A stretch of DNA of 64,000 bases from an uncultured Pseudomonadota bacterium. Its GTDB lineage: Bacteria > Pseudomonadota > Alphaproteobacteria > Rs-D84. Under the pieces are notes generated by a model that had not been told where the DNA came from, made no database searches, and saw only the letters and a program-made list of their open reading frames with translations. Position numbers and translations under genes: made by a program. Of this stretch, positions 1 through 64,000 are shown piece after piece. Each line of letters starts with the position of its first letter. Position 1 is the first letter of the stretch. The stretch lies in the NCBI GenBank assembly GCA_902774285.1, contig CACYHO010000001.1, positions 202,077 to 266,076 on the forward strand. Direction: 5' to 3'.

Positions 1-580
1 TTTTTAATCTTAATAATTCAAAACCTGCATTTTTTAAAATATTTGATATGTGTGAATCGTTTTCTTGGTATTCACCATTATCCATTAAACGACCAGACGC
101 AATTTTTTCATTTCCACGTGTGACCAGACCGCCCAAAAAAGTCCCTGTTGTTAACACTATTGATTTAGCAGAATATTTTTTATTAACGGTTTTATTTTCC
201 AAATCTAAATCAAGAACAGATTCAAAAACAACATTAAGATTTGGTGTGTTTTTTAAAATATTCATTACGGCATTATGATAAAAATTACGATCAATTTGTG
301 CGCGCAATGCCTGGGTTGCGGCCCCATGCGATGCGTTCAATGTTCGCCAATGAATTCCGGCACTGTCTGCTGCGAATGGCATAACGCCACCAAATGTCGC
401 CATTTCAGCAACCATTTGTGATTTTCCCGGACCACCGATGGATGGATTGCAAGACATTGCACCAATATCACTTTCGCGCATTGTCAAAAGCAAGGTTTTT
501 GCACCACGACGGGCAGATGCCGCCGCGGCCTCGGTCCCGGCATGTCCACCACCAATAACAATTACATCGTAATTTTGCAT
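1..580 (-). CDS. mnmG: tRNA uridine 5-carboxymethylaminomethyl modification enzyme MnmG (GidA), N-terminal part; gene continues beyond window start
   Basis: Reverse translation from 580 reads MQNYDVIVIGGGHAGTEAAAASARRGAKTLLLT...MSCNPSIGGPGKSQMVAEMATFGG. This is the FAD-binding GGGHAG and SCNPxIGG motifs of MnmG. No stop before the window edge, so it is absent from the ORF track. Confidence 0.8.
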   Translation of the reverse strand, partial: MQNYDVIVIGGGHAGTEAAAASARRGAKTLLLTMRESDIGAMSCNPSIGGPGKSQMVAEMATFGGVMPFAADSAGIHWRTLNASHGAATQALRAQIDRNFYHNAVMNILKNTPNLNVVFESVLDLDLENKTVNKKYSAKSIVLTTGTFLGGLVTRGNEKIASGRLMDNGEYQENDSHISNILKNAGFELLRLK

Positions 581-584
581 TTAA

Positions 585-1310
585 TTAAAATCTTCCCATT
601 CCGCCGTTTACATGAATTGTTTGACCGTTTATATATGATGCTTCATCACTGGCCAAGAATACACAAGCGTTAGCTATATCGATTGGTTCGCCAAAACGAC
701 CTGCTGGTATTTGTTCCAAATATTTAGCTTTTAATTCTTCTGGTAAAACATCTGTCATAGGTGTTTTGATAAATCCAGGTGCAATAGAATTTGCGGTGAT
801 TCCACGTGATGCAACTTCGGCAGCGATAGATTTTGTCATTGCGATAATTCCACCCTTAGATGCCGCATAATTAGCCTGACCTGCCCCGCCAATTGTTCCG
901 ATGATAGATGCCATGTTTATAATACGGCCAAAACGCTGTTTCATCATCGGCATAATTGCAGCACGGCACATTTTAAATGTTGCGCGTAAATTAGTGTTCA
1001 AAACATTGTCGAATTGTTCATCACTCATACGCATCATTAACGTATCAGCAGTAATCCCAGCATTATTAATTAAAACATCAATGCGTCCTGCTTTTTCGAT
1101 AGTATCAGCAATTAATTTTTCAGCCGCACCGTCAGCTGCTAAATCAGATTGAATTTTTATAAAAGAATCATCAAATGCAGATAATTTTTCAAGATTACGC
1201 CCAGTCACAACAACTGTTGCCCCAGCAGCTTTCATTTGATTTGCGATTGCTCCGCCGATACCACCTGTGGCACCTGTGATTAAAACAACTTTGTCTTTTA
1301 ATTCGAACAT
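585..1310 (-). CDS. fabG: 3-oxoacyl-ACP reductase FabG (SDR family)
   Basis: TGATGGIG Rossmann motif and NYAASK catalytic YxxxK. 241 aa. Adjacent to fabD. Confidence 0.9.
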   Translation of the reverse strand: MFELKDKVVLITGATGGIGGAIANQMKAAGATVVVTGRNLEKLSAFDDSFIKIQSDLAADGAAEKLIADTIEKAGRIDVLINNAGITADTLMMRMSDEQFDNVLNTNLRATFKMCRAAIMPMMKQRFGRIINMASIIGTIGGAGQANYAASKGGIIAMTKSIAAEVASRGITANSIAPGFIKTPMTDVLPEELKAKYLEQIPAGRFGEPIDIANACVFLASDEASYINGQTIHVNGGMGRF

Positions 1311-1320
1311 ATTTGCATCC

Positions 1321-2205
1321 TTATTTATGTGCGTTAATTTTATCTGTTGTGCGTTTTGTCATACCAATCAGTGCTTCACCTGGTCCGATTTCTGTTAAAT
1401 CGTTTATCCCCAGATTTACCATTTCCAGAACGCTTTCGCGCCAACGAACACCATGTGTTATTTGATAAAGCAATGCGTTTTTGATTTCGTTTACATCTGT
1501 CATTGGTTGACATGTTTTATTTGAAATGATTGGGACAATCGGTGTTTTAATTTCAATTTCATCCAACGCCTTTTTCATAACGGCAACCACTGGTTCCATC
1601 AATCTTGAATGTGGCGGAACAGATAATGCCAATTTCATAGCACGTTTTGCGCCAGCTTCTTTGGCCAATTCCATTGCGCGTTCAATCGCGTTATTTGCAC
1701 CAGATATAACAATTTGTCCTGGACAATTATCGTTCGCGATATCGCATACACCACCAGTATCTTGTTCGGCCTTTTCGCAAACAGATTTCAAAGTATCAAA
1801 ATCAATACCAAGAATAACAGCCATTGCGCCCTGACCTGCTGGAACAGCATTTTGCATTGATTCGCCGCGCAAGCGAACAAGTTTGATTGCATCAGACAAT
1901 GATAATGCACCAGCGGCACAAAGGGCGGTATACTCACCCAAACTATGTCCAGCCATGTAATCCGGTTTTGGATAATTTCCAGCACGGAACATCGCAATCG
2001 AAGTTGCCAATATCGCAGGCTGAACATTTGCTGTCAGAGTCAAAGTTTCAATTGGACCATTGAAAATAATATCCGATAATTTTTCGCCAAGCACTGCGTC
2101 CATTTCATCAAATACAGCACGTGCATCAGCATTGTTTTGATACAAATCAAGTCCCATACCAACTGTTTGGGCACCTTGACCAGGAAAAACGTATATAGAC
2201 GACAT
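1321..2205 (-). CDS. fabD: malonyl-CoA:ACP transacylase
   Basis: FPGQGAQ and GHSLGEY active-site motifs. 294 aa. Confidence 0.9.
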   Translation of the reverse strand: MSSIYVFPGQGAQTVGMGLDLYQNNADARAVFDEMDAVLGEKLSDIIFNGPIETLTLTANVQPAILATSIAMFRAGNYPKPDYMAGHSLGEYTALCAAGALSLSDAIKLVRLRGESMQNAVPAGQGAMAVILGIDFDTLKSVCEKAEQDTGGVCDIANDNCPGQIVISGANNAIERAMELAKEAGAKRAMKLALSVPPHSRLMEPVVAVMKKALDEIEIKTPIVPIISNKTCQPMTDVNEIKNALLYQITHGVRWRESVLEMVNLGINDLTEIGPGEALIGMTKRTTDKINAHK

Positions 2206-2268
2206 ATTTGTCCTTTTGTTTTTATTTATTAAAATTATAGGAAATAAAAAGCAAAAATCAACTTATTA

Positions 2269-2814
2269 TCATTTGCGCATTGAAAATTCGCAACCGCAAT
2301 AATTTTGACGGTAAAAATCAGATTCGCGATTGATTTGATTACGTAAATCTTCATTCCATTTAATTGGTAAATATTTTATATCACCGCAAGATTGTTCCCC
2401 GGCATTATCAACCTGAGATTGATCTTTGTGACGTGATACACCGAATACAGAAGCAATAGTATTATATCCGTGTTCTTTAGCGTATTTTTGTGCATAACAA
2501 AAACGATAAGCAAAACATTTGCTGCAACGCATTCCTCGTTCTGGTTCGTTTTCAAGACCTTTTACAGATCTGCGCCAATCATCATGATTATAATCGCCAA
2601 TCACATATTTAACACCCAATTTTTCACAGTATTTTATTTGTTCGTTAAGGCGTTTTTGGTATTCGCTTTCTGGGAAAATATTAGGGTTAAAAAACATAAC
2701 GATGAAATCGTCTATGTCTTCTATTTCGCCATTCGCCAATTGCTTAATTGCACCACAAGAACATGGTGCACAGCATGACATTAAAATCAATTTATTACCG
2801 GACATTTTCATCAT
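2269..2814 (-). CDS. queH: epoxyqueuosine reductase QueH (DUF208 family)
   Basis: N-terminal LMSCCAPCS cysteine motif typical of QueH. 181 aa. True start may be M3 or M5. Confidence 0.7.
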   Translation of the reverse strand: MMKMSGNKLILMSCCAPCSCGAIKQLANGEIEDIDDFIVMFFNPNIFPESEYQKRLNEQIKYCEKLGVKYVIGDYNHDDWRRSVKGLENEPERGMRCSKCFAYRFCYAQKYAKEHGYNTIASVFGVSRHKDQSQVDNAGEQSCGDIKYLPIKWNEDLRNQINRESDFYRQNYCGCEFSMRK

Positions 2815-3121
2815 CTATTATGTATTTCATACGAAAAAATTTAACAGTGTCTTTTATAATTTTCATATGATCTCTTTTTATATAGAATTCATCTGTCATA
2901 AAACTGGCTACACGACAATATGAAATAGGTCCAACAATTTTTTCCAATTTTCGTGCAACAACACAAATATCACTTTTGTGTTTTATGTTTTCGCATTGTT
3001 CTTGATGTTTGCATATTTTACATGATATATACAAAAATGTATGCAAATCATCAAATGCACGCATTTCAACTTTATGAATTGTTGGCCCCATCATATAAGA
3101 TTTAAATCGTTCTTTTTCCAT
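2795..3121 (-). CDS. hypothetical small Cys-rich protein (108 aa)
   Basis: ORF upstream of queH on the same strand, overlapping its start by 20 nt. CKICKHQEQC plus 3 more Cys. Weak RBS. Not recognised. Confidence 0.3.
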   Translation of the reverse strand: MEKERFKSYMMGPTIHKVEMRAFDDLHTFLYISCKICKHQEQCENIKHKSDICVVARKLEKIVGPISYCRVASFMTDEFYIKRDHMKIIKDTVKFFRMKYIIDDENVR

Positions 3122-3140
3122 TTTTTATCTTTCGTGAAAT

Positions 3141-3160
3141 AAACGCCCAAAAGGGCGTAT
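3141..3160 (-). terminator. GC hairpin ACGCCC-aaaa-GGGCGT followed by U-run on minus strand, after tRNA-Val
   Basis: Perfect 6-bp stem with T-rich tract on the minus-strand 3' side. Confidence 0.35.
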
Positions 3161-3174
3161 ATACCTATTATCTC

Positions 3175-3251
3175 TGGTGGGTGGTATTGGGCTCGAACCA
3201 ACGACCTCCACGATGTCAACGTGACGCTCTAGCCAACTGAGCTAACCACCC
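3175..3251 (-). tRNA. tRNA-Val (anticodon GAC)
   Basis: Reverse complement GGGTGGTTAGCTCAGTTGGCTAGAGCGTCACGTTGACATCGTGGAGGTCGTTGGTTCGAGCCCAATACCACCCACCA. Cloverleaf with 7-bp acceptor, anticodon loop TTGACAT, TTCGAGC T-loop, encoded CCA. Confidence 0.85.
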
Positions 3252-3304
3252 AAAGCACACAGATTATAACAGTAAAATTCTGGAATGCAATAAAAAACCG
3301 GCTT

Positions 3305-4354
<1,050 letters not shown>

Positions 4355-4473
4355 TTATTCAATCCCTTGTCTTTGTTGTTCGCATTATAAAACAGGGTTT
4401 TAAAAAATCAAGTGCGCATAGCGAATTTTGCTTTTTTATTTGATTTTCTTTATATTCTGGTATAATTCGGGGC

Positions 4474-4800
4474 ATGAAAAGAAAAACTATACGTAATCAC
4501 AAAGATTTTATCGTATCGCATGATAACCCTGCGGCGATTAATTCGTATTTTTTAACAAAAGCGAAACCAATGGCAAAATCAGATGCAAGATATGGTATTA
4601 TCGCTTCAAAACGAATTTTCAAATTGGCCGTACAAAGAAATCGTGCCAAACGTTTGTTGCGTGATTGGATTGCGTATAACGAAGATTTAATGTTGCCAAA
4701 TTTAGATTATATTTTTATCGCCCGTGAAGCAATTTTAGATTGTTCGCGTGAAATAGGGCGTAATAAAATGGCAAGTGCTTTAAAGAAAATTTCAGAATGA
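4474..4800 (+). CDS. rnpA: ribonuclease P protein component
   Basis: Basic 108-aa protein ([13 protein letters not shown]) directly upstream of, and overlapping, yidD. This is the conserved rnpA-yidD arrangement. Confidence 0.75.
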
Positions 4801-5027
4801 AAAACGATTTTTTAACACGCACAGGCTGTCGCCTGGTCAGATTTTATCAAATATGTATATCACCCTTTATTGGTGGGCGCGCCGCTTGCCGCTTTGTGCC
4901 AACTTGCAGCGAATATACCAAACAGGCAATTGAAAAATATGGTTTAATTCGTGGAACTTGGATGGGTATGAAACGCATATCACGGTGCAGACCTGGTGGG
5001 GGATGCGGATACGATCCTGTTCCTTGA
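4797..5027 (+). CDS. yidD: membrane protein insertion efficiency factor YidD
   Basis: YQxxISPxxGxxCRFxPTCSEY motif. 76 aa. Confidence 0.8.
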
Positions 5028-5087
5028 CATAAAAATACAATGTGGTAGAATTTAAATAATATGCATTAATAAAAAGGATTTATAATT

Positions 5088-5519
5088 ATGTCTTCTTTTA
5101 GGTCAACAGTTGAAAATATGTCTAAATTGATGGACGAAATGGGCATAACAGAATTAGATCTGGAACGTCAACTGTTATTGGGTTTATATCGTAAACATAT
5201 TCATTTATCTAAACAACAAGCTGTTGCTGCTGCGCCGGTTGGATTTGTACCGCAATCAAAAACAAATGGCGAAAATAAAATATCTGGCCATGCGTTAAAA
5301 TCACCAATGGTTGGGGTTGCGTATCTTGCGCCAGAACCAGGCGCAAAACCTTTTGTAAAAGTGGGTAGCGAAGTCAAGGCTGGTGATACTGTCGCTTTAG
5401 TCGAAGCCATGAAAACTTTCAATCCTATTAAATCTGATATTGATGGTGTTGTTAAAGAAATTTTGGTAACAGATGGTACGGCTGTTGAATTTGATACGCC
5501 TATTATTGTTATAGAATAA
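5088..5519 (+). CDS. accB: acetyl-CoA carboxylase biotin carboxyl carrier protein
   Basis: C-terminal lipoyl/biotinyl domain with EAMK biotinylation motif (VALVEAMKTFNPIKSD). Immediately upstream of accC. Confidence 0.8.
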   Translation: MSSFRSTVENMSKLMDEMGITELDLERQLLLGLYRKHIHLSKQQAVAAAPVGFVPQSKTNGENKISGHALKSPMVGVAYLAPEPGAKPFVKVGSEVKAGDTVALVEAMKTFNPIKSDIDGVVKEILVTDGTAVEFDTPIIVIE

Positions 5520-5523
5520 CGGG

Positions 5524-6900
5524 GTGGATATGCCACAAATTAAAAAAGTTTTAATCGCTAATCGTGGTGAAATTGCGTTGCGTGTTATTCGTGCGTGCCG
5601 TGATATGGGAATACGCACTGTCGCGGTTTATTCCACTGCAGATCGTGATGCGATGCATGTTAAATTGGCGGATGAATCAGTATGTATCGGGCCGGCACAA
5701 AGTAGCGAATCTTATTTAAATGAATCTGCAATATTAACTGCGGCATTGTTAACAAATGCTGATGCAATTCATCCGGGTTATGGTTTTTTATCTGAACGTG
5801 CTGACTTTGTGGACAAGGTTGAACAACATGGACTTGTCTGGATTGGGCCAAGCAGTGACATGATTCGTAAAATGGGTGATAAAGTTAACGCCAAACAAAC
5901 AGCTATTAAATGTGGTTTACCAATTGTCCCAGGATCAGAAGGCGCACTTCGTGATATAGAAGATGCATTGGTTTGGGCAGACAAAATTGGTTATCCTGTG
6001 ATGATAAAGGCTGCTGCTGGTGGTGGCGGTCGTGGTATGCGCGCAATAAATAATGCAAATGAATTACGTGAAGCTTTCCCAATTGTAAAAGCCGAATCAA
6101 AATCTGCATTTGGTGATGATACTCTTTACATGGAAAAATTATTGTTGCATCCACGTCATATTGAATTTCAGGTTTTGGGTGATAAACATGGCAATGTTGT
6201 AATCTTTGGTGAACGCGATTGTTCTTTGCAACGCAAAAATCAAAAGGTTATGGAAGAATGTCCTGCGGCCATATTAACGCAAAAGCAACGCGATGATATG
6301 ATTGAAATTTGTAAAACCGCGGCCAAGAAAATGAAATATACAAATGCCGGGACTTTTGAATTTATGTTCGAAGATGGCAAATTTTATTTTCTTGAAATGA
6401 ATACAAGATTGCAAGTTGAACATCCGGTAACAGAAATGGTTTACGGTGTTGATTTGGTCCGTGAACAAATTCGTATAGCGGCCGGTGAAAAATTGGGATA
6501 TACACAATCTAATCTGGTTGCTCATGGACATGCAATGGAATTTCGTATCAATGCTGAAGATCCAGAAACCTTTATTCCAAACCCTGGTAAGATTGAATTG
6601 TATGCGCCATCTGGTGGAATGGGGGTTCGTGTAGATAGTGCTGTTTATACAGGATACACCATACCGTCAACATACGATTCGATGATTGCAAAATTGATTG
6701 TTCATGCACAATCGAGACCGGCGTGTATTATGCGTGCAGAGCGTGCGTTAGATGAATTTGTAATCGAAGGGATCAAAACTACAATTCCATTACAGAAAAA
6801 GCTGTTGGAAAATTCGGATGTTCGCCAATTAAAAACAGATAATCATTGGTTGGAACATTTTTTGGAATCTGAAAAAGAAACAACAGAAGAAAAACAATAA
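5524..6900 (+). CDS. accC: acetyl-CoA carboxylase biotin carboxylase subunit
   Basis: KVLIANRGEIA, GYPVMIKAAAGGGGRGMR and EMNTRLQVEHPVTE motifs. 458 aa. Confidence 0.92.
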   Translation: MDMPQIKKVLIANRGEIALRVIRACRDMGIRTVAVYSTADRDAMHVKLADESVCIGPAQSSESYLNESAILTAALLTNADAIHPGYGFLSERADFVDKVEQHGLVWIGPSSDMIRKMGDKVNAKQTAIKCGLPIVPGSEGALRDIEDALVWADKIGYPVMIKAAAGGGGRGMRAINNANELREAFPIVKAESKSAFGDDTLYMEKLLLHPRHIEFQVLGDKHGNVVIFGERDCSLQRKNQKVMEECPAAILTQKQRDDMIEICKTAAKKMKYTNAGTFEFMFEDGKFYFLEMNTRLQVEHPVTEMVYGVDLVREQIRIAAGEKLGYTQSNLVAHGHAMEFRINAEDPETFIPNPGKIELYAPSGGMGVRVDSAVYTGYTIPSTYDSMIAKLIVHAQSRPACIMRAERALDEFVIEGIKTTIPLQKKLLENSDVRQLKTDNHWLEHFLESEKETTEEKQ

Positions 6901-6902
6901 AA

Positions 6903-6928
6903 AGACCGGCAAATGCCGGTGTTTTTTA
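6903..6928. terminator. bidirectional rho-independent terminator (CCGGCAAATGCCGG hairpin flanked by A-run and T-run) between convergent accC and ABC permease
   Basis: Perfect 5-bp GC stem, 4-nt loop, flanking poly-A and poly-T. Confidence 0.6.
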
Positions 6929-8143
6929 TTCGTACCTTAAACTGTCAATAGGGTTTAATTTGGCGGCTTTTATTGCCGGCATTACACCAGATGCCAATCC
7001 AACAACAATTGCAACAGAAACTGACAATATTACCGGCCATATTGAAAAAGGAACATTATAGTGCAATATCAATCGCCCTACCCCTTGCGATAAACCAACA
7101 CCCAATACCAAACCTATCATTGAACCGATAAAAGATATCATCACCGATTCTGACAAGAATTGAATTATTATCATACGTTCACGTGCACCGATTGCTTTGC
7201 GAACACCAATTTCACGTGTGCGTTCTGCAACTGATGTTAACATCATATTCATAATACCTATGGACCCAACCAGCAAAGATACGGCTGCAATCGCAATCAA
7301 TAATAATTTTAGATAACCTGTCACAGTGTCCATTGTTTCCATTATCTGTTTCATATCTGTAATTTGGAAATCGTCTTCATCGTCGTCTTTTAATCGGTGC
7401 CGTTGTCGCAAAAGAGAAGTGATTTGTTCAATAACAACATTGTTATCAGAATCATTATAGATTTTTAATGCGATCATTGTGACTGCATCTGGGAATTTTG
7501 AACCTTGTAATCTTTTTTTAAGGGTTGTTATTGGAATTATAATCATATCGTCTTGTGATCCAAATGCAGAATCACCACGGGCCCGCATCATACCTATAAC
7601 AACAAAAGGCATATGTTGAATGCGAATAATTTCGCCTACTGGATTTTCTGGTAATCCTAATTCAAATGCTGTATCTGGTCCGATAACGGCATATGTTGAT
7701 GCGTTTTTAACCGCATTTTCATCAAAAAATGTTCCGTATTCTATATCTATGTCTTGAATGGCCGCATAATCTGGCGATGTCCCTAAAAGCATTGTGGACC
7801 AATTTTTGTTTCCATATATAACCTGGGCATTTCCCATTTGTGCGGGTGCAACAAATGTGACATCGTTTAATCTTTTTATTTGTTCGCCATCTGTTAATGT
7901 CAAAGTTTGTCTGTTTCCCATTCGAACACCGCCGGTGCGCGCAGCGCCAGCACGAACAACAATAGTATTTGTTCCAAGTGATGAAAATTGATCTGTGATA
8001 GATTTTTGAACAGTTTCCCCAACGGCAACCATTATAACAACGGCCATAACACCAATAATAATTCCAAGGACGGTTAAGAAAGACCTTAACTTATTACCGC
8101 TTATTGATATCCAAGATTCTTTTAATATATCGCTGATTGTCAT
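6926..8143 (-). CDS. ABC transporter permease, FtsX/MacB-like (4 TM, large periplasmic domain)
   Basis: N-terminal TM helix, ~230-aa periplasmic domain, then C-terminal FtsX-type TM bundle. 405 aa. Operon with ABC ATPase, HlyD and TolC genes. Confidence 0.75.
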   Translation of the reverse strand: MTISDILKESWISISGNKLRSFLTVLGIIIGVMAVVIMVAVGETVQKSITDQFSSLGTNTIVVRAGAARTGGVRMGNRQTLTLTDGEQIKRLNDVTFVAPAQMGNAQVIYGNKNWSTMLLGTSPDYAAIQDIDIEYGTFFDENAVKNASTYAVIGPDTAFELGLPENPVGEIIRIQHMPFVVIGMMRARGDSAFGSQDDMIIIPITTLKKRLQGSKFPDAVTMIALKIYNDSDNNVVIEQITSLLRQRHRLKDDDEDDFQITDMKQIMETMDTVTGYLKLLLIAIAAVSLLVGSIGIMNMMLTSVAERTREIGVRKAIGARERMIIIQFLSESVMISFIGSMIGLVLGVGLSQGVGRLILHYNVPFSIWPVILSVSVAIVVGLASGVMPAIKAAKLNPIDSLRYE

Positions 8144-8886
8144 TTAGTGTGTCGTTTTTCTGAATTTAATAATGTTGTTTCGCTTTTGGGAACTGGACCA
8201 TCATAAGTTATGTGTCCATCGAAAATATGAATAATTCGTCGACCGTATTGTGCAATTTCAAATTCGTGTGTAATCATTATTATTGTTATGCCAATGTCTT
8301 TATTTAGTTTTTCGAAAAATTTTAAAATTTCATTTCCCATTTTTGAATCAAGTGAACCTGTTGGTTCGTCAGCCAATATTAATTTAGGATTACCAGCCAA
8401 AGCACGTGCAATTGCAACGCGTTGTTTCATACCACCTGATAATTGTGTTGGAAAATAAGTTTCAAATTTTTCAAGTCCAACAAGATGTAACATTTCACGT
8501 GCGCGCGATATTCTGTCTTTCATAACCCATCCGCGATACATTAATGGCATCATTACATTATCCAGAATAGTTCGTTTGGGCAGCAAATTAAAATTTTGAA
8601 AAACAAACCCGATATATTCATTGCGAATGGTTGCTAAATCATCTGGTGTCATAGTGCTTATATCTTTGCCGTATAATTCGTATGTACCACTTGTCGCACC
8701 GTCCAATGCACCAATAATATTCATACATGTTGATTTGCCAGAACCACTGGGCCCCATAATCGAAACAAATTCTCCACTTTTAATGGTAAAATTTATATCA
8801 AATAAAACCTGTTGTGTTCCGCCGATGCTTAAAGGAAAACTTTTGTTAATTTTATTCAATACAATGATATTTGTTTGGTTTTTCAT
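8140..8886 (-). CDS. ABC transporter ATP-binding protein (MacB/LolD-like)
   Basis: Walker A GPSGSGKST, signature LSGGMKQRVAIARAL, Walker B LILADEPTGSLD. Start chosen at MKNQTNII (ORF-track start 8949 would overlap the upstream gene). Confidence 0.85.
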   Translation of the reverse strand: MKNQTNIIVLNKINKSFPLSIGGTQQVLFDINFTIKSGEFVSIMGPSGSGKSTCMNIIGALDGATSGTYELYGKDISTMTPDDLATIRNEYIGFVFQNFNLLPKRTILDNVMMPLMYRGWVMKDRISRAREMLHLVGLEKFETYFPTQLSGGMKQRVAIARALAGNPKLILADEPTGSLDSKMGNEILKFFEKLNKDIGITIIMITHEFEIAQYGRRIIHIFDGHITYDGPVPKSETTLLNSEKRHTK

Positions 8887-8887
8887 T

Positions 8888-10063
8888 TTACATTCTTGGA
8901 CGCGGCATATCGCCTTTGTTTGTAGTTGTTTGACCAGTAAAACCAACAACGATTTTATCGTTTTCTTTTAAATCATCAGATATGATTTGGGTTTCTGTTG
9001 GTGTTGTTATTCCGCGTTTGTATGGAATAAAAATAATGTCTTTGCCGCGTTTTATTGCAAGGTGTGTTTTTGGTGTTATATCATCGCTTACATTATCAAT
9101 TATGTTTTTATAAGATCGTATCAAAAGACTTGAATTTTTTGTTTTCCATGCATCTTTTGCGTTTGCAACAACAACTGTCACAAATGCTGTCATACCGGGC
9201 ATTAATTTTAAATCAGAATTATCAACATCTATAACAACAGTGTAAACAACAACGTTTGAAACATTTGTTGGCGACAATCGTATTTGTTGAACGTGTCCTT
9301 TGAAAGTCATATTTGGATAAGCGTCCACTGTAAATGTTACGGGCATACCCTCTTTTATCATACCAATATCTGCTTCAGATACAGCGGTTTCAATTTGCAT
9401 TTTTGATAAATCTTCGGCAATTTCAAAAAGGTCAGGCGTTTGAAAAGATGCAGCAACAGTTTGCCCTTTGTCCACTTTTCTTGAAATAACAGTCCCATCA
9501 ACAGGTGAAGTAATTGTTGCATAACCAAGATTTGTTACAGCGCGTTCGTATGCATATTGTGCTTTATTCACAGCCTGCTCGGCTTGTTCATAAACTGTTT
9601 GTGATTTTTCCATTTCTGCACGCGAAATAAAACCGTCTTTATACAAAGATTGATTTCTGTTATATTCACTTTGTGCGTATTTTAATTCCGATTTCATAGA
9701 ATCAAGTGTAGCCAAAGATTCGTCTACGGTTGATTTTAAAACAGAAGGTTCAATGGTTAATAAAATATCGCCCTTTTTAACATGTGAATTATAATCAACA
9801 AAAATTTCTTCTATTGTCCCGGAAACTTGTGATCCGACATTAATAGTGTTTACAGGTTGAATTTCACCACTGGCAGTTACGCTTTGTGTTATGTCACCAC
9901 GTGTTATACCTATTGTTATAAATTCTTTCTTTTTAGATTTGGCAAATGGGCACAACCACCAACAAAGTAATATTAAAATTATGATTAATGCACCAATCCA
10001 CCATTTGTTGCGCCAAATATAATTCCATAATCTTTTTATAAAAGACGGTTTATCGTTTTCCAT
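8888..10063 (-). CDS. HlyD-family membrane fusion protein (periplasmic adaptor)
   Basis: N-terminal TM anchor (WWIGALIIILILLCWW), coiled-coil segment, then beta-barrel/lipoyl-like regions typical of RND/ABC adaptor subunits. 391 aa. Confidence 0.7.
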   Translation of the reverse strand: MENDKPSFIKRLWNYIWRNKWWIGALIIILILLCWWLCPFAKSKKKEFITIGITRGDITQSVTASGEIQPVNTINVGSQVSGTIEEIFVDYNSHVKKGDILLTIEPSVLKSTVDESLATLDSMKSELKYAQSEYNRNQSLYKDGFISRAEMEKSQTVYEQAEQAVNKAQYAYERAVTNLGYATITSPVDGTVISRKVDKGQTVAASFQTPDLFEIAEDLSKMQIETAVSEADIGMIKEGMPVTFTVDAYPNMTFKGHVQQIRLSPTNVSNVVVYTVVIDVDNSDLKLMPGMTAFVTVVVANAKDAWKTKNSSLLIRSYKNIIDNVSDDITPKTHLAIKRGKDIIFIPYKRGITTPTETQIISDDLKENDKIVVGFTGQTTTNKGDMPRPRM

Positions 10064-11376
10064 TATTTATTATCCTTTAGACCATTTTTTATATCGCCAA
10101 TAGCCAGTGCAACAGCAGCACGTTTAATAAATAAATCATATTTTGCACTGTTGTGTTGGTTACGGGCATCAACCAGTTCTGATTGTGCTGTTTGCCAATC
10201 GAGCATTGTTGCGCGTCCTACTTTGTACATACCTGATGTCACACGTTCGTTTTCGGTTGCTGATTTTAATAATGTTTGTGTTTGTATTAATACATTTTGT
10301 GCGGTTTTATAATTTTGATATGCGGTAAAAACATCCATCATTGCGTTATTAGAAATATTTTCTTCGTTATATTTTGTGCTTTCATAATCTGCACTGGCAG
10401 AACGTGCATTATAAAAATTTAGAAAGCCGGTAAATATCGGCATAGAGGCAGAAAAACCGATGCTGCCATGTGTTTTTAATGTCATATCTTTAAACATTCC
10501 ACCAACTGTTGTATCAGTTGTTTCGACAGAAGCATTCACAGAAATAGATGGAAGATTTTTCAGGAATGCGCTGTTGCGCCGATGCCATGCTGCATTAGTT
10601 TGAGATTTTGCCTTTAATAAATCTGGTCTTTGTTTTTGTGCAACAGAAATTAATTCGTCTATGTTTTTACTTTCAGCGGTGCTGCCAAATGAAGCAGGCA
10701 TATCTTTTATTTTAATGCTTTCGTTTGTTGAAAAAGACAAGATATTTAAAAGATTGCCTTTTGCAATTTCGCGATTGTTTTTTGCGCGTTCTAATGCCAG
10801 TTCTGATGATGCCAATGTGGTGTCGGCTTTGTAAACATCAGCGCGTGCGACCGCACCAGATTTATATTTTTTATCTGCGGTTTCTTTTGCTGTTTTTGCA
10901 ACTGTTAAGGCAGATTTTGCAGATAATACATTTGCATCCATATTTAACAGAGCATAATATGCGCCAACAATAGAATATATAAAGTTTTGAATTGTTTCAT
11001 CATAATCAAATCCTGCTGCGCGATATGTGGCCAATGTTTGTGCGAAATCTGATTCGCGTTTCCCAAAATCGAAAATTAAATAAGATGCCGAAAGTGAAGC
11101 GTTATAATTCCAATCATCATCTTCTGTGTGCGAACGATGTGCACCGGCACTGCCTGAAACAGATGGCAAATAATAAGAATGTGCGGCATTTTTGGTGAAA
11201 CGCGCAGATTGCAAAGATGCGTATGCTGCGGCTGTGTTTGGATTGCGACAAAGCCCCAAATCTATAACTTCCGTCAATGTTATTTCTTGTTTTGGGATAT
11301 GACGCATTGTTGCACAATCGGAAAACGCGTGTGCACAAAATGGAAAACACAAAAAAATCCCGTAAAGGTATCTCAT
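10063..11376 (-). CDS. TolC-family outer membrane efflux protein
   Basis: Signal peptide, then two long alpha-helical coiled-coil repeats interspersed with beta segments (LATYRAAGFDYDE..., QSELVDARNQ...). 437 aa. First gene of the efflux operon. Confidence 0.7.
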   Translation of the reverse strand: MRYLYGIFLCFPFCAHAFSDCATMRHIPKQEITLTEVIDLGLCRNPNTAAAYASLQSARFTKNAAHSYYLPSVSGSAGAHRSHTEDDDWNYNASLSASYLIFDFGKRESDFAQTLATYRAAGFDYDETIQNFIYSIVGAYYALLNMDANVLSAKSALTVAKTAKETADKKYKSGAVARADVYKADTTLASSELALERAKNNREIAKGNLLNILSFSTNESIKIKDMPASFGSTAESKNIDELISVAQKQRPDLLKAKSQTNAAWHRRNSAFLKNLPSISVNASVETTDTTVGGMFKDMTLKTHGSIGFSASMPIFTGFLNFYNARSASADYESTKYNEENISNNAMMDVFTAYQNYKTAQNVLIQTQTLLKSATENERVTSGMYKVGRATMLDWQTAQSELVDARNQHNSAKYDLFIKRAAVALAIGDIKNGLKDNK

Positions 11377-11494
11377 AATGTATAAAGATACCTGTTTTTT
11401 GACCCAAAAAATATCGGAACAAATTCATTTGGGAAAGCATGCATTTTTATGTTGAAAAACAATTCTTTTTTGCCTAATATGATCTTACGCGAAA

Positions 11495-11568
11495 GGCCAG
11501 GTGGCAGAGTGGTTATGCAGAGGACTGCAAATCCTTGGATGCCGGTTCGATTCCGACCCTGGCCTCCA
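11495..11568 (+). tRNA. tRNA-Cys (anticodon GCA)
   Basis: GGCCAGGTGGCAGAGTGGTTATGCAGAGGACTGCAAATCCTTGGATGCCGGTTCGATTCCGACCCTGGCCTCCA. Anticodon loop CTGCAAA, encoded CCA. Confidence 0.85.
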
Positions 11569-11578
11569 CTTTGAAAAA

Positions 11579-12667
11579 ATGATAAATCAGATTACTCTTA
11601 CAAATTTCAGAAATCACATTGTTTCCAGGATCAAAATTGATGGTGTAAAAAATATTATTATTACTGGCGCAAACGGTGCCGGTAAAACCGCGATATTAGA
11701 AGCAGTGTCATTGCTTTGTGGTGAACGCGGATTGCGCGGTGCAGATATTCCAACAATGGCGCGTTTTGACGGGGATGGTGGTTTTTCTGTATTTGCGAAC
11801 TTAAATGATGAAAGCGATATAAGTGTGTTTTTAACACCTGGTGATACAAACCGTCATGCAAAAATAGACAATGAAAATGCTGTATTATCTGACCTGTCGA
11901 AAAAATTGCGTATTGTATGGTTAACCCCGAAAGAAGATAGAATTTTTATGGAATCAGCTGCAGACAGACGTGTTTTTTTTGATAGGCTTACGGCAAGTTT
12001 TGAACCATCGCATATGGGACGCATAGCGCGGGTTAATAAATTGATGAGCGAACGCGCTGGTGCAATAAAATCTGGTGCTGATAATAATTGGTTGGATGCG
12101 ATAGATAAACAAATTGCGGCGACTTCTATATCAATTGCTGCGGGGCGTATAAGATATGCGTCTGAAATAAATTATTTCTTTGAAAATGGAGCTGTATCCG
12201 TAGATGGTAATGTTGAAAAATTGGTTTTAGAAAATACAGCAACTGTTGCAGAAAATAAATATTTCGAATATTTACAAAATAATCGCCAATTAACCGGTGA
12301 CAAGATGGTTATAGATGGTGTTCATAAATCTGATTTTGGTGTTTTTAATAAAAAATTGAATTTGCCGGCACAGATAACGTCCACCGGTCAGCAAAAATCC
12401 ATATTGATTGATTTGATATTGGCGCATGCAAAATTGATTCATATAAAAACTGGTGCAAAACCAATAATCTTATTGGATGAAGCAGCAGCGCATCTTGATA
12501 TAAATGCCAGAACAAAGTTGTTCAAAGACTTAAACGAATCAGATGCCCAGGTTTGGGCAACAGGTCTTGATTCTGTGATATTTAAAGATATTCCAAATGC
12601 TTTATTTGTTACTTGCGTTAACGGAACAATAAGTAATATAGTTATAGCGGAGAACAAAGATGCATAA
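11579..12667 (+). CDS. recF: DNA replication and repair protein RecF
   Basis: MINQITLTNFRNH... with Walker A GANGAGKTAILEA and C-terminal LLDEAAAHLD. Start trimmed from the ORF-track 11501 because that extension overlaps tRNA-Cys. Confidence 0.85.
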   Translation: MINQITLTNFRNHIVSRIKIDGVKNIIITGANGAGKTAILEAVSLLCGERGLRGADIPTMARFDGDGGFSVFANLNDESDISVFLTPGDTNRHAKIDNENAVLSDLSKKLRIVWLTPKEDRIFMESAADRRVFFDRLTASFEPSHMGRIARVNKLMSERAGAIKSGADNNWLDAIDKQIAATSISIAAGRIRYASEINYFFENGAVSVDGNVEKLVLENTATVAENKYFEYLQNNRQLTGDKMVIDGVHKSDFGVFNKKLNLPAQITSTGQQKSILIDLILAHAKLIHIKTGAKPIILLDEAAAHLDINARTKLFKDLNESDAQVWATGLDSVIFKDIPNALFVTCVNGTISNIVIAENKDA

Positions 12668-13133
12668 AATAGATTATCAACAATTATTAGATAATGCCCT
12701 TAAATCCGTCGTCAAAGAAGCGCTTGTTTATGCGCAATACAATGGATTGGGTGATGACGCTGGATTTTTTATTACATTTAAAACACGTGCGCCAGGCGTT
12801 GTATTGCCAGATTTTTTAAGAATAAGATATCCTGATACAATGACGATTGTTTTGCAGTATTCGTACAATAATTTAAATGTATCCGATAAAGAATTTGGTG
12901 TTCAGTTAACATTTGATGGTCGTCCATTTTTTATACGCGTCCCATTTTCTGCGTTGGTTGAATTCAAGGATCCTTCAACTGAATTTATGTTGTCGTTTCA
13001 TCCGCGTCAAAAGGCTGCTGAACAAACAACAGATGCACCTGAATTGCCTTTGGAAGAAAAACCAGATACGGTTCCAGATGATAAACGCGTTGTATCTTTG
13101 GACGAATTCAGAAGAAAAAAGAATTTGCAATAA
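12660..13133 (+). CDS. sspB: ClpXP adaptor SspB (alphaproteobacterial SspB-alpha type)
   Basis: FITFKTRAPGVVLP, TMTIVLQYSY and FIRVPFSALVEF resemble Caulobacter SspB-alpha (DTRAPGV / EMTIVLQ / VPFAA). Acidic C-terminal tail. Confidence 0.75.
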   Translation: MHKIDYQQLLDNALKSVVKEALVYAQYNGLGDDAGFFITFKTRAPGVVLPDFLRIRYPDTMTIVLQYSYNNLNVSDKEFGVQLTFDGRPFFIRVPFSALVEFKDPSTEFMLSFHPRQKAAEQTTDAPELPLEEKPDTVPDDKRVVSLDEFRRKKNLQ

Positions 13134-13160
13134 AAAACCGGCATTTGCCGGTTTTTTATT
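13131..13160. terminator. bidirectional terminator (CCGGCATTTGCCGG) between convergent sspB and rpsO
   Basis: Perfect hairpin flanked by A-run and T-run. Confidence 0.6.
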
Positions 13161-13431
13161 ATTTACGCAGACCCAATTTTTTAATCAAATCTTCGTATTC
13201 AGCAACATTATGATTTTTGATGTATGCCAATAATTTCTTACGGCGGTTGACCATCAATAACAAACCACGTTTTGAATGTTCATCTTTGTGATTTGCTTTC
13301 ATATGTTCTGTTAAATTGCGAATACGTTCTGTTAAAACTGCAACCTGGGCAGCAGCAGAACCACCATTGTCATGTTCGCTGTTTTTGAATGCAGCGACCA
13401 ATTCGCTCTTTTTTTCTTTTGTTACGGACAT
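13159..13431 (-). CDS. rpsO: 30S ribosomal protein S15
   Basis: 90 aa. GSAAAQVAVLTERIRNLTEHMKANHKDEHSKRGLL is the S15 signature region. Confidence 0.92.
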   Translation of the reverse strand: MSVTKEKKSELVAAFKNSEHDNGGSAAAQVAVLTERIRNLTEHMKANHKDEHSKRGLLLMVNRRKKLLAYIKNHNVAEYEDLIKKLGLRK

Positions 13432-13447
13432 TGTTATTCCTTTTTTG

Positions 13448-14320
13448 TTAAAGTGTTCGTTTTGGTTTAAGTGTTTTGTTTGTTATTTTGCCTATTCCAA
13501 CAAAGGTTTTGTTCGAATAAACACGATACAAACCATCCTTTTCGCCAGTTTCGATAAATCCGCCATTCTTATAAAGAATAACATCTTTATCATCCAAATT
13601 GATTACCGGAATGTCCCCCAGTGCACAATCTGGTTGCATCAAATATTCTTCAATGCGCCCATTATTATTGACCAGATTTTCCAAAAAATCAAGTTTTACG
13701 GCATTTTTTATATCAAAGCCGTTTGTAAGGGTGCGTCGTATATATGTTGTGGTTGCTATTGCATTGCACAATTTTGCAATATCGCGGACTACGGATCGAA
13801 CATATGTTCCACGCGAACAAATCACGCGAAAATTATATTCGTTGTCCCGGCTTTTACCGGTATATTCTAATTCATAAATTGTTATTGGACGTGGTTTCAT
13901 TTCTATATCTGTCCCACCGCGTGCCAATTCATATGCGCGTTTCCCGTTTATATGTACAGCAGAAAATTGTGGCGGAATTTGTTCAGTTGTTTCTTTTATT
14001 TTTTTACAGGCATCGATAATATCATCATCGTTTGGAATAATATCGTTTGTTTGTTTGATGTTTCCGGTTATATCCAAAGAATCTGTATCAATTCCAAATT
14101 TAAGACCGAACAAATATTCTTTCTTGTTTTCGCATTCTTCTTCGATAAATGGTATCATTTTGGTTGCGTTACCAAGTGCGATTGGCAAAACACCAGTAGC
14201 CATCGGATCTAGTGTTCCAATGTGACCGAATTTTTTTTCACCAAACATTTTCGCAATATGCCAACCTGTCGTTCTACTGAAAACGCCACTTTCTTTGTCC
14301 AAGATAACAAATCCATCCAT
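13448..14320 (-). CDS. truB: tRNA pseudouridine(55) synthase TruB
   Basis: GHIGTLDPMATGVLPIALG catalytic Asp motif. 290 aa. Confidence 0.9.
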   Translation of the reverse strand: MDGFVILDKESGVFSRTTGWHIAKMFGEKKFGHIGTLDPMATGVLPIALGNATKMIPFIEEECENKKEYLFGLKFGIDTDSLDITGNIKQTNDIIPNDDDIIDACKKIKETTEQIPPQFSAVHINGKRAYELARGGTDIEMKPRPITIYELEYTGKSRDNEYNFRVICSRGTYVRSVVRDIAKLCNAIATTTYIRRTLTNGFDIKNAVKLDFLENLVNNNGRIEEYLMQPDCALGDIPVINLDDKDVILYKNGGFIETGEKDGLYRVYSNKTFVGIGKITNKTLKPKRTL

Positions 14321-14323
14321 TGT

Positions 14324-16834
14324 TTATCCAAAAAGTGATAATTGTGATTTTGGTTTTTCTTCTTCGACAATTGGTTTTACCGAAGGTTTCACAGGTTCTT
14401 TTGTTGTTTCTGTTGTTGGTGTGTCTGATTCCAGATTTTGTAAAACAGATTCTGCGCGTTTAACAATTTGTTCTGGCATACCTGCCATTTTTGCAACAGC
14501 GATACCGTATGATCGATTTGCAACGCCATTGATAATTTTATGCAAGAATATTATATCATTATTATGTTCACGAACATCTATTGTCAGGCACGTGACATTA
14601 TTCAAACTTTCGTCCACAACCAATTTTGTTAATTCATGATAATGGGTTGCAAAAAGTGTGCGCGCTTTCAATTCATTAAGATATTCAAGAACAGCCTGGG
14701 CAATCGCCATACCGTCAAAAGTTGATGTTCCGCGCCCTATTTCGTCAAAAATTATAAAAGATTTTTCGGTGGCACGATTTAAAATATTTGAAGTTTCAAC
14801 CATTTCAACCATGAATGTTGATTGACCGGCGGCCAAATTATCTGATGCGCCAACACGACTGAATAACTGATCACAAATACCAATTTTTGCAGATGTTGCC
14901 GGAACAAAAGAACCAAGATGCGATAACACAACCAATATTGCGTTTTGACGTAAATATGTAGATTTACCGGCCATATTTGGACCAGTTAATAATGCGATTG
15001 GTTTGTTATTTAAATTACAATCATTTTTAATAAAACTGTCACCGCTTTTGCGTAATACATATTCAATAACAGGATGTCGGCCACCAACGATTTCAAATTC
15101 ATTATTTTGTGTCATTGTTGGTCGTATCCATGAATAAAGATCTGCAACATTGGCAAGTGATAACCATACATCTATATCGGCCACTAAATCTGCTGTATTC
15201 ATTAAATCGTCAGAAACAGCGCGTATTTTTTCAATAAATTCATTTATAATATCGGCTTCGATAGCAGCGGCTTTTTCAGACGCACTGCGGACATCATTAT
15301 CCAAATCAATTAATGCGGCAGTTGTAAAACGCATATTGCCGGCCATTGTTTGACGATGTATAAAACCAGATTCTGGTGCCATCAATGTATCTGCGCGACT
15401 TGATGGAATCTCTATAAAATACCCAAGTATATTATTATATTTTATCTTTAATGTGTTTATGCCGGTTTCATTTATGTATTGCGCCTGTAATCCTGCAATT
15501 GTTTCCATTGCGCCATTGGATAAGCCACGCATTTTATCAAGTGATGGGTTAAAACCTTGCTTTATAACATTTCCATCGCGGAAAAATGTTGGTAATTCAT
15601 CGTTAAGCGCCAATACCAGTTCATTTGCGAGAGTCTCGTGTGTATTTATAATTGCAAATTTTTCCGACAATGTCGTATCAAGTTTTTTACCGACATTTTT
15701 AACAGTATCCAAAATTGATAAAAATTCAGACACGTTTTTCAAATCACGTGGCGTGCCACGACCTGATAATAATCTTGAAAGTGCACGATTAACGTCTGGT
15801 ATACGTGTTAACACAGATGAAATTTCTGCCATTAAAGAATGGTTGGTTAACAAATGTCCGATATGTTCTTGTCTTTGTAAAATTGTGTCTATATCGCCAG
15901 GTAATGTGCGCAAATAAGAACGCAATTTACGTGCGCCACTTGCCGTTTTAGTTTGATCAAGAACATCTAATAAACAAGTTCCGCCATCGTTTATCGGTGC
16001 ATCTATTTCCAAACTTTTCCAAGTGGAAGAATCAATTAATAATTGGCGACCTGATTTAAAAGAATAAGGTGCCCTAAAAGATATGTTTGCACCGCGTTGC
16101 GTGTTAAATAAATATCCAGCCAATAATCTTATTGCAGAAACATTTTCATTGTTTTCAGATTTGATATTTCCACCAAATACATGTGATACAATTAAATTAA
16201 TGTCTGAACGTAAATATAATTTTTCGTACACCGGTGTGGTTTTATATATTTCACGCAGGTTTTTGATAATTGGTTTTTCTGCGGCATTTTCCGGATAAAT
16301 TATTTCCGCAGGGTTAACACGAATCATATCATCAATGATACAATCCGTTTCGCCAATGAAAAATTCACCAGTAGATATATCACAACCAGCCAGATCAAAT
16401 TTAGCATTTCCCAATGGAACAACAGATATTAAAAAATTAGATTTTTTCGGCGTTAATAAATTTTCATCAGTTAAGGTTCCAGGCGTTAAAACGCGAACAA
16501 CCTTTCTTTCGATATATTTATGACCGCGTTGTTTGGCCTGGGCTGGTGTTTCCATTTGTTCAACCAATGCAACTTTGAACCCAGATTTTACCAGGCGACC
16601 AAAATAATTATCAGATGCATGCCATGGAATACCACACATTGGAACATCAACACCAAATCCATCTGTTCCGCGATGTGTTAAAACCAAAGAAAGAGTTTCG
16701 CTGACAGTTTTTGCGTCTTCGAAAAATGCTTCATAAAAATCCCCCAGACGAAACATCAACAACGCATCTGGATTTTCAGATTTCATATCAACATATTGCT
16801 GCATTACCGGGGAAAGTTTATTTTTTTCGGCCAT
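14324..16834 (-). CDS. mutS: DNA mismatch repair protein MutS
   Basis: 836 aa. N-terminal mismatch-binding domain (GDFYE), Walker A GPNMAGKSTYLRQ, and DEIGRGTSTFDG motif. Confidence 0.92.
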   Translation of the reverse strand: MAEKNKLSPVMQQYVDMKSENPDALLMFRLGDFYEAFFEDAKTVSETLSLVLTHRGTDGFGVDVPMCGIPWHASDNYFGRLVKSGFKVALVEQMETPAQAKQRGHKYIERKVVRVLTPGTLTDENLLTPKKSNFLISVVPLGNAKFDLAGCDISTGEFFIGETDCIIDDMIRVNPAEIIYPENAAEKPIIKNLREIYKTTPVYEKLYLRSDINLIVSHVFGGNIKSENNENVSAIRLLAGYLFNTQRGANISFRAPYSFKSGRQLLIDSSTWKSLEIDAPINDGGTCLLDVLDQTKTASGARKLRSYLRTLPGDIDTILQRQEHIGHLLTNHSLMAEISSVLTRIPDVNRALSRLLSGRGTPRDLKNVSEFLSILDTVKNVGKKLDTTLSEKFAIINTHETLANELVLALNDELPTFFRDGNVIKQGFNPSLDKMRGLSNGAMETIAGLQAQYINETGINTLKIKYNNILGYFIEIPSSRADTLMAPESGFIHRQTMAGNMRFTTAALIDLDNDVRSASEKAAAIEADIINEFIEKIRAVSDDLMNTADLVADIDVWLSLANVADLYSWIRPTMTQNNEFEIVGGRHPVIEYVLRKSGDSFIKNDCNLNNKPIALLTGPNMAGKSTYLRQNAILVVLSHLGSFVPATSAKIGICDQLFSRVGASDNLAAGQSTFMVEMVETSNILNRATEKSFIIFDEIGRGTSTFDGMAIAQAVLEYLNELKARTLFATHYHELTKLVVDESLNNVTCLTIDVREHNNDIIFLHKIINGVANRSYGIAVAKMAGMPEQIVKRAESVLQNLESDTPTTETTKEPVKPSVKPIVEEEKPKSQLSLFG

Positions 16835-16836
16835 AT

Positions 16837-17040
16837 TTATTCACCGGCGTTTGTCACCTTAAGTGTTTCGATTTTTAATTCGGCTTCTTTTAACAATTGT
16901 TCACAATATGCTTTTAATTTTATGCCTTGTTCGTATGCAGCAACAGAATCTGCCAAAGGCATATCACCACTTTCCATTTTCTGTACAAGTTCGGTTAATT
17001 GTTTATATGCTTCTTCGAAAGACAATTTTTCATCAGCCAT
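16837..17040 (-). CDS. xseB: exodeoxyribonuclease VII small subunit
   Basis: 67-aa helical protein LSFEEAYKQLTELVQKMESGDMPLADSVAAYEQGIKL. Typical XseB. Confidence 0.8.
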   Translation of the reverse strand: MADEKLSFEEAYKQLTELVQKMESGDMPLADSVAAYEQGIKLKAYCEQLLKEAELKIETLKVTNAGE

Positions 17041-17100
17041 ATTGTATCCTTTTGTTTTTGATAAAGATAGCCCATAAAACCACGATTTGCAACAAATAAA

Positions 17101-17130
17101 GAAACAAAAAACCGCCCATGTGGGCGGTTA
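17101..17130 (-). terminator. rho-independent terminator downstream of infC (CCGCCCATGTGGGCGG hairpin, U-run on minus strand)
   Basis: 8-bp GC stem. T-run follows on the minus strand. Confidence 0.55.
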
Positions 17131-17667
17131 TTATTTTGCGGGGGCAATAATTATTGATTTTGTTCGGTCATCTGGTTTTGATTTTGATTCCAATGTTCCT
17201 TTGTCGCCAATCAATTCAATAATATGTTCGAATAATTGTTGAACAGCATCACGACCACGTGCCAAAACTTTTTTGTTACCCTTGGTCATAACTGCGATTT
17301 TTACTTTGTTACCTTCGCCCAAGAATTCGAAAACCTTTTTCAATTTAATATTCAAATCGTTTTCTTCGATGAAAGGTTTTACCCAAACTTCTTTTAATTC
17401 GATAGTTTTTTGTTTTTTGCGGGCTTCGTTAGCATGCTTTTTTTGTTCATATTTGAATTTGCCATAATCCATAATTTTTACCAATACAGGTGTTGCATTG
17501 GCATTTATTTCAACAAGGTCCAATCCCATATCATATGCCATATTCAGCGCATTTGCGGTTTCCATAACACCAAGATTTTGACCGTCTTGACTTATGACTT
17601 GAACTGATTTTGCAAATATTTTTTCGTTTGTACGTGGGCCCATATCGCGAGCCTTGCCGTTGTTCAT
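17131..17667 (-). CDS. infC: translation initiation factor IF-3
   Basis: 178 aa. VRVIxxDGxQLGV-like N-terminal domain and C-terminal domain with KNKK/KVAV motifs characteristic of IF-3. Confidence 0.88.
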   Translation of the reverse strand: MNNGKARDMGPRTNEKIFAKSVQVISQDGQNLGVMETANALNMAYDMGLDLVEINANATPVLVKIMDYGKFKYEQKKHANEARKKQKTIELKEVWVKPFIEENDLNIKLKKVFEFLGEGNKVKIAVMTKGNKKVLARGRDAVQQLFEHIIELIGDKGTLESKSKPDDRTKSIIIAPAK

Positions 17668-17722
17668 ATTAGGTTTAATAGTTGTGCTCCTTTTTAACTT
17701 ATGCGTAAATTATTAACTATTT

Positions 17723-18466
17723 TTATTGGTTTTTCAACAATTTTTGAACATTTTGTAATACGTCCCAAACATCTTTTTTTGCACTTGGTTTTAAAATTAA
17801 ATAATTTGGATGATACATTGGTATAATTGTGTATCCGTCGTCTGTAATTATTTCTGCACCATGTTTATCTGTTAAATTGGTTTGCGCAATTTCTGTCGTG
17901 CTTAATGTGCCCAGTGTTATTATGATGCGTGGCGATAACATATTTATCATCTTTTTTACAAAAGGAATTGATAAATCGATTTCTTCACGACTTGGTGTGC
18001 GGCCACCAGGTGTTCGCCAAAATAATAATGGAATGATTGAAACGTTTTCACGCGACATATTAATTGCAGATAGCATTTTATCTGTTAATTCCCCAGCTGG
18101 ACCAGATAATATTTTTCCAGATAAATCATCATCGGAACTTGGAAGGTCTGTGATAATCAATAATCCGTTTGGTTGTGTTGCAATATTTGGCATAACAACA
18201 TTGGTTACACCATTGCGCAAAGGATGGTTGAATTCTGCGATCATTCTAACCATCGAATCGATATCATTTGGACGTTCAACCATAGATTTTACTGTATCTA
18301 ATGTTATCGGTGCAGATGCTGGCACGATAATAGGTTTTGATTTTTCGTTGCTGGAAAGCAATGTTTGTTGAACGGGTTCTTTTTTTGTATCTTGTTTAAC
18401 AGGAGTTTCGGATAGTTCCCAACGAACACCAGCCATATTTAAATCTTGCAACATATACTTTCCCAT
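17723..18466 (-). CDS. uracil-DNA glycosylase superfamily protein (family 4/5-like) with ~110-aa N-terminal extension
   Basis: C-terminal 140 aa match the UDG family-4-like layout (LLIITDLPSSDDD...GPAGELTDKML...PLLFWRTPGGRTPSREEI...RIIITLG). The canonical GE[AP]PG is replaced by DLPSS. Confidence 0.5.
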   Translation of the reverse strand: MGKYMLQDLNMAGVRWELSETPVKQDTKKEPVQQTLLSSNEKSKPIIVPASAPITLDTVKSMVERPNDIDSMVRMIAEFNHPLRNGVTNVVMPNIATQPNGLLIITDLPSSDDDLSGKILSGPAGELTDKMLSAINMSRENVSIIPLLFWRTPGGRTPSREEIDLSIPFVKKMINMLSPRIIITLGTLSTTEIAQTNLTDKHGAEIITDDGYTIIPMYHPNYLILKPSAKKDVWDVLQNVQKLLKNQ

Positions 18467-18541
18467 GTTTTATTCCTTGCTTTTTAAAAATCATTAATAT
18501 AGAATATACACTGAGCAACAAAAACTCAAGGGAGTATTTTC

Positions 18542-18958
18542 ATGAAAATATTAAATTTTGCTTTATTAGCTGGTGTTGCTGGATTATTGGCCGCTTGCGG
18601 TGGATCCGGTATAGTTGAACCTTCTGATTTGAATAATCAACGCGTTTTCTTTGCGTTTAATTCAGCAGAAATTTCTGACGAAGCACACGACAACTTGTTG
18701 GGTCAAGCTTTGTACATGAAAAACCACGAAGACACAAAAATCCAGATCGCTGGTAATTGCGACGAACGTGGTTCAACAGAATACAACTTGGCTTTGGGTG
18801 CACGCCGTGCAAATGCTGCAAAAGCAGTTTTGGTTAAAGACGGTGTAGCAGCTTCTCGTATTTCCACAATCTCTTACGGTAAAGAACGTCCATTGGTTAA
18901 AGGTTCTGGCGAATCCGTTTGGAAATACAATCGTAACGCAACAACAACAGTTAAATAA
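18542..18958 (+). CDS. pal: peptidoglycan-associated lipoprotein Pal (OmpA-like domain)
   Basis: Lipobox LLAAC|GGS. OmpA-like domain with NLALGARRANAAKAVLV and ISYGKERP. Confidence 0.8.
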   Translation: MKILNFALLAGVAGLLAACGGSGIVEPSDLNNQRVFFAFNSAEISDEAHDNLLGQALYMKNHEDTKIQIAGNCDERGSTEYNLALGARRANAAKAVLVKDGVAASRISTISYGKERPLVKGSGESVWKYNRNATTTVK

Positions 18959-18974
18959 TATAACTTTTGTTATT

Positions 18975-19008
18975 TAAAAATACCGGCATTTGCCGGTATT
19001 TTTTTATG
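18975..19008. terminator. bidirectional terminator (TACCGGCATTTGCCGGTA) between convergent pal and parB
   Basis: 7-bp stem flanked by A-run and T-run. Confidence 0.6.
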
Positions 19009-19010
19009 TT

Positions 19011-19886
19011 TTATTTTGATAATTTATCTATCAAATCTTCCATTTGAACACGGTTGTCAAAAGAAATTATAAATTGCCCTGCTCCGCCACGTTTTTCGCG
19101 TATTTTTACAGGGGCTTTTAAGTGTTTTGAAATTTTCGATTCGATTTTTAAAACATATTCTGCATCTAAAGTGTTTTTTACCAGATTACGGCTTGTTTTA
19201 GAACGATTCGAATTTTTTACATGTTTTTGCGTTTCGGCAACCGATAATTTATTATTTATAATATCATGCGCCAATTGTTCTGGGTTTTCAGATACCGCAA
19301 TTGTTCGTGCGTGCGATGGGGAAATTTTTCCTTCGATTATCAATTGTTTAACAGAATCTGGCAAAGAATTTATTCGCATAAGATTGCGTATATAACTGAC
19401 AGATTTGCCGATTAATTTTGAAACTTCTTCCAATGAATACCCGCATTTTTCCATCAGGTTTTTATAGCCCAGTGCTTCTTCTATTGGGTTCAGGTTTTCG
19501 CGTTGAACATTTTCAATCAAAGCAATTTCCATTGCATTTTTATCGTCCAAACTTTTTACCAATGCCGGTATTTCACTTAATCCAGCCAATTGTGCAGCAC
19601 GATATCTGCGTTCACCGGCAACTATTTCATAAAGATATGGTTTGTTTTGGACACTGCGTAAAATAATTGGAACCAATACGCCCTTCTCTTTTATTGATTC
19701 TGATAAATCTTTTAATTCTTGTTCGTCAAAAGTCTTTCTTGGCTGATCAGGGTTTGGGCTTATTTGAATTAATGGTATTGGTTTTACAACAACGCGTTCT
19801 GCGCCGGTTAATACAGAAATATCTGGAATTTGTCCCATTTCTTCGTTTAATTGTGCCAAAGATTTTCCTAAAAATTTAGATGACAT
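19011..19886 (-). CDS. parB: chromosome partitioning protein ParB
   Basis: GERRYRAAQLAG box and HTH region. 291 aa. Confidence 0.9.
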   Translation of the reverse strand: MSSKFLGKSLAQLNEEMGQIPDISVLTGAERVVVKPIPLIQISPNPDQPRKTFDEQELKDLSESIKEKGVLVPIILRSVQNKPYLYEIVAGERRYRAAQLAGLSEIPALVKSLDDKNAMEIALIENVQRENLNPIEEALGYKNLMEKCGYSLEEVSKLIGKSVSYIRNLMRINSLPDSVKQLIIEGKISPSHARTIAVSENPEQLAHDIINNKLSVAETQKHVKNSNRSKTSRNLVKNTLDAEYVLKIESKISKHLKAPVKIREKRGGAGQFIISFDNRVQMEDLIDKLSK

Positions 19887-20668
19887 GTTTGATTCCTTTT
19901 TTCAAGTGCATTAACGACTTCTGTTGCTACGCGCAGATAAGCCTGGGCCCCGGTTGATTTAAAATCATAAAACAAGGCTGGTTTTCCGTGACTTGGTGCT
20001 TCTGAAATGCGAACATTACGCGGAACAACTGTTTTAAAAACTTTGTCACCAAAAGTGTCGCGCACATCTTCTTCTACTGCGCGTGTAAGCCCAAGTTTTT
20101 TATCGTACATAGTTAAAACCATTCCCAAAATATCCAGGTTTGGATTCCATTTTTGTTGTATTGCCTTTATTGTGGAAAGCAAATGTTGAACACCTTCCAG
20201 GGCAAAAAATTCGCATTGCAACGGTATAATCACATAATCTGATGCCGATAATGCGTTTATTGTTAGCATACCCAAATTAGGCGGGCAATCTATAAGAATA
20301 TAATCATAGGCATCTTTTATAGCATTTAAAGCGTCACGAAGTTTGTATTCGCGGTTTTCCAAATCAAGCATATCTAATTCTGCACCGGCCAATTTTGCAG
20401 ATGCTGGCAACAGATGCATATTTGGAACAGCAGTTGTTAATATGTTTTCAGCAATACTTGCAGTGCCCATTAATACGCCGTATACACTTTGTTTGTGGGA
20501 TGCGCGAACAAAACCAAGACCGGTTCCTGCATTGCCTTGCGAATCAAGGTCTATTAATAATACGCGTTTTTTTATTGCGGCAAGTGATGCGGCAATATTA
20601 ATGGCGGTTGTTGTTTTTCCAACCCCGCCCTTTTGATTTGCAAATGATATTACTTTTGCCATTTTCAA
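19868..20668 (-). CDS. parA: chromosome partitioning ATPase ParA (Soj)
   Basis: Deviant Walker A KGGVGKTTTAINIA. 266 aa. Confidence 0.9.
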   Translation of the reverse strand: MKMAKVISFANQKGGVGKTTTAINIAASLAAIKKRVLLIDLDSQGNAGTGLGFVRASHKQSVYGVLMGTASIAENILTTAVPNMHLLPASAKLAGAELDMLDLENREYKLRDALNAIKDAYDYILIDCPPNLGMLTINALSASDYVIIPLQCEFFALEGVQHLLSTIKAIQQKWNPNLDILGMVLTMYDKKLGLTRAVEEDVRDTFGDKVFKTVVPRNVRISEAPSHGKPALFYDFKSTGAQAYLRVATEVVNALEKRNQTCHLNF

Positions 20669-20757
20669 CTTTCCCTTGTGTTTGAAAACAGCATAAAAAA
20701 AAGAAAAAAAATAGTCAATATAAATTTAAAATTGACTTTAATCAATAACTTATTTGT

Positions 20758-20773
20758 TGTTTCATGTGAAATA
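20758..20773. promoter_or_regulatory. parS-like centromere site TGTTTCATGTGAAATA (14/16 to consensus TGTTTCACGTGAAACA)
   Basis: Near-consensus parS between the rsmG stop and the parA start. Confidence 0.55.
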
Positions 20774-20778
20774 AATGC

Positions 20779-21339
20779 TTATTTTACATTTGATATGCAT
20801 ATTATAAATCCGTCGCCTGTTTCGGATTTGTATAATTTGTAATCAAATTTATATTTGGTTTTTGCGGTATTGATTTCTGATTCTATTTCCCGGCCTTTTA
20901 ATAAAAAAAGCCGGCATTTTGTTTTGTGTGTATAATCTAGAATTTTAATCAATGGCGCAAAAGCGCGTGCGGTAAATACAAATTTGTCGGCCTTTACCGG
21001 TGTTTTTGAAAGAAATTTTTCTATTCTGTCATTGATAATTGTAAGGTTTGGTAGATCAAGTTCTTGTTTTAATGTTTCCAGAAATCGTGTTTTTTTGCCA
21101 ATTGATTCGATGCATGTAACGTTCCAACCCATTGTGGCCAAAACAACACCCGGAAATCCGGCGCCGCTGCCCAGATCAATAATGTTTGTATCTTTGGGCA
21201 AGAATTTAGCCAATTGCGCGCTGTCTTTGATGTGTCGTGTTTGGATGTCGCTTAAAGTACTTGGTGCAACCAGGTTCATCTTTGTTGACCAATCTTTAAG
21301 CAGGTTTTCGTATTTAATAAATTTTTCTTCTATTTTCAT
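20779..21339 (-). CDS. rsmG: 16S rRNA (guanine527-N7)-methyltransferase RsmG (GidB)
   Basis: SAM-binding DLGSGAGFPG. 186 aa. rsmG-parA-parB synteny. Confidence 0.88.
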   Translation of the reverse strand: MKIEEKFIKYENLLKDWSTKMNLVAPSTLSDIQTRHIKDSAQLAKFLPKDTNIIDLGSGAGFPGVVLATMGWNVTCIESIGKKTRFLETLKQELDLPNLTIINDRIEKFLSKTPVKADKFVFTARAFAPLIKILDYTHKTKCRLFLLKGREIESEINTAKTKYKFDYKLYKSETGDGFIICISNVK

Positions 21340-21364
21340 AAGATTTATTCTAACATATTTTATT

Positions 21365-22981
21365 ATGAAAGGAATTAAAAGTTTTTATACAGTGCCGTTT
21401 TTTATTACGGTCGTTGTTTTTTGCTCTGCGTTGTTGGGGCAGAAAGTGTTTGATATGGGTGTTAAAAATCAAGGGCAGGTTGGTGCTGTTTTTGATACAG
21501 ATTTTGGTTCTTTTTTGGCGGCACAGCATGCGCTTTATATAAACGATTTTGAAAACGCTTCAAAGATGATAAGCGAAGTCAAAGCCGACAATAAAGATAT
21601 CAAACAAATCAAGAATTTAACAGAGTTTTTTGGTGGTAAAATGCCGCAAAATGCGGAATCTTTCAAAGATTCAAAAGATGTTGTTGAAAGATTGATTTAT
21701 GATGCGTTTTTGATTCAAAAAGATGATTGGAAATCTGTTTATAAACGTCATAATAAAGATAGTTCTATTTTATCTGCGCCAATTCGTATATTTTCTGGTT
21801 CAAAAACCAAAAATCCAAAAGATACCGCAAAATTCATAGATTCTATAAAGGCAGATGCAAACTGGAAATCTTTTGTTCGTGGTCAAATTGCTGTTTTGAA
21901 TAATGATATTGATACGGCGGCAAAAGAATTTGCAAAGGTTCATCCAGATTTTATGAACGTTAACGATTATCTTTATTTAATGTCGTTTTATAAACAAAAT
22001 GGCATGTTTGAAGATATGGATATTTTGCGTGATGACTTTTTGGCCAAGGTTGGCGGAATGTATATGTTGAATTATACAGATGTTCCAGATTGGTCTAATT
22101 ACGAAGGATATAAAAATAATCTGGTTTTCAGTTTGGTTCAAACTATATCGCACACACAAATAATGCTTTATACAGATTTGTCTTTGATGTTTTTGCGTTT
22201 CGCAGAAATTATTTCTGATGGGACAAATATGGACGCTATAAATTACTATTTGGGGCAATATTATTATTATAATTCTGGCGATTATGAAACCAGTTTTAAC
22301 AAAATTCAAAAATCAAGCCCATTATATTTGTTTGGACAATTAAAAATTGCAGAAAAAACAGGTGATTTCAAAGCGATAGAAAAGATTGCAAAAAATAATC
22401 CTTGGTTTGTTCCGGCCATTCAAATTGTTGGACGTGAAAGCATAAAAAACGGCAATAAATCGCGTGCGCTGTCGGTTCTTAATCGTGCGTTAAAGCAGAA
22501 AAATTTACCAGTTGACGGTCAGGTATATTTTCTTAAACAACGTGCGTATGTTTATATTATGTTTGGTGATGCAGACAAAGCACAAAAAGATTTAAGTACC
22601 ATTAAAAGTTTAACTGATAAAATATTGCCAGATGCGATGCTTTTACAGGCGCGCGTTTGGACTTTACAAGACAGAAATTTAGAAGATGCATACTATTATG
22701 TTATGGCATTGATAAAAATAAATACTTCCGATGTTTCTGCGTGGGATTTGTTAAGTGTTATTGTTGATAAAAAAGAAGGTGTAGAAAACGCATTGGAAAT
22801 ATTAGAACGTGTTGGCGAAGTCACACCAACATCATCAGTTTATGAACATCTTGGTGATTTTTATAATAAACAAGGTGATATAGAACGTGCAAGAAAAGCA
22901 TATAATCATGCACTTGATTTGTCTGATGATGGTTTGATTGTTGTGCCTTTTGTTCAAAAGAAGATAAGGAAATTAAAATGA
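21365..22981 (+). CDS. TPR-repeat protein with N-terminal TM/signal segment
   Basis: Start moved to MKGIKSFY (21365), because the upstream part of the ORF-track frame is antisense to rsmG. Hydrophobic N-terminus, C-terminal TPR-like helical repeats (...YEHLGDFYNKQGDIERARKAYNHALDL). 538 aa. Confidence 0.55.
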   Translation: MKGIKSFYTVPFFITVVVFCSALLGQKVFDMGVKNQGQVGAVFDTDFGSFLAAQHALYINDFENASKMISEVKADNKDIKQIKNLTEFFGGKMPQNAESFKDSKDVVERLIYDAFLIQKDDWKSVYKRHNKDSSILSAPIRIFSGSKTKNPKDTAKFIDSIKADANWKSFVRGQIAVLNNDIDTAAKEFAKVHPDFMNVNDYLYLMSFYKQNGMFEDMDILRDDFLAKVGGMYMLNYTDVPDWSNYEGYKNNLVFSLVQTISHTQIMLYTDLSLMFLRFAEIISDGTNMDAINYYLGQYYYYNSGDYETSFNKIQKSSPLYLFGQLKIAEKTGDFKAIEKIAKNNPWFVPAIQIVGRESIKNGNKSRALSVLNRALKQKNLPVDGQVYFLKQRAYVYIMFGDADKAQKDLSTIKSLTDKILPDAMLLQARVWTLQDRNLEDAYYYVMALIKINTSDVSAWDLLSVIVDKKEGVENALEILERVGEVTPTSSVYEHLGDFYNKQGDIERARKAYNHALDLSDDGLIVVPFVQKKIRKLK

Positions 22982-23841
22982 AAATAGCTGTTTTTGGAGC
23001 GGGGGCATGGGGCACTGCGCTGGCTTATACGTGTGCAAGATCTGGTAACGAAGTTATCCATTGGGGTTTTAATGGTTTGTTTGATGGGTTGACAGATTTA
23101 GAAAAGCCAGAAAATGTTACAAGAACTGCAAATATGGCAGATTTAGAGACCTGCGAATATTGGTTAATTGTAACACCTGCGGCTTTCTTTCGTGAAACTG
23201 TTAAAAAAATGCGCGCGGTTTATGATAATCAGCCGATTTTGATTTGTACCAAGGGTATGGAAGGCGAAACTGGTGAATTTATGTCTGAAATTTTAAATGC
23301 TGAAATTCCAGAATGTAAAGATTTTGGTGTGTTGTCTGGCCCACAATTTGCACGCGAAGTTGCGATCGGGGTTCCAACTGGTTCGACCATTGCCGGAAAT
23401 GAACGCGTCAGGGCAGGGGGGCATATCGCATTATCAAAACTTTATTTGCAAGATTGTGAAGATTTTATCGGCGCACAAATTTGCGGTGTTGGTAAAAATG
23501 CAGAATCTTTAATATCTGGTTATTTGACAATTAAAAGTGGTGGCGAAAATGAAAGGGCGCTTATATTCACACGTGCATGGGATGAAATAGTTAATATTGC
23601 TGTCCAAATGGGGGCAAGTTGCGGGACGTTCCATGGTCTTTGTGGTGTTGGTGATTTGTTCCTTTCTGCTACATCTTCAACCAGCCGTAATTTTTCAGCC
23701 GGCGAAGCAATTGCGCGTGGTGAACAATATGCAGGAACTGTAGAGGGTATATTCGCACTTCGTGGCCTTATCCACAGGGCACAAAAGTTGGGTATAAAAA
23801 CACCAGTGCTGATTGAGATGAAAGAAAAAATGGGCTTATAA
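22978..23841 (+). CDS. gpsA: NAD(P)H-dependent glycerol-3-phosphate dehydrogenase (divergent, with internal deletion)
   Basis: MKIAVFGAGAWGTALA Rossmann start, then LICTKG, GVLSGPQFAREVA and NxxRxxL-like regions. 287 aa is short for GpsA. Confidence 0.7.
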   Translation: MKIAVFGAGAWGTALAYTCARSGNEVIHWGFNGLFDGLTDLEKPENVTRTANMADLETCEYWLIVTPAAFFRETVKKMRAVYDNQPILICTKGMEGETGEFMSEILNAEIPECKDFGVLSGPQFAREVAIGVPTGSTIAGNERVRAGGHIALSKLYLQDCEDFIGAQICGVGKNAESLISGYLTIKSGGENERALIFTRAWDEIVNIAVQMGASCGTFHGLCGVGDLFLSATSSTSRNFSAGEAIARGEQYAGTVEGIFALRGLIHRAQKLGIKTPVLIEMKEKMGL

Positions 23842-24837
23842 TTATCTTGTTGGTATAGGGTTCCAAATTCTTTCGTAATATACAAAATACAAAGCCTCTT
23901 TAAATGCAGATTTATTTAAATCTTGCATTATTTTTGGAAGAAGTTTTAATTGTCTGTTTTCGTCCAAATATGGTGTCATAATTTTACGACCAGAATTTTC
24001 ACCCAATGTTACGCGTCCAAAGTTATCAAAAGCAACTAATTTTAATAGCTTTCCTCGGTTTGGTTGTACAAAGGCAAATTGTGGATACTGTATGTGTTTT
24101 GCTTCTGGATTTTTTGATGCACGTCCACCGTCAAACAAGTTTGCAAAACTGTGTTGAAAGAGCATCTTTTCGTTAATTGATAACAAATGTTCGTTTGAAT
24201 CAAGAGATATTAATTCTTTGGTTTTGAATTTTGATTTTAATTGATGTTCAAATTCTTGAACCATTGGTTCTTGGCCAACAAAAGAAGCCATGTTAATCAT
24301 AACAGGTAATCCAGCCAATTCTTGAATAAATTTCAAATTATTTTCAAAACAATTTGTGTGATATTTATCCAAAGACAAAGATATTTGAATTTTTGGTAAT
24401 CTATACTCTTTTGGGGCATTATCAGTTATAACTTTGCGCAGGTCTTTAAAAATTTCTTGACCAAAAGAGGTGTTTACCCATCCGGCATTGGTTTTTATGT
24501 CGACCCCGATATTATTCTGAATTGCAAAATTTAATAAATTTGGAATGTATTTTTTGTCGCCGAATTTATACGATGAAAATATTTCCCCGCCAGTAAAAAC
24601 AACTTCGTTAATAAAAAGCGGGTCTTGTTTAGCCTGGTTTAAAATTTCGAATATTGTTTCTTGGGGAATATATGTTTTTTCTTGGTCTGGACCGGCCTTT
24701 TCGCAACAGTGCGGACATTTATACCAACAATAGTGGGTTGTTTTAAATATCAAATAATAAGGTGCGTGTTTTACTAGTTGCAAACATTCGCCTGCAAAAC
24801 GGATATTTTGTTGTAAAGTTTTTAATGGTTTTATCAT
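23842..24837 (-). CDS. radical SAM domain protein, function unknown
   Basis: CWYKCPHC (CxxxCxxC) near N-terminus, then a glycine-rich SAM motif VVFTGGE. 331 aa. No SPASM-like C-terminal Cys cluster seen. Confidence 0.55.
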   Translation of the reverse strand: MIKPLKTLQQNIRFAGECLQLVKHAPYYLIFKTTHYCWYKCPHCCEKAGPDQEKTYIPQETIFEILNQAKQDPLFINEVVFTGGEIFSSYKFGDKKYIPNLLNFAIQNNIGVDIKTNAGWVNTSFGQEIFKDLRKVITDNAPKEYRLPKIQISLSLDKYHTNCFENNLKFIQELAGLPVMINMASFVGQEPMVQEFEHQLKSKFKTKELISLDSNEHLLSINEKMLFQHSFANLFDGGRASKNPEAKHIQYPQFAFVQPNRGKLLKLVAFDNFGRVTLGENSGRKIMTPYLDENRQLKLLPKIMQDLNKSAFKEALYFVYYERIWNPIPTR

Positions 24838-24894
24838 GTGTTATATAATTACACAAAAAACAAAATTGTCAATAAAAAATATTAGTCTAAAATC

Positions 24895-24922
24895 TTGCAA
24901 ATATATAAATATATTTTATAAT
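24895..24922 (+). promoter_or_regulatory. candidate sigma70 promoter for pnp (-35 TTGCAA, 16 bp, -10 TATAAT)
   Basis: Hexamers read directly from sequence, ~115 nt upstream of the pnp start. Confidence 0.35.
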
Positions 24923-25037
24923 CCGTATCAGGTCGCGAAGATAGAATTGTTCTTTCTTGTATTTGATTTTTGGAAGAATACAAAAACGAATAATTTTTCT
25001 TCGCAAAATTATGAACAAACAAAAAATGGAGAAATAT

Positions 25038-27200
25038 ATGTTTGGAATGTTTAAAAAAGGCGAAAAACATGTTTTGAATAATCCAGTCACTGTTGAATTC
25101 CAATATGGTGATGAAAAGGTTATTTTGGAAACAGGTCGTTATGCTAAACAGGCAACTGGTGCCGTTATGGCAACAATGGGTGGCACAATGGTTTTGGCAA
25201 CTGTATGTGCAGAAAAAACAGCAGTAGAAGGCCAAGACTTCTTTCCACTGACCGTTGATTATCAAGAAAAGTATGCATCTGCTGGTCGTATCCCAGGATC
25301 ACGTGATCGTCGTGAAGGCAAAGCAAGCGTAAGTGAAACTTTGATTGCACGTTTGATTGACCGCCCAATCCGTCCACTGTTCCCAGAAACATTTAAAAAC
25401 AAAGTTCAAATCATTGCTCAGGTATTTTCTTACGATAAGAAAAACCAACCTGATATTTTGGCTATGATTGCGTCCAGTGCTGCTTTGGCAATTTCTGGTG
25501 TTCCTTTTGCGGGTCCAATTGGTGCAGCACGTGTTGGATACAAAGATGGTAAATATTTGTTAAACCCATCCAAAAAAGAAGTTGAAGAATCACAAATGGA
25601 TTTGGTTGTTGCCGCCACAAAAGATGGTGTGTTAATGGTTGAATCTGAAATTGGTGAATTGGATGAAAAGACAACTTTGGGTGCTGTGAAATTCGGTTTT
25701 GATCAACAACAAACTGTTATCAAGGCTATTAACGAATTTGTTGAAAAGGCTGGCAAAGAACCTTGGGCAATCCCAGAACACAGCGAAGAATATGTTGTTA
25801 TGGAAAAAGATTTCGAACAATATGCAAACGAAATTACTGATGCTTTGTTAATCAAAGAAAAATTGGTTCGTTTGGATACTTTGGCTGAAATTCATGCAAA
25901 AGCAAAAGCGCGTATCCCAGAATTGTTCCCAGAAACAACTACTGCTACATCTACATTGGAATCTTGGGCAGATGAAATTGTCGAAGGTATTACCGCACGC
26001 ATTATGCGCAGCAATATTTTGGAAGGCAAACCACGTATCGATGGTCGTGATACAAAAACAGTTCGTCCAATTGAAATCGAATTGGGTATCTTGCCACGCG
26101 CACATGGTTCTGCTTTGTTCACACGTGGTGAAACACAAGCCCTTGTTTCTTTGACATTGGGTGGTGGCAAAGATGCATTACCAATCGAATCTTTGGATGG
26201 TGATGATGAACGTGATTTCATTTTGAACTATAACTTCCCAGGTTATTCAGTTGGTGAAGCAAAAGGTTTGAAATCCCCAGGTCGTCGTGAATTGGGACAT
26301 GGTAATTTGGCATGGCGCGCTGTGCATCCAATGGTTCCAACGCGCAGCGAATTTGATTATGTAATCCGTATTTGTTCTGATATTTTGGAATCTAATGGTT
26401 CTTCATCAATGGCAACAACATGCGGTGCTACATTGGCAATGATGGACGGTGGTGTTCCAATGAAACGTCCTGTTGCGGGTATTGCTATGGGATTAATCAA
26501 AGAAGGCGATGATTACGCAATCTTGACAGATATCTTGGGCGACGAAGATCACCTTGGCGATATGGACTTTAAAGTTACTGGGACAGATCAAGGTATCACA
26601 GCATTGCAAATGGATATTAAAATCACATCTATCACATTTGAAATTATGGAACATGCTTTGGCCCAGGCAAAAGATGGCCGTATGCATATCTTGGGTAAAA
26701 TTGAAAAGGCAATTAAGGCTCCACGCAAACAATTGTCTGAATTTGCACCACAAGCATACACAATGAAAATCGATCCTGACAAAGTTCGTGATGTAATCGG
26801 CAAAGGTGGTTCTGTTATCCAGGCTTTGACACGTGAAACAAATACTCAAATCGAATTAGAAGACGATGGCAGTATTAAAATTATGGCTGCAGATAAAGAA
26901 AATGCAGAAGAAGCTATCAAACGCATCAAAGAAATCGTTGCAGAACCAGAAGTTGGCGAAATCTATGAAGGTGAAGTCAGCGGTATCAAAGATTTCGGTT
27001 TGTTTGTAAAGATTTTGAAAAACTTTGAATCTTTGGTTCATATTTCTGAAATCACTGGCGAAAGATTGGCAAAAATCGAAGATGCTAAAATCAAAGTTGG
27101 TGATAAAGTTTTTGTAAAATACTTGGGAACAGATAAACGCGGTAAAACACGTTTGTCTATGGTCGGTATTGATCAAAAAACAGGTAAAGAAAAGAAATAA
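25038..27200 (+). CDS. pnp: polyribonucleotide nucleotidyltransferase (PNPase)
   Basis: Two RNase PH domains, then KH (VIGKGGSVIQAL) and S1 (GEIYEGEVSGIKDFGLFVKI) domains. Start chosen at MFGMFKK (25038) within the ORF-track frame. Confidence 0.92.
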   Translation: MFGMFKKGEKHVLNNPVTVEFQYGDEKVILETGRYAKQATGAVMATMGGTMVLATVCAEKTAVEGQDFFPLTVDYQEKYASAGRIPGSRDRREGKASVSETLIARLIDRPIRPLFPETFKNKVQIIAQVFSYDKKNQPDILAMIASSAALAISGVPFAGPIGAARVGYKDGKYLLNPSKKEVEESQMDLVVAATKDGVLMVESEIGELDEKTTLGAVKFGFDQQQTVIKAINEFVEKAGKEPWAIPEHSEEYVVMEKDFEQYANEITDALLIKEKLVRLDTLAEIHAKAKARIPELFPETTTATSTLESWADEIVEGITARIMRSNILEGKPRIDGRDTKTVRPIEIELGILPRAHGSALFTRGETQALVSLTLGGGKDALPIESLDGDDERDFILNYNFPGYSVGEAKGLKSPGRRELGHGNLAWRAVHPMVPTRSEFDYVIRICSDILESNGSSSMATTCGATLAMMDGGVPMKRPVAGIAMGLIKEGDDYAILTDILGDEDHLGDMDFKVTGTDQGITALQMDIKITSITFEIMEHALAQAKDGRMHILGKIEKAIKAPRKQLSEFAPQAYTMKIDPDKVRDVIGKGGSVIQALTRETNTQIELEDDGSIKIMAADKENAEEAIKRIKEIVAEPEVGEIYEGEVSGIKDFGLFVKILKNFESLVHISEITGERLAKIEDAKIKVGDKVFVKYLGTDKRGKTRLSMVGIDQKTGKEKK

Positions 27201-27215
27201 TATAAAGGTATTATT

Positions 27216-27575
27216 GTGGCTATAGTTGATAAAGCACAATGGAGAGACAGTGACTGGGCAGCCTATTTAGGCTGCTCTGTTGCCGATGTGGCTAAATACA
27301 GGGAAATATTAAACGGCATGTTTCAAACTGGTATCGCGCAAATAACAGATACTGGTAAATATCGTTTTGAAATGTACAGATATGATATTACACCATCTGG
27401 ACAAAAAAGATTGTTTTTAAAATTAAGTGGAAACAATACTTTTGATACTTATGAAGCAGCACTTAAAGACGCGAATACAAACATAATTCCAAAAATGCAT
27501 CTAAGTGATTTTTGGGAAAGACACTTGGGTGTCCCTGCACGGGCAGTCCAAATGATGTTGATAAACGGAAGATAA
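27216..27575 (+). CDS. hypothetical protein (119 aa) with atypical codon usage
   Basis: ORF between pnp and ybaB. Arg is mostly AGA/AGG here versus CGT elsewhere in the window. No recognisable motif. Confidence 0.4.
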   Translation: MAIVDKAQWRDSDWAAYLGCSVADVAKYREILNGMFQTGIAQITDTGKYRFEMYRYDITPSGQKRLFLKLSGNNTFDTYEAALKDANTNIIPKMHLSDFWERHLGVPARAVQMMLINGR

Positions 27576-27586
27576 AGGAATAAACA

Positions 27587-27877
27587 ATGGATATGGAAGC
27601 ATTGATGAGCCAAGCACAAAGTCTGCAAAATAAAATTGCCGCTGCACAAGAAGCGCTTGGACAAATGCAGGTTCGTGGAATAGGGGGCAACGGTAATGCA
27701 GTTGTCACTATGACTGGCAAATATGATGTGGTATCTGTTGTTATTCAACCTGGTGCGCTGGAAGGTGGTGCTGTGACTGTTTCTCAGTATGTTTTTGATG
27801 CATATAAAGATGCCAAAGAAAAAGCAGACGCTTTGATTGAAAAGACTATGAATGAAGTCACTGGGACCTTGGAATAA
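27587..27877 (+). CDS. ybaB: nucleoid-associated protein YbaB/EbfC
   Basis: 96 aa. MxxLMxQAQxLQxKxxxAQEEL ... GGNGxVxVxxxG pattern typical of YbaB. Confidence 0.85.
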   Translation: MDMEALMSQAQSLQNKIAAAQEALGQMQVRGIGGNGNAVVTMTGKYDVVSVVIQPGALEGGAVTVSQYVFDAYKDAKEKADALIEKTMNEVTGTLE

Positions 27878-27885
27878 AAACAATA

Positions 27886-27973
27886 TTGTCATCCTGAGGG
27901 AGTATGTGCGACGCGAGGATCCACAGGAATAAACTTTATATTATGGATTCTCACGCTTCGCTCAGAATGACAA
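27886..27973 (+). repeat. nested imperfect palindrome (~88 nt) predicted to form a long hairpin
   Basis: Outer arms TTGTCATCCTGAG / CTCAGAATGACAA (12/13 complementary). Inner arms GCGACGCGAGGATCC / GGATTCTCACGCTTCGC (imperfect). Single copy in the window. Confidence 0.4.
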
Positions 27974-27987
27974 AAAGATTACAAATG

Positions 27988-28016
27988 AAAAACCGGCATA
28001 AAGCCGGTTTAAATTT
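27988..28016 (+). terminator. rho-independent terminator (CCGGCATAAAGCCGG + T-run) after ybaB
   Basis: 5-bp GC stem followed by TTTAAATTTT. Confidence 0.5.
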
Positions 28017-28093
28017 TGGTGGGCGTTAAGGGACTCAAACCCCTGACCCTCTCGGTGTAAACGAGATGCTCTAATCAACTGAGCTAAACGCCC
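28017..28093 (-). tRNA. tRNA-Val (anticodon TAC)
   Basis: Reverse complement GGGCGTTTAGCTCAGTTGATTAGAGCATCTCGTTTACACCGAGAGGGTCAGGGGTTTGAGTCCCTTAACGCCCACCA. Anticodon loop TTTACAC. Confidence 0.85.
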
Positions 28094-28194
28094 GAAGTGA
28101 TAACAATATTACCTTATTTTTTTTATTTGTCCAGAAATAATTTTTATATTCATCTTTTTTATGGTATAATTCATAAAAACAGTAGGGGGATTCC

Positions 28195-28596
28195 GTGAAA
28201 AAATTATTTATAGCATCTTTATTAATGGCCTTTGTATTTGATGCGAATGCTGTTGTTAATACGCGAAATCATACAGCAGAAAGATTTGCAGCAGAACAAG
28301 AATTAGAAATGAGCGAAGCCGAAGCAATCACAACCCTTGAAAGCGATATTGCAATATTGGATGCAGAAATTGCCAAATGTGAAAAATCTAAAAAAGGTTG
28401 GATTGCCGCGACAGTTATTGGTTCTGCTGGTGTTGTTTCAACTGGTATTGCCGCCGGGGTTCAAGGTGTGAAAATCAAGGAACAAAAAGATACAATTGCG
28501 TCAAAAAATAAAGAAATTAAAGATTTGGATGCCCAAATAGAAAATAAAAATAAAGACATCAAAGAAACAAACGCTGCAGCCACAATATATAAATAG
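28195..28596 (+). CDS. hypothetical secreted/membrane coiled-coil protein with glycine-zipper segment (133 aa)
   Basis: Signal peptide, coiled-coil, KCEKSKKGWIAATVIGSAGVVSTGIAAGVQGV hydrophobic glycine-zipper, then Lys-rich coiled coil. The N-terminal module is paralogous to the next ORF. Confidence 0.5.
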   Translation: MKKLFIASLLMAFVFDANAVVNTRNHTAERFAAEQELEMSEAEAITTLESDIAILDAEIAKCEKSKKGWIAATVIGSAGVVSTGIAAGVQGVKIKEQKDTIASKNKEIKDLDAQIENKNKDIKETNAAATIYK

Positions 28597-28606
28597 GTAA
28601 AAAACT

Positions 28607-30121
28607 ATGAAAAAATATTCTATTTCGTTTTTATTGTTATTAATTACACCATGTGTGTGTTTTGGATCGTCCGCACGTTATACACAATTGGTTCGTCAAA
28701 AACAGCAAAAGATGGAACAATTGGAAAAATGTATGGGATCGAACAAGGCATTACAGATTGCTGGTGTTTCAACACTGGGTTTGACGGCTGTTGGTGTTGC
28801 TGGGAATATATACGAAGCAAAAATGATAAAAGATAATCAAAAAACATTAGAAAAAAAAGAAGCGACAATAACAGAAAAAACAGATGAATTAAAGAAAAAA
28901 GGGGACGATTTAACCAAGGCCGAAGCTGATTTGGAAAACGCAAAGAAATCCTGGGAAGATGCGCGTACATTGGAAAAAATTGTAGAACAAGATATTGCAA
29001 ATATTACAAGTCTTGATGTTGGTATTGGAAGTAAAGTTGTAACAAGTGGTTATGATCCATCTGCGTTGCCAGCTGGGGGGCAGAAAAATAGGTTAGCATC
29101 TGCTATTATTGGTTTTATTAGAAAATGTAAACAATTGAAAGGTAATGGTATAAAAAATGTAAGTTTGTCGGATGCTGATAACCCAACGTGGCAGAATAAT
29201 GATGGTACTATATCAGCAGATGCTATGACAAAGTATTGGGACAAGACAGATGAATTTATTGTTATGGAATGTAAATTGATTGAATGTGAAGAATCAACAC
29301 CTTATCGTGCCGGGGATGAATGTGTTGAAAAAGAAACAACAGCAATTGAAGAAAAAAGTGCTCCAACAGCAGTAGCAGCCCCAGCAGCCCCAGTAGAAAA
29401 AACAAAGAAAGGGAATAAATCTGATGAAGCTAAAAAAGAAGAACCTAAAAAACTGATACAAGAAAAAGCTGCTTTAAAAGAACCAAAAAAATGTAATAAA
29501 ACAACATTGGATCAAGTAAAGGCAAAAGATGGTATTGTCGAAGATGGCAAATGTAAAGTGACGACTTGCAAAGGAAATTTAAGAAAAACCAAGGATGGTT
29601 TAAGTTGTGAATGTCCAGGAAATGATTATAAGTGGGATGCAGGAAAACAAACTTGTGTACAAGAAACGCCTGTGGCACCAGTTGTTAAAAACGAAAAATT
29701 GTCTAACGGGTCTGATAAGCCAGAAAACATTGACGATTTTAAAGATGTCAAAGTAACTTTCAATCAGGGCGTGGCATTGGCAAATTTGTATGCAGAAAAA
29801 TATAGATTGAATTTTGATTGTGAATCTGGATACAAGCCTGGTTCTGATGATTATTTAACCTGCAGGGAAAGCAGTGGGAAAAAATATGTGTTTCATTTTG
29901 ATTCTTTAACCGGTGGATCTGATAACACACCTGTATTAAAAGTTTTGTGCAAAATGTACAGCGGAACAGATATAAAACGCATAGGAGGAAATAAAATTTT
30001 ATGCCAAGGTATAGATTTAGGTTTGTGTGACCATATGAACGGTTCTTTAAAAAAGGTTTTGCCTAACGTGTCTGCAGGTAAACAAAACGATGGTTTAGGT
30101 GAAATGTGTGTGTTTTATTGA
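28607..30121 (+). CDS. hypothetical secreted protein: N-terminal coiled-coil/glycine-zipper module + Pro/Ala/Lys linker + Cys-rich C-terminal region (504 aa)
   Basis: Signal peptide. EKCMGSNKALQIAGVSTLGLTAVGVAGNI parallels the previous ORF. Linker APTAVAAPAAPVEKTKK...EPKK. C-terminal 250 aa has ~20 Cys in CxC/CxxC patterns. Confidence 0.55.
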   Translation: MKKYSISFLLLLITPCVCFGSSARYTQLVRQKQQKMEQLEKCMGSNKALQIAGVSTLGLTAVGVAGNIYEAKMIKDNQKTLEKKEATITEKTDELKKKGDDLTKAEADLENAKKSWEDARTLEKIVEQDIANITSLDVGIGSKVVTSGYDPSALPAGGQKNRLASAIIGFIRKCKQLKGNGIKNVSLSDADNPTWQNNDGTISADAMTKYWDKTDEFIVMECKLIECEESTPYRAGDECVEKETTAIEEKSAPTAVAAPAAPVEKTKKGNKSDEAKKEEPKKLIQEKAALKEPKKCNKTTLDQVKAKDGIVEDGKCKVTTCKGNLRKTKDGLSCECPGNDYKWDAGKQTCVQETPVAPVVKNEKLSNGSDKPENIDDFKDVKVTFNQGVALANLYAEKYRLNFDCESGYKPGSDDYLTCRESSGKKYVFHFDSLTGGSDNTPVLKVLCKMYSGTDIKRIGGNKILCQGIDLGLCDHMNGSLKKVLPNVSAGKQNDGLGEMCVFY

Positions 30122-30127
30122 TATAGC

Positions 30128-30152
30128 AACCGCCATATCGGCGGTTTTTTTA
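30128..30152. terminator. bidirectional terminator (CCGCCATATCGGCGG + T-run) between convergent genes
   Basis: 5-bp GC stem flanked by A-rich and T-rich tracts. Confidence 0.5.
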
Positions 30153-30899
30153 ATGTGTTTTTTGCCATTGATTTGCACGATTGATATATGCACGTGCCAA
30201 ATCAGTGTCAAACAGTGCCTTTTCTTCAAACAGTGTTTGTGATTTCAGTTTGCCTTCGGCATCACACCATATTTCATTGTCGCCAACAACCTTTTCAATT
30301 TTCTTCAGGTTGCCAACAATATTATCTGGTGATAATCCACCGCTGTATCCCATTGGGTGTTCGGCGTATATTGGTTTTTGCCAATTTTCTGGCGATATGC
30401 CATTGCCACCGCTTGCATCAAAAAGCAGCGAAAATTTTGCCCCACTTTTATGCAATTTTTCGATAGCATCTTTTGTTTTGTCATTGTATTGGAATATAAA
30501 TTCTGTATGCCTGAAATCATAAAGAACACCACGCAAAGCAATTATATTTATATTATCAGCAGTGTTTTTTGACATGTTTAATTGAACACGCTTTATAAGT
30601 GGTTTATTGGGCAGCCTTTCGATTTTCATCCAATCATAAATAATATCTGGGATATAGCCACGTGTGCATATATCATTCGACCATTCGTTGTTGATGTGTA
30701 TTGCCAAATTTATATTACGAAGCCCTTTTGCGTCGCGTAACAATTCATTAAACCATACATTGCGGGGTTGGTTCGCTGACATTTTACTTGGGTGACATTG
30801 AACAGCGATTTCTGCGTGTCTTTTTTGTGATAATTCAATAATAGATTTCACCGAATTATGTTCGCGGGGGTCGGAACATGTTATGTATCTTAATTTCAT
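30150..30899 (-). CDS. TrpF-like (phosphoribosylanthranilate isomerase family) TIM-barrel protein
   Basis: KLRYITCSDPRE matches the KICG[IL]TRxED N-terminus. LLFDASGGNGISPENW matches LLDSGGGTGxxFDW. GYSGGLSPDNI matches LAGGLxPxNV. 249 aa, longer than canonical TrpF. Confidence 0.5.
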   Translation of the reverse strand: MKLRYITCSDPREHNSVKSIIELSQKRHAEIAVQCHPSKMSANQPRNVWFNELLRDAKGLRNINLAIHINNEWSNDICTRGYIPDIIYDWMKIERLPNKPLIKRVQLNMSKNTADNINIIALRGVLYDFRHTEFIFQYNDKTKDAIEKLHKSGAKFSLLFDASGGNGISPENWQKPIYAEHPMGYSGGLSPDNIVGNLKKIEKVVGDNEIWCDAEGKLKSQTLFEEKALFDTDLARAYINRANQWQKTH

Positions 30900-32002
30900 T
30901 TTTTACCTTTCGCGTTTTTAAGTCTTAATTGGCCACATGCCGAACCAATATCTGCCCCCCTTTCGCGTCTGATTCGTGTATGAATTCCATTTTTTATTAA
31001 AATATCTTGGAATTTGTGAACTGCATTTCCAGAAATGGAAGCAAAGTCGCGTTCGTCCACTGCGTTCCATGGTATTAAATTTACCATAACATTATGACCG
31101 CGCATTAATTCAACAAGTTTGTTCGCATAGTCTTCATTTGCATTATAAAGCACCACAGAACCGTTTTTGTCTTTTTTGCCAAGAAGTATATATTCAATCA
31201 TTAATTGGCGATTGTGCGTGTCTGAAAATGCAAATGCGGCATCCAAAACTTCGTGTAATTTATATTTATTATTTATAGGCATAATTTGTGAACGCAATTC
31301 ATCGATTGGTGCGTGCAAAGATATTGCCAAATTGATTGGTCGTCCCCATTTGTTTAATTCGTTTATGCCCGGCACGATGCCACAAGTTGAAACTGTTATA
31401 CGGCGCCAGGATATATTCAATTCACCATTTGCGCGTTCCAAAAATCCAATTACATTTTCAGTGTTCTGTAATGGTTCGCCGGTTCCCATAACAACAATAT
31501 GCGAAACATCACCATTATTCGCATCACCGTTTGGATGAATATCTTTTTTATCAATTCTGTCGCTTCTTAATTCCCATTGGGCAGTTAAAACCTGGGCATA
31601 CATTTCGTTAACTGTTAAATTGCGTTTAAGTCCCAATAATGTTGATGCGCAAAACTTGCACCCCATCGCACAACCGGCCTGAGATGAAACACAAACGCTG
31701 TTACCATATGTTGTGCGCATCAAAACACATTCAATTTGTTCACAGTCATTTAATTCCAATAAAAATTTAGTTGTTTGGTTATCACTGCTTTCCAATTTTT
31801 TAACAATTTTTAATGGTAATGTTTCGGCGATTTCGCTTAATTTATTACGCAAATCTTCTGGTATGTTTTTCATAACGCTGAAATCTGGTGCGCCACGGTT
31901 TAACCATTCGCGAATTTGTTTTGCGCGAAAACGCGGTTGTCCCAAATCAGTGACAAATTGTTCCAGTTCAGAATCGTTTAAATTGAAAAGAATTGTTTTC
32001 AT
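30896..32002 (-). CDS. rlmN: 23S rRNA (adenine2503-C2)/tRNA methyltransferase RlmN (radical SAM)
   Basis: SSQAGCAMGCKFCAST CxxxCxxC motif, MGTGEPL, and C-terminal Cys (GSACGQL). 368 aa. Confidence 0.88.
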   Translation of the reverse strand: MKTILFNLNDSELEQFVTDLGQPRFRAKQIREWLNRGAPDFSVMKNIPEDLRNKLSEIAETLPLKIVKKLESSDNQTTKFLLELNDCEQIECVLMRTTYGNSVCVSSQAGCAMGCKFCASTLLGLKRNLTVNEMYAQVLTAQWELRSDRIDKKDIHPNGDANNGDVSHIVVMGTGEPLQNTENVIGFLERANGELNISWRRITVSTCGIVPGINELNKWGRPINLAISLHAPIDELRSQIMPINNKYKLHEVLDAAFAFSDTHNRQLMIEYILLGKKDKNGSVVLYNANEDYANKLVELMRGHNVMVNLIPWNAVDERDFASISGNAVHKFQDILIKNGIHTRIRRERGADIGSACGQLRLKNAKGKK

Positions 32003-32823
32003 AATTTATATCTGTCGTCGTTAACAATAATTACGGCCTTGCGACGCAATTGTTTTAATTGTTGTTCGCCGGCAGCCATTGCCTTTTTATAAGTTGCGTT
32101 TTGTTTAATTATTTTATCCAAGTTTTTATATTCTTTACCTTTCTTTTCACTGCATACCAGAAACACAGTTCCTTTGTCATTTTTAGACCAAGTGAGTTGT
32201 GGTAGATCTGCAATTTTTTCACGGACCTCTGGTGCCAATTCATATTGCATCGCTGTTATTTTTTGTGGATATCCGCCCAGTTTTTCAACCATTTGTTCTG
32301 CCATATCGCAATTTGATGGCTTGCTTAATTTTGTATAAACATCATTTGGTACATCAACAAGGCGCAACATAGTTATTTCGATTGGTAATCCGTGTTCGCG
32401 GGCAAGCGATGTGCGTTCTTCATCAATATCCGATTGTGCTATTTCAAGATCTGGGACGACGGTTCGTGCCATCACAACATTCCATGCGATATTTGCGCGG
32501 ACGGCCAAACGCGCCATTGCGCGTGTTGTTGCGCCCATTTCACCCAAATTCATTTGCTTGATTTCTTTATCTGCATCTTTATCAGTCGGTTTAACATTAT
32601 AATTAGCTGCATAATTCAATTTTATATAATCATCAATTATGTTTTGAAAAGCCTGTTTGCGATTGTTGGTTGATACTTTGCCTTGTTTTGCCATCAATTC
32701 TGTGCGGGCAGTTATATCAGCATCTGTTATAGGGTTTCCGTTAACAGAACCTATTACAGTTGCCGCATTGGCACAATTAATTCCAATAAAAGTAAATATA
32801 AAAATATTAAGGAATTTTTTCAT
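31999..32823 (-). CDS. SurA N-terminal-domain-like periplasmic chaperone lacking recognisable parvulin domains
   Basis: Signal peptide, then a helical region similar to the SurA N-domain (NGNPITDADITARTELMAKQ...). Located immediately downstream of lptD, in the conserved lptD-surA context. 274 aa. Confidence 0.5.
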   Translation of the reverse strand: MKKFLNIFIFTFIGINCANAATVIGSVNGNPITDADITARTELMAKQGKVSTNNRKQAFQNIIDDYIKLNYAANYNVKPTDKDADKEIKQMNLGEMGATTRAMARLAVRANIAWNVVMARTVVPDLEIAQSDIDEERTSLAREHGLPIEITMLRLVDVPNDVYTKLSKPSNCDMAEQMVEKLGGYPQKITAMQYELAPEVREKIADLPQLTWSKNDKGTVFLVCSEKKGKEYKNLDKIIKQNATYKKAMAAGEQQLKQLRRKAVIIVNDDRYKL

Positions 32824-32838
32824 CTTTCTTTTCCTTCT

Positions 32839-34857
32839 TTAATAATGTTTGCCATCAATGCTCATACCAAATTTAAACTGAAATGTTGTGTTCCCAACAT
32901 AGTCTTCTTTTGTTGCGTTATCACGTTGGTACCCAAAAGAGAAATAATAGCACGGGTGTTCATAGAATATACCACCAGAATGTCTTTGGATAATATGTTC
33001 ATATGCGTTAAATATCACAGATTCTTTGATATTTATTCTTTTGGTAATTTGTAATCCAGCGCCAGCAGCAACTTCATGAGTATCTTTGTTATTAGTATTA
33101 ACAACATCAATAGGTTTTGTATCCCAAATGTGCCCAAGTGTTACATAATTGTTTCCGCTGCCGATATAGATTGAATTTTCAATATGATTTAATTTCATGG
33201 TGTCACGATCATTACGAAAACGACTTGATATTTCAAAAAAACTTCTTGAATAAGCTATGCGTCCAACATAATCTGAAAAACCATTTCTGAAACCGTTATC
33301 GTACCCGTCATCCGTATTTAAATCATATGTCTGTCCCAAGAATACTTCAATATTGTTTTTGCTGTTAAATGCAGCCCAACGTGCACCATAATCTATAAAA
33401 TCACCGTTTTCCCATTGATCATATCCTGCATATCGATTGTCTGAAAATAACGTTGTATCAGATAAAAAACGACCATCAGAATCAGTATCTTTTGCAAATA
33501 CAGAATTTTTCTTGTCTGTGTGTTGCATGATTGTTAAACGTGCGCGCGGTTCTATGATATATGTCCAATCTGATTGTGCGCTGTATAATGGTAAACCCCA
33601 TTCAATATAACCACTTGGTAAGAATCTTGTTTTTGTCCCGGTAAACGCAGTAGTACCATCTGCCATATCTGTGTTTTCAAAATTGTACACATCGTATCGT
33701 GTCGAAGCGCTAAGTGTTATTCTGTTTCCACCCCAAAGTGTCCAAGGTGAAGTTATTCGTGCTTCACCAATTATGCGTTGGTTATCGGTTGTTTCACCAG
33801 ATACTGCCAATACATCACCTGATAATGAAAAATAAGTTTCGTGCCAGAAAGGGTCTGATTGATATGTTCCACGAATGTTTGGCAAAATATTACCTGATGC
33901 AATTTGTTGATTTGCTTCCGGTGTACGTAATTCCTGGAAGATGTGAGCATCAGCAACGACATAACTGGTTTGACCAAATAATTCTAGTTTTGCCCCAGAA
34001 TCAAGGTATGGTTGATAATCATAAAAATTATATTTTTGAAGATATGTTTTATCTGATGTTCGTGCGATATATATTGTGGATCGTGCGTTTTCACCCAATT
34101 CAATCACGTCGTCATTATACAAATGCCAACGATTCTTGCCTGCTTTGTTATGAGTAAAAGAACCTTTTGTTCTAAATTCTGAATGTGTCAGGTTTAATCT
34201 GTGTTCTGCTTGTAATAATGGATTTTCATTCGTCAGATAAGAAAATGTCGGTGTTAAATCATGTCGATCAGATATGTTGATATAAACAGGTATATTTATT
34301 TGGGTGCCCATACCGTTTGTAGAATTAAAACTTGGTGCCAATAAACCTGATTTGTATTTCACGCTTGGGTCTGGCATTTCATAATACGGCAACCAAAAAA
34401 TAGGCAGGTTGTTATCATAAACCCAAAATGACGGGTTATGAAAATATAACATTTTTTCTTCGGCATCGTGGATAATAGTGTTTGCGTGTATATCCCATGC
34501 GTTTCCGTAAGCATCACATCCGTCACATGCTGTAAAATCAGCGTGTTTAGCAATTGTTTCGTCACCACTGCGTGTAATAGAATCTGCTTTGATATAAACA
34601 TGACTGCCCAACCATAGTTCGATATCGCTAGCGGCAATATTATCTTGCTTTTTAGATAAAGATAATTCGTTTAATTTTACACGTTGTCCTGCATCATTTG
34701 TTATTTCTGTATTGCCGGATGTTTTTATTTCTTCTGATTTTAAATTGTAATAAACTTTGTCTGATTTTATTGTTTTTGGTTCTTCCATATCAATCCCCAA
34801 ACAAAAAGCATTTGTTGTAATCAAACACATCAGTAAAGATAATTTTATGCTTTTCAT
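32839..34857 (-). CDS. lptD: LPS-assembly outer membrane protein LptD
   Basis: 672 aa. Signal peptide, N-terminal OstA-like region with a Cys pair (FTACDGC), an FWLPYYEMPDPSVKYKSGLLAPSF-type motif, and a long Tyr/Gly/Asn-rich beta-barrel. Confidence 0.75.
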   Translation of the reverse strand: MKSIKLSLLMCLITTNAFCLGIDMEEPKTIKSDKVYYNLKSEEIKTSGNTEITNDAGQRVKLNELSLSKKQDNIAASDIELWLGSHVYIKADSITRSGDETIAKHADFTACDGCDAYGNAWDIHANTIIHDAEEKMLYFHNPSFWVYDNNLPIFWLPYYEMPDPSVKYKSGLLAPSFNSTNGMGTQINIPVYINISDRHDLTPTFSYLTNENPLLQAEHRLNLTHSEFRTKGSFTHNKAGKNRWHLYNDDVIELGENARSTIYIARTSDKTYLQKYNFYDYQPYLDSGAKLELFGQTSYVVADAHIFQELRTPEANQQIASGNILPNIRGTYQSDPFWHETYFSLSGDVLAVSGETTDNQRIIGEARITSPWTLWGGNRITLSASTRYDVYNFENTDMADGTTAFTGTKTRFLPSGYIEWGLPLYSAQSDWTYIIEPRARLTIMQHTDKKNSVFAKDTDSDGRFLSDTTLFSDNRYAGYDQWENGDFIDYGARWAAFNSKNNIEVFLGQTYDLNTDDGYDNGFRNGFSDYVGRIAYSRSFFEISSRFRNDRDTMKLNHIENSIYIGSGNNYVTLGHIWDTKPIDVVNTNNKDTHEVAAGAGLQITKRINIKESVIFNAYEHIIQRHSGGIFYEHPCYYFSFGYQRDNATKEDYVGNTTFQFKFGMSIDGKHY

Positions 34858-35915
34858 TTCTTTAGTAATAAACCAACCAGAATAAATAATAAACCGATTA
34901 CACCCAATGATAACAAACCAACTTCTGTCAAACTGGTTACCATATTAGACATAGACATGTAAAGCGCCATAACCACTGCCATACCAAGAACCGCCATAGC
35001 TGGTGCAAAACTGGCACGACGGCGTAAAAGAGATGATTTTAACAACACCAGAGTACATATAATCGCCAATATTATATCCAACAAAGGATTTATTATTCGT
35101 GTGCATATTTCTACCAAAGTTAATTTGTGTTGGCGGAAATCTTCTTGTGAAAATACTGTTTTCAACAGAGTCCAAGTTGGAATTCTGCGAACACGAAAAG
35201 ATGCATCTTTATCATTTTCAACCAAATTCAAATCCATGTCCATATTGTCAAATGTTCCAGTGGTAAAACCATTTCGTCCCTTAATTTGTAATGAACCGTT
35301 ATCTGTGACAATAGAAAGACCATGGACAGTTGAAACCAATTTACCGCGTTGGGCAAAAACCAACAACTGGTTTCCTTCTTCGCGCATATCAGACAGCATG
35401 ACTTGATTTAAATCATGACCAGAAACATTATCAACGTAAACTACTAATCCGTCAGCTAATCTTGTAAATGCAGATTCTTGTAATTTTAAATGTGCCAAAC
35501 CATAACGTAAATTCCATTGAGTGCTGTAAAACATTGCTTGGCTTGCCGGAACCAACCACAAATTTAACACAAGATGAGCAACTGCTATCCATATCGATAA
35601 TTTTACTGCTGGTTTCGCAATTTGCCATGGCGAAAGCCCAGAAGCAGCCATAACTGTTACTTCGTTTTCGGTTATCATCTTGTTATAAATAAAAATCGTG
35701 GCAATGAATGTTACAAAAGGGATAATAATTGATATTATAAACGGTATCATTAATGATGTAAGATATACAAAGCTGGTGAATTTTATCCCATAACTTAACA
35801 AGAATTTCATCATAGACATAATCTGCATCATCCATGCTAATCCTGTTAAAATTAGCAACAGCATGACAAATATACCTAGCAATTGACGCCTAAAATATCT
35901 GTTAATGATTTTCAT
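34854..35915 (-). CDS. LptF/LptG-family (YjgP/YjgQ) LPS export permease
   Basis: 353 aa with 6 predicted TM helices and a central periplasmic beta-jellyroll-like region. Adjacent to lptD. Confidence 0.7.
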   Translation of the reverse strand: MKIINRYFRRQLLGIFVMLLLILTGLAWMMQIMSMMKFLLSYGIKFTSFVYLTSLMIPFIISIIIPFVTFIATIFIYNKMITENEVTVMAASGLSPWQIAKPAVKLSIWIAVAHLVLNLWLVPASQAMFYSTQWNLRYGLAHLKLQESAFTRLADGLVVYVDNVSGHDLNQVMLSDMREEGNQLLVFAQRGKLVSTVHGLSIVTDNGSLQIKGRNGFTTGTFDNMDMDLNLVENDKDASFRVRRIPTWTLLKTVFSQEDFRQHKLTLVEICTRIINPLLDIILAIICTLVLLKSSLLRRRASFAPAMAVLGMAVVMALYMSMSNMVTSLTEVGLLSLGVIGLLFILVGLLLKK

Positions 35916-36063
35916 AATTATAAAGTATAAAGCCCAAAAGCGACACCGTCAAGCAACAAAGATAATAATATATGTTAGTTTTACATTAATATTACTTCAT
36001 TTTTTGCTTGATTTTTGACGATTCGAACATAATAATATATCGTGTTCTTAAAATAAGTTTTAA

Positions 36064-36092
36064 GGGCGGGGTTATAAAAACCCCGCTCTTTT
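36064..36092 (+). terminator. terminator-like hairpin (GGGCGGGG...CCCCGCTC + TTTT) in nusA 5' leader; possible attenuator
   Basis: 8-bp stem with one G:U pair, ~40 nt upstream of the nusA start. No plus-strand gene upstream. Confidence 0.4.
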
Positions 36093-36131
36093 AAATAAAA
36101 GGCAATAAAAACAACATCTAAGGAGATACAA

Positions 36132-37676
36132 ATGTCTTTTGAATCTATGCCACGTCAAGACTTGTTATTAGCGATTGATTCTTTGGCTCAAGAAAAAATG
36201 ATAGATCGTGAAACTGTTATTGAATCTTTGGAAGCGGCTATCGCAAAAATCGCAAAACACAAATATGGCGAAGAATTTAATATTGTTGCACAAATAGATC
36301 GTAAAAATGGTGCAATACATGTTAAACGTTTGTTTGAAGTTATTGAATCACCAGAAGCAAAAGGTGATGAATATGATGCAAACACAATGTTGACCGTGGA
36401 AAAAGCAAAAAAATATGCTGATAATCCACAAGTTGGTGACGTCGTTGAAGATATGTTACCAGAACCTGAATTTGGTCGTATGGCATTCCAAACTGCACGT
36501 CAAATTATGACTGCACGTGTTCGTGATGCAGAAAAGGGTAATCAATACGAAGAATTCAAAGACAACATTGGTGATATTGTAAATGGTGTTGTTAAACGTA
36601 TTGAATTTGGAAATGTTTTTGTTGATATTAATGGCAAAGCCGAAGGTTATATTAAAAATACTGAATTAATCCCAGGTGAACGTTTGGCAGTCGGTGATCG
36701 TGTTCGTGCTTTGATTATGGATGTTGTTCGTTCTAATACAGGTCCACAAATATTCTTAACAAGAACACACCCAAGTTTCATGGAAAAATTATTCACACAA
36801 GAAGTTCCAGAAATTTACGAAGGTATTATTAAAATTAAATCTGTATCTCGTGCACCAGGATCTCATGCTAAAATCGCTGTTGAAACACAAGATCCATCTA
36901 TTGATGCTGTTGGTATGACAGTTGGTATCAAGGGAACACGTATACAACCTGTGATAAATGAATGCCACGGTGAAAAAATCGATGTTATTTTGTATTCAGA
37001 AGATCCAGCGGTATTTATTGTTAACGCAATGCAACCTGCAAAAGTCGCAAAGATTATCGTTGATGAAGATACGCATACAGCAGCTGTTGTTGTAACAGAA
37101 GATCAACAATCTTTGGCAATTGGTCGTCGCGGTCAAAATGTTCGCCTTGCTTCTCAATTAACTGGTTGGAACATTGATGTTATGAGTGAAGCTGAAGAAC
37201 AAGAACGTCGTGCAAAAGAATTCAAAGAAAAGACAGAATTGTTTACCAGTGCGCTGGATGTTGATGATACAATTGCTCAATTATTAATCACAGAAGGTTT
37301 CAGAACAATCGAAGAAATTGCTTATGTTGAACAATCAGAATTGGAATCTATCGAAGGATTCAATGCTGAATTGGCAACAGAATTACAAAATCGTGCAAAA
37401 GCTTATCTTGCAAAAATCGAACAAGATTATTTCGATAAAGGACACAAGATGGGTATGAGTGACGATTTGTTGAAATTTGATTTCATTAAACGTCCAATCA
37501 TTATGAAGTTGGGTGAAAACGATGTTAAATCATTATCTGATTTGGCTGACCTTGCTTCCGATGAATTGGTTGAAATTCTGGGTGAAGACAATATGTCACA
37601 ACGTTTGGCAGAACGTGTTGTTATGAAAGCACGTGAATTGGCATACGGTATTGTTCCAGAAGAAGACGCAGAATAA
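36132..37676 (+). CDS. nusA: transcription termination/antitermination factor NusA
   Basis: N-terminal domain, S1 domain, KH repeats (IGRRGQNVRLASQLTGWNIDV) and acidic C-terminal repeats. 514 aa. Confidence 0.92.
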   Translation: MSFESMPRQDLLLAIDSLAQEKMIDRETVIESLEAAIAKIAKHKYGEEFNIVAQIDRKNGAIHVKRLFEVIESPEAKGDEYDANTMLTVEKAKKYADNPQVGDVVEDMLPEPEFGRMAFQTARQIMTARVRDAEKGNQYEEFKDNIGDIVNGVVKRIEFGNVFVDINGKAEGYIKNTELIPGERLAVGDRVRALIMDVVRSNTGPQIFLTRTHPSFMEKLFTQEVPEIYEGIIKIKSVSRAPGSHAKIAVETQDPSIDAVGMTVGIKGTRIQPVINECHGEKIDVILYSEDPAVFIVNAMQPAKVAKIIVDEDTHTAAVVVTEDQQSLAIGRRGQNVRLASQLTGWNIDVMSEAEEQERRAKEFKEKTELFTSALDVDDTIAQLLITEGFRTIEEIAYVEQSELESIEGFNAELATELQNRAKAYLAKIEQDYFDKGHKMGMSDDLLKFDFIKRPIIMKLGENDVKSLSDLADLASDELVEILGEDNMSQRLAERVVMKARELAYGIVPEEDAE

Positions 37677-37707
37677 TAAAAGGCAAAATATAACCAAAGG
37701 TTAAAAA

Positions 37708-40104
37708 ATGGCGACATTAACACTTGGAAAATCTGTAACGGTTGGTGCAGTGCAAAGTAAAAAAGGCGACGCGGTCTTTGTTGAACGTCGTCGTCGTATT
37801 GTTGCACCTGGTACTAACGAATTACGTGAAGAACCTAAAAAGGTTGAAACGGTACGCAGTGCCGCGGATGAAAAATTGCGCGCAGTATTAGAAGCTGCAA
37901 AAGCACGTGATGAAGAACGCAGAAAACGCGAAGCCGAAGAAGAAGCGGCGCGTCGTGCACGCGAAGCCGAAATTGAACGCGAAAATCGTGAATACGAAGC
38001 GGTCAAAGAACAATTGGCACAACGTGAAACAGAACAACAAATTGCAGAAGAAGCAGTTGTTTTACCAGTGCGTGAAAACACTCACGAAAACAAAAAGAAT
38101 AATGTCGCCTTTAATAATCATAACAATCGTCGCGATGAAGATACTGATGATATGCGTGGATCAAAACAAAACCGCTTTAAGAAAGATTTCAAAAAAGGCG
38201 GCAAGATTTCCATACACGATATTGTTATTGGTGGTGGCGATGATGACGATGATGAAGAAATTGGTTTGCGTGGTGCAAATCGCAGACGCAGTGAAGCATC
38301 ACTTAAACGTTTCCGTGAAAAAGCACGTGCTGTATTTACTGCACCACAAAAGGTTGAACATGTCGTTACATTGGGTGACACAATAACTGTTAAAGATTTA
38401 GCAGCAGCGATGGCTGAAAAGGTTGGTAATGTTATCAAAAAATTGATGGAAATGGGTATGATGGCATCGCAAAACCAATCTATTGATGCTGATACTGCTG
38501 AATTGATTGCAACAGAATTTGGTGCAACAGTTAAACGCGTTGATGTAAAACCTTATGCAAATATTTTGGAAGAACAACCACATGCGGATAGATTGCAACC
38601 AAGATATCCTGTGGTAACAGTTGTGGGACACGTTGACCATGGTAAAACATCATTGTTGGATGCGTTCCGTAATGCAAATGTGGTTGCAGGCGAAGCTGGT
38701 GGCATCACCCAACATATTTCTTCATATGAAGTTAAAACAAAATCTGGTGCAATAATAACATTCTTGGATACACCGGGCCACGAAACATTTACAGCAATGC
38801 GTGCACGTGGTGCGCAAATTGCTGATATAGTTGTGTTGGTTGTTGCGGCTAATGATTCAATTATGCCACAGACAATTGAAGCAATTAATCATATTCGCGC
38901 GGCCAAGGTTCCATTTATTGTCGCAATTAACAAATGTGATTTACCAGAAGCAGATCCATATCGTGTAAAAACAGACCTTTTGCAACAAGAAGTTCAGGTC
39001 GAAGAAATGGGTGGTGATGTTCAATGTGTTGAAATTTCTGCTAAAACAAAAATGGGATTAGATAAACTGGAAGAAGCAATTTTGTTACAGGCTGAAATTA
39101 TGGATCTGAAGGCCGATCCGGAAATGTTGGCATCTGCATATGTTGTCGAAGCCAAAATGGAAAAAGGACTTGGTGCGGTTGCAACAATATTGGTGCGTCA
39201 GGGAACTTTGTCTGTTGGTGATGTCTTTGTTGTTGGTGAAACATTTGGACGTGTTCGCGGGCTTATAAATTCAAATGGTGTTCGTGTTAAATCTGTTAAA
39301 CCAGGCCAACCAGCAATGGTTTTGGGATTGGAATCTGTCCCAAGTGCCGGTGATGAATTACATGTTATGGAAAATGAAGCACAAACACGTGAAGTTGCTG
39401 CTTATCGTGTCCAAAAAGCAAAAGATAAAGCAAACGCAGTTAAACGTTCTTCATTGGAAGAATTATTTGCAAAACGCGATGAAACCAAGAAATTGACTTT
39501 GCCGGTTATATTACGCGCAGACGTTCAGGGATCTGTGGAAGCAATTTCAGATATGTTACGCGGATTTAATTCTGACAAGGCTGGTGTTGAATTATTATCA
39601 GCCGGCGTTGGTCAAATTACCGAAGGTGATATCAGATTGGCAACTGCATCTGGTGCTGTGATTATCGCATTTAATGTTCGTGCAGATAGTGCTGTACGTG
39701 ATATGGCACGCAATAATGGCGTAGATATAAGGTATCACAGTGTCGTTTATCGTATCACTGACGAAATCAAAGAAATCTTGTCTGGTAAATTGGCGCCTGA
39801 AAAACGTGAAAACTTTATCGGATATGCAGATGTTATCGCATTGTTCACCGTGGGCAAGGGTATCAAGGTTGCCGGTTGTCGTGTAAGTGAAGGTGTAATA
39901 AAGAAATCAGCAATGGTTCGTTTATTGCGTAACAATGTTGTTATCTATGATGGCAAAATTGGCGAATTGCGCCGTGAAAAGAACGAAGTATCCGAAGTTG
40001 GCGTTGGCGTAGAATTTGGTATGAGTTTCGACAAATATAATGACCTTAAAGAAGGCGATCGTGTCGAATGTTACGAAGTTCAAGAAGTCAAAGCACAACT
40101 TTAA
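37708..40104 (+). CDS. infB: translation initiation factor IF-2
   Basis: GTPase motifs [25 protein letters not shown] and NKCD. 798 aa. nusA-infB synteny. Confidence 0.92.
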
Positions 40105-40123
40105 AAAACAAATAATGCTAAAA

Positions 40124-40153
40124 AGTCCCCGATTTATTCGGGGATTTTTTTTG
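40124..40153 (+). terminator. rho-independent terminator after infB (TCCCCG-atttatt-CGGGGA + T-run)
   Basis: 6-bp GC stem followed by TTTTTTTTGTTTTTTT. Confidence 0.55.
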
Positions 40154-40189
40154 TTTTTTTATGCGATATTTGATATAATAAACATTATA

Positions 40190-41071
40190 ATGAGAATGCG
40201 GGCTTTTTTATTATTTTTTACATTTTGTTTTAGTGTGTCACCGATTATGGCAGACACATCTGACACTTTTAATGCAGTTTATGGACAGGATGAAGATTTG
40301 TTGCATTCTGATTTAAACCAAAGTTTAGATCAACAATTACAAATCATTGAAGAACGCGTAAAACAGATAGATCCTGAAATAGTCGAAAAATATGCAAATG
40401 ATGGCAAATATGAAAAAATTTATAACTATCAGCATTTTTTGGCGAATCGTGTTTATGAAACAAAAGCAGAACAGTTTTTGAATAGGTTGCAAGAACATGC
40501 AAAATCCAAAGGGTACAAAGTGACAAAAGCATCAGAAGGGATTGATGATACTTATATTTTGGAGTTGCCAACATATATGAAATCACCAGAATGCTATGAA
40601 AACGGAGATATACGCGATATTCGTAAGTGCGAATACCCAAAAGATTATGATTTTAGTTTGTTAAGTATAAGTGAAAGTGAAATATTTTTTATGTTAGATA
40701 ATATGGAAACCATATATTCGTATTTTGTGATACGTGATGGTTCAGGAAGCGAAATTGGTGATGAAAGTAAAGACGTAGAATCCGGAGAATTCATGTTAGA
40801 ATTGTCAGAGACAAAACTATCACACAAAGAATACTTAGACTTTGAAAACAGACACATATATTGTAATTGGGGTGCTGAAATACCCTATGCTAAAGAATCA
40901 AATAAATGTTCTAAAAACTCTATCCTGACGAAAAAATGTGCAGAAATTATGCAGTTGAGCATGGAAGCATATGATGAATGTTTGGGAGAATATATTTATT
41001 TGCCTGCCACAGATGTTAAATCAGTAATTCATAATTTTCTGTACGATTCGCAAAGGAATAGTATTAAATGA
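40190..41071 (+). CDS. hypothetical secreted protein (293 aa)
   Basis: Start chosen at MRMRAFLLFFTFCFSVSPIMA (signal peptide). Acidic, 8 Cys. No recognised motif. Confidence 0.45.
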   Translation: MRMRAFLLFFTFCFSVSPIMADTSDTFNAVYGQDEDLLHSDLNQSLDQQLQIIEERVKQIDPEIVEKYANDGKYEKIYNYQHFLANRVYETKAEQFLNRLQEHAKSKGYKVTKASEGIDDTYILELPTYMKSPECYENGDIRDIRKCEYPKDYDFSLLSISESEIFFMLDNMETIYSYFVIRDGSGSEIGDESKDVESGEFMLELSETKLSHKEYLDFENRHIYCNWGAEIPYAKESNKCSKNSILTKKCAEIMQLSMEAYDECLGEYIYLPATDVKSVIHNFLYDSQRNSIK

Positions 41072-41886
41072 AAAAAAAGATAGTGTTTTTATTATTGATT
41101 ATTGTTCCGATAATATCGACATCGGTGTCCTATGCAGCAAGTCAAAATACAACAGATGAGATACAAGAACAAGATTTAAAAAGCATGCTTGATAAAATTT
41201 GTGAAAGAGGTGGTTGTTCTGTTGAAAGTGTTAAACAAATGGACGATGAAGAATTTTTGCTTAATGTATTACAACCTACTGTAAAACTAATAAAACTTAA
41301 ACAAAAATATGAAGCGGCGAAAGAAAAAGAACAATCTCTTGCCAACCGGACTTTAACGGCGGCAACTGTTGCTGCAACTGGAATCGGTGGTATGGAATTG
41401 GCTATGGGGCTTTCTGAACAAAAGGCCGATAAAGAAGCAGATGCCGATATGGCGGCATATATGGCAACAATGCGTTGTACCTATGGTAATAAAAAGCAAG
41501 TAAATGCCGGTCCAGATGAAATAGAATTGCCCGGCGGAAACAATTCGGAATTAATGTCTTTGCGTAATGAATATTTTTCTTTGGCTGCAGACCTGAAAGA
41601 ACGCAAAGAAGCATTAGGTATGGCACCAGGAATTGAATCTGAAGAAATTTTAGATAAAGCCACAAGCGGACTTTACGATGATGAAAATATTGGTACGGAT
41701 TCTGGTGCGTATGCATCCATTTATCGTGCAGAAAATGGTAATGAAACAGATCAGGCAAAGATAGATGAAGAACGCAAGGTATCCAAGAATCGTGTAATTG
41801 GTGGCGGTGTTGCCGCCGGTGCGGGCGTGGTCGGTGGAACCGTTGGTAATGCTGTGATAAACAGAGATAGAAAAACACGTAAATAA
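41068..41886 (+). CDS. hypothetical secreted coiled-coil/glycine-zipper protein (272 aa)
   Basis: Signal peptide. LTAATVAATGIGGMELAMGL and C-terminal VIGGGVAAGAGVVGGTVGNAVI glycine-zipper segments. Same style as the 28195 family. Confidence 0.5.
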   Translation: MKKKIVFLLLIIVPIISTSVSYAASQNTTDEIQEQDLKSMLDKICERGGCSVESVKQMDDEEFLLNVLQPTVKLIKLKQKYEAAKEKEQSLANRTLTAATVAATGIGGMELAMGLSEQKADKEADADMAAYMATMRCTYGNKKQVNAGPDEIELPGGNNSELMSLRNEYFSLAADLKERKEALGMAPGIESEEILDKATSGLYDDENIGTDSGAYASIYRAENGNETDQAKIDEERKVSKNRVIGGGVAAGAGVVGGTVGNAVINRDRKTRK

Positions 41887-41887
41887 A

Positions 41888-41918
41888 AACACCGCCCGTT
41901 TGGGCGGTTGTTTTTTTA
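41888..41918. terminator. bidirectional terminator (ACCGCCCGTTTGGGCGGT) between convergent genes
   Basis: 8-bp GC stem with A-run and T-run flanks. Confidence 0.6.
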
Positions 41919-42305
41919 TCTTTCTTTTTTTTCGCTGTATGTCAGGTTTTGTTTGTAAATCTTGTGATTAGATGTTGTGCGTAAAAAATATTTTTGATGT
42001 TTTGCATCCAATTTTGCATAGTTCGATGATTTGATATACAAAATGTTTTGACGCATATTACCGCGTCTTAAAACGTGTTTGTGTAATTTTATGCCGATTT
42101 TGCCGTATAATTCCATTACGTGATCAATGTCTGATCCCGGGGTAATAGAAACATAAACGCAAGGCGTTGGTTTTTTATCAACAACAATGCGCGTTTCGAA
42201 TGCACCGTTTGTTGCTTTATGTAAATATTCTTCGTGTTTTCGCATCAGTTCATCTTCGTTGGTGAACATTTGTTTAATTTTTTCAATCGCTGATTTAAAA
42301 GACAT
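41916..42305 (-). CDS. hypothetical basic protein (129 aa)
   Basis: Clean ORF with own terminator. No recognisable motif. Confidence 0.35.
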   Translation of the reverse strand: MSFKSAIEKIKQMFTNEDELMRKHEEYLHKATNGAFETRIVVDKKPTPCVYVSITPGSDIDHVMELYGKIGIKLHKHVLRRGNMRQNILYIKSSNYAKLDAKHQKYFLRTTSNHKIYKQNLTYSEKKER

Positions 42306-42369
42306 AAAATGCTCCTTTTATTTCTTATGTATAAATAATACCACAAATAACAATGTTTTCAATGTTTTT

Positions 42370-42402
42370 TACAAAAAAACACCCCGACATAACGGGGTGT
42401 TT
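42370..42402 (-). terminator. terminator downstream of ompH (ACACCCCG-ttatgt-CGGGGTGT + U-run on minus strand)
   Basis: 8-bp stem. T-run follows on the minus strand. Confidence 0.5.
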
Positions 42403-42420
42403 AATTGTCAAAAGATGTTT

Positions 42421-43080
42421 TTATAAACCTTTTGGTGCTGCCATTTTTACAGATGAAACTTTTTTGTTTAATGCTTTGACAACTTCGTCTGTGATATCAA
42501 GGTTCTTTACATTGTCGCCCATGCGCGCCATACGACCATCGATTACCAAAGATAAATTCTTTTTTGCGATTATACCCTGGATAACAGGATCAAGATGTTT
42601 CTTTTGAATTGTTTGAAGGGCATCTTGGTATGAAGCTTCGATTGATTGTGCGCTTTCAGACAGATGACGTTGGAATTCATTTACACGACGTTGATAATCA
42701 ATAACACGACGTTGTAATGCTTCTTGGGATAAAATGTCTTGAGATTTTTCAATATCTGCTTTTTCTTTTTCAATCGCTTTTTGTTCTTTTTCAAGTTTTG
42801 TTTTTAATTTGTTTTCAAAATTTGCACGTTGTTTGTGTAAATCTTCCAAAACTTTTGCATCCATTTGGATTTTGTCCATGCTGATTACAGCGATACGCAA
42901 ATCAGCAGCATTGGCAGCGTCTGTTGATACTTCTGCAATTGCAGATGCTGTATCGTGACTTTTTACCATGTGTGATACGGCAAATATACCAATTAATGCA
43001 ACAACGATAACCGCGGCGGCGATAATGCCTTGTTTAGAATATTTTTGTAAGATTGGATTTAAGTTTTTTATTTTTTTCAT
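42421..43080 (-). CDS. OmpH/Skp-family periplasmic chaperone
   Basis: N-terminal signal/anchor, then a long Lys/Glu/Gln-rich helical region (KLKTKLEKEQKAIEKEKADIEKSQ). 219 aa. Typical of the OmpH family. Confidence 0.65.
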   Translation of the reverse strand: MKKIKNLNPILQKYSKQGIIAAAVIVVALIGIFAVSHMVKSHDTASAIAEVSTDAANAADLRIAVISMDKIQMDAKVLEDLHKQRANFENKLKTKLEKEQKAIEKEKADIEKSQDILSQEALQRRVIDYQRRVNEFQRHLSESAQSIEASYQDALQTIQKKHLDPVIQGIIAKKNLSLVIDGRMARMGDNVKNLDITDEVVKALNKKVSSVKMAAPKGL

Positions 43081-43150
43081 CTTTTCTTCCTTTGTTTGTT
43101 ATTTGGTTGTTTTGAATATAGCAATATTTATATGAAAACGCAAAGTGTTT

Positions 43151-43831
43151 TTATCGTGCAGGTGTTAACCGAATTTCAACGCGACGATTGGTAAGGCGAC
43201 CAATGTCATCTTGGGCTGCGATTGGGCGTGCGGGACCACGTCCGACAATAAACATACGCGATGTCGAAACATTATGTTGTGAAAAATATACACCAACGCG
43301 TTCAGCCATGTCTAAAGATAATGCATAAGACGCGTTTTTATCAGACATTGCATCTGTGTATCCTGCGATTTCCATAAATGTAGCATTATATTTATTCAAT
43401 ATTTTTGAAATGGTTTTAAGTGTATCGGCACCATCCGCAGATATATCTGCAACAGATTGATTCATAATGCTATCGCGAACCAATATCACAACAACATCTG
43501 TGCCGGCGCGCTGAACAGAAATGCCAGGCTTGCGTAATGCATCATACAATTCGTATTCCAAGCCCGCCATATAATTTACCAACACGGCATTATCTATTGC
43601 ATTTTTATCACCATATTGCATTTTTTCAGATAGTTCACCAGTTTGTGTTATAACTTTGCCACCGTGTCCCATATATACAGGCATCTTTGCAATGCGGGCT
43701 GTTTCTGTCATATCCATAAAGCTGGCCCCGTAAAGATGTTGTTGCCATGTGTTTCGTTCAGGACTGTGGTATTGCAGGCATCCTGTCAATGTAAAACACA
43801 AACCAATAAAAATTATTCTTTTAAAATTCAT
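43151..43831 (-). CDS. OmpA-like domain lipoprotein
   Basis: Lipobox LTGC. C-terminal OmpA/MotB-like motif IAGYTDAMSDKNASYALSLDMAERV...RRVEI. 226 aa. Confidence 0.7.
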   Translation of the reverse strand: MNFKRIIFIGLCFTLTGCLQYHSPERNTWQQHLYGASFMDMTETARIAKMPVYMGHGGKVITQTGELSEKMQYGDKNAIDNAVLVNYMAGLEYELYDALRKPGISVQRAGTDVVVILVRDSIMNQSVADISADGADTLKTISKILNKYNATFMEIAGYTDAMSDKNASYALSLDMAERVGVYFSQHNVSTSRMFIVGRGPARPIAAQDDIGRLTNRRVEIRLTPAR

Positions 43832-43834
43832 ATT

Positions 43835-44290
43835 TTATTTTGCAAAAAATGATATTGTATTGTCGCCTGTTTTTAAACAATAAGATGCATCGCTTGAATC
43901 ATATCCGTTAACACTTATATGTGTTGTCCAATCAAATTTCTTGGTTGTAAAATAAGCACATTCATCAAATGTTAAATCAACCAAATTGATTGAAAATTCT
44001 GTGCCATTAAAATTACTTGTCACAGACCAAGCGTTACCACCCGCAGGTGCTTTGTCGTTCGTTAATGCACCGGCTTCAATCAAGAAGCCAACTGATACAG
44101 GTGTGTATCCAGAATATTCTAAAAGTGTTTTTGTTTTTGTTGCGATGTTTTCTAATTCTGTTGACGCAATTAAACGTTTTTGTTTCGCGTTTGTAGAATT
44201 ATATATTGCATAAGTCCCGGCAACCATAATTGCACTAATAGCGAGTACCCCGATAATTTCAATTAATGAACGCCCTGATTGTTCCCTCAT
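43835..44290 (-). CDS. type IV pilin-like protein (class III signal peptide, C-terminal disulfide loop)
   Basis: Leader MREQSG, then RSLIEIIGVLAISAIMVAGTYAIY (Glu at +5). A C-terminal Cys pair (FDECAYF...DASYC) resembles the type IVa pilin D-region. 151 aa. Confidence 0.65.
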   Translation of the reverse strand: MREQSGRSLIEIIGVLAISAIMVAGTYAIYNSTNAKQKRLIASTELENIATKTKTLLEYSGYTPVSVGFLIEAGALTNDKAPAGGNAWSVTSNFNGTEFSINLVDLTFDECAYFTTKKFDWTTHISVNGYDSSDASYCLKTGDNTISFFAK

Positions 44291-44305
44291 TTTTATTCCC
44301 CATGT

Positions 44306-45862
44306 TTATTTAGATATATTAACGATTTCTGCACCTTCGAACAAATCCATTGCACTGGCCACCATCGGATCAGATTCTATTTCTGATTTTGTGTGTTCTG
44401 ATAATGTTTGTTGGTGTGGTGCTTCTTGGATAGATTCAATTGTCCAATCTTTACCGGTTGTTTCTTTTAACCATGATACCAATTTGTGTGAAAAATCTTT
44501 GTCGCCTTTGCGATCGAAATATTTGATTTTTCCATTTTCAAATTCTGTTATTTCAAGATTGGTTGTGTAATAAGAATACAACAATAATTCGCGTGCTTTT
44601 TGCAAAGCGGTTGCCAATTCATCAGAAGTATTTATTTGTATAAATTTTGATTTTTCTGATGTTGTTTGTTCCACTTTCTTGGTTGGCACAACTTGCTGAT
44701 CTTGTTTTAATAATTCCTGGATAGACGGCATATCGGCAATATGCATTAATCTAACAATCAGCATATCGAAACATTGTTTTTGATTGTTTGATGCTTGTAA
44801 TTCTGGAACAGCGGCAACCATAACCTGCCATATTCTGGAAAGCGTATTTAATGAAATATTTTCATTTATCTGTTTAATTGTTTCGCGTTGGTCGGCAGTA
44901 TAAGGTGAAGATGTCACATCTTGTAAGCGTAAAGATGGATACATGCGGGTTGCCCAATGTGTCCATTCCATCATATCGTTTAACAACATTGTCAAATCAG
45001 CACCATTGTTATAGATTTCGTCCAATCTGTTTAATGCCGCATTAACATCGCCTGATAAAACTGTTTTCATAAAATTAACAACTGTTCCGCGATCTGTTCT
45101 TTTTAACATATCTAAAACAGCACCTTCATCAACATGGCCACCTGTTTGGGCGATAGCCTGGTCAAGCAATGAAAGTCCATCGCGAACAGAACCGTCAGCA
45201 GCGCGCGCCAATAATTCATTTGCACCATCAGATAATTCTATTTTTTCTTGTTCTGCAACCCATGCAAAATGTTTTTTTAATGTTTCCACAGGAACACGAG
45301 CCAAATCAAATCTTTGACAACGTGACAATATTGTTACAGGAACTTTTCTTATTTCTGTTGTTGCCAAAATGAAGATAACATGCGCAGGTGGTTCTTCCAA
45401 AGTTTTAAGCAGTGCATTGAAAGCACTGGTAGATAACATATGGACTTCGTCGATGATATAAACTTTATATCTTGCATTTGTTGGACGATAAAGTGCTGCG
45501 TCTAAAATTTCACGCATATTATCAACACCAGTATGTGAAGCAGCGTCAATTTCCATGACATCAATATGTTGACCAGCTGCGATAGCACGACAGTTTTCAC
45601 AAACACCACATGGTTTTGATGTTGCATGATCAGAAGACAAACAATTTAAAGCCTTCGCCAAAATACGTGCGGTACTGGTTTTTCCGGTTCCGCGGATACC
45701 CGTAAAAATATAGGCGTGTGCGATACGTCCGGTGTTAATGGCGGTTGTTAATGTTTTTACTAACACATCTTGACCAATAAGAGATTCAAAATCTTGACTG
45801 CGATATTTGCGGGCTAAAACTGTATAATTAGTATCCATAATGCTTCCTTTGGGTGAAAGCAT
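44306..45862 (-). CDS. dnaX: DNA polymerase III subunit gamma/tau
   Basis: Walker A GIRGTGKTSTARILA, zinc module CGVCENC, and YIIDEVHMLS. 518 aa. Confidence 0.9.
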   Translation of the reverse strand: MLSPKGSIMDTNYTVLARKYRSQDFESLIGQDVLVKTLTTAINTGRIAHAYIFTGIRGTGKTSTARILAKALNCLSSDHATSKPCGVCENCRAIAAGQHIDVMEIDAASHTGVDNMREILDAALYRPTNARYKVYIIDEVHMLSTSAFNALLKTLEEPPAHVIFILATTEIRKVPVTILSRCQRFDLARVPVETLKKHFAWVAEQEKIELSDGANELLARAADGSVRDGLSLLDQAIAQTGGHVDEGAVLDMLKRTDRGTVVNFMKTVLSGDVNAALNRLDEIYNNGADLTMLLNDMMEWTHWATRMYPSLRLQDVTSSPYTADQRETIKQINENISLNTLSRIWQVMVAAVPELQASNNQKQCFDMLIVRLMHIADMPSIQELLKQDQQVVPTKKVEQTTSEKSKFIQINTSDELATALQKARELLLYSYYTTNLEITEFENGKIKYFDRKGDKDFSHKLVSWLKETTGKDWTIESIQEAPHQQTLSEHTKSEIESDPMVASAMDLFEGAEIVNISK

Positions 45863-45902
45863 AGCAAATTAATATACGATTTCAATAAAAAAGAGCCGGA
45901 AT

Positions 45903-46220
45903 TTATTTCAAATTTGTAATAAAATCTGGAAACCCAATTTCTTCGTCTTCGTCTGATTCTTTTGCGTCAGAATTTTCAGCAGATTCAGCGATTTCTTCTG
46001 GAATTGGAGTTTTGTCTTTCGGGTCGCGTTGGGAATCGATTTTAACCTGTTCTTCATTGACAATACGGCCATAATGTTCCGCAGTTTGAAGCAGTCTTTC
46101 GCGTTCTATTTCGTCGCTTGTCTGGCGAGCAAGGTCGATATATTGTTTTCTTTTTTGACGCCATTTATGACAGCGTTGAATCATCTGACCCACAGATGTT
46201 TGATTTTTTTTGTTTGGCAT
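45903..46220 (-). CDS. DUF4167-like small basic/acidic protein
   Basis: QKRKQYIDLARQTSDEIERERLLQTAEHYGRI resembles, from memory, the alphaproteobacterial DUF4167 core (YERYLxLAR...QHAEHY). Acidic C-terminal tail. Confidence 0.4.
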   Translation of the reverse strand: MPNKKNQTSVGQMIQRCHKWRQKRKQYIDLARQTSDEIERERLLQTAEHYGRIVNEEQVKIDSQRDPKDKTPIPEEIAESAENSDAKESDEDEEIGFPDFITNLK

Positions 46221-46345
46221 ATTCTTTCTTTTTATTTTTCAAGGAAATAAACTTTTCAAACAGCAAATTGTTTCACTGTCTGTTCTTCAACAGTGTAAAT
46301 ATTAAAGCATCTTAAAACTGATTGCAATAATTTTTTTCAATTGCT

Positions 46346-47725
46346 ATGCTTAAAGTTGTAGGAGGGAGGCTTTTGCAAAAACAGTCTGGTAATTTTTTAC
46401 TGCAAGCGTTGCTAGCACTGACTTTAGTCTTTGCTTTTATGCCGTTTTTTGCGCGTCGTATTTCTTCGCGCGATATGGCCGCCCAAATGTATGCTGCAAC
46501 AGAACAAATAGAAACAGCGCAATCTGCTGCGCGAATTTATTTGCGTGAAGAAAAAGATAATTTGCCTTATAAAAAGCAAGAAATAAGCAAAGAAAATTTT
46601 GTTAATATATTGGAAAACTATGGTTTGCCACTTGGTTTTGTCCCACAAACACATTTCAATCAGAACATATCTCTGGTGATAAACAAAGATGAAAATAGTT
46701 TTTATGGTTTTATAAATGTAACCGGTGGAAAATTATCGAAAGTGCAAATGGCCGAATTAGCACGCAGAATAGGTTTTTATGCAAAAGTTAACGGAAATAA
46801 TATCGAAGTCGATATACCACTTGATGCAATGTACAGCGATATTGTGTCAAAAAAAGAAACTGGGGAAAATGTTGGTTTTTTATCTGAATTAGATATGAAC
46901 GATAAAAGTGTTGATAAGATAGGCGTTTTATTTGCGCGCAATGGTGAATTTGAAAGCGCGCAATTTAATACATTGTCGCTTTATGGTATTGAAGAAAGTA
47001 GAAAAGATAAAAATAAAATTTCTGATTTATATGCGAATAAAACAGTTTTTCAAAGTGCTGATGGTGGCGCTGCTTTATCCATTTCCCGTGGTGAAATAAC
47101 GACAAGTTCAGCATCGTTGCGTACAGTGTCAAGATTTGGAACAACTGGTGGTTTTGAATCGAATGTTGCAGCGGTATATGATTTTTCTATGTCGGAAGGT
47201 CGTACGGGGTTTAGTGGTCCATCACAATGGTTGGTTCGTGGTTCTGTGCTGGCCGATAATTTTAATTTTAATGTTGATAGATTAGATATAGGTTCGTATC
47301 TTGATGCTTCGCGTGGACAAGATGTTTATATTGATCCAGAAAGTTTGACGTACGCATCAAAAGTAGGTGTTGATGCAAAAAATATATATGCAGCAAATAT
47401 TTCATTGCGCGATCAAACTTCATACGGTTTATTGGATGGTCGTTCTGGGCCTTTGTTAATAGATATAAGACCTGCTGGGACTTCTCTTTTGCCAGATGCA
47501 TATGTTGATGGGATAAATAATGATTCTTTTGAAATTATTGCCGATCCAAAAGACACAACAGGTAAAAAAGTTTCGTGCAGAGACATAATAAGTCAAATTG
47601 ATGTTGTGTATAACAGTAAATCTTTGGCACAGAATATAATTTGTCAGTATGTGTTTTGGCAAAGATTAGAAGCAAGAATAGATATAAAACAATGTTTAAA
47701 AAGTGGGCGAAGTGATTGTATGTAA
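46346..47725 (+). CDS. large pseudopilin/TadE-like protein A (prepilin-type N-terminus; 459 aa)
   Basis: Probable true start is TTG at 46373, 7 nt after GGAGGGAGG, giving leader MQKQSG|NFLLQALLALTLVFAFMPFF. ExAQSAxxxY...NYGLP motif shared with protein C. 4 C-terminal Cys. Confidence 0.5.
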   Translation: MLKVVGGRLLQKQSGNFLLQALLALTLVFAFMPFFARRISSRDMAAQMYAATEQIETAQSAARIYLREEKDNLPYKKQEISKENFVNILENYGLPLGFVPQTHFNQNISLVINKDENSFYGFINVTGGKLSKVQMAELARRIGFYAKVNGNNIEVDIPLDAMYSDIVSKKETGENVGFLSELDMNDKSVDKIGVLFARNGEFESAQFNTLSLYGIEESRKDKNKISDLYANKTVFQSADGGAALSISRGEITTSSASLRTVSRFGTTGGFESNVAAVYDFSMSEGRTGFSGPSQWLVRGSVLADNFNFNVDRLDIGSYLDASRGQDVYIDPESLTYASKVGVDAKNIYAANISLRDQTSYGLLDGRSGPLLIDIRPAGTSLLPDAYVDGINNDSFEIIADPKDTTGKKVSCRDIISQIDVVYNSKSLAQNIICQYVFWQRLEARIDIKQCLKSGRSDCM

Positions 47726-48908
47726 AAAGTATTTTGACAGATTAAATGCAGATATTGCACGCGGTGCAACTTTGACCGAAGTGATTTTGGCAGTTGCTGT
47801 TATAATTGCAGTGTCCCCTTTTATGTATAATCAAATTATTGACATGTCCAATGAATCACAAGATATTGCACGTGCTAATGAGATTGTTAATATACGTGAT
47901 TCTGCTATAAATTATATTCGTATCAATCACGAAAAATGGGATGATACAGTGGAAATAAAATTATCCGATGAAGAATTAAAAAAAATATCTTCTATGGCAC
48001 ACAGTGGATATATTGATAAATATAAAGTTAAAGGGGCTTCTATAAGTGATATATATTTGGCGTTTAATATGGAAAATTCGGATTACAGGGCGGCAAATAT
48101 AGCAAAACAAATCGGCGAAGATGCTGCGGTCGTTCGTGAAGATGGAATTGCTTATTCGCAAAGTTGGGCTGTTTCTGCGCCTGAAGATTTTCATGTTGGC
48201 GATTTGATTTTTAGAATATCTTATGATTTCGAAGGTGCAGATAAATCAAGATTTTTACATCGTGGAACAATGGGTGAAGACAAATTAAATCAAATGCAAA
48301 GAAATTTGCATATGAATAATTTTAATGTGTTTAATACGGCAAAAATTGACGGACTTTCTGCAAAAATTACAGATGTTGATGCAGTGTTTCTTGAATCAGA
48401 TGTTGTGGATGCAAATACTGTTTATTTTACATCTGGGGCAAATATGAATTCGGATAGTGTGACCTTTTCTTCTTTACGTGTGACCGGCGATACAAGTGGT
48501 TTTAGATTAATCAAAGCAGATGTTTTAAATGACGATAAATATACAACAAGTGGAAAGTTGATTGTTGATCGTGCAACAATTGGCAATTCTGTTAATGTTG
48601 CTGGGAATTTAATTTTAAAATCTTCAAGTGGAAGAAGTGTTTCTGGTTTTAGTGGCATATCAATGAATAAACTTTTAACGCCATATTTATCTGCTACAGA
48701 TTTGGTGTTTTTTGAAAATTTTGGTATAACGGTTTCTGGTGAATTATTATTGGCTGGCAAGGCACCTTTGAAAATTGGGAACTGGGCGTTTCCTTCAACA
48801 ACCCCACCATCTTTTTCAAAGTTAACATTAACACGTGCATCTGTTCCACCAACACCGGATGCTGATGAATTTAATAAAATCATAGAAGCAAATTGGAATA
48901 CAAAATAA
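47703..48908 (+). CDS. large pseudopilin/TadE-like protein B (401 aa)
   Basis: ...DIARG|ATLTEVILAVAVIIAVSPF (Glu at +5, Pro at +14/15, as in the TadE-like N-domain). Ser/Thr/Gly-rich beta-repeats shared with C. Overlaps A by 23 nt. Confidence 0.5.
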   Translation: MGEVIVCKKYFDRLNADIARGATLTEVILAVAVIIAVSPFMYNQIIDMSNESQDIARANEIVNIRDSAINYIRINHEKWDDTVEIKLSDEELKKISSMAHSGYIDKYKVKGASISDIYLAFNMENSDYRAANIAKQIGEDAAVVREDGIAYSQSWAVSAPEDFHVGDLIFRISYDFEGADKSRFLHRGTMGEDKLNQMQRNLHMNNFNVFNTAKIDGLSAKITDVDAVFLESDVVDANTVYFTSGANMNSDSVTFSSLRVTGDTSGFRLIKADVLNDDKYTTSGKLIVDRATIGNSVNVAGNLILKSSSGRSVSGFSGISMNKLLTPYLSATDLVFFENFGITVSGELLLAGKAPLKIGNWAFPSTTPPSFSKLTLTRASVPPTPDADEFNKIIEANWNTK

Positions 48909-50221
48909 TGGTAAAGAAACGAAACTTTTTTCATAAAAATACACAACATGGTGGGATGTTGGTGGAATTGATGATGACTATTGCGCTGGCCGCAATAATT
49001 ATTCCGTTTGTATTCCGTTATCAACAAACGGCGGTGTCGCGTGCAAGAAATGTTGCCATAACAAAACAAATGGAAAATGTTCAAAGTGCGCTTGAAAGAT
49101 ATATTGTTGAAAACAAAACAGAATTAATGCGTCCAAAGGGTAAAAATATAACGCGTATAAAAATAACAGATTTAATAAATTATGGTTTGCCAGAATACAT
49201 TGCAGAAACTTATGGCGATGATTATCAATTAAGAATTTTGAAGTCTTCTGACAATAACAATAAATCAACATTGCAAGGAATAGTGCTTTTATCTAATCGT
49301 GAAATATCGCCAATGCGTACACGTGAAATTGTAAATCTTGGTGGTGGTAAATTCGGATTTGTCGAAGGTAATATAACATATGGTGGTTTTGGCGCGTTTC
49401 GTGGTTCTGCCACCGATTTTGGAATAGCAAATACCAAAGGCTTGATTGGAACAACAAATGTAAAACGCGGGAATACGGAATACTTATGGCGTTTGCCGTC
49501 TGAAAATGAAGATGATGCAACGATGCAATCTGCGTTAAATCTGGATGGACACGATATGAAAGGTGTTCGTTTTGTTGATGCAAATAAAGCCCAATTTGAA
49601 GAAAAGTTAAAAGTTGGAAAATTGGATGTTTCAACTTTGGTTTTTGCCAACCGTTCAACGATAGATTCTGTATATTCAACGAACATAGCGGTCGTAAACG
49701 GTGCATTAACAGCAGATTCAAGAAATATGACAGTTAATGGAACTTTGTCTTTGGCAGATTCAGCAAAATTTTCATCTTTTTCAACGAACGATTTATATGT
49801 TAATACATTAACTTTAAGTGGTTTTAGTGTTTCGACAACAGATGGAAAATCTTCCGCATTAAAAATTATTGGTGATATGGATTTAATAATGGGCCGAGTC
49901 AGTGCGACATATGTATCTGTTGGTTATACTGGTTCTGTGACACCGCAATTAAATATTACAGACAGAATACAAGATTCAAAAGATTCTTCGTTTTATTGGG
50001 ATATTAAAAACAGCAAAGCGCGTTTTGTTGATATTAATTCGCCAGAACTTTCGCGTATGGCATCAATCATAATGGCACAAGAATCTGTGTTTGGTACAAT
50101 GGCGACGACTGTATTTGGTGGTGTTGCAGCAAACGCAAATGCAACTGTTGCAGATTATATAAACGCGATAAACAATATGCAGACACAAATACGCGCAAAA
50201 TATGAAATGTTGAATTTATAA
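48893..50221 (+). CDS. large pseudopilin/TadE-like protein C (442 aa)
   Basis: ...NTQHGG|MLVELMMTIALAAIIIPFVF, then ENVQSALERYIVENK...LINYGLPEYI. Long Ser/Thr/Asn/Gly beta-repeat region. Overlaps B by 16 nt. Confidence 0.5.
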   Translation: MEYKIMVKKRNFFHKNTQHGGMLVELMMTIALAAIIIPFVFRYQQTAVSRARNVAITKQMENVQSALERYIVENKTELMRPKGKNITRIKITDLINYGLPEYIAETYGDDYQLRILKSSDNNNKSTLQGIVLLSNREISPMRTREIVNLGGGKFGFVEGNITYGGFGAFRGSATDFGIANTKGLIGTTNVKRGNTEYLWRLPSENEDDATMQSALNLDGHDMKGVRFVDANKAQFEEKLKVGKLDVSTLVFANRSTIDSVYSTNIAVVNGALTADSRNMTVNGTLSLADSAKFSSFSTNDLYVNTLTLSGFSVSTTDGKSSALKIIGDMDLIMGRVSATYVSVGYTGSVTPQLNITDRIQDSKDSSFYWDIKNSKARFVDINSPELSRMASIIMAQESVFGTMATTVFGGVAANANATVADYINAINNMQTQIRAKYEMLNL

Positions 50222-50258
50222 TATTTTGTGATATAAGAATATCAAACGGAGTTATTTT

Positions 50259-50765
50259 ATGAAAATAGTATGTGATTTTTGTAAAACAGAATATGTTTTG
50301 GATCATGTGCCAACCAAGCCTGTTAAGTGTGCTGTATGTGGTCATGTTTGGACACCGCGTGTTCCATTTCGTCACAAAACATTAATAAAGTTTATTGCGG
50401 CACTTTGCGCTTTTATCGCGGCATGTATATTTTCATTGGTTGTGATTGTGAATATGAATACAAAGAAAAATCATCCGCTTGTTACAAAAATAGATGAAAA
50501 AAATATTCACACAGTATTAGACGAAAACGGCAACAATCGTATATTTGTTTCTGGTAATATTACAAATACCACGAACGATATATATGGTTTGCCAAATATC
50601 ATAATTATTTCTTATGATGCTGTTGGTAATGTTTTGTCGCGTCAAACTTTTATGCCACCTGCAACATTACTGGAATCAAAAACAACTGTTACATTTAACC
50701 ATATGTTGTCAGTAGACCCAACAAATGTTAAAAGACTTTCTGTTGAACTAAAGGAATCAAAATGA
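50259..50765 (+). CDS. zinc-ribbon (MJ0042-type) + TM + DUF3426-like protein
   Basis: MKIVCDFCKTEY...KCAVCGHVW double CxxC, one TM helix, then a C-terminal beta-rich domain. This is the common alphaproteobacterial layout. Confidence 0.55.
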   Translation: MKIVCDFCKTEYVLDHVPTKPVKCAVCGHVWTPRVPFRHKTLIKFIAALCAFIAACIFSLVVIVNMNTKKNHPLVTKIDEKNIHTVLDENGNNRIFVSGNITNTTNDIYGLPNIIIISYDAVGNVLSRQTFMPPATLLESKTTVTFNHMLSVDPTNVKRLSVELKESK

Positions 50766-51247
50766 GATTTTTATCGGCAATAATTTTATCTTTGTTTTGT
50801 GCTGCATCTTTTGCAGATACTTCACCTGTGCCACCATCTGTGCCTGTTCCTGCACCAGTTAAACGTGTCAGTGTGTTTTCAACAACTGTTGATTGGGAAG
50901 CGGTGACGGGTTTGGCTTTGCGTCAATATACAGGAACAGTGAAAGGTACGGATAAAAAATTTGTGAAAGATGGTGTGGTATTATATTACCTTGATTCGTT
51001 TCCTTGTTATGGCGAAGCAGACAGTGTTCGTGTATGGTTATCACCAAAGGGAAAAATGTCTGGAAATTTACGCATAGTTTGTGTTTATAAGCCAGATACA
51101 ATTTCTTTTGCATGGCGTAATGCAACAGAAGAAGCGACCCAGGCACGCACTGCAGGAATTTTAACTTGTCCAATTGAAGGAAATCGTAATTTTACGATTG
51201 ATATTTCAAAGTGTGAACAGGGTCCAAAATGGGACGAACGCAGATAA
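50762..51247 (+). CDS. hypothetical secreted protein (161 aa)
   Basis: Signal peptide, Pro-rich stretch PVPPSVPVPAPV, 5 Cys. Confidence 0.4.
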   Translation: MRFLSAIILSLFCAASFADTSPVPPSVPVPAPVKRVSVFSTTVDWEAVTGLALRQYTGTVKGTDKKFVKDGVVLYYLDSFPCYGEADSVRVWLSPKGKMSGNLRIVCVYKPDTISFAWRNATEEATQARTAGILTCPIEGNRNFTIDISKCEQGPKWDERR

Positions 51248-52206
51248 TGGCAGATATAAAAAATTTTTCAGTGAATGAAGAAAATATCGGTGTAAGAATT
51301 GATAAATTTTTATCGATTTGTATGCCTGAATTTTCGCGCAGTGAAATTCAAAAATTCAAAATTGCACGTACCGATGGAAAGGCTTTAAAATTGTCGGACA
51401 AGACAAAACCGGGCGATGAATTTATTGTAGAAATTGCTGAAAAACCAACCGATGTCGCGTATGACAATATTTCAAGTGATTTTGATTTGGAAATTTTATA
51501 CGAAGACGATGATATTATCGTGATTAATAAACCGCGTGGTGTTGTTATGTACCCCAGTGCCGGAAACAAAACAGGGACTTTGGTTCAAAATTTGTTGTCT
51601 TATACACATTTGTCTGCATTGGGTGGGCAAACACGTCCGGGTGTTGTCCATCGTTTGGACAAAGATACCAGTGGTGCGATGGTTTTTGCTAAAAGTGACG
51701 CGGCGTATCGCGGTTTGGTAAAGATTTTTTCTGCGCACGATTTGACGCGTAAATATATTGCTTTTGTTTGGGGTGTGCCGACATGGGGTGGGGCAGAAAT
51801 TACCGGAAATATAGCCCGTTCATCACGCAATCGTCAAAAAATGAGTTTGGTTAAAACAGGTGGCAAACCAGCCCACACAATCGTCAATGTTATGGATGCT
51901 TGGACAAAACCTGGTATTTCGATGTTTAGATGCACGTTGATGACCGGGCGAACACATCAAATCAGGGTGCATTTATCTTCACATGGTTTTCCTGTTTTAT
52001 GTGATCCGCTTTACGGTCGTGAAAAGGGACATATTGGTTCTGTGAAAGATCCAGAATTGCTGGAGTTTTTGAAAAATCATAATGGGCAGATGTTACACGC
52101 AGAAATACTTGAATTTGTGCATCCAATAACCGGTGAAAAAATGCACTTTAAAGCCCATATGCCAGACGACATGATTGAATTGAAAGACATTTTGGACAAT
52201 CAGTAA
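51247..52206 (+). CDS. rluD: 23S rRNA pseudouridine synthase RluD (RluA family, S4 domain)
   Basis: S4-like N-terminus (RIDKFLS), catalytic HRLDKDTSGAMVFAKS, and C-terminal QIRVHL. Start chosen at MADIKNF. Confidence 0.85.
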   Translation: MADIKNFSVNEENIGVRIDKFLSICMPEFSRSEIQKFKIARTDGKALKLSDKTKPGDEFIVEIAEKPTDVAYDNISSDFDLEILYEDDDIIVINKPRGVVMYPSAGNKTGTLVQNLLSYTHLSALGGQTRPGVVHRLDKDTSGAMVFAKSDAAYRGLVKIFSAHDLTRKYIAFVWGVPTWGGAEITGNIARSSRNRQKMSLVKTGGKPAHTIVNVMDAWTKPGISMFRCTLMTGRTHQIRVHLSSHGFPVLCDPLYGREKGHIGSVKDPELLEFLKNHNGQMLHAEILEFVHPITGEKMHFKAHMPDDMIELKDILDNQ

Positions 52207-52291
52207 AAATAATCGCAATTACATATCATTTTTCGCTTTCTTTATTTTTGCGTATATGATAAAATAAATACAAAGTAAATGGAGAAAGGGG

Positions 52292-55200
52292 ATGAAAAAC
52301 ATCATCAAAGCACTTAGTTTATTGTCAATTTTTGCCGTGATTCCTGGGGCAATGGCCGCCACTTCGCGTGTAAGTATGATATCGTCACGCACGTCGCCAC
52401 GTTTGCCGTCATTTGCGGGATATATTACGGCGGTTACAAAGGGGATAACAACCACAACGACATCTTCGACGTCTTTGTGGGGTGATGTTGATTGTATCAA
52501 TAATTACACGGATTGTATTACCGCAGAAGATGCGTGTGGTGCGGATTTCGAAGAATGCACAACAAATGTTTTGTTTCATGCCCAAATGCCAAAGTGTTTG
52601 AACGTTTTGACACAATGCAGTGCAACCGGGATTAATTCGCTTTTTGGAACATCGGCGGTAACGGCTTTGTCTAACGTTGATTCTTGGAAAGATGATGCGC
52701 ATAAAGAAGTTGATCGCTATACATACCCATTGGACGGCAGTATTTTGGGACAAAGAATTATCGGTGGTGCAATTGCAAACAGATTGACAACAGAACAATG
52801 TGTCCGTCGTTATACAAACTGTTTGAATCGTGATGATGTTTGTGGTGCTGATTTTGAATTGTGTACATCACAACGTGAATTCAAAAAACAGGCTGTTTTG
52901 TGTGATTCTACATTGGCGCGTTGTGACAATGCTGGCAAAAAAGAATTGTTTGGTTCTGTTGAAAATGCGGCCGCGTTAAAACCATCTGGTGATGATGCAA
53001 GATTGAAATCTATGATTGAAGACGGTCAACAATTGGCGGCAATGAATGCGGTTAAAACATGTCAACGTGTTACCGATAATTGCTTGGTTTCTGCATGTTT
53101 GAATAATCCATGGCGCTGTGTCGAAGGAACCAGTATGCGTAAAATCAGTGCTGCTGATTTCATAGGCAGTGCAACATCTGATGCAAATACAAAAACATCT
53201 ACTATTGGTTTTCAATACAAGAAAGACGATAAAGGTGAATTTGTATTAGATGCTGATAAAAATAAAATACAAGAATTGGTATCTGATGCAGATTTATATG
53301 CATTGACTGGTTCGGATATTCGCAAAAATTTAAAAGCACAATGTTTGGAAACAATCGGTGCGAATAAATATTGCCATATGACATATCGTGAAAAATCCCC
53401 AAATAATAAAGATTTGATGGATATCGATTTACAGGAAGATGTGTTCTCTTTGGCATATGCGGCGCGCAAAGAAATGGTTAACACAAAAATCCAAGAAGAA
53501 TTGAAAAAATTCGATACCAAGGCAAAAGAAGCCTGTGTTGAAACAATTGCATCATGTGCAATGCGTTCTTGCGGTGGCGGTATTGGTTCCGTATGTTATA
53601 AAAGTGCTAAAAGCAGTAGTTCAAAAATAGGTGTAGTAAAATTAAAATCTGATGATTCAGGAATAAATATAAATGGAAAACCGTATAATGAAATTAAATC
53701 TGGATGTGCTGCGATTGTAAATACGGATCAAAATTGTATTTATGCGGCAACAGCATTGAATGATACTGGTTATAATTATTCCTATATAAATGACAAGGCA
53801 TTTGATGCATTGTTTCCAACTTTAACAAAAGGCGGGGATCCGATTGGTGTTGTTGCATATTTGAATTCTCTGTTGGCAACATCTTATAACGATGCAGCAA
53901 TTGAAAATATGAAAAAACAATGTGCAAATACAGCACTTTCTTGTGTGATTGCTATGTGTGGTACAGATTACGAAAATTGTTATCGTAACCGTACAGACGT
54001 TAGATTGGCTGGTGCAGGTTCTTACAATACAGACAGCAGTGAATTCAACAAAAGTATGAATAAGGTTGGTGGTGTCTTAGATTATAACATTGTTACAGGT
54101 TTGTGTTTGAATACAGTTAAAAACGCGTCTTCTTGTGCAGAACATTTGAAATTGGCTGCTGCGGACTGGCGTGATAAAGCAATGTCAGATAGCACAAGCT
54201 GGGCTTCAACAGATGAAGACGGTAAAGTAACAAAATATGGATCTGTGCGTGCAGGATGGTTGGATGCGAATAAAACACAAGCAACTTCTGATAATACAAA
54301 ACTGGTTGGTTGTACAGGAAGTGCAGAACAAGAAAGAAGAAATCAACAATGCGATACTTATACTGTCGCAGAATGTGATTGGATAGATCCAGAAACAGGG
54401 TGTTTGTATGATCAGGAAAAACGTGTAGACATTGGGGAATATGCTTTGTCACAAGCTGGGGAAACATTGTTCCAAGAATTGTTGGCTGACGTTGAACGTG
54501 AAGTTCAGGCAAAATACAATGCTAAACTTACCAAAGAACAAGGTATCTGTTTGGCACAAAACAATGGTGGTATTATGGGAGCAACCGAAAATGGTTCTAC
54601 ATTTATGTGGGTAAAGATGGCTAATAACAAAAAAGTACCAAACACATATAATACCAAGGGGCTTAAAACAACTGATTTCAAAGCATCTAATGATTTGTAT
54701 GGTTCATTCTGTCGTGCACGTATTACATTGACATCAGATGATAAATATATCCAAGATTTATTGGATAATGACAAAGAAAATCTTTCTACTGCATATTTTG
54801 CAGTTGGTGATGCGTTCACATGTGGTTCTTGGATAAGCGATAAAAAACTTGAAGAAATCACAAAGAAAGTTGGTGAAAAAGCACGTAAAGATGCCGGTGA
54901 AGGTTCTACAACAGAAAAAATCGCATATGCATGGGGAACTGTTGCACCTGCATTGGCTGGTTTGGGTGTTGGTTTGGGACTTGGTGAATCTGGCTTGTTG
55001 GGTAAATGGTTGAATAATGCAAGCATTGCCAATGGTGTAACAGGTGACACAGCATATAATAAGAAAACGTGTATAGATTATGCAAAGTATGCAAAGGAAG
55101 AAGCTTCAAAAGTGACAGATGAAGACGATGAAAAGCATATAGCCTTTGCGAAAGTTGCAAAGACATACATTGAGAGTGCAGCTGGCTTGTGCAACAATGT

Positions 55201-55588
55201 TGTCCCTTCTAATAGTGAATACAGAGCTTTATGTAAAATGGATGGTCTTGAAGCGATTGATAAAAAGAACGCCATCCCTCAAGCTGACTTGATAGAAAGT
55301 TTTGCTGATAGAATCACAAAAGCTTGCGAATCTGCAAATGATAGCTTTGTTGTTGGTAAAAATGGTAATATAGCGGCACGCGCTACAATCCCTGTTGTAA
55401 CAACAATAGCTGGTGGTGCTTTGGGTGTCGGTATTACTGCTTCTGTATTAAAGGCTAAGTATGAAGCTGCTGAAAATGAAGCAATTGCAAAATGGATGGA
55501 AGAAATTGGCGATCATATCCAATGCTTCCTGGGCGCCCAAGAACTGGGTTCTTATGGTGACGTGGTAAGCTTCACTATAGATGAATAA
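52292..55588 (+). CDS. giant secreted Cys-rich repeat protein (1098 aa) with C-terminal glycine-zipper segments
   Basis: Signal peptide MKNIIKALSLLSIFAVIPGAMA. Duplicated 6-Cys module C-x3-YT[DN]C-x5-CGADFExCT-x10-C-x6-C...LFG, plus degenerate copies. The module is spelled out in the 52292-55588 finding. GLGVGLGLGESGLLG and IAGGALGVGITASV near the C-terminus. Confidence 0.55.
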   Translation: MKNIIKALSLLSIFAVIPGAMAATSRVSMISSRTSPRLPSFAGYITAVTKGITTTTTSSTSLWGDVDCINNYTDCITAEDACGADFEECTTNVLFHAQMPKCLNVLTQCSATGINSLFGTSAVTALSNVDSWKDDAHKEVDRYTYPLDGSILGQRIIGGAIANRLTTEQCVRRYTNCLNRDDVCGADFELCTSQREFKKQAVLCDSTLARCDNAGKKELFGSVENAAALKPSGDDARLKSMIEDGQQLAAMNAVKTCQRVTDNCLVSACLNNPWRCVEGTSMRKISAADFIGSATSDANTKTSTIGFQYKKDDKGEFVLDADKNKIQELVSDADLYALTGSDIRKNLKAQCLETIGANKYCHMTYREKSPNNKDLMDIDLQEDVFSLAYAARKEMVNTKIQEELKKFDTKAKEACVETIASCAMRSCGGGIGSVCYKSAKSSSSKIGVVKLKSDDSGININGKPYNEIKSGCAAIVNTDQNCIYAATALNDTGYNYSYINDKAFDALFPTLTKGGDPIGVVAYLNSLLATSYNDAAIENMKKQCANTALSCVIAMCGTDYENCYRNRTDVRLAGAGSYNTDSSEFNKSMNKVGGVLDYNIVTGLCLNTVKNASSCAEHLKLAAADWRDKAMSDSTSWASTDEDGKVTKYGSVRAGWLDANKTQATSDNTKLVGCTGSAEQERRNQQCDTYTVAECDWIDPETGCLYDQEKRVDIGEYALSQAGETLFQELLADVEREVQAKYNAKLTKEQGICLAQNNGGIMGATENGSTFMWVKMANNKKVPNTYNTKGLKTTDFKASNDLYGSFCRARITLTSDDKYIQDLLDNDKENLSTAYFAVGDAFTCGSWISDKKLEEITKKVGEKARKDAGEGSTTEKIAYAWGTVAPALAGLGVGLGLGESGLLGKWLNNASIANGVTGDTAYNKKTCIDYAKYAKEEASKVTDEDDEKHIAFAKVAKTYIESAAGLCNNVVPSNSEYRALCKMDGLEAIDKKNAIPQADLIESFADRITKACESANDSFVVGKNGNIAARATIPVVTTIAGGALGVGITASVLKAKYEAAENEAIAKWMEEIGDHIQCFLGAQELGSYGDVVSFTIDE

Positions 55589-55606
55589 ATTAATTTATCT
55601 GCAAAT

Positions 55607-55636
55607 TAAACCGCCCATTTGGGCGGTTTTAAAATT
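55607..55636 (+). terminator. rho-independent terminator (AACCGCCCATTTGGGCGGTT + T-run)
   Basis: Perfect 8-bp stem after the giant ORF. Confidence 0.6.
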
Positions 55637-55660
55637 CCCCCCGAGTGGAGAATAAAAACA

Positions 55661-55689
55661 TTGCCTTTTGTTATCTTTGTATCTATAAT
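55661..55689 (+). promoter_or_regulatory. candidate sigma70 promoter for lpxD (-35 TTGCCT, 17 bp, -10 TATAAT)
   Basis: Hexamers and spacing read directly, ~30 nt upstream of the lpxD start. Confidence 0.4.
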
Positions 55690-55715
55690 TCAAACGAAAA
55701 TGAAAGGATACAATT

Positions 55716-56771
55716 ATGAAAAATTTTTTGTGTAAGATTTTTGGACCACGCGGAATTAAAATTACCGCGGGGGAATTGGCAAAAAAATTCGGTTTGGAAT
55801 TACATGGTGATGCGAATGTAGTTGTTGGTGGCGTTGCACCAATCGCAGATGCTAAACCAGGCCAATTGGCGTTTTATTCCACAGAAAGAAATTCAAATGC
55901 TTTTAAAATTTTACCTATCGAAGTTTTACAAAACACGCGTGCATCTGTGATTCTTTTACAGAAAGAACAAATTAAAGATGCACCAAAAGGCGCAACACTT
56001 TTAATTACAGAATCACCACGTGGAAATATTGTCAAAATTTTGGGTGAAATTTATCGTGAAAAACCACGTTTTGGTGTATCTTATTTTGCCACTGTTGAAA
56101 AAGGTGTGTTCTTTCGTAAAAAACGCACTTGCTATATCGGTCAATATGCAACTGTGGAACGTGGTTCCGTATTAGAAGAAGGGGTAAAAATTTATCCTGG
56201 TGCTTTCATTGGTCGCAATGTTGTCTTGGGTGCAAATACTGTTGTTTACAGTGGTGCACATATTGAAAATGCCACCATTGGTGCAGACTGTGTTATAAAC
56301 GCAAATGCTGTTATTGGTAAAGATGGTTTTGGATACACACGTCAAGATGGTCATAATGTTTTTATTCCGCATACTGGACGCGTTGTATTGGGTAATCGTG
56401 TTTCTGTGGGATCAAATACTTGCATTGATCGTGGTGCAATGACAGACACTGTTGTTGGGGATGGAACTAAAATCGATAATTTGTGCCAAATTGCACATGG
56501 TGTTGTTATTGGCAAAGAATGTTTCTTGGCTTCTGGTGTTGGTATTGCAGGTGGAACAGTTGTTGGAGATCGCGCATTGCTTGGTGGACATGTTGGTGTA
56601 TCTAACGGTTTACATATTGGTGATGATGCAGAAATCGGTGCAAACAGTGGTGTGTTCCGTAATATTCCTGCCGGTGAAAAATGGTTGGGAAATCCTGCGG
56701 GGCCTGGTATTGAATTCTTCCGTCATTATGCGTGGGTTAAATCACAAATGGCAAAGGATAAAAAGAATTAA
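55716..56771 (+). CDS. lpxD: UDP-3-O-(3-hydroxyacyl)glucosamine N-acyltransferase
   Basis: Left-handed beta-helix hexapeptide repeats (GANTVVYSGAHIENATIGADCVINANAVIG...) and conserved His region. 351 aa. Confidence 0.88.
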   Translation: MKNFLCKIFGPRGIKITAGELAKKFGLELHGDANVVVGGVAPIADAKPGQLAFYSTERNSNAFKILPIEVLQNTRASVILLQKEQIKDAPKGATLLITESPRGNIVKILGEIYREKPRFGVSYFATVEKGVFFRKKRTCYIGQYATVERGSVLEEGVKIYPGAFIGRNVVLGANTVVYSGAHIENATIGADCVINANAVIGKDGFGYTRQDGHNVFIPHTGRVVLGNRVSVGSNTCIDRGAMTDTVVGDGTKIDNLCQIAHGVVIGKECFLASGVGIAGGTVVGDRALLGGHVGVSNGLHIGDDAEIGANSGVFRNIPAGEKWLGNPAGPGIEFFRHYAWVKSQMAKDKKN

Positions 56772-56803
56772 AAAAAAACGCCCGTTTGGGCGTTTTTTTT
56801 ATT
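56770..56803. terminator. bidirectional terminator (ACGCCCGTTTGGGCGT) between convergent lpxD and the secreted Cys-rich ORF
   Basis: Hairpin flanked by A8 and T8 runs. Confidence 0.6.
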
Positions 56804-57599
56804 TTGGACATGCAGCTGTCATACCAATTACTTTTTGGACATCGGTATTTATTGGAACATTTATTTCGCGTTGCAGACCGTCAGTATATTTATATGTGAA
56901 TTTGGATAATTGAAATTTTGGAACGCTTTCGTACATATCAAGAAATGGTTGTAATAACGAATCAAACCATTGATAGTTTTTACATAAACATGCGTTGCGG
57001 ACATCTGCGACCATTTTGCCATCAACGGTTTTTGAATATTTTGATATGATGTCATTGTCGTCCATAACCAAGCAACGTTTAGTTATGGCGAAATAATTCG
57101 CATCATCTTTTAAAAATTCATATATTTCTTTATCGTCCGCACCATTTTGACGCATTTTATATAATATCCCAGCTGTGCAACATGCTTCACTGGCGTTCAT
57201 TAACATATGATATCTTTGAACCAGTGGTTTCATATATTCATCATTTGCAGAAACAGTTGGGTTTGATAATGCGATTTGTTCCATGTCCCATGCAACTTCA
57301 GAATTAATATGTGGCGCGCGTGGTGCAACAACTATCTTATAAGATGGTTTTTTATACCATACTGCACATTCTTCTGGTGTTTCAAAAGGACAATTATAAT
57401 CGTAATAACAAGTTTTTTCCGTTTCTGTGGCTGATACTGACGGGAATATCCAATTAACTTCGTATTGTGCCGGAACTAATATATCTGTTGATTCTTCGAA
57501 TACCAATTCACAATCTTCGCCAATACATTCAGATGCGCAAACATAATTTACATTTAACGCAAAGGCTAACATCGCCAAAAAAGATATTTTGTTTCTCAT
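56799..57599 (-). CDS. hypothetical secreted Cys-rich protein (266 aa)
   Basis: Start chosen at MRNKISFLAMLAFALNVNYVCA (signal peptide). 14 Cys including CIGEDC, CYYDYNC and EACC. Confidence 0.45.
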   Translation of the reverse strand: MRNKISFLAMLAFALNVNYVCASECIGEDCELVFEESTDILVPAQYEVNWIFPSVSATETEKTCYYDYNCPFETPEECAVWYKKPSYKIVVAPRAPHINSEVAWDMEQIALSNPTVSANDEYMKPLVQRYHMLMNASEACCTAGILYKMRQNGADDKEIYEFLKDDANYFAITKRCLVMDDNDIISKYSKTVDGKMVADVRNACLCKNYQWFDSLLQPFLDMYESVPKFQLSKFTYKYTDGLQREINVPINTDVQKVIGMTAACPK

Positions 57600-57836
57600 A
57601 ATTCTTAATTTTATCATAAAAAAGGTGTGTTTTAAACAAATATTTTTCAAAAAACACATAAATGTTTATATTTTTTTGTTCGATTCGGGGGCGAATCGGG
57701 ACGAACGAATCGTTTTTTTGATGTTTTTTGCAACTATATAAAAAATATTTTGAAAAAAATATATGGGATAAAATGCCGAATTTCTGCGATTTTTTAATTT
57801 TTTTACTTTTTTTGAAAATTATTTTTGAAAAATCGC

Positions 57837-57865
57837 TTGACTTTTAAGAAGTTCGCAATCATAAT
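57837..57865 (+). promoter_or_regulatory. candidate rRNA operon promoter (-35 TTGACT, 17 bp, -10 CATAAT) with upstream AT-rich UP-like tract
   Basis: Consensus-like hexamers ~325 nt upstream of 16S. Upstream 57780-57835 is A/T-rich with phased A-tracts. Confidence 0.5.
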
Positions 57866-58189
57866 AACCGGGCTTTCAAGTTGGCCCTCTGCAAATCTAC
57901 AAAAAGTCAACCCCTGAAATTTCGCGATTAGATCGCAACATTGTTAATAAAAGCAGCTCATCAAAATGATTTTTGATGTATTCAAAAATCTGTTCAAGAA
58001 GAGATATGCAGACAGTTGAATTTGGAATATCCAAACTTTGACTAAGTCAAATGTGCATATCCTAGACAGGTAGTAGGTTAAAATATAACCTCGTTAAAAA
58101 CTTGTCTTGCGAATATATATATGTAAAGACGAACTGATTAAAGTCAGCTTTGTTAAATGCACAGGACTTAAATTACAAGTTTTTTTTAG

Positions 58190-59693
<1,504 letters not shown>

Positions 59694-59804
59694 TAGAGAA
59701 AACCACTTACACGAAAGTGGTCACCCAAATACGACTGTCTGAATATCTCTTTTTGATGATTCTGGTATCAGCAGAACTAATGGCTTGAAATCAGAATATG
59801 TTAT

Positions 59805-59881
59805 GGGTCAGTAGTTCAGTTGGTTAGAATGTCGCTCTGATACAGCGAAGGTCGAAGATTCGAGTTCTTCCTGACCCACCA
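59805..59881 (+). tRNA. tRNA-Ile (anticodon GAT) in 16S-23S spacer
   Basis: GGGTCAGTAGTTCAGTTGGTTAGAATGTCGCTCTGATACAGCGAAGGTCGAAGATTCGAGTTCTTCCTGACCCACCA. Anticodon loop CTGATAC. Confidence 0.9.
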
Positions 59882-60185
59882 GTTTTTAAGATGAGGTTAG
59901 AATCAAAAATGATTGTTCATTTTTGATTCCAAATATTCCACGGAATATCCAATGGAATCTGCTTTTATAGCAAAATATTGTTAATCGGTTTTTATGTCGC
60001 AAGTTAAATCGAAAGATTTGATTTGTTGAACATCGTAATCTCAAAATATTCTTTCTGAAGAGTAATCACGAAAGTGATAATTCAATTCAAAGAAAGCAAG
60101 AATCAACTTAAATGCTTAAAAAACTCATTTCAAGTTTCTTTTAAGATTATCTTGAAGACATTCTCTTCAAGCATAAGATAAAAAG

Positions 60186-62920
<2,735 letters not shown>

Positions 62921-63024
62921 TTTTATCTTATCGTTTGATTATTTCAAACGATATGCTTGAAGAGAGTGTTAAAGATTCTTGACAATAGAAATTTTTAGAT
63001 TATTATATGTTCGCTAGATTTAAT

Positions 63025-63139
63025 TCTGGTGATTATAGAGCGGACGAAACCCTCTGTTCCATTCCGAACCAGACAGGGAAAAGCCGTATCGCCGATGGTA
63101 CTTTGACTTAAGTCACGGAAGAGTAGGTCGTCGCCAGAA
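63025..63139 (+). rRNA. rrf: 5S ribosomal RNA
   Basis: TCTGGTGATTATAGAGCGG...CCGAACCAGACAGGGAAAAGCCGTATCGCCGATGGTACT...GAGTAGGTCGTCGCCAGAAT. 5S-like helices with an extended flanking processing stem. Confidence 0.8.
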
Positions 63140-63167
63140 TTAAATCTAGATCGATATAAAAACCGTT

Positions 63168-63193
63168 TCAACCGCCCAAGTGGCGGTTTTTTA
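63168..63193 (+). terminator. rRNA operon terminator (AACCGCCCAAGTGGCGGTT + T-run)
   Basis: 7-bp GC stem then TTTTTTAAT. Confidence 0.6.
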
Positions 63194-63388
63194 ATGGAAA
63201 AAAGGAATTTTATTATGAATAAACATCTTGAAACTTTGGCTGTAGCGGTAGTTTGCACTGTTTTTGTTTTATCTATGCATCAAAGTTGTTCTGGTTCGTC
63301 AAAAAAATTTAATAAACAAGAAAAAATAGTTAAAGAATTGAAAAACGATACAATCAAAACTTTCAAATTAGAACAAAAGGTCAGATAA
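63194..63388 (+). CDS. hypothetical small protein (64 aa), doubtful
   Basis: Short ORF with hydrophobic N-terminus after the rRNA terminator. No motif. Confidence 0.2.
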   Translation: MEKRNFIMNKHLETLAVAVVCTVFVLSMHQSCSGSSKKFNKQEKIVKELKNDTIKTFKLEQKVR

Positions 63389-63392
63389 AAAA

Positions 63393-63635
63393 ATGAAATA
63401 CGATAAAACTGGCGACCCGTTAAAACCAACAAATTTAAAAGAATGGTTTCAAGAACATGCTAATGATATTGTTTATGGCGTATTAGCCTTGTCTGTTTTT
63501 GGTTTTGCTGCCCATAATAAAAGCAAACAAGAATCGACAATAACCACTGTAATACAAACAAAGCAACAAGTTTCTGAAACAAAACCTGTAAACACAGTAT
63601 TTTTTAATGATTCGCTTCAATCGCGTATCAGGTAA
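63393..63635 (+). CDS. hypothetical small membrane protein (80 aa), doubtful
   Basis: One predicted TM helix (IVYGVLALSVFGFAAH). No motif. Confidence 0.25.
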   Translation: MKYDKTGDPLKPTNLKEWFQEHANDIVYGVLALSVFGFAAHNKSKQESTITTVIQTKQQVSETKPVNTVFFNDSLQSRIR

Positions 63636-63703
63636 AATTCAAAAAAGTTGACTTTGTTATATTTTGTGTAAAAATATCCGCGATAAAAATAAAGGGTTTT
63701 GAT

Positions 63704-64000
63704 ATGTCAGAAAAAATCACTTTTCCAGATGATTGGTCAAAATTATCAGATGAACAAGTATTGGGAAATATACAATATTTACAAAAAAATTATAAAAAAT
63801 ATAAAATATCCAAACCTGATGATAAACATATCAAAATGGATAACATTGTAATTTGTCGTGATAATGAAAGTACTGTCGCAAACAGTCGTATTTGTTTCAC
63901 AATTAATAATAAAACGTATTATCGTAACGAAGAAAATGGTAAAGAATTAATTGATTTGATACATCTTTGCAAGATGCATATGTTGCCTTTTAAAGATAAA
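63704..64000 (+). CDS. hypothetical protein, 5' part (continues beyond window end)
   Basis: ATG at 63704 (MSEKITFPDDWSKLSDEQ...) is open to the window end. Not in the ORF track because no stop is present. Confidence 0.3.
   Translation, partial: MSEKITFPDDWSKLSDEQVLGNIQYLQKNYKKYKISKPDDKHIKMDNIVICRDNESTVANSRICFTINNKTYYRNEENGKELIDLIHLCKMHMLPFKDK

Follow-up and report, generated by a model that had tools for sequence, protein, structure and literature searches.

A conserved two-gene operon of Rs-D84 Alphaproteobacteria encodes paired, putatively exported proteins that share a coiled-coil and hydrophobic-helix module

The sequence under study is a 64,000-nt stretch of DNA (the window), in which positions 28195-30121 carry two adjacent genes, here called A and B; these and the other features described for the pair are on the plus strand. 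All ORFs and peptide strings quoted in the initial annotation of this DNA were recovered from the window at their positions. Gene A (28195..28596, stop codon included) encodes the small partner of 133 amino acids and has a GTG start with an AGGGGG ribosome-binding site; gene B (28607..30121) encodes the large partner of 504 amino acids and starts 10 nt past the A stop codon. A sigma-70-like promoter candidate (TTTATA-16-TG-TATAAT, 28143..28170; 10 of 12 matches, from consensus matching only) lies 25 nt upstream of the gene A start codon, after a hairpin (27990-28010) and a tRNA-Val gene on the minus strand (28017-28093), and a hairpin with a T-run resembling an intrinsic terminator (30128..30146) is found 7 nt beyond the B stop codon. 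As read from these signals, A and B are a bicistronic unit bounded by the promoter-like site and the terminator-like hairpin, with a 10-nt intergenic gap. The neighbouring genes are pnp, a 119-aa hypothetical, ybaB, tRNA-Val, a 249-aa hypothetical, rlmN, a SurA-like gene and lptD; a functional link to A/B was sought among these genes and none was found, the named neighbours pnp, ybaB, rlmN and lptD being housekeeping genes. The pair is part of the conserved gene order of the core genome and not of an island, and an identical B protein is present on five public contigs.

Protein A is predicted to start with a signal peptide (amino acids 1-19, MKKLFIASLLMAFVFDANA before VV; 28195..28251), read from the sequence with putative cleavage after A-N-A; its n/h/c-region pattern is kept across the A-family alignment, and the mature protein would have about 114 amino acids. 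An N-terminal amphipathic helix (amino acids 41-64; 28315..28386), placed by AF2 at low confidence and by entropy in the heptad register, has I45, L48, I52, L55, I59 and C62 at its a/d positions and acidic residues at e/g. Cys62 (28378..28380) is invariant, sits at heptad position d within KCEKSKK (K-C-x-x-S-x-K) and is the sole Cys of mature A; across the family no Cys follows the module Cys in 252 of 253 proteins, and in 214 of the 253 it is the only one from 45 residues upstream through to the C-terminus. The hydrophobic helix, defined by alignment and register (amino acids 69-92, WIAATVIGSAGVVSTGIAAGVQGV; 28399..28470), carries an invariant stripe of W69, T73, G76, T83, A87 and Q90 on continuing a/d positions, and its summed Hessa dG of +3.1 kcal/mol is marginal for a transmembrane segment. 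The Lys-rich helical tail (amino acids 93-133; 28471..28593; from alignment and AF2) varies in sequence and length (11-62 amino acids) across the family. The AF2 model of A, built on a 50-sequence alignment, is all helix with a pLDDT of 62, too poor for a fold search.

Protein B likewise has a predicted signal peptide (amino acids 1-20, …PCVCFG before SS; 28607..28666; read from the sequence, cleavage putative). The Cys residues in its h-region vary among homologues (e.g. P0026) and their context is not L-[AS]-[GA]-C; lipoprotein anchoring was rejected for both proteins, as there is no conserved lipobox and the A signal peptide has no Cys. The shared module of B (amino acids 22-119; 28670..28963), delimited from 62 homologues, hhalign to the A family, heptad register and AF2, consists of a basic helix (amino acids 22-47), a hydrophobic helix (amino acids 48-69, ALQIAGVSTLGLTAVGVAGNIY; dG +4.5 kcal/mol) and a coiled-coil stalk reaching amino acid 119, with AF2 helices at 22-51 and 66-119. 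Cys42 (28730-28732), within KCMGSNK (again K-C-x-x-S-x-K), is invariant, and the first ~100 amino acids are 50-69% identical among the 62 homologues. A conserved globular domain follows (amino acids 121-245; 28967..29341; seen in the alignment and in AF2, pLDDT 80-96), with D129, G141, G148, Y149, C174, C222, C227 and C239 near-invariant, and then a Pro/Ala/Lys-rich linker (amino acids 246-289; 29342..29473) that is predicted to be disordered (pLDDT < 50 over amino acids 247-289). The variable Cys-rich C-terminal domains (amino acids 290-504; 29474..30118) hold 12 of the 16 post-module Cys residues and are common to only about 10 homologues. The AF2 model of B has a pLDDT of 77.5 with three confident domains; Foldseek searches against the PDB gave nothing better than E 0.06, and glyoxalase-like beta-alpha-beta matches were disregarded as weak. 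In the monomer models of both A and B the hydrophobic segment is of very low confidence (pLDDT 36-47).

A and B have a common layout of signal-peptide-like N-terminus, K-C-x-x-S-x-K, Gly-rich hydrophobic stretch and Lys/Glu-rich predicted helix. Pairwise BLASTP found no significant match among A, B and ORF 41068 (A versus B, E 0.11), and family profiles were therefore needed. The A and B profiles aligned by hhalign over 71 columns with 93.8-94.2% probability (E about 1e-7). As a null, columns were shuffled 100 times inside the limits of the signal peptide, of the N-terminal helix, of the hydrophobic stretch and of the C-terminal helix: the real score of 47.8 stood about eight standard deviations (z ~8) above the shuffles (16.8 +/- 3.8, maximum 29), so that the similarity is position-specific and reaches past the hydrophobic stretch. 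The possibility that it is only compositional, against which the initial annotation had cautioned, thus falls away for A and B. Linking sequences were also found, the A-family HMM giving 18.3 bits on the B gene of locus L004 and the B-module HMM 25.9 bits on the A gene of locus L053. From these profile comparisons, A and the first ~110 amino acids of B are paralogous, and the two families are defined jointly by a signal peptide, an amphipathic helix, C-x4-K-G, a hydrophobic helix of ~24 residues striped with small residues, and the A-then-B tandem. Scans of Pfam and NCBIfam gave no family above threshold for A/B and no model that covers the family; weak hits to DivIC, SLATT, DUF4407, Trp_oprn_chp, Fusion_gly, phage LysB, ETRAMP and EbpS, each in at most 12 of 50 members, were read as generic hydrophobic-plus-coiled-coil likeness. 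Sequence searches of the PDB with both profiles and with A alone gave no match at E < 0.01, the top match for A being XaxA at E = 3.

The initial annotation had placed A, B, ORF 41068 and the giant ORF 52292 in one paralogous family, and of this grouping only the kinship of A with the N-terminus of B (94% by hhalign) holds. The likeness of the other two is compositional, with scores in the range of the shuffle null and hhalign probabilities of 0.1-8%: the ORF 41068 core profile gave 7.7% against the A family, 0.6% against the B module and 0.3% against the ORF 52292 C-terminus, and the A or B profiles gave 0.1% against ORF 52292. ORF 41068 belongs to a separate family of more than 300 homologues with its own conserved 190-aa core, and A, B and ORF 41068 each have their own clade-wide orthologues. 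That all four proteins form a single genome-specific glycine-zipper surface or outer-membrane family of the SlyB, YMGG or Rickettsia 17-kDa type is highly improbable, even though each carries a signal peptide and marginally hydrophobic stretches rich in Gly. None of them matched Gly-zipper_Omp, Gly-zipper_YMGG, Gly-zipper_OmpA or Rick_17kDa_Anti by hmmscan at E <= 1, and they were missing from the Pfam families listed for the homologues (25 families for 50 A homologues, seven for 39 B homologues). The proposed GxxxG/AxxxG periodicity resolves differently: the invariant small residues fall on 3-4-4-3 heptad spacing (T73, G76, V80, T83, A87 and Q90 in A; G53, T56, T60, G63 and N67 in B) without a continuous zipper, and A has only one GxxxG (G84-G88). 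A and B are thus like the SlyB/PCP-type lipoproteins in being exported with a Gly/Ala-rich, marginally hydrophobic stretch, but unlike them in having a single segment of ~24 residues on a heptad stripe, conserved flanking coiled-coil helices and no lipobox.

More than 180 homologues of A, of 110-150 amino acids, were found, and the A profile retrieved 160 matches at E <= 1e-3 from 1.84 billion representative proteins, all of 59-247 amino acids. Among 44 species-representative loci of gut Alphaproteobacteria (order Rs-D84, Ca. Enterousia; genomes < 1 Mb), 43 have a B-type gene immediately downstream of the A gene, often with the A stop codon overlapping the B start codon; the remaining locus ends at a contig edge. 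Loci L004-L006 and the surroundings of the most distant A members show the same order. In some pairs the B partner consists of the module alone (111-180 amino acids), and the tails of these mini-B proteins carry two or four Cys. The pair is kept in every sampled species and is sometimes duplicated; HMM searches of all 464 ORFs in the window found one A-B pair and no further member. On this comparative evidence A/B is a two-gene operon conserved across the order Rs-D84, which replaces the genome-specific expansion suggested earlier. Rs-D84/Enterousia bacteria are widespread in animal guts. Their genomes stay under 1 Mb and are without standard transporters and most biosynthetic pathways, and the organisms are suspected to be partner-dependent (PMC12306168).

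An even number of Cys residues (4-34) follows the module Cys in 61 of 62 B homologues and no CxxC zinc-type motif is present in B, and on this account the C-terminal part of B looks disulfide-bonded and extracytoplasmic. Zinc binding is an unlikely reason for the parity, given the lack of CxxC and homologues with as many as 34 Cys. By the Cys counts of the two families the module Cys, invariant in both, is left unpaired in A and in B. When the register is set with this Cys at d, entropy is lowest at the a/d positions (0.13 versus 0.63 in A; 0.29 versus 0.65 in B), and the a/d stripe runs unbroken through the hydrophobic segments of both proteins as an extension of the upstream coiled-coil register, its residues there being small or polar (T/G/V/T/A/Q in A; G/T/T/G/N/E in B). 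This continuous stripe favours a straight helix over a re-entrant helical hairpin, although two short helices packed by way of those small residues would give a similar pattern. In the core clade the N-terminal helix has a charge of -4 to -7 in A and +1 to +3 in B; A is the more acidic in 32 of 40 pairs, and this complementarity weakens in divergent subgroups.

The reading that we favour, and to which we give an even chance of being correct, is that A and B form a Sec-exported, disulfide-linked, membrane-embedded hetero-oligomer carrying a variable outer domain. Both proteins would be exported by Sec, as their canonical signal-peptide patterns suggest; this and the conserved hydrophobic stretch agree with the earlier proposal that they are exported with a membrane-type element. 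The shared module of ~55 residues would be one continuous helix, made up of an amphipathic coiled coil, the core (d) Cys and ~24 hydrophobic residues, through which A and B may pair in register, with Cys62 of A and Cys42 of B forming an intermolecular disulfide and the hydrophobic helices packing into a membrane-embedded hetero-oligomer. A would then be the constant partner; the coiled-coil stalk would come from B, as would the C-terminal domains, variable and disulfide-bonded, outside the cytoplasm. The complex would anchor or insert in a membrane a variable domain of the envelope or surface, and would probably act where the cell meets a partner or a host. The likeness of A to the membrane-entering part of XaxA (described below) and the suspected partner dependence of Rs-D84 also speak for this reading. 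Candidate membranes are the cell's own outer membrane, a periplasmic leaflet and the membrane of a target cell. Among the points against this model are the very low AF2 confidence of the hydrophobic segment, the weaker charge complementarity in divergent subgroups, and the sub-threshold, one-way nature of the XaxA match. Also, a helix of 24 residues that is straight and has both its flanks outside the cytoplasm would have to span the outer membrane or a foreign one; we know of no assembly route for such a helix, and none was found encoded near A/B.

A rival reading takes A and B as type-I bitopic inner-membrane proteins, with a cleaved signal peptide, a periplasmic N-terminal helix, a stop-transfer anchor and a cytoplasmic C-terminus that would take in the large domains of B. 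The hydrophobic stretch of 22-26 residues has bilayer-spanning length and is followed at once by Lys-rich sequence (KIKEQK; KLKKLKKSG in distant members) as the positive-inside rule would have it, but Lys is just as abundant ahead of the segment (KCEKQKKGW). The segments are also as weak as or weaker than the signal peptides of these proteins (dG +3.1 and +4.5), and real N-terminal anchors in the window range from -2.5 to +2.6; this marginal hydrophobicity fits translocation over stop-transfer. A on its own, with a tail that has no Cys, would be compatible with such a topology. For B, the C-terminal Cys parity (even to odd, 61:1) without CxxC points to disulfides and an oxidizing compartment, and the Pro/Ala/Lys linkers of B, together with its small Cys domains rich in beta structure, have the look of modules made for export. 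The weak Pfam DivIC and NCBIfam FtsL matches reflect a transmembrane-plus-coiled-coil layout; in A, FtsB/FtsL-type matches are sporadic, in no more than 12 of 50 homologues, and sub-threshold. FtsB/FtsL are like A/B in being a pair of small, apparently pairing proteins with a transmembrane-type helix running straight into a coiled coil, whereas in A/B the coiled coil precedes the hydrophobic helix and there is a cleavable signal peptide, an invariant Cys and restriction to a single clade. On balance we consider this type-I topology distinctly unlikely.

A different rival arises from the likeness of A to XaxA. The XaxA/YaxA family (NF033928, alpha-xenorhabdolysin) belongs to the ClyA superfamily of alpha-pore-forming toxins, with NheC, HblD and MakE as relatives, and its model gave sub-threshold matches to 49 of 50 A homologues and eight of 10 distant ones, at profile positions ~178-264 of 339 (14-30 bits across the family; best E 1.6e-8). 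A itself scored 25.9 bits against a curated cut-off of 125 bits. The best PDB sequence match of A was also XaxA (6gy6/6gy8), aligning residues 78-119 to 270-311 at E = 3. The region matched is where, in XaxA, a coiled coil runs into a membrane-entering hydrophobic tip (PMC6086661), and in A the match spans helix, hydrophobic segment and helix. A and B could accordingly be a minimal two-component alpha-helical pore-forming or perforating system that either shares descent with XaxAB/YaxAB, Nhe/Hbl and Mak or has converged on them: once released, both would oligomerize on the membrane of a partner or host cell, with the hydrophobic helices inserting there and the variable C-terminal domains of B binding a receptor, which could give a transporter- and biosynthesis-poor bacterium access to partner metabolites. 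Such a role suits the suspected partner dependence of the organism (PMC12306168) and the binary gene logic, a paralogous B following A in 43 of 44 loci much as the XaxAB genes are adjacent paralogues (PMC6086661; PMC5935710). The XaxA/YaxA subunits, which must act together, likewise run from a helix through a hydrophobic tip that contains Gly to a Lys-rich helix. NheC was matched by 15 of 50 A homologues and HblD by one distant A member, and MakE and NheC each by two of 25 B modules, all sub-threshold; the hydrophobic helix, conserved over about two thirds of its surface and with polar T/Q/N/E on the stripe, would suit a ring-like oligomer.

Against a pore, the ClyA-type architecture of a tail five-helix bundle, neck and head in ~400 amino acids (PMC6086661) is not present in A, which has no such tail and at ~114 mature residues is about a third of the size of XaxA (roughly 400 amino acids). 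The scores are far under family cut-offs, the likeness is one-way in that the A profile retrieves no XaxA-sized protein, and the XaxB model gave no match to B. Near A/B there is neither a route for export across the outer membrane nor an immunity gene, and the pair is in core-genome synteny, not on an island. The Sec signal peptides, the invariant Cys and the unrelated disulfide-rich domains on B also set A/B apart; an invariant disulfide cysteine is not known as a trait of the ClyA-type/XaxAB toxins. At the level of sequence the likeness may be homology or convergence, the two being inseparable, and we regard the pore-forming explanation as unlikely. A/B also recall the class IIb two-peptide bacteriocins and Caulobacter CdzC/CdzD, in which two neighbouring genes likewise give small exported products, with Gly-rich helices presumed to pack together in a membrane. 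Export in those systems is through dedicated ABC or type I machinery, and immunity genes accompany them; a Sec signal peptide, a Cys-bearing coiled coil or a large variable domain is not known from them. The searches run gave no sequence similarity of A/B to either.

Beyond the hetero-oligomer itself, we tentatively raise the somewhat doubtful possibility that A/B is an undescribed envelope device built on a Sec-exported alpha-helical bundle of both proteins, locked by disulfides. In one version the bundle would span the cell's own outer membrane and show hypervariable disulfide-rich domains on the surface; in the other it would enter the membrane of a partner cell as a minimal two-component pore or fusion-peptide-like element. 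An alpha-helical outer-membrane anchor is a rarity in diderm bacteria.

For annotation, three unrelated families of similar composition are now parted: A/B, the ORF 41068 family and the giant Cys-repeat protein (ORF 52292). The shared ~55-residue module offers a compact model for heteromeric assembly of a coiled coil with a membrane helix, and if the XaxA likeness reflects common descent, A/B would be a stripped-down relative of the binary alpha-pore-forming toxins. A two-gene system conserved in so small a genome, in which the membrane helix of A is nearly invariant and B carries fast-changing disulfide-rich domains, is a strong candidate for an interface with the outside world. If the reading as an envelope device is true, A/B would have a central part in the way these gut Alphaproteobacteria, poor in transporters and with genomes below 1 Mb, live at the expense of other cells.

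Gene A (28195–28596, forward strand; 133 aa) opens with a GTG codon preceded by AGGGGG, and gene B (28607–30121, forward strand; 504 aa) starts 10 nt past the stop codon of A. The two are flanked by a promoter-like site (28143–28170, forward strand; a consensus match) and a terminator-like hairpin (30128–30146, forward strand), so they would form a bicistronic unit. Between ybaB and the promoter lie a bidirectional terminator-like hairpin (27990–28010) and a tRNA-Val(UAC) gene (28017–28093, minus strand); a GC-rich block at 27885–27935 is non-coding on both strands. A 119-aa ORF without family match (27216–27575, forward strand) occupies the pnp–ybaB interval and keeps this position in relatives L001–L004, while downstream of B the opposite strand encodes a conserved 249-aa hypothetical protein (30150–30899) that has no Pfam or NCBIfam match and is tandemly duplicated (249 + 250 aa) in relative L004 (6518–8031). 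The window is bacterial chromosome (about 36% GC) carrying among other genes pnp, ybaB, rlmN, lptD, nusA-infB, dnaX and an rRNA operon. An identical copy of the B protein is present in five public contigs from rumen metagenomes, and those homologues that have names are listed as 'MAG: Alphaproteobacteria bacterium' or 'Candidatus Enterousia', corresponding to GTDB order Rs-D84. Rs-D84 genomes are below 1 Mb and lack standard transporters and most biosynthesis; dependence on a partner organism is suspected (PMC12306168).

The initial annotation had suggested that A, the N-terminus of B and two further ORFs, C and D, belong to one genome-specific family resembling glycine-zipper proteins, and all ORFs and peptide strings that it quoted were found in the window. 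Pairwise BLASTP of A against B was not significant (E 0.11). Alignment by hhalign of a profile of 50 A homologues (A1) with one of 25 B N-termini (A2) gave a probability of 93.8–94.2% and an E value of about 1e-7 over 71 columns, spanning the helix before the conserved Cys to about 35 residues beyond the hydrophobic stretch. As a null for composition and layout, the A2 columns were shuffled 100 times inside each segment (signal peptide, N-terminal helix, hydrophobic stretch, C-terminal helix); shuffled profiles scored 16.8 +/- 3.8 against A1 with a maximum of 29, compared with a real score of 47.8. Linking sequences also exist: the B gene of L004 scores 18.3 bits with the A-family HMM and the A gene of L053 scores 25.9 bits with the B-module HMM. 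Given the profile alignment, the shuffle control and these intermediates, a compositional-only reading fails for A and B. Their proposed kinship therefore stands; the inclusion of C and D and the assignment to a glycine-zipper family do not.

For C (41068–41886, forward strand) and D (52292–55588, forward strand), profile comparison showed a likeness to A and B that is compositional only. The C-core profile reached 7.7% probability against the A family (score 23.9, within the shuffle null), 0.6% against the B module and 0.3% against the D C-terminus, and the A and B profiles reached 0.1% against D; HMM searches of all 464 ORFs found no further A/B members in the window. C forms a family of its own, with over 300 homologues from the same clade. 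The conserved core of this family, about 190 aa long (aa 76–265; 60–75% identity), is bounded by, and includes, both Gly-rich segments of marginal hydrophobicity, and its single conserved Cys is Cys137; inserts at the N-terminus and extensions at the C-terminus are variable, and CarboxypepD_reg domains (PF13620/PF13715) occur in some members. The start of C overlaps the stop of an unannotated ORF (40040–41071). D is a protein of 1098 aa with a signal peptide. Its 42 Cys form repeats of the pattern C-x6-C-x6-C-x6-C-x12-C-x6-C, and two Gly-rich hydrophobic stretches lie near its C-terminus (aa ~877–895 and 1035–1053); it has no Pfam or NCBIfam match, and profile comparison showed no kinship to A, B or C. 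Upstream of D, a tandem array of three overlapping ORFs (459, 401 and 442 aa; 46346–50221, forward strand) encodes proteins whose N-termini resemble prepilin/pseudopilin leaders with a hydrophobic helix behind them (…G↓ATLTEVILAVAVII…, …GG↓MLVELMMTIALAAII…); none of the three has a Pfam match, and they may be pilin-like proteins of unusual size.

The module shared by A and B comprises a helix, a Cys (Cys62 in A, Cys42 in B) and the hydrophobic stretch. Invariant residues are L48, D51, L55, E58, C62, K66, K67, G68, W69, A71, T73, V74, G76, G79, T83, G84, A87, Q90 and K98 in the A family (A1) and L28, K32, K35, L39, K41, C42, G44, L49, A52, G53, S55, T56, G58, L59, A61, G63, V64 and N67 in the B module. 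With the Cys at heptad position d, column entropy is minimal at a/d (0.13 versus 0.63 in A; 0.29 versus 0.65 in B), a register shifted by four residues scoring nearly equally. In both proteins the conserved stripe continues unbroken from the amphipathic helix to the end of the hydrophobic stretch (A: I45, L48, I52, L55, I59, C62, K66, W69, T73, G76, V80, T83, A87, Q90, I94; B: Y25, L28, K32, K35, L39, C42, x46, L49, G53, T56, T60, G63, N67, E70, I74). [quoted passage not shown] Conservation extends over about two thirds of the surface of the hydrophobic helix, a sign that it may touch several neighbouring helices, and the A and B stripe residues appear complementary level by level (T/G, G/T, V/T, T/G, A/N, Q/E). 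In the core clade the pre-Cys helices differ in charge, that of A being acidic (−4 to −7) and that of B basic (+1 to +3); A is the more acidic in 32 of 40 pairs, the contrast being weaker in divergent subgroups.

More than 180 A homologues of 110–150 aa were found, and a HMMER scan of 1.84 billion representative proteins returned only 160 matches, every one of 59–247 aa. Scanning one genome per GTDB species gave 44 loci, all from gut Alphaproteobacteria or Enterousia MAGs; at 43 of these the A gene is directly followed by a B-module gene, often with overlapping stop and start codons, and the remaining locus stops at a contig edge. Variations include two B paralogues behind A (L006, L031, L037, L039), a B on each side of A (L007), two tandem A-B pairs (L036), five genomes with two or three pairs and B partners that consist of the module only (111–180 aa); a B partner overlapping A is present even beside the remotest A members (L051, L053). 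Close relatives keep the order pnp, ybaB, A, B, rlmN, lptD and other relatives have different neighbours: the conserved unit is the A-B pair itself, not its neighbourhood. Further unannotated ORFs with signal peptides and many Cys (6–17 or more) adjoin A-B in relatives (L005, 2370–4687 and 6581–7789; L053, 5–1484; L051, 3420–4064); exported proteins rich in disulfides seem to be numerous in this clade.

Beyond the module, B is variable. Its first ~100 aa are 50–69% identical across 62 homologues, a second conserved domain covers aa 121–245, and only about a dozen homologues align past residue 250. The AF2 model (pLDDT 77.5) predicts helices at 22–51 and 66–119, confident domains at 121–245, 290–355 and 370–504, and a disordered Pro/Ala/Lys linker at 247–289; its best Foldseek match in the PDB was no better than E 0.06. 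Both proteins begin with canonical signal-peptide patterns, read from the sequence as MKK, a hydrophobic core and A-N-A↓V (A) or C-F-G↓S (B), so the segment right behind must be exported. The number of Cys past the module Cys is even (4–34) in 61 of 62 B homologues and odd in one; CxxC motifs are absent from B, and mini-B tails have 2 or 4 Cys. Even parity is a prediction of intramolecular disulfides and hence points to an oxidising, extracytoplasmic, disulfide-bonded C-terminal part of B. It would also leave the module Cys as the one unpaired Cys of B. In A, 214 of 253 proteins have no Cys but the module Cys between a point 45 residues before it and the C-terminus, and 252 of 253 have no Cys after it. 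The simplest reading would be that A and B pair in parallel and in register, with an intermolecular disulfide joining the equivalent d positions.

Neither A nor B matched any Pfam family above threshold. Reproducible sub-threshold matches to the NCBIfam model NF033928 (XaxA, subunit A of the alpha-xenorhabdolysin binary toxin) were found for 49 of 50 A homologues (best E 1.6e-8). The score of A is 25.9 bits, the cut-off being 125, with aa 41–125 on profile positions 179–264 of 339, and 8 of 10 distant short-tailed A members match the same region. NheC was matched below threshold by 15 of 50 A homologues (NCBIfam), MakE or NheC by a few B modules, and a PDB sequence search with A had XaxA as its top match, but at E=3. 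The counterpart region of XaxA is the coiled coil leading up to the hydrophobic tip, which inserts into the membrane and crosses about half its thickness (PMC6086661), a resemblance that supports the module as a putative membrane-insertion element. The likeness is one-way and local: the A profile retrieves no XaxA-sized protein, the ClyA-type tail domain is lacking, and both A and B carry signal peptides and the conserved Cys. A and B thus fail as members of that family. Six of the 50 A homologues matched paramyxovirus Fusion_gly (Pfam) weakly, with a best E of 0.005; the Gly/Ala-rich segment of A (28399–28470) with its heptad repeat resembles a viral fusion peptide plus HR1 in composition only, which is not evidence of relatedness.

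We give roughly even chances to A and B being a Sec-exported, module-paired, membrane-embedded hetero-oligomer with variable B domains outside the cytoplasm. XaxA and XaxB are adjacent paralogues active only together (PMC6086661), and a minimal binary pore-former would be a comparable arrangement; we regard it as unlikely. Were the hydrophobic stretches stop-transfer anchors, A and B would be ordinary type-I inner-membrane proteins and the C-terminal part of B would be cytoplasmic. That reading, which we hold to be a shade less likely still, is disfavoured by the Cys parity of B, its lack of CxxC motifs and the 2 or 4 Cys of the mini-B tails; the summed Hessa dG values of the stretches (+3.1 in A, +4.5 in B; genuine N-terminal anchors of the window range from −2.5 to +2.6) indicate a marginal hydrophobicity compatible with full translocation. 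A single glycine-zipper family uniting A to D is made very improbable by the separateness of C and D and the lack of any Pfam glycine-zipper match to A or B.

For the membrane-embedded hetero-oligomer, Sec would export A and B, and the module would pair them through the coiled coil, probably with a Cys62–Cys42 disulfide. The resulting hetero-oligomer would embed its small-residue-striped hydrophobic helices in a membrane. A re-entrant hairpin might dip into a leaflet that faces the periplasm, a straight helix might cross the outer membrane of the bacterium itself, or the membrane might be that of a partner cell. A would serve as the constant partner and B would contribute a stalk and, outside the cytoplasm, variable domains rich in disulfides. 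The A-B pair, for which neither Pfam nor NCBIfam has a model, is an obligate two-gene system found across this clade.

Follow-up and report, generated by a model that had tools for sequence, protein, structure and literature searches.

How are three large proteins with prepilin-like N-termini to be interpreted when they are encoded side by side and no pilus assembly genes lie nearby? The question is raised by a gene trio, here called A, B and C, in the chromosome of Candidatus Enterousia (order Rs-D84), an uncultured gut and rumen alphaproteobacterium with a genome of less than 1 Mb. This lineage is abundant, and it has been proposed to be partner-dependent (PMC12306168). Almost every database record labels the three proteins "hypothetical". 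The window examined here is a stretch of 64 kb that contains the trio.

Gene layout and prepilin-type N-termini

The trio consists of conserved, tightly coupled genes on the forward strand, and the ORF list confirms the three maximal frames of the initial annotation: A at 46346-47725 (extending to an ATG at 46346), B at 47703-48908 (to a GTG at 47703) and C at 48893-50221 (to a TTG at 48893). The ribosome-binding site and TTG start proposed for A can be read directly in the sequence, where the Shine-Dalgarno-like AGGAGGGAGG (46360-46369) lies 3 nt 5' of an in-frame TTG at 46373; this start gives a protein of 450 aa (46373-47725), the length at which the majority of its homologues are called. 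With the starts commonest among gene callers, B runs from a GTG at 47712 to 48908 (398 aa) and C from an ATG at 48908 to 50221 (437 aa). On these starts A and B overlap by 14 nt and B and C by 1 nt (TAATG), which bears out the overlaps first described. The genes are translationally coupled, and they are under purifying selection.

All three proteins begin with a short, mostly basic leader that has Gly at -1, followed by a hydrophobic segment of ~20 residues that opens a long alpha1 helix. The leader of A has six residues (MQKQSG/NFLLQ, the slash marking the presumed cleavage point), that of B ends in DIARG/ATLTE, and that of C, MVKKRNFFHKNTQHG/GMLVE, ends in NTQHG. B also carries the motif FLHRGTMGEDKLNQMQRNLHMNNFN. 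The claimed combination of a Gly leader with Glu, or Gln in A, at +5 is conserved far more often than chance would give, in 110 (A, Gly/Gln), 118 (B, Gly/Glu) and 119 (C, Gly/Glu) of 120 homologues, with the amendment that Glu falls at +5 in C if cleavage occurs after the first Gly (HG/GMLVE). Gly(-1) is kept in 94 of 95 distant representatives, and together with Glu(+5) it is nearly invariant in relatives down to <20% identity. The Gln in A does not exclude a pilin role, because loss of Glu5 is known in capping subunits: GspI-J-K and FimU/PilV-W-X complexes cap and prime their filaments, and GspK and PilX/PilK lack this residue. A conserved Pro, placed by the initial annotation about 14 residues into the helix, is in fact at +18 in all three proteins. 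Pfam models give no direct support, since neither N_methyl (PF07963) nor TadE (PF07811) matches A, B or C at E<=1 and T2SSK is likewise unmatched. The N-terminus of the PilV-like profile described below does match the solved type IV pilins PilE1 and geopilin.

Relationship to PilV

Profile comparison places the trio elsewhere than among TadE-like proteins. As judged from their sequences, A, B and C are remote homologues of PilV, which is a minor pilin of type IVb conjugative pili and, through its adhesin C-terminus, chooses recipient cells (PMC9045228). Aligned with hhalign to a PilV-like alignment, C scores 99.7% (E 3.6e-26), B 98.6% (E 1e-15, residues 16-264) and A 94% (E 1.3e-7, residues 1-195), and a local PilV-like HMM gives 127.7, 60.9 and 28.7 bits, respectively; the shared region covers the N-terminal 190-280 residues. 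Run against 1.84 billion representatives, the profile of the C family recovers bona fide PilV proteins. Shufflon_N (PF04917) is present in 20 of its 63 distant matches (best E 1e-105), and one distant match (P0470, locus L050) is a true PilV whose gene closes a complete type IVb pil operon that includes secretin, T2SSE, T2SSF, PilS, SLT and Peptidase_A24. When C was compared by tblastn with 72,556 plasmids, the sole matches were annotated pilV tip-adhesin genes. The PilV signature DYLYR..v.G.P.LN.M.TaidMg.NN..N is carried by C as EYLWRLPSENEDDATMQSALNLDGHDM and by B as RFLHRGTMGEDKLNQMQRNLHMNNFN; in A only a shortened form (VGFLSELDMNDKSVDKIG) is seen. A direct Pfam scan with Shufflon_N finds none of the three at E<=1, the trio being too divergent for it. 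The homology is remote, and A, B and C therefore form a divergent subfamily.

The trio shares with PilV of the IncI1/IncI2 thin pili (R64, R721, TP114) the leader ending in Gly, Glu at +5, the long alpha1 helix and a homologous N-terminal "constant" domain with the motifs AAxxYIxxN...GLP, R.IA..G..G and YLxR...N.M..L.M. In both, the ~400-470 aa also divide into an N-terminal half that is conserved and a C-terminal half that diverges and presumably binds a ligand. A length above 400 aa had been thought unusual for minor pilins, but it is normal here, because PilV family members run to 430-470 aa; the relatives found in this analysis have 430-540 aa. Paralogy within the trio holds for the N-terminal 190-250 residues (pairwise hhalign E 2.5e-6, 3e-5 and 4e-4) and not for the full length. 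Past the helix, A and C resemble each other significantly (ExxQSA..Y...NYGLP; BLASTP E 2e-8), whereas the beta-repeat similarity once seen between B and C is not significant (E 1.1). The C-terminal halves differ from one another, and A has four conserved Cys near its C-terminus.

Unlike plasmid pilV, the Enterousia genes are chromosomal, lie among housekeeping genes and do not close a pilL-V operon; across ~70 loci the trio nowhere takes the last position in a type IVb pil operon. They are also three fixed tandem paralogues, where the plasmids have a single gene whose 3' end is switched by a shufflon. The region 45800-51300 holds short chance-level repeats only, with no sfx-like repeats, and neither rci nor another recombinase was found among the scanned window ORFs. 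Further departures from PilV are the Gln5 of A and the end of C, where a beta-helix and a helical bundle stand in place of the PilV C-terminal segments.

That description of C comes from an AlphaFold (AF2) model, C being the member of the trio for which a structure was modeled. As the initial annotation had anticipated, it contains an N-terminal alpha1 helix and a beta-helix. The alpha1 helix spans 56 residues (13-68, pLDDT 87-90) and is followed by an alpha/beta domain to ~200, with strands at 80-84, 106-114, 120-128, 149-159 and 178-182. A beta-helix of moderate confidence (~222-372, pLDDT 55-79) and three C-terminal helices (379-434) complete the protein, so that its C-terminal half is predicted to be an adhesin-like beta-helix plus helical bundle; the beta-helix hints at a ligand outside the cell. 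A Foldseek search with the model turned up no pilin match of significance. The model did match tapirins, the beta-helix cellulose adhesins of Caldicellulosiruptor, at 11%-16% sequence identity, but there is no sequence homology and tapirins are not themselves pilins; the match is one to a generic beta-helix fold, found also in bactofilins and acyltransferases.

Two other groups of minor subunits invite comparison. CofB, TcpB and LngB, large type IVb minor pilins that prime assembly, exceed 400 aa and are built from an N-terminal pilin-like domain and, after it, C-terminal domains rich in beta structure. The tip location and initiator role proposed for the trio are like theirs, and CofB is placed at the pilus tip in work cited in PMC9045228. 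Neither sequence nor fold similarity to the solved CofB/TcpB structures was found. Like the GspI-J-K and FimU/PilV-W-X tip complexes, the trio has several distinct minor subunits side by side, one of them without Glu5, and it may share their capping and priming role. Unlike the trio, those subunits measure 120-330 aa and their genes lie with or close to assembly genes, and they show no detectable homology to A, B or C.

Gene neighborhood and assembly machinery

The trio belongs to a larger island. Adjoining dnaX, 2 kb upstream of the trio and syntenic with it in most related loci, is a gene on the reverse strand (43835-44290) for a 151-aa type IV pilin-like protein (MREQSG/RSLIEIIGVLAI). It matches N_methyl at E 0.0025 (17.8 bits, under the curated cut-off of 21.2) and, weakly, GspH (E 2e-4); its N-terminus is invariant in 12 aligned orthologues, and it has two invariant Cys (C111 and C138), the canonical disulfide pair. 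It is a candidate major pilin or pseudopilin. Downstream of it by 4 nt, on the same strand (43151-43831), a 226-aa lipoprotein with the lipobox LTGC and an OmpA-type peptidoglycan-binding domain (Pfam OmpA, E 7e-11) trails the pilin gene in essentially every pilin locus, down to 38% pilin identity. Its tie to the island is one of conserved synteny only.

On the other side, a 168-aa ZitP-like protein (50259-50765, forward strand) is encoded 37 nt downstream of C, and it follows C in all loci with coverage. It has an MJ0042/Zn_ribbon_4 zinc finger (E 2e-5), one transmembrane segment and a periplasmic FxLYD/DUF3426-like domain (FxLYD, 25 bits). The same order of zinc-ribbon, transmembrane segment and DUF3426-type domain is seen in Caulobacter crescentus ZitP, which is required through its DUF3426 domain for Cpa pilus biogenesis (PMC5182063). 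Unlike ZitP (311 aa), the window copy is short and reaches the FxLYD model and not DUF3426, for which an orthologue in another locus (L041) scores 29.1 bits, over the cut-off of 27.7. ZitP partners Tad/Cpa pili and CpaM, but neither is seen in the loci here, and the ZitP-like protein may be functionally linked to the trio, as its synteny suggests. A 161-aa secreted protein of no known family follows (50762-51247, forward strand); its gene overlaps the ZitP-like gene at its start and rluD at its end and is always syntenic with both. The order A-B-C-ZitP-like-p161-RluD, beside dnaX-pilin-OmpA, recurs in ~37 GTDB species and ~30 further metagenome loci, so that the whole island is syntenic in ~70 related loci, and the three-gene cassette reappears in the same order in more distant lineages. 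The initial annotation had missed the small pilin gene and the ZitP-like nature of the zinc-ribbon gene, and its assignment of a 105-aa ORF to DUF4167 was not confirmed. The window also encodes many secreted Cys-rich proteins.

The lack of pilB, pilC, pilD, secretin and tad/cpa genes in the 64-kb window, noted from the start, stands: Pfam scans (of nearly all ORFs of at least 120 aa), motif scans and tblastn agree. Searches of the window, of the 10 kb on its left side and of 133 related loci (1.66 Mb in total) turned up no gene for a pilus ATPase, a platform protein, a prepilin peptidase or a secretin.

Alternative readings and implications

The reading we prefer, with a probability of roughly 0.6, is that A, B and C are three diverged PilV-type paralogues acting as type IVb tip adhesins. 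The trio probably forms a sticky pilus tip, because its members are distant relatives of the PilV adhesin subunit. A prepilin peptidase encoded elsewhere would cleave after the Gly of each leader, and the three proteins would then join through their alpha1 helices in a heterotrimeric priming or tip complex, topped by A, which resembles capping subunits of the GspK and PilX type in lacking Glu5. Below this complex the 151-aa pilin would polymerize, and the C-terminal domains would be displayed at the filament tip, where a partner cell, mucus or a glycan of the host could be their target. Three fixed paralogues would fill the role of the shufflon-switched C-termini of plasmid PilV. Against this reading weigh the lack of assembly genes in the scanned loci, the Pfam scans that miss the trio with N_methyl and Shufflon_N, the Gln5 of A, the Foldseek result and the Rs-D84 genome survey cited below. 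Of the earlier proposal, in which a type IV-like filament carries these proteins as tip or adhesin subunits, this keeps the main part, supported by the PilV homology and the model of C, and drops the TadE-like N-domain.

The failure to find assembly genes in the window or in the related loci is also what would be expected if the machinery had been lost and the proteins, though derived from pilins, were now fixed in the inner membrane by the N-terminal helix as bitopic proteins of the periplasm or envelope. They might then help to organize the envelope or set polarity, perhaps together with the OmpA-type lipoprotein and the ZitP-like protein. The setting among dnaX, rluD and lpxD, the pilus-independent polarity roles that ZitP also has, and a genome survey of Rs-D84 that mentions type IV pili solely in a different lineage (PMC12306168) fit this idea. 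Without cleavage by a peptidase and packing into a filament, however, a near-invariant Gly(-1)/Glu(+5) is difficult to account for, the island also preserves a distinct small pilin and its disulfide pair, the adhesin-like beta-helix of C points outward, and a genome of less than 1 Mb would rarely retain four useless pilin genes under purifying selection; we regard this as possible but unlikely. Type II secretion minor pseudopilins, analogues of GspH-K capping a short periplasmic pseudopilus that expels exoproteins, could lack Glu5 in one member as GspK does, and some database entries do call C homologues "type II secretion system protein"; the neighboring pilin has its weak GspH match, and the Cys-rich proteins of the window could serve as substrates. 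That name is given generically to proteins with the N-terminal motif, however, and the homology leads to PilV and not to GspH/I/J/K, with Pfam T2SSG as well as T2SSK unmatched. There are no gspD/E/F genes among the loci scanned and a beta-helix of this kind is foreign to known pseudopilins, making such a role quite improbable.

Among Alphaproteobacteria, type IV filaments are usually Tad/Cpa (type IVc) pili; the TadG proteins, too, are large, and in Caulobacter the making of Cpa pili depends on the family to which the adjoining ZitP-like gene belongs. For TadE/TadG-like pseudopilins (PF07811, PF13400) one would nonetheless expect something other than significant homology confined to PilV/Shufflon_N, a Pro off the TadE position, a 151-aa neighbor that is not Flp-like and a window where cpa/tad genes are not seen; the idea is largely refuted at the sequence level, and we give it very little weight. 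That the trio represents remnants or domesticated copies of phage tail-fiber or receptor-binding proteins is scarcely credible: neither phage genes nor a composition shift surround it, it keeps the same gene order among core genes in ~70 loci, tail fibers do not have prepilin-like N-termini, and Foldseek found nothing significant among viral structures.

Enterousia and its Rs-D84 relatives have genomes of less than 1 Mb, lack both respiration and complete glycolysis and are possibly partner-dependent. A more speculative and rather unlikely proposal is that they have no canonical type IV pilus, type II secretion or Tad system, and that the deeply conserved island encodes a minimal or unconventionally assembled attachment organelle. 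Such an organelle would comprise the three PilV-like giants, the small pilin, the OmpA-type lipoprotein and the ZitP-like protein, and would let the cell cling to a partner or to the surface of a host. Its counterpart outside the Alphaproteobacteria would be the pili used by epibionts of the Patescibacteria.

With the trio, the PilV/Shufflon_N family extends from conjugative plasmids to a chromosomal form with three paralogues, fixed rather than varied by DNA inversion. If the machinery is truly absent, a harder question follows, namely how prepilin-like proteins are used without assembly genes. No attachment apparatus has been described before for Ca. Enterousia. The trio, which the homology and the model of C mark as PilV-type adhesin pilins, is kept together with a small pilin under purifying selection throughout the lineage, and it offers a concrete candidate for how Enterousia cells attach to a partner or host.

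Gene layout and N-termini of the trio

The three adjacent forward-strand genes at 46346–50221 (A, B, and C) encode translationally coupled, conserved prepilin-type proteins that have a PilV-like N-terminal domain in common and differ in their C-terminal halves. ORF A (46346–47725) probably starts at TTG 46373, 3 nt past AGGAGGGAGG, the ribosome binding site already proposed in the initial annotation, and its homologues, mostly 450 aa long, agree with this start. ORF B (47703–48908) probably starts at GTG 47712 and ORF C (48893–50221) at ATG 48908, with homologues of mostly 398 aa and of 437 aa, respectively. With these starts the end of A overlaps B by 14 nt and the stop codon of B overlaps C by 1 nt (TAATG), in keeping with the coupling suggested earlier. 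A zinc-ribbon gene follows C after 37 nt and overlaps the gene for a 161-aa secreted protein (p161), which itself overlaps rluD; with these overlaps and the 37-nt gap, the six genes have the close packing of a single operon. Promoter and terminator consensus scans performed no better than on shuffled sequence.

In A, the leader MQKQSG is followed after its Gly by the hydrophobic stretch NFLLQALLALTLVFAFMP; in B, a leader ending in DIARG precedes ATLTEVILAVAVIIAVSP; and in C, a leader ending in NTQHG precedes GMLVELMMTIALAAIIIP, where Glu falls at +5 only with cleavage after the first Gly. The Gly/Glu pair is present in 119/120 homologues of C and 118/120 of B, and a Gly/Gln pair in 110/120 of A. 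Among 95 distant representatives with a recognizable N-terminus, Gly is found in 94 and Glu in 92. The motif residues first noticed in the three N-termini are nearly invariant among homologues.

Family assignment and predicted structure

Scanning with Pfam and NCBIfam, which included the N_methyl, TadE, and GspK searches that had been advised, gave no direct match of A, B, or C to N_methyl, TadE, T2SSK, or Shufflon_N at E ≤ 1. Searching 1.84 billion representatives with a C-family profile at a cutoff of E ≤ 1e-3 retrieved 198 proteins, the distant ones aligned over their N-terminal 220–300 residues only, and many with canonical pilin N-termini. Among 63 distant proteins, Pfam assigns 20 to PF04917 (Shufflon_N, the N-terminal constant region of PilV; best E 1e-105) and three to N_methyl, and it finds a phage tail Collar domain in three. 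One of the 20, P0470, is a genuine PilV, encoded last in a type IVb pil operon (TcpQ-like, PilM, secretin, PilO, T2SSE ATPase, T2SSF platform, PilS pilin, SLT, and Peptidase_A24). Aligned by hhalign with a set of 12 PilV-like proteins, C scores 99.7% (E 3.6e-26, residues 11–280), B 98.6% (E 1e-15, residues 16–264), and A 94% (E 1.3e-7, residues 1–195), and a local PilV-like HMM gives 127.7, 60.9, and 28.7 bits, respectively. When C was compared by tblastn with 72,556 plasmids, only three matches were seen (E 2e-5 to 7e-3), all annotated [quoted passage not shown]. By eye, the trio and PilV have the motifs AAxxYIxxN...(N/A)(Y/G)(G/Y)LP, R.IA..G..G, and YLxR....N.M..L.M..N in common. The agreement of profile, HMM, tblastn, and motifs indicates that the trio is a divergent, previously unlabelled branch of PilV. 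The PilV-like relatives from the profile search are 430–540 aa long, so that members of 400 aa and more, at first thought unusual, are of normal size for the family. Six other proteins, on short contigs only (P0461, P0463, P0471, P0475, P0476, and P0481; 900–1137 aa), join a PilV-like N-terminal domain (QKGSMMVEALAMLGL...) to very long C-terminal extensions.

By BLASTP and hhalign, homology among A, B, and C is confined to the N-terminal 190–250 residues; the description of three paralogues holds for this part and fails for the C-terminal halves, which have no mutual sequence relation, and full-length paralogy was rejected. The beta-repeats said to be common to B and C are not significantly similar (BLASTP E 1.1). 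Four conserved Cys lie near the C-terminus of A. For C, the one protein modelled, AF2 reached a pLDDT of 75 with 55 diverse sequences and 46 with 32 close homologues alone. The model has an alpha1 helix of 56 residues (13–68), an alpha/beta domain up to about residue 200 (pLDDT ~75–90), a beta-rich stretch at 222–372 of moderate pLDDT (55–79), and three helices within 379–434 (pLDDT 80–89); the model gives C an adhesin-like C-terminal half. Sequence searches of the PDB yielded no solved structure related to the globular part, and Foldseek gave no significant match for the model in PDB or BFVD.

A conserved chromosomal island

Genes for a small pilin, for an OmpA-type lipoprotein, and for a ZitP-like protein accompany the trio in one conserved island. 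The pilin gene (43835–44290, −), overlooked in the initial annotation, encodes a 151-aa type IV pilin-like protein beginning MREQSG and then RSLIEIIGVLAI (N_methyl E 0.0025, with a weak GspH match), with two invariant Cys and a G/RSLIE junction with an unusual Arg at +1. The OmpA-domain lipoprotein gene (43151–43831, −) lies 4 nt past it. This pair stands directly downstream of dnaX, where ybaB–recR usually stands, and persists at identities as low as 38%, including in loci without the trio (L118, L119, L126, and L130). The zinc-ribbon gene (50259–50765, +) encodes an MJ0042/Zn_ribbon_4 finger, a TM segment, and an FxLYD domain, and its orthologue in the deep-branching Enterousia locus L041 (11338–11856) matches DUF3426 at 29.1 bits, against a Pfam threshold of 27.7. 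Caulobacter ZitP has the same architecture of Zn ribbon, TM segment, and DUF3426/FxLYD; its periplasmic DUF3426 domain is needed for Cpa pilus biogenesis (PMC5182063). In the distant lineage L048 the unit of ZitP-like gene, p161, and rluD is kept apart from the pilin trio.

All 39 GTDB loci that cover the region keep the order A–B–C–ZitP-like–p161–RluD, even where C is only 46% identical. Scanning with the small pilin added 80 metagenome loci, and in ~30 of the longer ones the dnaX–pilin–OmpA block still faces the trio, down to 34%–50% identity of A. The trio, at 46%–92% identity versus 71%–97% for RluD and dnaX, diverges only somewhat faster. Two remoter lineages (L046, 7220–11470; L048, 7265–11398) have A-like, B-like, and C-like genes in the same order in other genomic contexts, with products of 469/455/489 aa and 450/449/465 aa. 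Residue +5 of the first product is Glu in L046 versus Gln in L048 and Enterousia, so that the first subunit has lost Glu5 in particular lineages only.

The window is chromosomal, encoding IF-2, NusA, dnaX, LptD/F/G, MutS, ParAB, PNPase, and MreB together with a complete rRNA operon (58189–63139), and identical proteins occur on a 216.8-kb metagenome scaffold and a 532-kb contig. The MAGs that carry homologues are of gut and rumen origin and are labelled Alphaproteobacteria bacterium or Candidatus Enterousia. Enterousia, a member of the uncultured order Rs-D84, has genomes below 1 Mb without a TCA cycle, respiration, or full glycolysis, and has been proposed to depend on partner organisms (PMC12306168).

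Several other products in the window lack a family match. Matching neither Pfam nor NCBIfam, a Cys-rich protein of 1098 aa that is secreted or membrane-bound (52292–55588, +) keeps its syntenic place in most loci at 36%–66% identity, versus 80%–95% for its neighbours, a fast divergence expected of a surface protein under diversifying pressure. Five signal-peptide proteins (28195–28596, 28607–30121, 40040–41071, 41068–41886, and 56799–57659) match no family; Cys or coiled coil is abundant in some, and a Gly/Ala-rich hydrophobic segment is common to some (e.g., 28195, 28607, and 41068). This density of family-less exported proteins is high for so small a genome. A 105-aa basic/acidic protein (45903–46220, −), upstream of dnaX, is found between dnaX and A in nearly all loci at 56%–91% identity; its earlier label, DUF4167, finds no Pfam (precomputed) or NCBIfam match. 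Neither Pfam nor NCBIfam matches the 249-aa ORF (30150–30899, −) located between rlmN and the genes for exported proteins, and its product lacks a signal peptide.

Assembly machinery and possible function

As initially reported, the window holds no pilus assembly genes: none was found by Pfam among ~40 of its ORFs, and neither regular expressions for GspE Walker A and PilD motifs nor tblastn with the type IVb ATPase, platform, peptidase, secretin, and PilS of L050, a locus with a genuine PilV operon, gave a match in 133 loci totalling 1.66 Mb. None occurs in the contexts of distant relatives, upstream of the deep-branching Enterousia locus, or in the flanks of the source scaffold, window and flanks together being a fraction of a ~0.9-Mb genome. 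The one lineage for which a survey of Rs-D84 mentions type IV pili is unrelated to this one (PMC12306168), which is a hint, though no test, that machinery is absent. The main rival explanation is accordingly that the machinery has been lost and the trio are membrane-anchored pilin derivatives; against this, Gly(−1) and Glu(+5) are near-invariant, and we consider it unlikely.

That the trio are type II secretion pseudopilins is a less probable reading again, T2SSK being among the families unmatched. The TadE-like N-domain initially proposed gives way to homology with PilV: the absence of a TadE match and the position of the conserved Pro, at +18 in A, B, and C rather than ~14 residues in, speak against a TadE/TadG assignment, which was rejected, and Tad pseudopilins are very improbable. 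A phage origin is more improbable still; Collar domains occur in three distant relatives, and a tail-fibre origin of the trio was rejected.

The initial observation was thus largely correct, and its pilin-type tip or adhesin subunits are backed in the more specific form of PilV-like proteins. For these, a prepilin peptidase encoded elsewhere would process A, B, and C, which may join as a heterotrimer that primes or tips a filament made of the 151-aa pilin. A could cap this heterotrimer, as capping subunits such as GspK and PilX also lack Glu5. A partner cell or a glycan of the host might be what the exposed C-terminal domains bind; in plasmid PilV, the C-terminus is the adhesin that chooses target cells (PMC9045228). 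A repeat search around the trio found no meaningful inverted or direct repeats of a shufflon, and no recombinase is among the window ORFs scanned; three fixed paralogues may here replace the alternative C-termini of a shufflon. The whereabouts of the assembly system for the PilV-like trio is one point of interest; the other is that these proteins belong to an abundant, uncultured, genome-reduced gut lineage without a known attachment apparatus.

Follow-up and report, generated by a model that had tools for sequence, protein, structure and literature searches.

Gene, protein and neighbors

The window, the whole stretch of 64,000 nucleotides analyzed here, carries a complete open reading frame for a Cys-rich protein of 1098 amino acids, located between rluD (upstream) and lpxD (downstream). 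The gene product is probably a single-copy cell-envelope protein which displays a fast-evolving domain. Its features are listed below with the residue numbers of the protein (aa).

52281..52291 (+): Shine-Dalgarno region GGAGAAAGGGG, read from the sequence and abutting the ATG
52292..55588 (+): complete open reading frame of the orphan Cys-rich, probable envelope protein; ATG start, 1098 aa and a stop codon
52292..52357 (+): Sec-type signal peptide, aa 1-22 (MKNIIKALSLLSIFAVIPGAMA then A); hydropathy peak 2.0, without a lipobox Cys
52358..52423 (+): conserved linear motif, aa 23-44 (ATSRVS...SPRLPSFAGY); predicted disordered, pLDDT <40
52439..52477 (+): Thr/Ser-rich linker, aa 50-62 (KGITTTTTSSTSL); dN/dS 0.27
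52487..52651 (+): 6-Cys module A1, aa 66-120 (C68, C75, C82, C89, C102, C109); all six Cys at least 98% conserved
52793..52957 (+): 6-Cys module A2, aa 168-222 (C170, C177, C184, C191, C204, C211); the single module kept in distant members
53000..53389 (+): 4+2-Cys module B1, aa 237-366 (C257, C264, C269, C276 ... C351, C361); Cys invariant
53423..53758 (+): 4+2-Cys module B2, aa 378-489 (C415, C422, C427, C435 ... C472, C482); invariant MRSCGGGxGS motif
53849..54181 (+): 4+2-Cys module B3, aa 520-630 (C544, C551, C556, C563 ... C605, C615); assigned by Cys spacing and conservation
54182..54430 (+): variable Cys-containing region, aa 631-713 (C674, C687, C695, C704); column conservation 0.29-0.64
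54431..54901 (+): conserved alpha/beta domain, aa 714-870 (C753, C807, C844); from conservation and the AF2 model
54920..55003 (+): Gly-rich hydrophobic segment H1, aa 877-904 (IAYAWGTVAPALAGLGVGLGLGESGLLG); hydrophobicity +4.4
55004..55378 (+): hypervariable loop domain of variable length, aa 905-1029 (C927, C967, C981, C1012); helical bundle in the AF2 model
55379..55453 (+): Gly-rich hydrophobic segment H2, aa 1030-1054 (ATIPVVTTIAGGALGVGITASVLKA); hydrophobicity +2.2
55454..55585 (+): C-terminal tail, aa 1055-1098; helix and beta-hairpin, conserved family-wide
55608..55636 (+): terminator-like hairpin (AAACCGCCC-AUUU-GGGCGGUUU), then U/A-rich sequence; from folding against shuffles

The reading frame is intact in 76 of 80 related species-level loci, with orthologs of 1022-1275 aa, and the remaining four loci reach contig ends. 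It is a chromosomal, single-copy syntenic core gene outside any island, and envelope genes (lpxD, skp, ompA-like, lptD, lptF/G, and surA-like) are abundant around it. The hairpin at 55608-55629 has a 9-bp stem (-15.6 kcal/mol, z -3.4; equal folding in 0 of 200 shuffles) and was missed by a consensus terminator scan because its T-run is short. A promoter-like site lies upstream of lpxD. The preliminary description had proposed this reading frame, a terminator of its own, and the position between rluD and lpxD, all of which stand, the terminator as a terminator-like hairpin. A frame disrupted in other strains, which would have spoken against the proposal, is not seen in these loci.

The signal peptide ends with ...IPGAMA and is cut before ATS, with A22, A23, and T24 at least 90% conserved. 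There is no Cys at +1 of the cut, and the first Cys of the protein is residue 68. The clean signal peptide indicates export, as had been proposed. The motif at aa 23-44 follows the family-wide pattern T-[SA]-R-[VP]-S ... R-[LM]-P-[ST]-[IL], with at least 90% conservation of R26, R37, L38, P39, S40, I41, A42, and G43. It is kept even in members that are about 25% identical and is absent from all other proteins of the window. The Thr-rich stretch noted earlier (TTTTTSSTS) is present, and an S/T run of at least four residues occurs within the first 120 residues in 140 of 185 long family sequences.

The whole protein matched zero families in Pfam and NCBIfam at E≤0.1 and zero in PHROGs at E≤0.01, and sub-segments searched at E≤10 gave chance-level matches only (e.g., ApoO with E 0.13). 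No sequence or fold similarity to any PDB entry was found, and the viral and PDB fold libraries returned nothing. The protein matches no known protein family or fold, as had been suspected for the repeated module, for which no annotated domain was found. A TraN-type Cys-rich conjugation outer-membrane protein was rejected as a candidate, with no Pfam match and a chromosomal syntenic core gene at hand. The family is an orphan restricted to reduced-genome gut Alphaproteobacteria (order Rs-D84, 'Candidatus Enterousia' and relatives). The invariant MRSCGGGxGS motif of B2 served as the search pattern for its distribution. The family is closed and comprises 257 clusters (50% identity) from 171 GTDB species, each of them an uncultured gut or rumen alphaproteobacterium, in agreement with the earlier proposal of a lineage-specific protein. 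Genomes of Rs-D84 bacteria fall below 1 Mb and are without most biosynthetic functions and standard transporters; an obligately symbiotic or parasitic life, in which unknown membrane proteins mediate contact between cells, has been proposed for these bacteria (PMC12306168). The hosts of this family are probably partner-dependent.

The gene neighborhood raises the possibility that the protein works with a pilus- or pseudopilus-like apparatus built from three large pilin-like proteins encoded just upstream, either as one of its parts or as its cargo. It could be the adhesin at the tip, a scaffold in the periplasm, or a substrate of type-II-like secretion that is folded and oxidized in the periplasm prior to export. 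The order g46346, pil401, pil442, Zn-ribbon, sec161, rluD, and the orphan gene is kept in about 65-70 of the 80 loci. The distant lineage L082 (50% GC) has the same three genes in a new order (dnaX, the orphan gene, DUF559, g46346, pil401, pil442). The three proteins have prepilin-like N-termini (G/ATLTE, G/GMLVE, and G/NFLLQ), and a small N_methyl pilin is encoded nearby. PilY1/PilC and type II substrates are similar in being large Sec-exported proteins encoded beside minor-pilin-like genes, as the orphan protein is in most of these loci, and type II substrates fold and oxidize in the periplasm before export. However, the distant loci L081, L083, L085, and L086 have no pilin-like gene within 6-10 kb on either side, or on the upstream side for L083 and L085, which end just past the orphan gene. 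Also, rluD stands between the orphan gene and the pilin-like genes, the hairpin and the promoter-like site lie between it and lpxD, and no pilus/T2SS ATPase, platform, or secretin was found in the 64-kb window. PilY1/PilC forms a beta-propeller, whereas the AF2 fold of the orphan protein is helical; no PilY1/PilC domain was matched in Pfam, and the C-terminus is modelled as helices, two Gly-rich segments, and a short hairpin. An apparatus of this type is an unlikely explanation.

Cysteine modules of the body

The protein contains 42 Cys in total and not the roughly 70 counted in the preliminary description. Among the Cys of the body, 36 show about 98-100% invariance in 120 homologs, and C-x6-C pairs occur 13 times, against a maximum of 7 in 20,000 shuffles. 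The two 6-Cys stretches (aa 68-109 in A1 and 170-211 in A2) have the identical spacing C-x6-C-x6-C-x6-C-x12-C-x6-C. A1 and A2 align without gaps over 53 residues with a Smith-Waterman score of 127 (shuffle mean 25.7, sd 5.0, z=20), and their profile-profile comparison by hhalign gave a probability of 99.1% and an E of 1.8e-18. Judged from these alignments, A1 and A2 are true duplicates. The residue-for-residue alignment described earlier thus holds, but the copies are not adjacent, with starts 102 residues apart. The copy-number comparison that had been suggested gave two 6-Cys modules in 133 of 146 full-length members and one in 8-9 distant members, from which A1 is missing. The copy kept by these distant members is A2, which is therefore probably ancestral.

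What had been taken for degenerate copies is a distinct 4+2-Cys module that occurs three times. It has the spacing C-x6-C-x4-C-x6/7-C and later C-x9-C (aa 257-276 with 351-361, 415-435 with 472-482, and 544-563 with 605-615), and this triple recurrence was obtained in 0 of 20,000 shuffles. Homology among B1-B3, or between them and the 6-Cys module, was not significant by profile comparison (P 0.004-0.4). The CGTDYENC of B3 echoes the CGADFELC of module A, and A2 against B3 gave P=0.006 over 23 columns. The repeated Cys modules claimed earlier are thus real, in the form of two 6-Cys and three 4+2-Cys modules.

The AF2 model is mostly alpha-helical, with block-mean pLDDT of 79-94 over aa 61-280 and values mostly above 80 in the remaining repeat region, which is interrupted by several stretches of low confidence. 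A1 is modelled as a helix-loop-helix with pLDDT of about 90. The alpha/beta domain at aa 714-870 comprises a long helix (714-755), beta strands, and the NDLYGSFCRARIT motif, and its three invariant Cys (C753, C807, and C844) make the Cys total of the body odd.

Some known proteins resemble this predicted architecture. Helicobacter Hcp, a Sel1-like repeat protein, is secreted and built of alpha-helical repeats whose helix pairs are cross-linked by disulfides. The orphan protein may likewise be a secreted bacterial repeat protein with disulfide-linked helix pairs, but its Cys spacing is unlike that of Hcp, its size is far greater, and its C-terminal part contains a hydrophobic anchor region. No Sel1/SLR or TPR-type Pfam match was found at E≤0.1. 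CHCH (twin Cx9C) proteins, which are small and reside in the mitochondrial intermembrane space, offer an analogy only, in that a helical hairpin is stapled through Cys that lie on one face of its successive helices. The counterparts here would be the C-x6-C on successive A-module helices and the C-x9-C pair of each B module; no sequence relationship was found. The chains of 4-5-helix bundles in FAT domains and in the rods of talin, vinculin, and alpha-catenin show 4-12% identity, which is similarity of a generic fold type and not homology. Talin, vinculin, and alpha-catenin are cytoplasmic eukaryotic proteins without disulfides. The Plasmodium 6-Cys (s48/45) domain, a beta-sandwich, was rejected as a relative; it shares only the count of six Cys with the helix-loop-helix modules (pLDDT of about 90), which had no Pfam match.

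Hydrophobic segments, cysteine parity, and evolutionary rates

The two Gly-rich hydrophobic segments reported earlier near the C-terminus are present at aa 877-904 and 1030-1054. Both are low-confidence coil in the AF2 model and not helices (pLDDT <40 for H1). The loop between them measures 85-310 aa in different family members and is modelled here with pLDDT of 81-96 at aa 921-1010. The tail follows the pattern W1068..G1073..I.C1078-Y.G....G.YGD. An autotransporter or other beta-barrel-anchored protein was rejected, as no autotransporter or OMP Pfam match was found and a two-strand hairpin stands alone in the last 25 residues of the model.

On a summed biological-hydrophobicity scale (approximate scale values, without position weighting), the medians over 137 members were +5.1 for H1 and +2.7 for H2, with none at or below 1.0, whereas true transmembrane helices encoded in the window (LptF/G and MacB) gave -3.6 to +1.2. 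The outer-membrane zipper helices of SlyB (PDB 7OJF/7OJG) gave +4.4 and +8.4 on this scale. H1 and H2 are too weakly hydrophobic for inner-membrane anchors and lie in the range of the SlyB zipper helices. No Lys/Arg enrichment was found on the loop side of H1 and H2; positive charges amounted to 3.87 + 3.26 on the body and tail side against 1.82 + 3.08 on the loop side.

Cys parity was counted in 137 parsed full-length members, and its changes were mapped on a neighbor-joining tree. The tail has exactly one Cys in all 137 members, and in 133 of them the body count is odd. The loop count is even in 136 of 137 (2, 4, 6, 8, or 10). The number of loop Cys changed at least 31 times and its parity at most once; for the body, the number changed at least 21 times and the parity at most four times. 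Stable parity despite changing numbers indicates that Cys were gained or lost pairwise in both compartments, which points to a disulfide-bonded loop and a tail linked to the body. As it keeps even totals, the loop would be disulfide-bonded and not cytoplasmic. We infer the actual disulfides from this parity.

These results bear on a conventional inner-membrane protein, in which the body is periplasmic, H1 is a stop-transfer segment, the loop is cytoplasmic, and H2 re-crosses the membrane to a periplasmic tail. Its biogenesis would be the simplest. Both segments have about 22 uncharged residues, the Kyte-Doolittle mean of H2 (1.81) exceeds the usual cut-off of 1.6, and placing the tail and body on the same side agrees with the odd-plus-one Cys parity. 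However, the loop parity is unexpected for reduced cytoplasmic Cys, whose spacing is not zinc-knuckle-like, and the hydrophobicity of both segments is unlike that of the real helices. The richer positive charges on the body and tail side and the rapid evolution and length variation of the loop, the extremes of the protein, also argue against it. We give this topology little credence.

Conserved Cys parity would equally be expected if every part of the protein shared one oxidizing compartment and the segments did no more than dip into a membrane. An entirely periplasmic structural protein would have all its Cys in a single compartment of this kind. In such a protein, the rod would be an envelope spacer or tether, the Gly-rich segments would be monotopic (reaching into a single leaflet of the inner or outer membrane) or oligomerizing, and the loop would be periplasmic. 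The non-helical models of H1 and H2 and the surrounding envelope genes fit this explanation, and the conserved N-terminal peptide on its flexible Thr-rich tether could dock to an envelope component. However, it leaves the variability of the loop, the highest of the protein in sequence and length, unexplained, and no similarity to known periplasm-spanning proteins was found. We regard it as very unlikely.

The protein evolves faster than its neighbors, with dN 2-8 times theirs (0.24 vs 0.03-0.11). The body scaffold has a dN/dS of 0.03-0.12, indicating strong purifying selection, and the loop at aa 905-1029 has the highest values in the protein (0.42-0.53). At aa 631-713, comparison with the closest ortholog gave a dN/dS of 0.63-0.95, and averages over 17 pairs were 0.13-0.15. 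The positive selection that the preliminary description had proposed to look for was not seen despite the fast dN, as no 30-codon window had dN/dS >1. Given its dN/dS and its length variation, the loop is likely the exposed part. A poorly conserved insert in B1 (aa ~295-345) and the region at aa 631-713 are also variable, so exposure perhaps extends beyond the loop.

Exposure could also mean a fully surface-exposed or released adhesin, or a membrane-attacking protein, whose rod extends outward from the cell and whose Gly/Ala segments insert into a partner or host membrane as a fusion peptide or pore former for contact or metabolite extraction. The segments, rich in Gly and Ala, have too little hydrophobicity to stay in the inner membrane, and their composition resembles that of viral fusion peptides. 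The fast dN and a host lineage predicted to be partner-dependent and lacking standard transporters (PMC12306168) are in line with such a role. However, no secretion system or immunity gene was found nearby, the viral and PDB fold libraries gave no match, the low dN/dS of the body is unusual for an exposed adhesin, and the gene is a syntenic single-copy core gene and not island-borne. Such an adhesin or attack protein appears improbable.

Possible arrangement in the envelope

The closest likeness to the C-terminal part is found in the 2TM glycine-zipper proteins SlyB, Pcp, YfgH, and OsmB (PDB 7OJF/7OJG), which are exported envelope proteins of Gram-negative bacteria with two Gly/Ala-rich, weakly hydrophobic segments. 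The hydrophobicity values are +4.4/+8.4 in SlyB and +4.4/+2.2 in the orphan protein, and the geometry of both implies an antiparallel pair. The Rickettsia 17-kDa antigen family belongs with these lipoproteins. There are clear differences. The orphan protein lacks a lipobox Cys, and its H1 and H2 are separated by a probably disulfide-bonded domain of 85-310 residues, whereas the SlyB helices are contiguous with a short turn. It would have an 850-residue Cys-rich rod in place of the small beta-sandwich of SlyB, and its segments are not modelled as helices by AF2, unlike the helical zippers of SlyB. The Pfam Gly-zipper models did not match H1 or H2 at E≤10, and there is no sequence similarity to SlyB, with a local alignment score of only 36-37.

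We infer the membrane, orientation, and biological role of the protein as follows. Our preferred explanation, which we put forward tentatively, is a fully exported rod whose tail is disulfide-locked to the body and whose split glycine-zipper hairpin, probably in the outer membrane, displays the hypervariable bundle. The Sec pathway would export the whole chain, with signal peptide cleavage after AMA. In the oxidizing periplasm, about 38 Cys of the body and tail would form about 19 disulfides (about 20 in the whole protein), which would staple helical hairpins and bundles into a rigid rod of one or two 6-Cys modules, three 4+2-Cys modules, and the alpha/beta domain. The 44-residue tail would then fold back and be disulfide-linked to the body, juxtaposing H1 and H2 as an antiparallel pair. 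This pair would be a split glycine-zipper hairpin, most likely in the outer membrane, like those of the SlyB type. The disulfide-bonded hypervariable bundle (85-310 residues) would be at the hairpin tip, on the opposite face from the conserved rod; most likely, the rod would be periplasmic and the bundle surface-exposed. For the giant surface protein suggested earlier, the evidence points to exposure of perhaps only the loop of about 125 residues, and the Cys-rich body may be periplasmic. On the surface, the bundle could serve as the determinant of contact or antigenicity in encounters with a partner cell, the host, or phages.

As a precedent, the 2TM glycine-zipper lipoproteins SlyB, YfgH, OsmB, and YiaD are described as spanning the outer membrane (bioRxiv 10.64898/2025.12.22.696046). 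A further step from our preferred explanation is that the alpha-helical glycine-zipper hairpin acts as an outer-membrane 'display stand', in which the tail-locked periplasmic rod pushes the hypervariable bundle through the outer membrane to the cell surface, where it would be the main determinant of partner or host attachment in these transporter-poor bacteria with their obligate dependence on a partner. We consider this step rather doubtful. Against our preferred explanation itself, there is to our knowledge no described case of a folded domain of 85-310 residues at the tip of such a hairpin, and we know of no route for taking such a tip domain across the outer membrane. If true, the display stand would anchor and expose a protein domain of the Gram-negative envelope in a manner not described before.

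The BIG gene and its cysteine modules

BIG, the orphan cysteine-rich exported protein encoded upstream of lpxD, is a real finding and is more structured than the preliminary description had recognized. Its open reading frame runs from 52292 to 55588 on the forward strand as proposed, with an ATG start and 1098 codons, and is flanked by rluD (PseudoU_synth_2) upstream and lpxD downstream.

Directly before the ATG, + strand: upstream element of BIG, GGAGAAAGGGG, read from the sequence

The gene had been credited with its own terminator, and a hairpin with a 9-bp GC-rich stem is located 3' of BIG at 55608-55629 (-15.6 kcal/mol; equalled in 0 of 200 shuffles). A simple terminator scan missed this hairpin because its T-run is short. 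The protein starts with a typical signal peptide (hydropathy 2.0, ...IPGAMA/ATS), and the TTTTTSSTS stretch and two Gly-rich uncharged segments, H1 (aa 877-904) and H2 (aa 1030-1054), are also present. The number of Cys residues had been overestimated; we counted 42 rather than about 70.

Cys spacing in BIG is highly regular and follows two patterns. The 6-Cys pattern C-x6-C-x6-C-x6-C-x12-C-x6-C (A module) occurs twice, at aa 68-109 and aa 170-211. The two copies align gap-free over 53 residues, in agreement with the reported two-copy repeat, with a Smith-Waterman score of 127 against a shuffle mean of 25.7 (sd 5; z=20), and their family profiles match with an hhalign probability of 99.1% (E 1.8e-18). 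Self-BLASTP of BIG did not detect the repeat, and Smith-Waterman with shuffling and hhalign were needed. The second pattern (B module) is C-x6-C-x4-C-x6/7-C followed 37-75 residues on by C-x9-C, and it occurs three times.

Cys spacing in the B modules of BIG (4-Cys cluster/C-x9-C pair)
B module: aa 257-276/351-361
B module: aa 415-435/472-482
B module: aa 544-563/605-615

Among 20,000 shuffled versions of the mature ectodomain, C-x6-C pairs numbered at most 7, against 13 observed, and two 6-Cys or three 4-Cys patterns were never reached. The B modules are in register at the Cys cluster when aligned, and CGTDYENC of the third copy echoes CGADFELC of the A module. Homology of B to B or B to A was not significant by profile comparison (P 0.004-0.4; best 0.004-0.006), and we therefore set B apart as a module type of its own, on the basis of its Cys spacing. 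The further repeats had been called degenerate copies of the first two. We regard them instead as a second module type, present three times and without significant similarity to A.

Two A and three B modules are found in 133 of 146 full-length members. The A module count differs among relatives: in eight or nine distant members a single A module, the equivalent of module 2, is accompanied by three or four B modules. This makes module 1 a lineage-specific duplicate.

No family was found for whole BIG or its sub-segments in Pfam, NCBIfam, or PHROGs, consistent with the initial impression that the module resembles no well-known bacterial fold. An ApoO/MIC26 match to H2 and the tail (aa 1055-1098) at E 0.13 was taken as chance arising from Gly-rich composition. 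Searches with BIG and the family profile against PDB sequences gave nothing below E 0.19. An AF2 model built from a 121-sequence alignment is mostly alpha-helical (mean pLDDT 72.6, pTM 0.41), and its best Foldseek matches were at E 0.18 in the PDB and E 0.09 in BFVD. Block-mean pLDDT is 79-94 for aa 61-280. With the exception of several low-confidence stretches, pLDDT is above 80 for most blocks of the remaining repeats, an alpha/beta domain (aa ~780-870), a bundle between H1 and H2 (aa 921-1010), and the tail, and it falls below 40 in the first 60 residues, H1, and H2. In the model, BIG is elongated, with helical hairpins and bundles following one another along the chain.

Distribution and evolutionary rate

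A word-index search across 5.8 billion protein clusters returned 972 matches to BIG. The best 120 of these were all full-length, 47-65% identical, unnamed or annotated as 'hypothetical protein', and from Alphaproteobacteria MAGs. When the family profile of 121 sequences was scored against all 1.84 billion representatives, only 257 clusters were found at E<=1e-3, all orthologs or fragments, and no link to any other family appeared at this threshold. The proposal of a lineage-specific protein is supported. C-terminal-only matches, considered as stand-alone anchor-only proteins, were contig-end fragments or a chimera. One 301-aa protein, P0263, resembles polynucleotide phosphorylase (KH and S1 region) over its N-terminal two thirds and carries a BIG-family C-terminal anchor and tail; it is probably an assembly or gene-calling chimera and not a real fusion.

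Among GTDB species representatives, 171 stretches encode a BIG relative. Their titles name 'Candidatus Enterousia', uncultured Alphaproteobacteria, or Rickettsiales, and the sources are guts of humans, ruminants, horses, rabbits, and chickens; a circular MAG of 958,618 bp is among them. BIG is intact (1022-1275 aa) in 76 of the 80 loci compared and runs into contig ends in the other four; none of the 80 genomes showed a second copy. One locus (L031; CAVGNU010000002.1, 102,416 bp) is titled 'Bacteroides fragilis isolate ... cleanbin', yet the entire alphaproteobacterial locus is present on it, and its BIG shares 97.6% identity with the ortholog in L029 (Alphaproteobacteria bacterium UBA6376). 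The contig is probably mis-binned or mislabelled.

Members of the order Rs-D84 ('Candidatus Enterousia') are common in human, ruminant, horse, and chicken guts, have genomes below 1 Mb, and have lost most biosynthesis, respiration, and standard transporters (PMC12306168). It has been proposed that they depend on other cells as obligate symbionts or parasites and interact with them through uncharacterized membrane proteins (PMC12306168). The BIG gene occupies about 0.3% of such a genome.

BIG changes several-fold faster than the adjoining genes. Against the closest genome (L001), BIG shows 69% identity and a dN of 0.24, whereas its neighbors show 84-95% identity and a dN of 0.03-0.11, with a similar dS of about 0.8 for both. 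In the body, the part N-terminal to H1, 36 Cys are about 98-100% conserved in 120 homologs. The rate varies along the protein.

Regional dN/dS of BIG in 17 independent ortholog pairs
Cys scaffold: 0.03-0.12
Thr/Ser linker: 0.27
aa 301-330: 0.30
Loop between H1 and H2 (aa 901-1020): 0.42-0.53

These values indicate relaxed or diversifying pressure on particular parts of BIG. A search for positive selection found no 30-codon window with dN/dS above 1 in the 17 pairs. Right after the signal peptide, the motif T-[SA]-R-[VP]-S ... R-[LM]-P-[ST]-[IL] is retained even in members of ~25% identity. It is predicted to be disordered and is tied to the rod by the Thr/Ser-rich linker. We considered it as a general sorting signal, but it occurs in none of the other proteins of the window.

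Cysteine parity and membrane topology

We split 137 full-length members at H1 and H2 and counted the Cys residues of the body, the loop (aa 905-1029), and the tail. The body number is odd and the tail has exactly one Cys in 133 members, and the loop number is even (2, 4, 6, 8, or 10) in 136. On a neighbor-joining tree, the loop number was altered at least 31 times and its parity at most once, and the body number at least 21 times and its parity at most four times, some of these being mis-parsed sequences. So many changes in number with so few in parity indicate that Cys residues come and go in pairs, and do so independently in each of two units. From this separate pairing, we infer a disulfide bond between C1078 of the tail and the body, and further disulfides within the loop, which would not be expected if the loop were cytoplasmic. 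The C1078 bond would place the tail and body in one oxidizing compartment and make H1 and H2 antiparallel.

A conventional inner-membrane topology, in which the loop would be cytoplasmic, is disfavored, since Cys parity, hydrophobicity, and charge all count against it. The loop side of H1 and H2 has no excess of Lys and Arg, and AF2 models the loop as a helical bundle of the same kind as the body. H1 and H2 are very weakly hydrophobic: approximate Hessa-type values, summed with no position weighting, have family medians of +5.1 and +2.7, with none at or below 1.0 in the 137 members, and the true transmembrane helices of LptF/G and MacB in the window give -3.6 to +1.2 on the same scale. The outer-membrane glycine-zipper helices of SlyB (sequence matched to PDB 7OJF/7OJG) give +4.4 and +8.4, a range like that of H1 and H2. 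Glycine-zipper lipoproteins with two transmembrane segments have been described as spanning the outer membrane (bioRxiv 10.64898/2025.12.22.696046). BIG falls outside the SlyB family: it lacks a lipobox, gave no profile match, and has a non-contiguous zipper.

Our best reading, a tentative one, is an exported oxidized rod with a locked tail, an outer-membrane glycine-zipper hairpin, and a loop bundle beyond it. The whole chain would be exported by Sec and oxidized into a rigid rod with its tail locked to the body, and H1 and H2 would pair in the outer membrane as the two arms of a split glycine-zipper hairpin. On the far side, probably at the cell surface, the hypervariable loop bundle would meet partner cells, host, or phages. 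The analysis supports only the export, the disulfide logic, and the weak hydrophobicity, and we infer the membrane, orientation, and role. Two rivals are a purely periplasmic scaffold with monotopic H1 and H2, and a fully exposed adhesin or membrane-inserting protein that targets partner cells. A toxin or bacteriocin was rejected, as the gene is single-copy in a syntenic core and no adjacent immunity-like gene was found.

We found nothing comparable to the BIG family and architecture by sequence or fold, and we know of no described precedent that combines two invariant Cys-module types, a tail-to-body lock, and, between two glycine-zipper segments, a hypervariable domain with its own disulfides. 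In function, BIG may well prove to belong to a familiar class, that of envelope or contact proteins.

Gene neighborhood and significance

A set of conserved genes precedes rluD and BIG.

46346-47725, +: g46346, 459 aa, prepilin-like G/NFLLQALLAL
47703-48908, +: pil401, 401 aa, prepilin-like G/ATLTEVILAV
48893-50221, +: pil442, 442 aa, prepilin-like G/GMLVELMMTI
50259-50765, +: Zn-ribbon protein, 168 aa; N-terminal MJ0042-type zinc ribbon, TM segment, C-terminal FxLYD domain

The first three have no Pfam, NCBIfam, or PDB match, look like an uncharacterized pseudopilin-like set, and are kept in ~65-69 of 80 related loci and in the distant L082. The Zn-ribbon protein matches NF038353 (E 1.3e-5, above the curated cut-off) and TIGR02098 (E 5e-4, just below the cut-off), and its gene sits between the trio and rluD in nearly all loci. 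Its architecture resembles that of ZitP, an alphaproteobacterial polarity and pilus factor.

These neighbors raise a further rival, in which BIG is a component or cargo of a pseudopilus-like apparatus. The order dnaX(-), g46346, pil401, pil442, Zn-ribbon, sec161 (a further conserved gene), rluD, BIG, lpxD is kept in 65-70 of 80 loci, and a distant lineage with 50% GC has BIG beside the same trio in another order. Against this, no pilin-like gene was found in the examined flanks of four other distant members, so that a universal functional link between BIG and the trio was rejected, and neither pilus nor type II machinery was found within the 64-kb window. A 151-aa protein with a weak N_methyl prepilin motif (43835-44290 (-); PF07963, E 0.0025) adjoins an OmpA-family protein and Skp/OmpH (43151-43831 (-) and 42421-43080 (-)). 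Its gene is divergent from the trio across dnaX, and its pairing with dnaX is kept in L082.

In the common proteobacterial arrangement, bamA-skp precedes lpxD, the place BIG holds here, and fabZ-lpxA follows it. Here lpxD (55716-56771 (+)) has neither, and skp lies 9 kb upstream on the opposite strand. BIG as a BamA substitute was rejected, as a Pfam profile search found no POTRA or BamA signature. Convergent with lpxD is a second secreted Cys-rich orphan (56799-57659 (-); 286 aa, 14 Cys), which has no Pfam or NCBIfam match and no C-x6-C module pattern, shares a strong bidirectional terminator with lpxD (56771-56800), and is a conserved neighbor in 47 of 80 loci. An rRNA operon (16S, tRNA, 23S, 5S) spans 58189 to 63139.

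Elsewhere in the window, an orphan ORF of 504 aa with 19 Cys (28607-30121 (+)) has no Pfam match. Nor have two overlapping orphan ORFs (343 and 272 aa; 40040-41886 (+)) right after nusA-infB, where rbfA-truB is usually expected; truB lies away from there at 13448-14320 (-). This very small genome also keeps a complete tripartite efflux set of the MacAB-TolC type (OEP, HlyD-family adaptor, ABC ATPase, and MacB/FtsX permease; 6926-11376 (-)).

Because BIG is kept intact in all the lineages examined, evolves fast, and lacks relatives whose function or fold is known, it ranks among the most evident candidates for an envelope or contact protein that defines the lineage. The Cys parity implies a concrete, testable topology, with a disulfide-bonded domain between glycine-zipper segments and a tail-to-body lock. 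If the outer-membrane reading is true, the recently recognized class of alpha-helical glycine-zipper outer-membrane proteins would gain a new anchoring and display architecture. If BIG is a plain periplasmic scaffold, it would still be a well-defined new domain family, with two module types of invariant Cys, fit for database curation.
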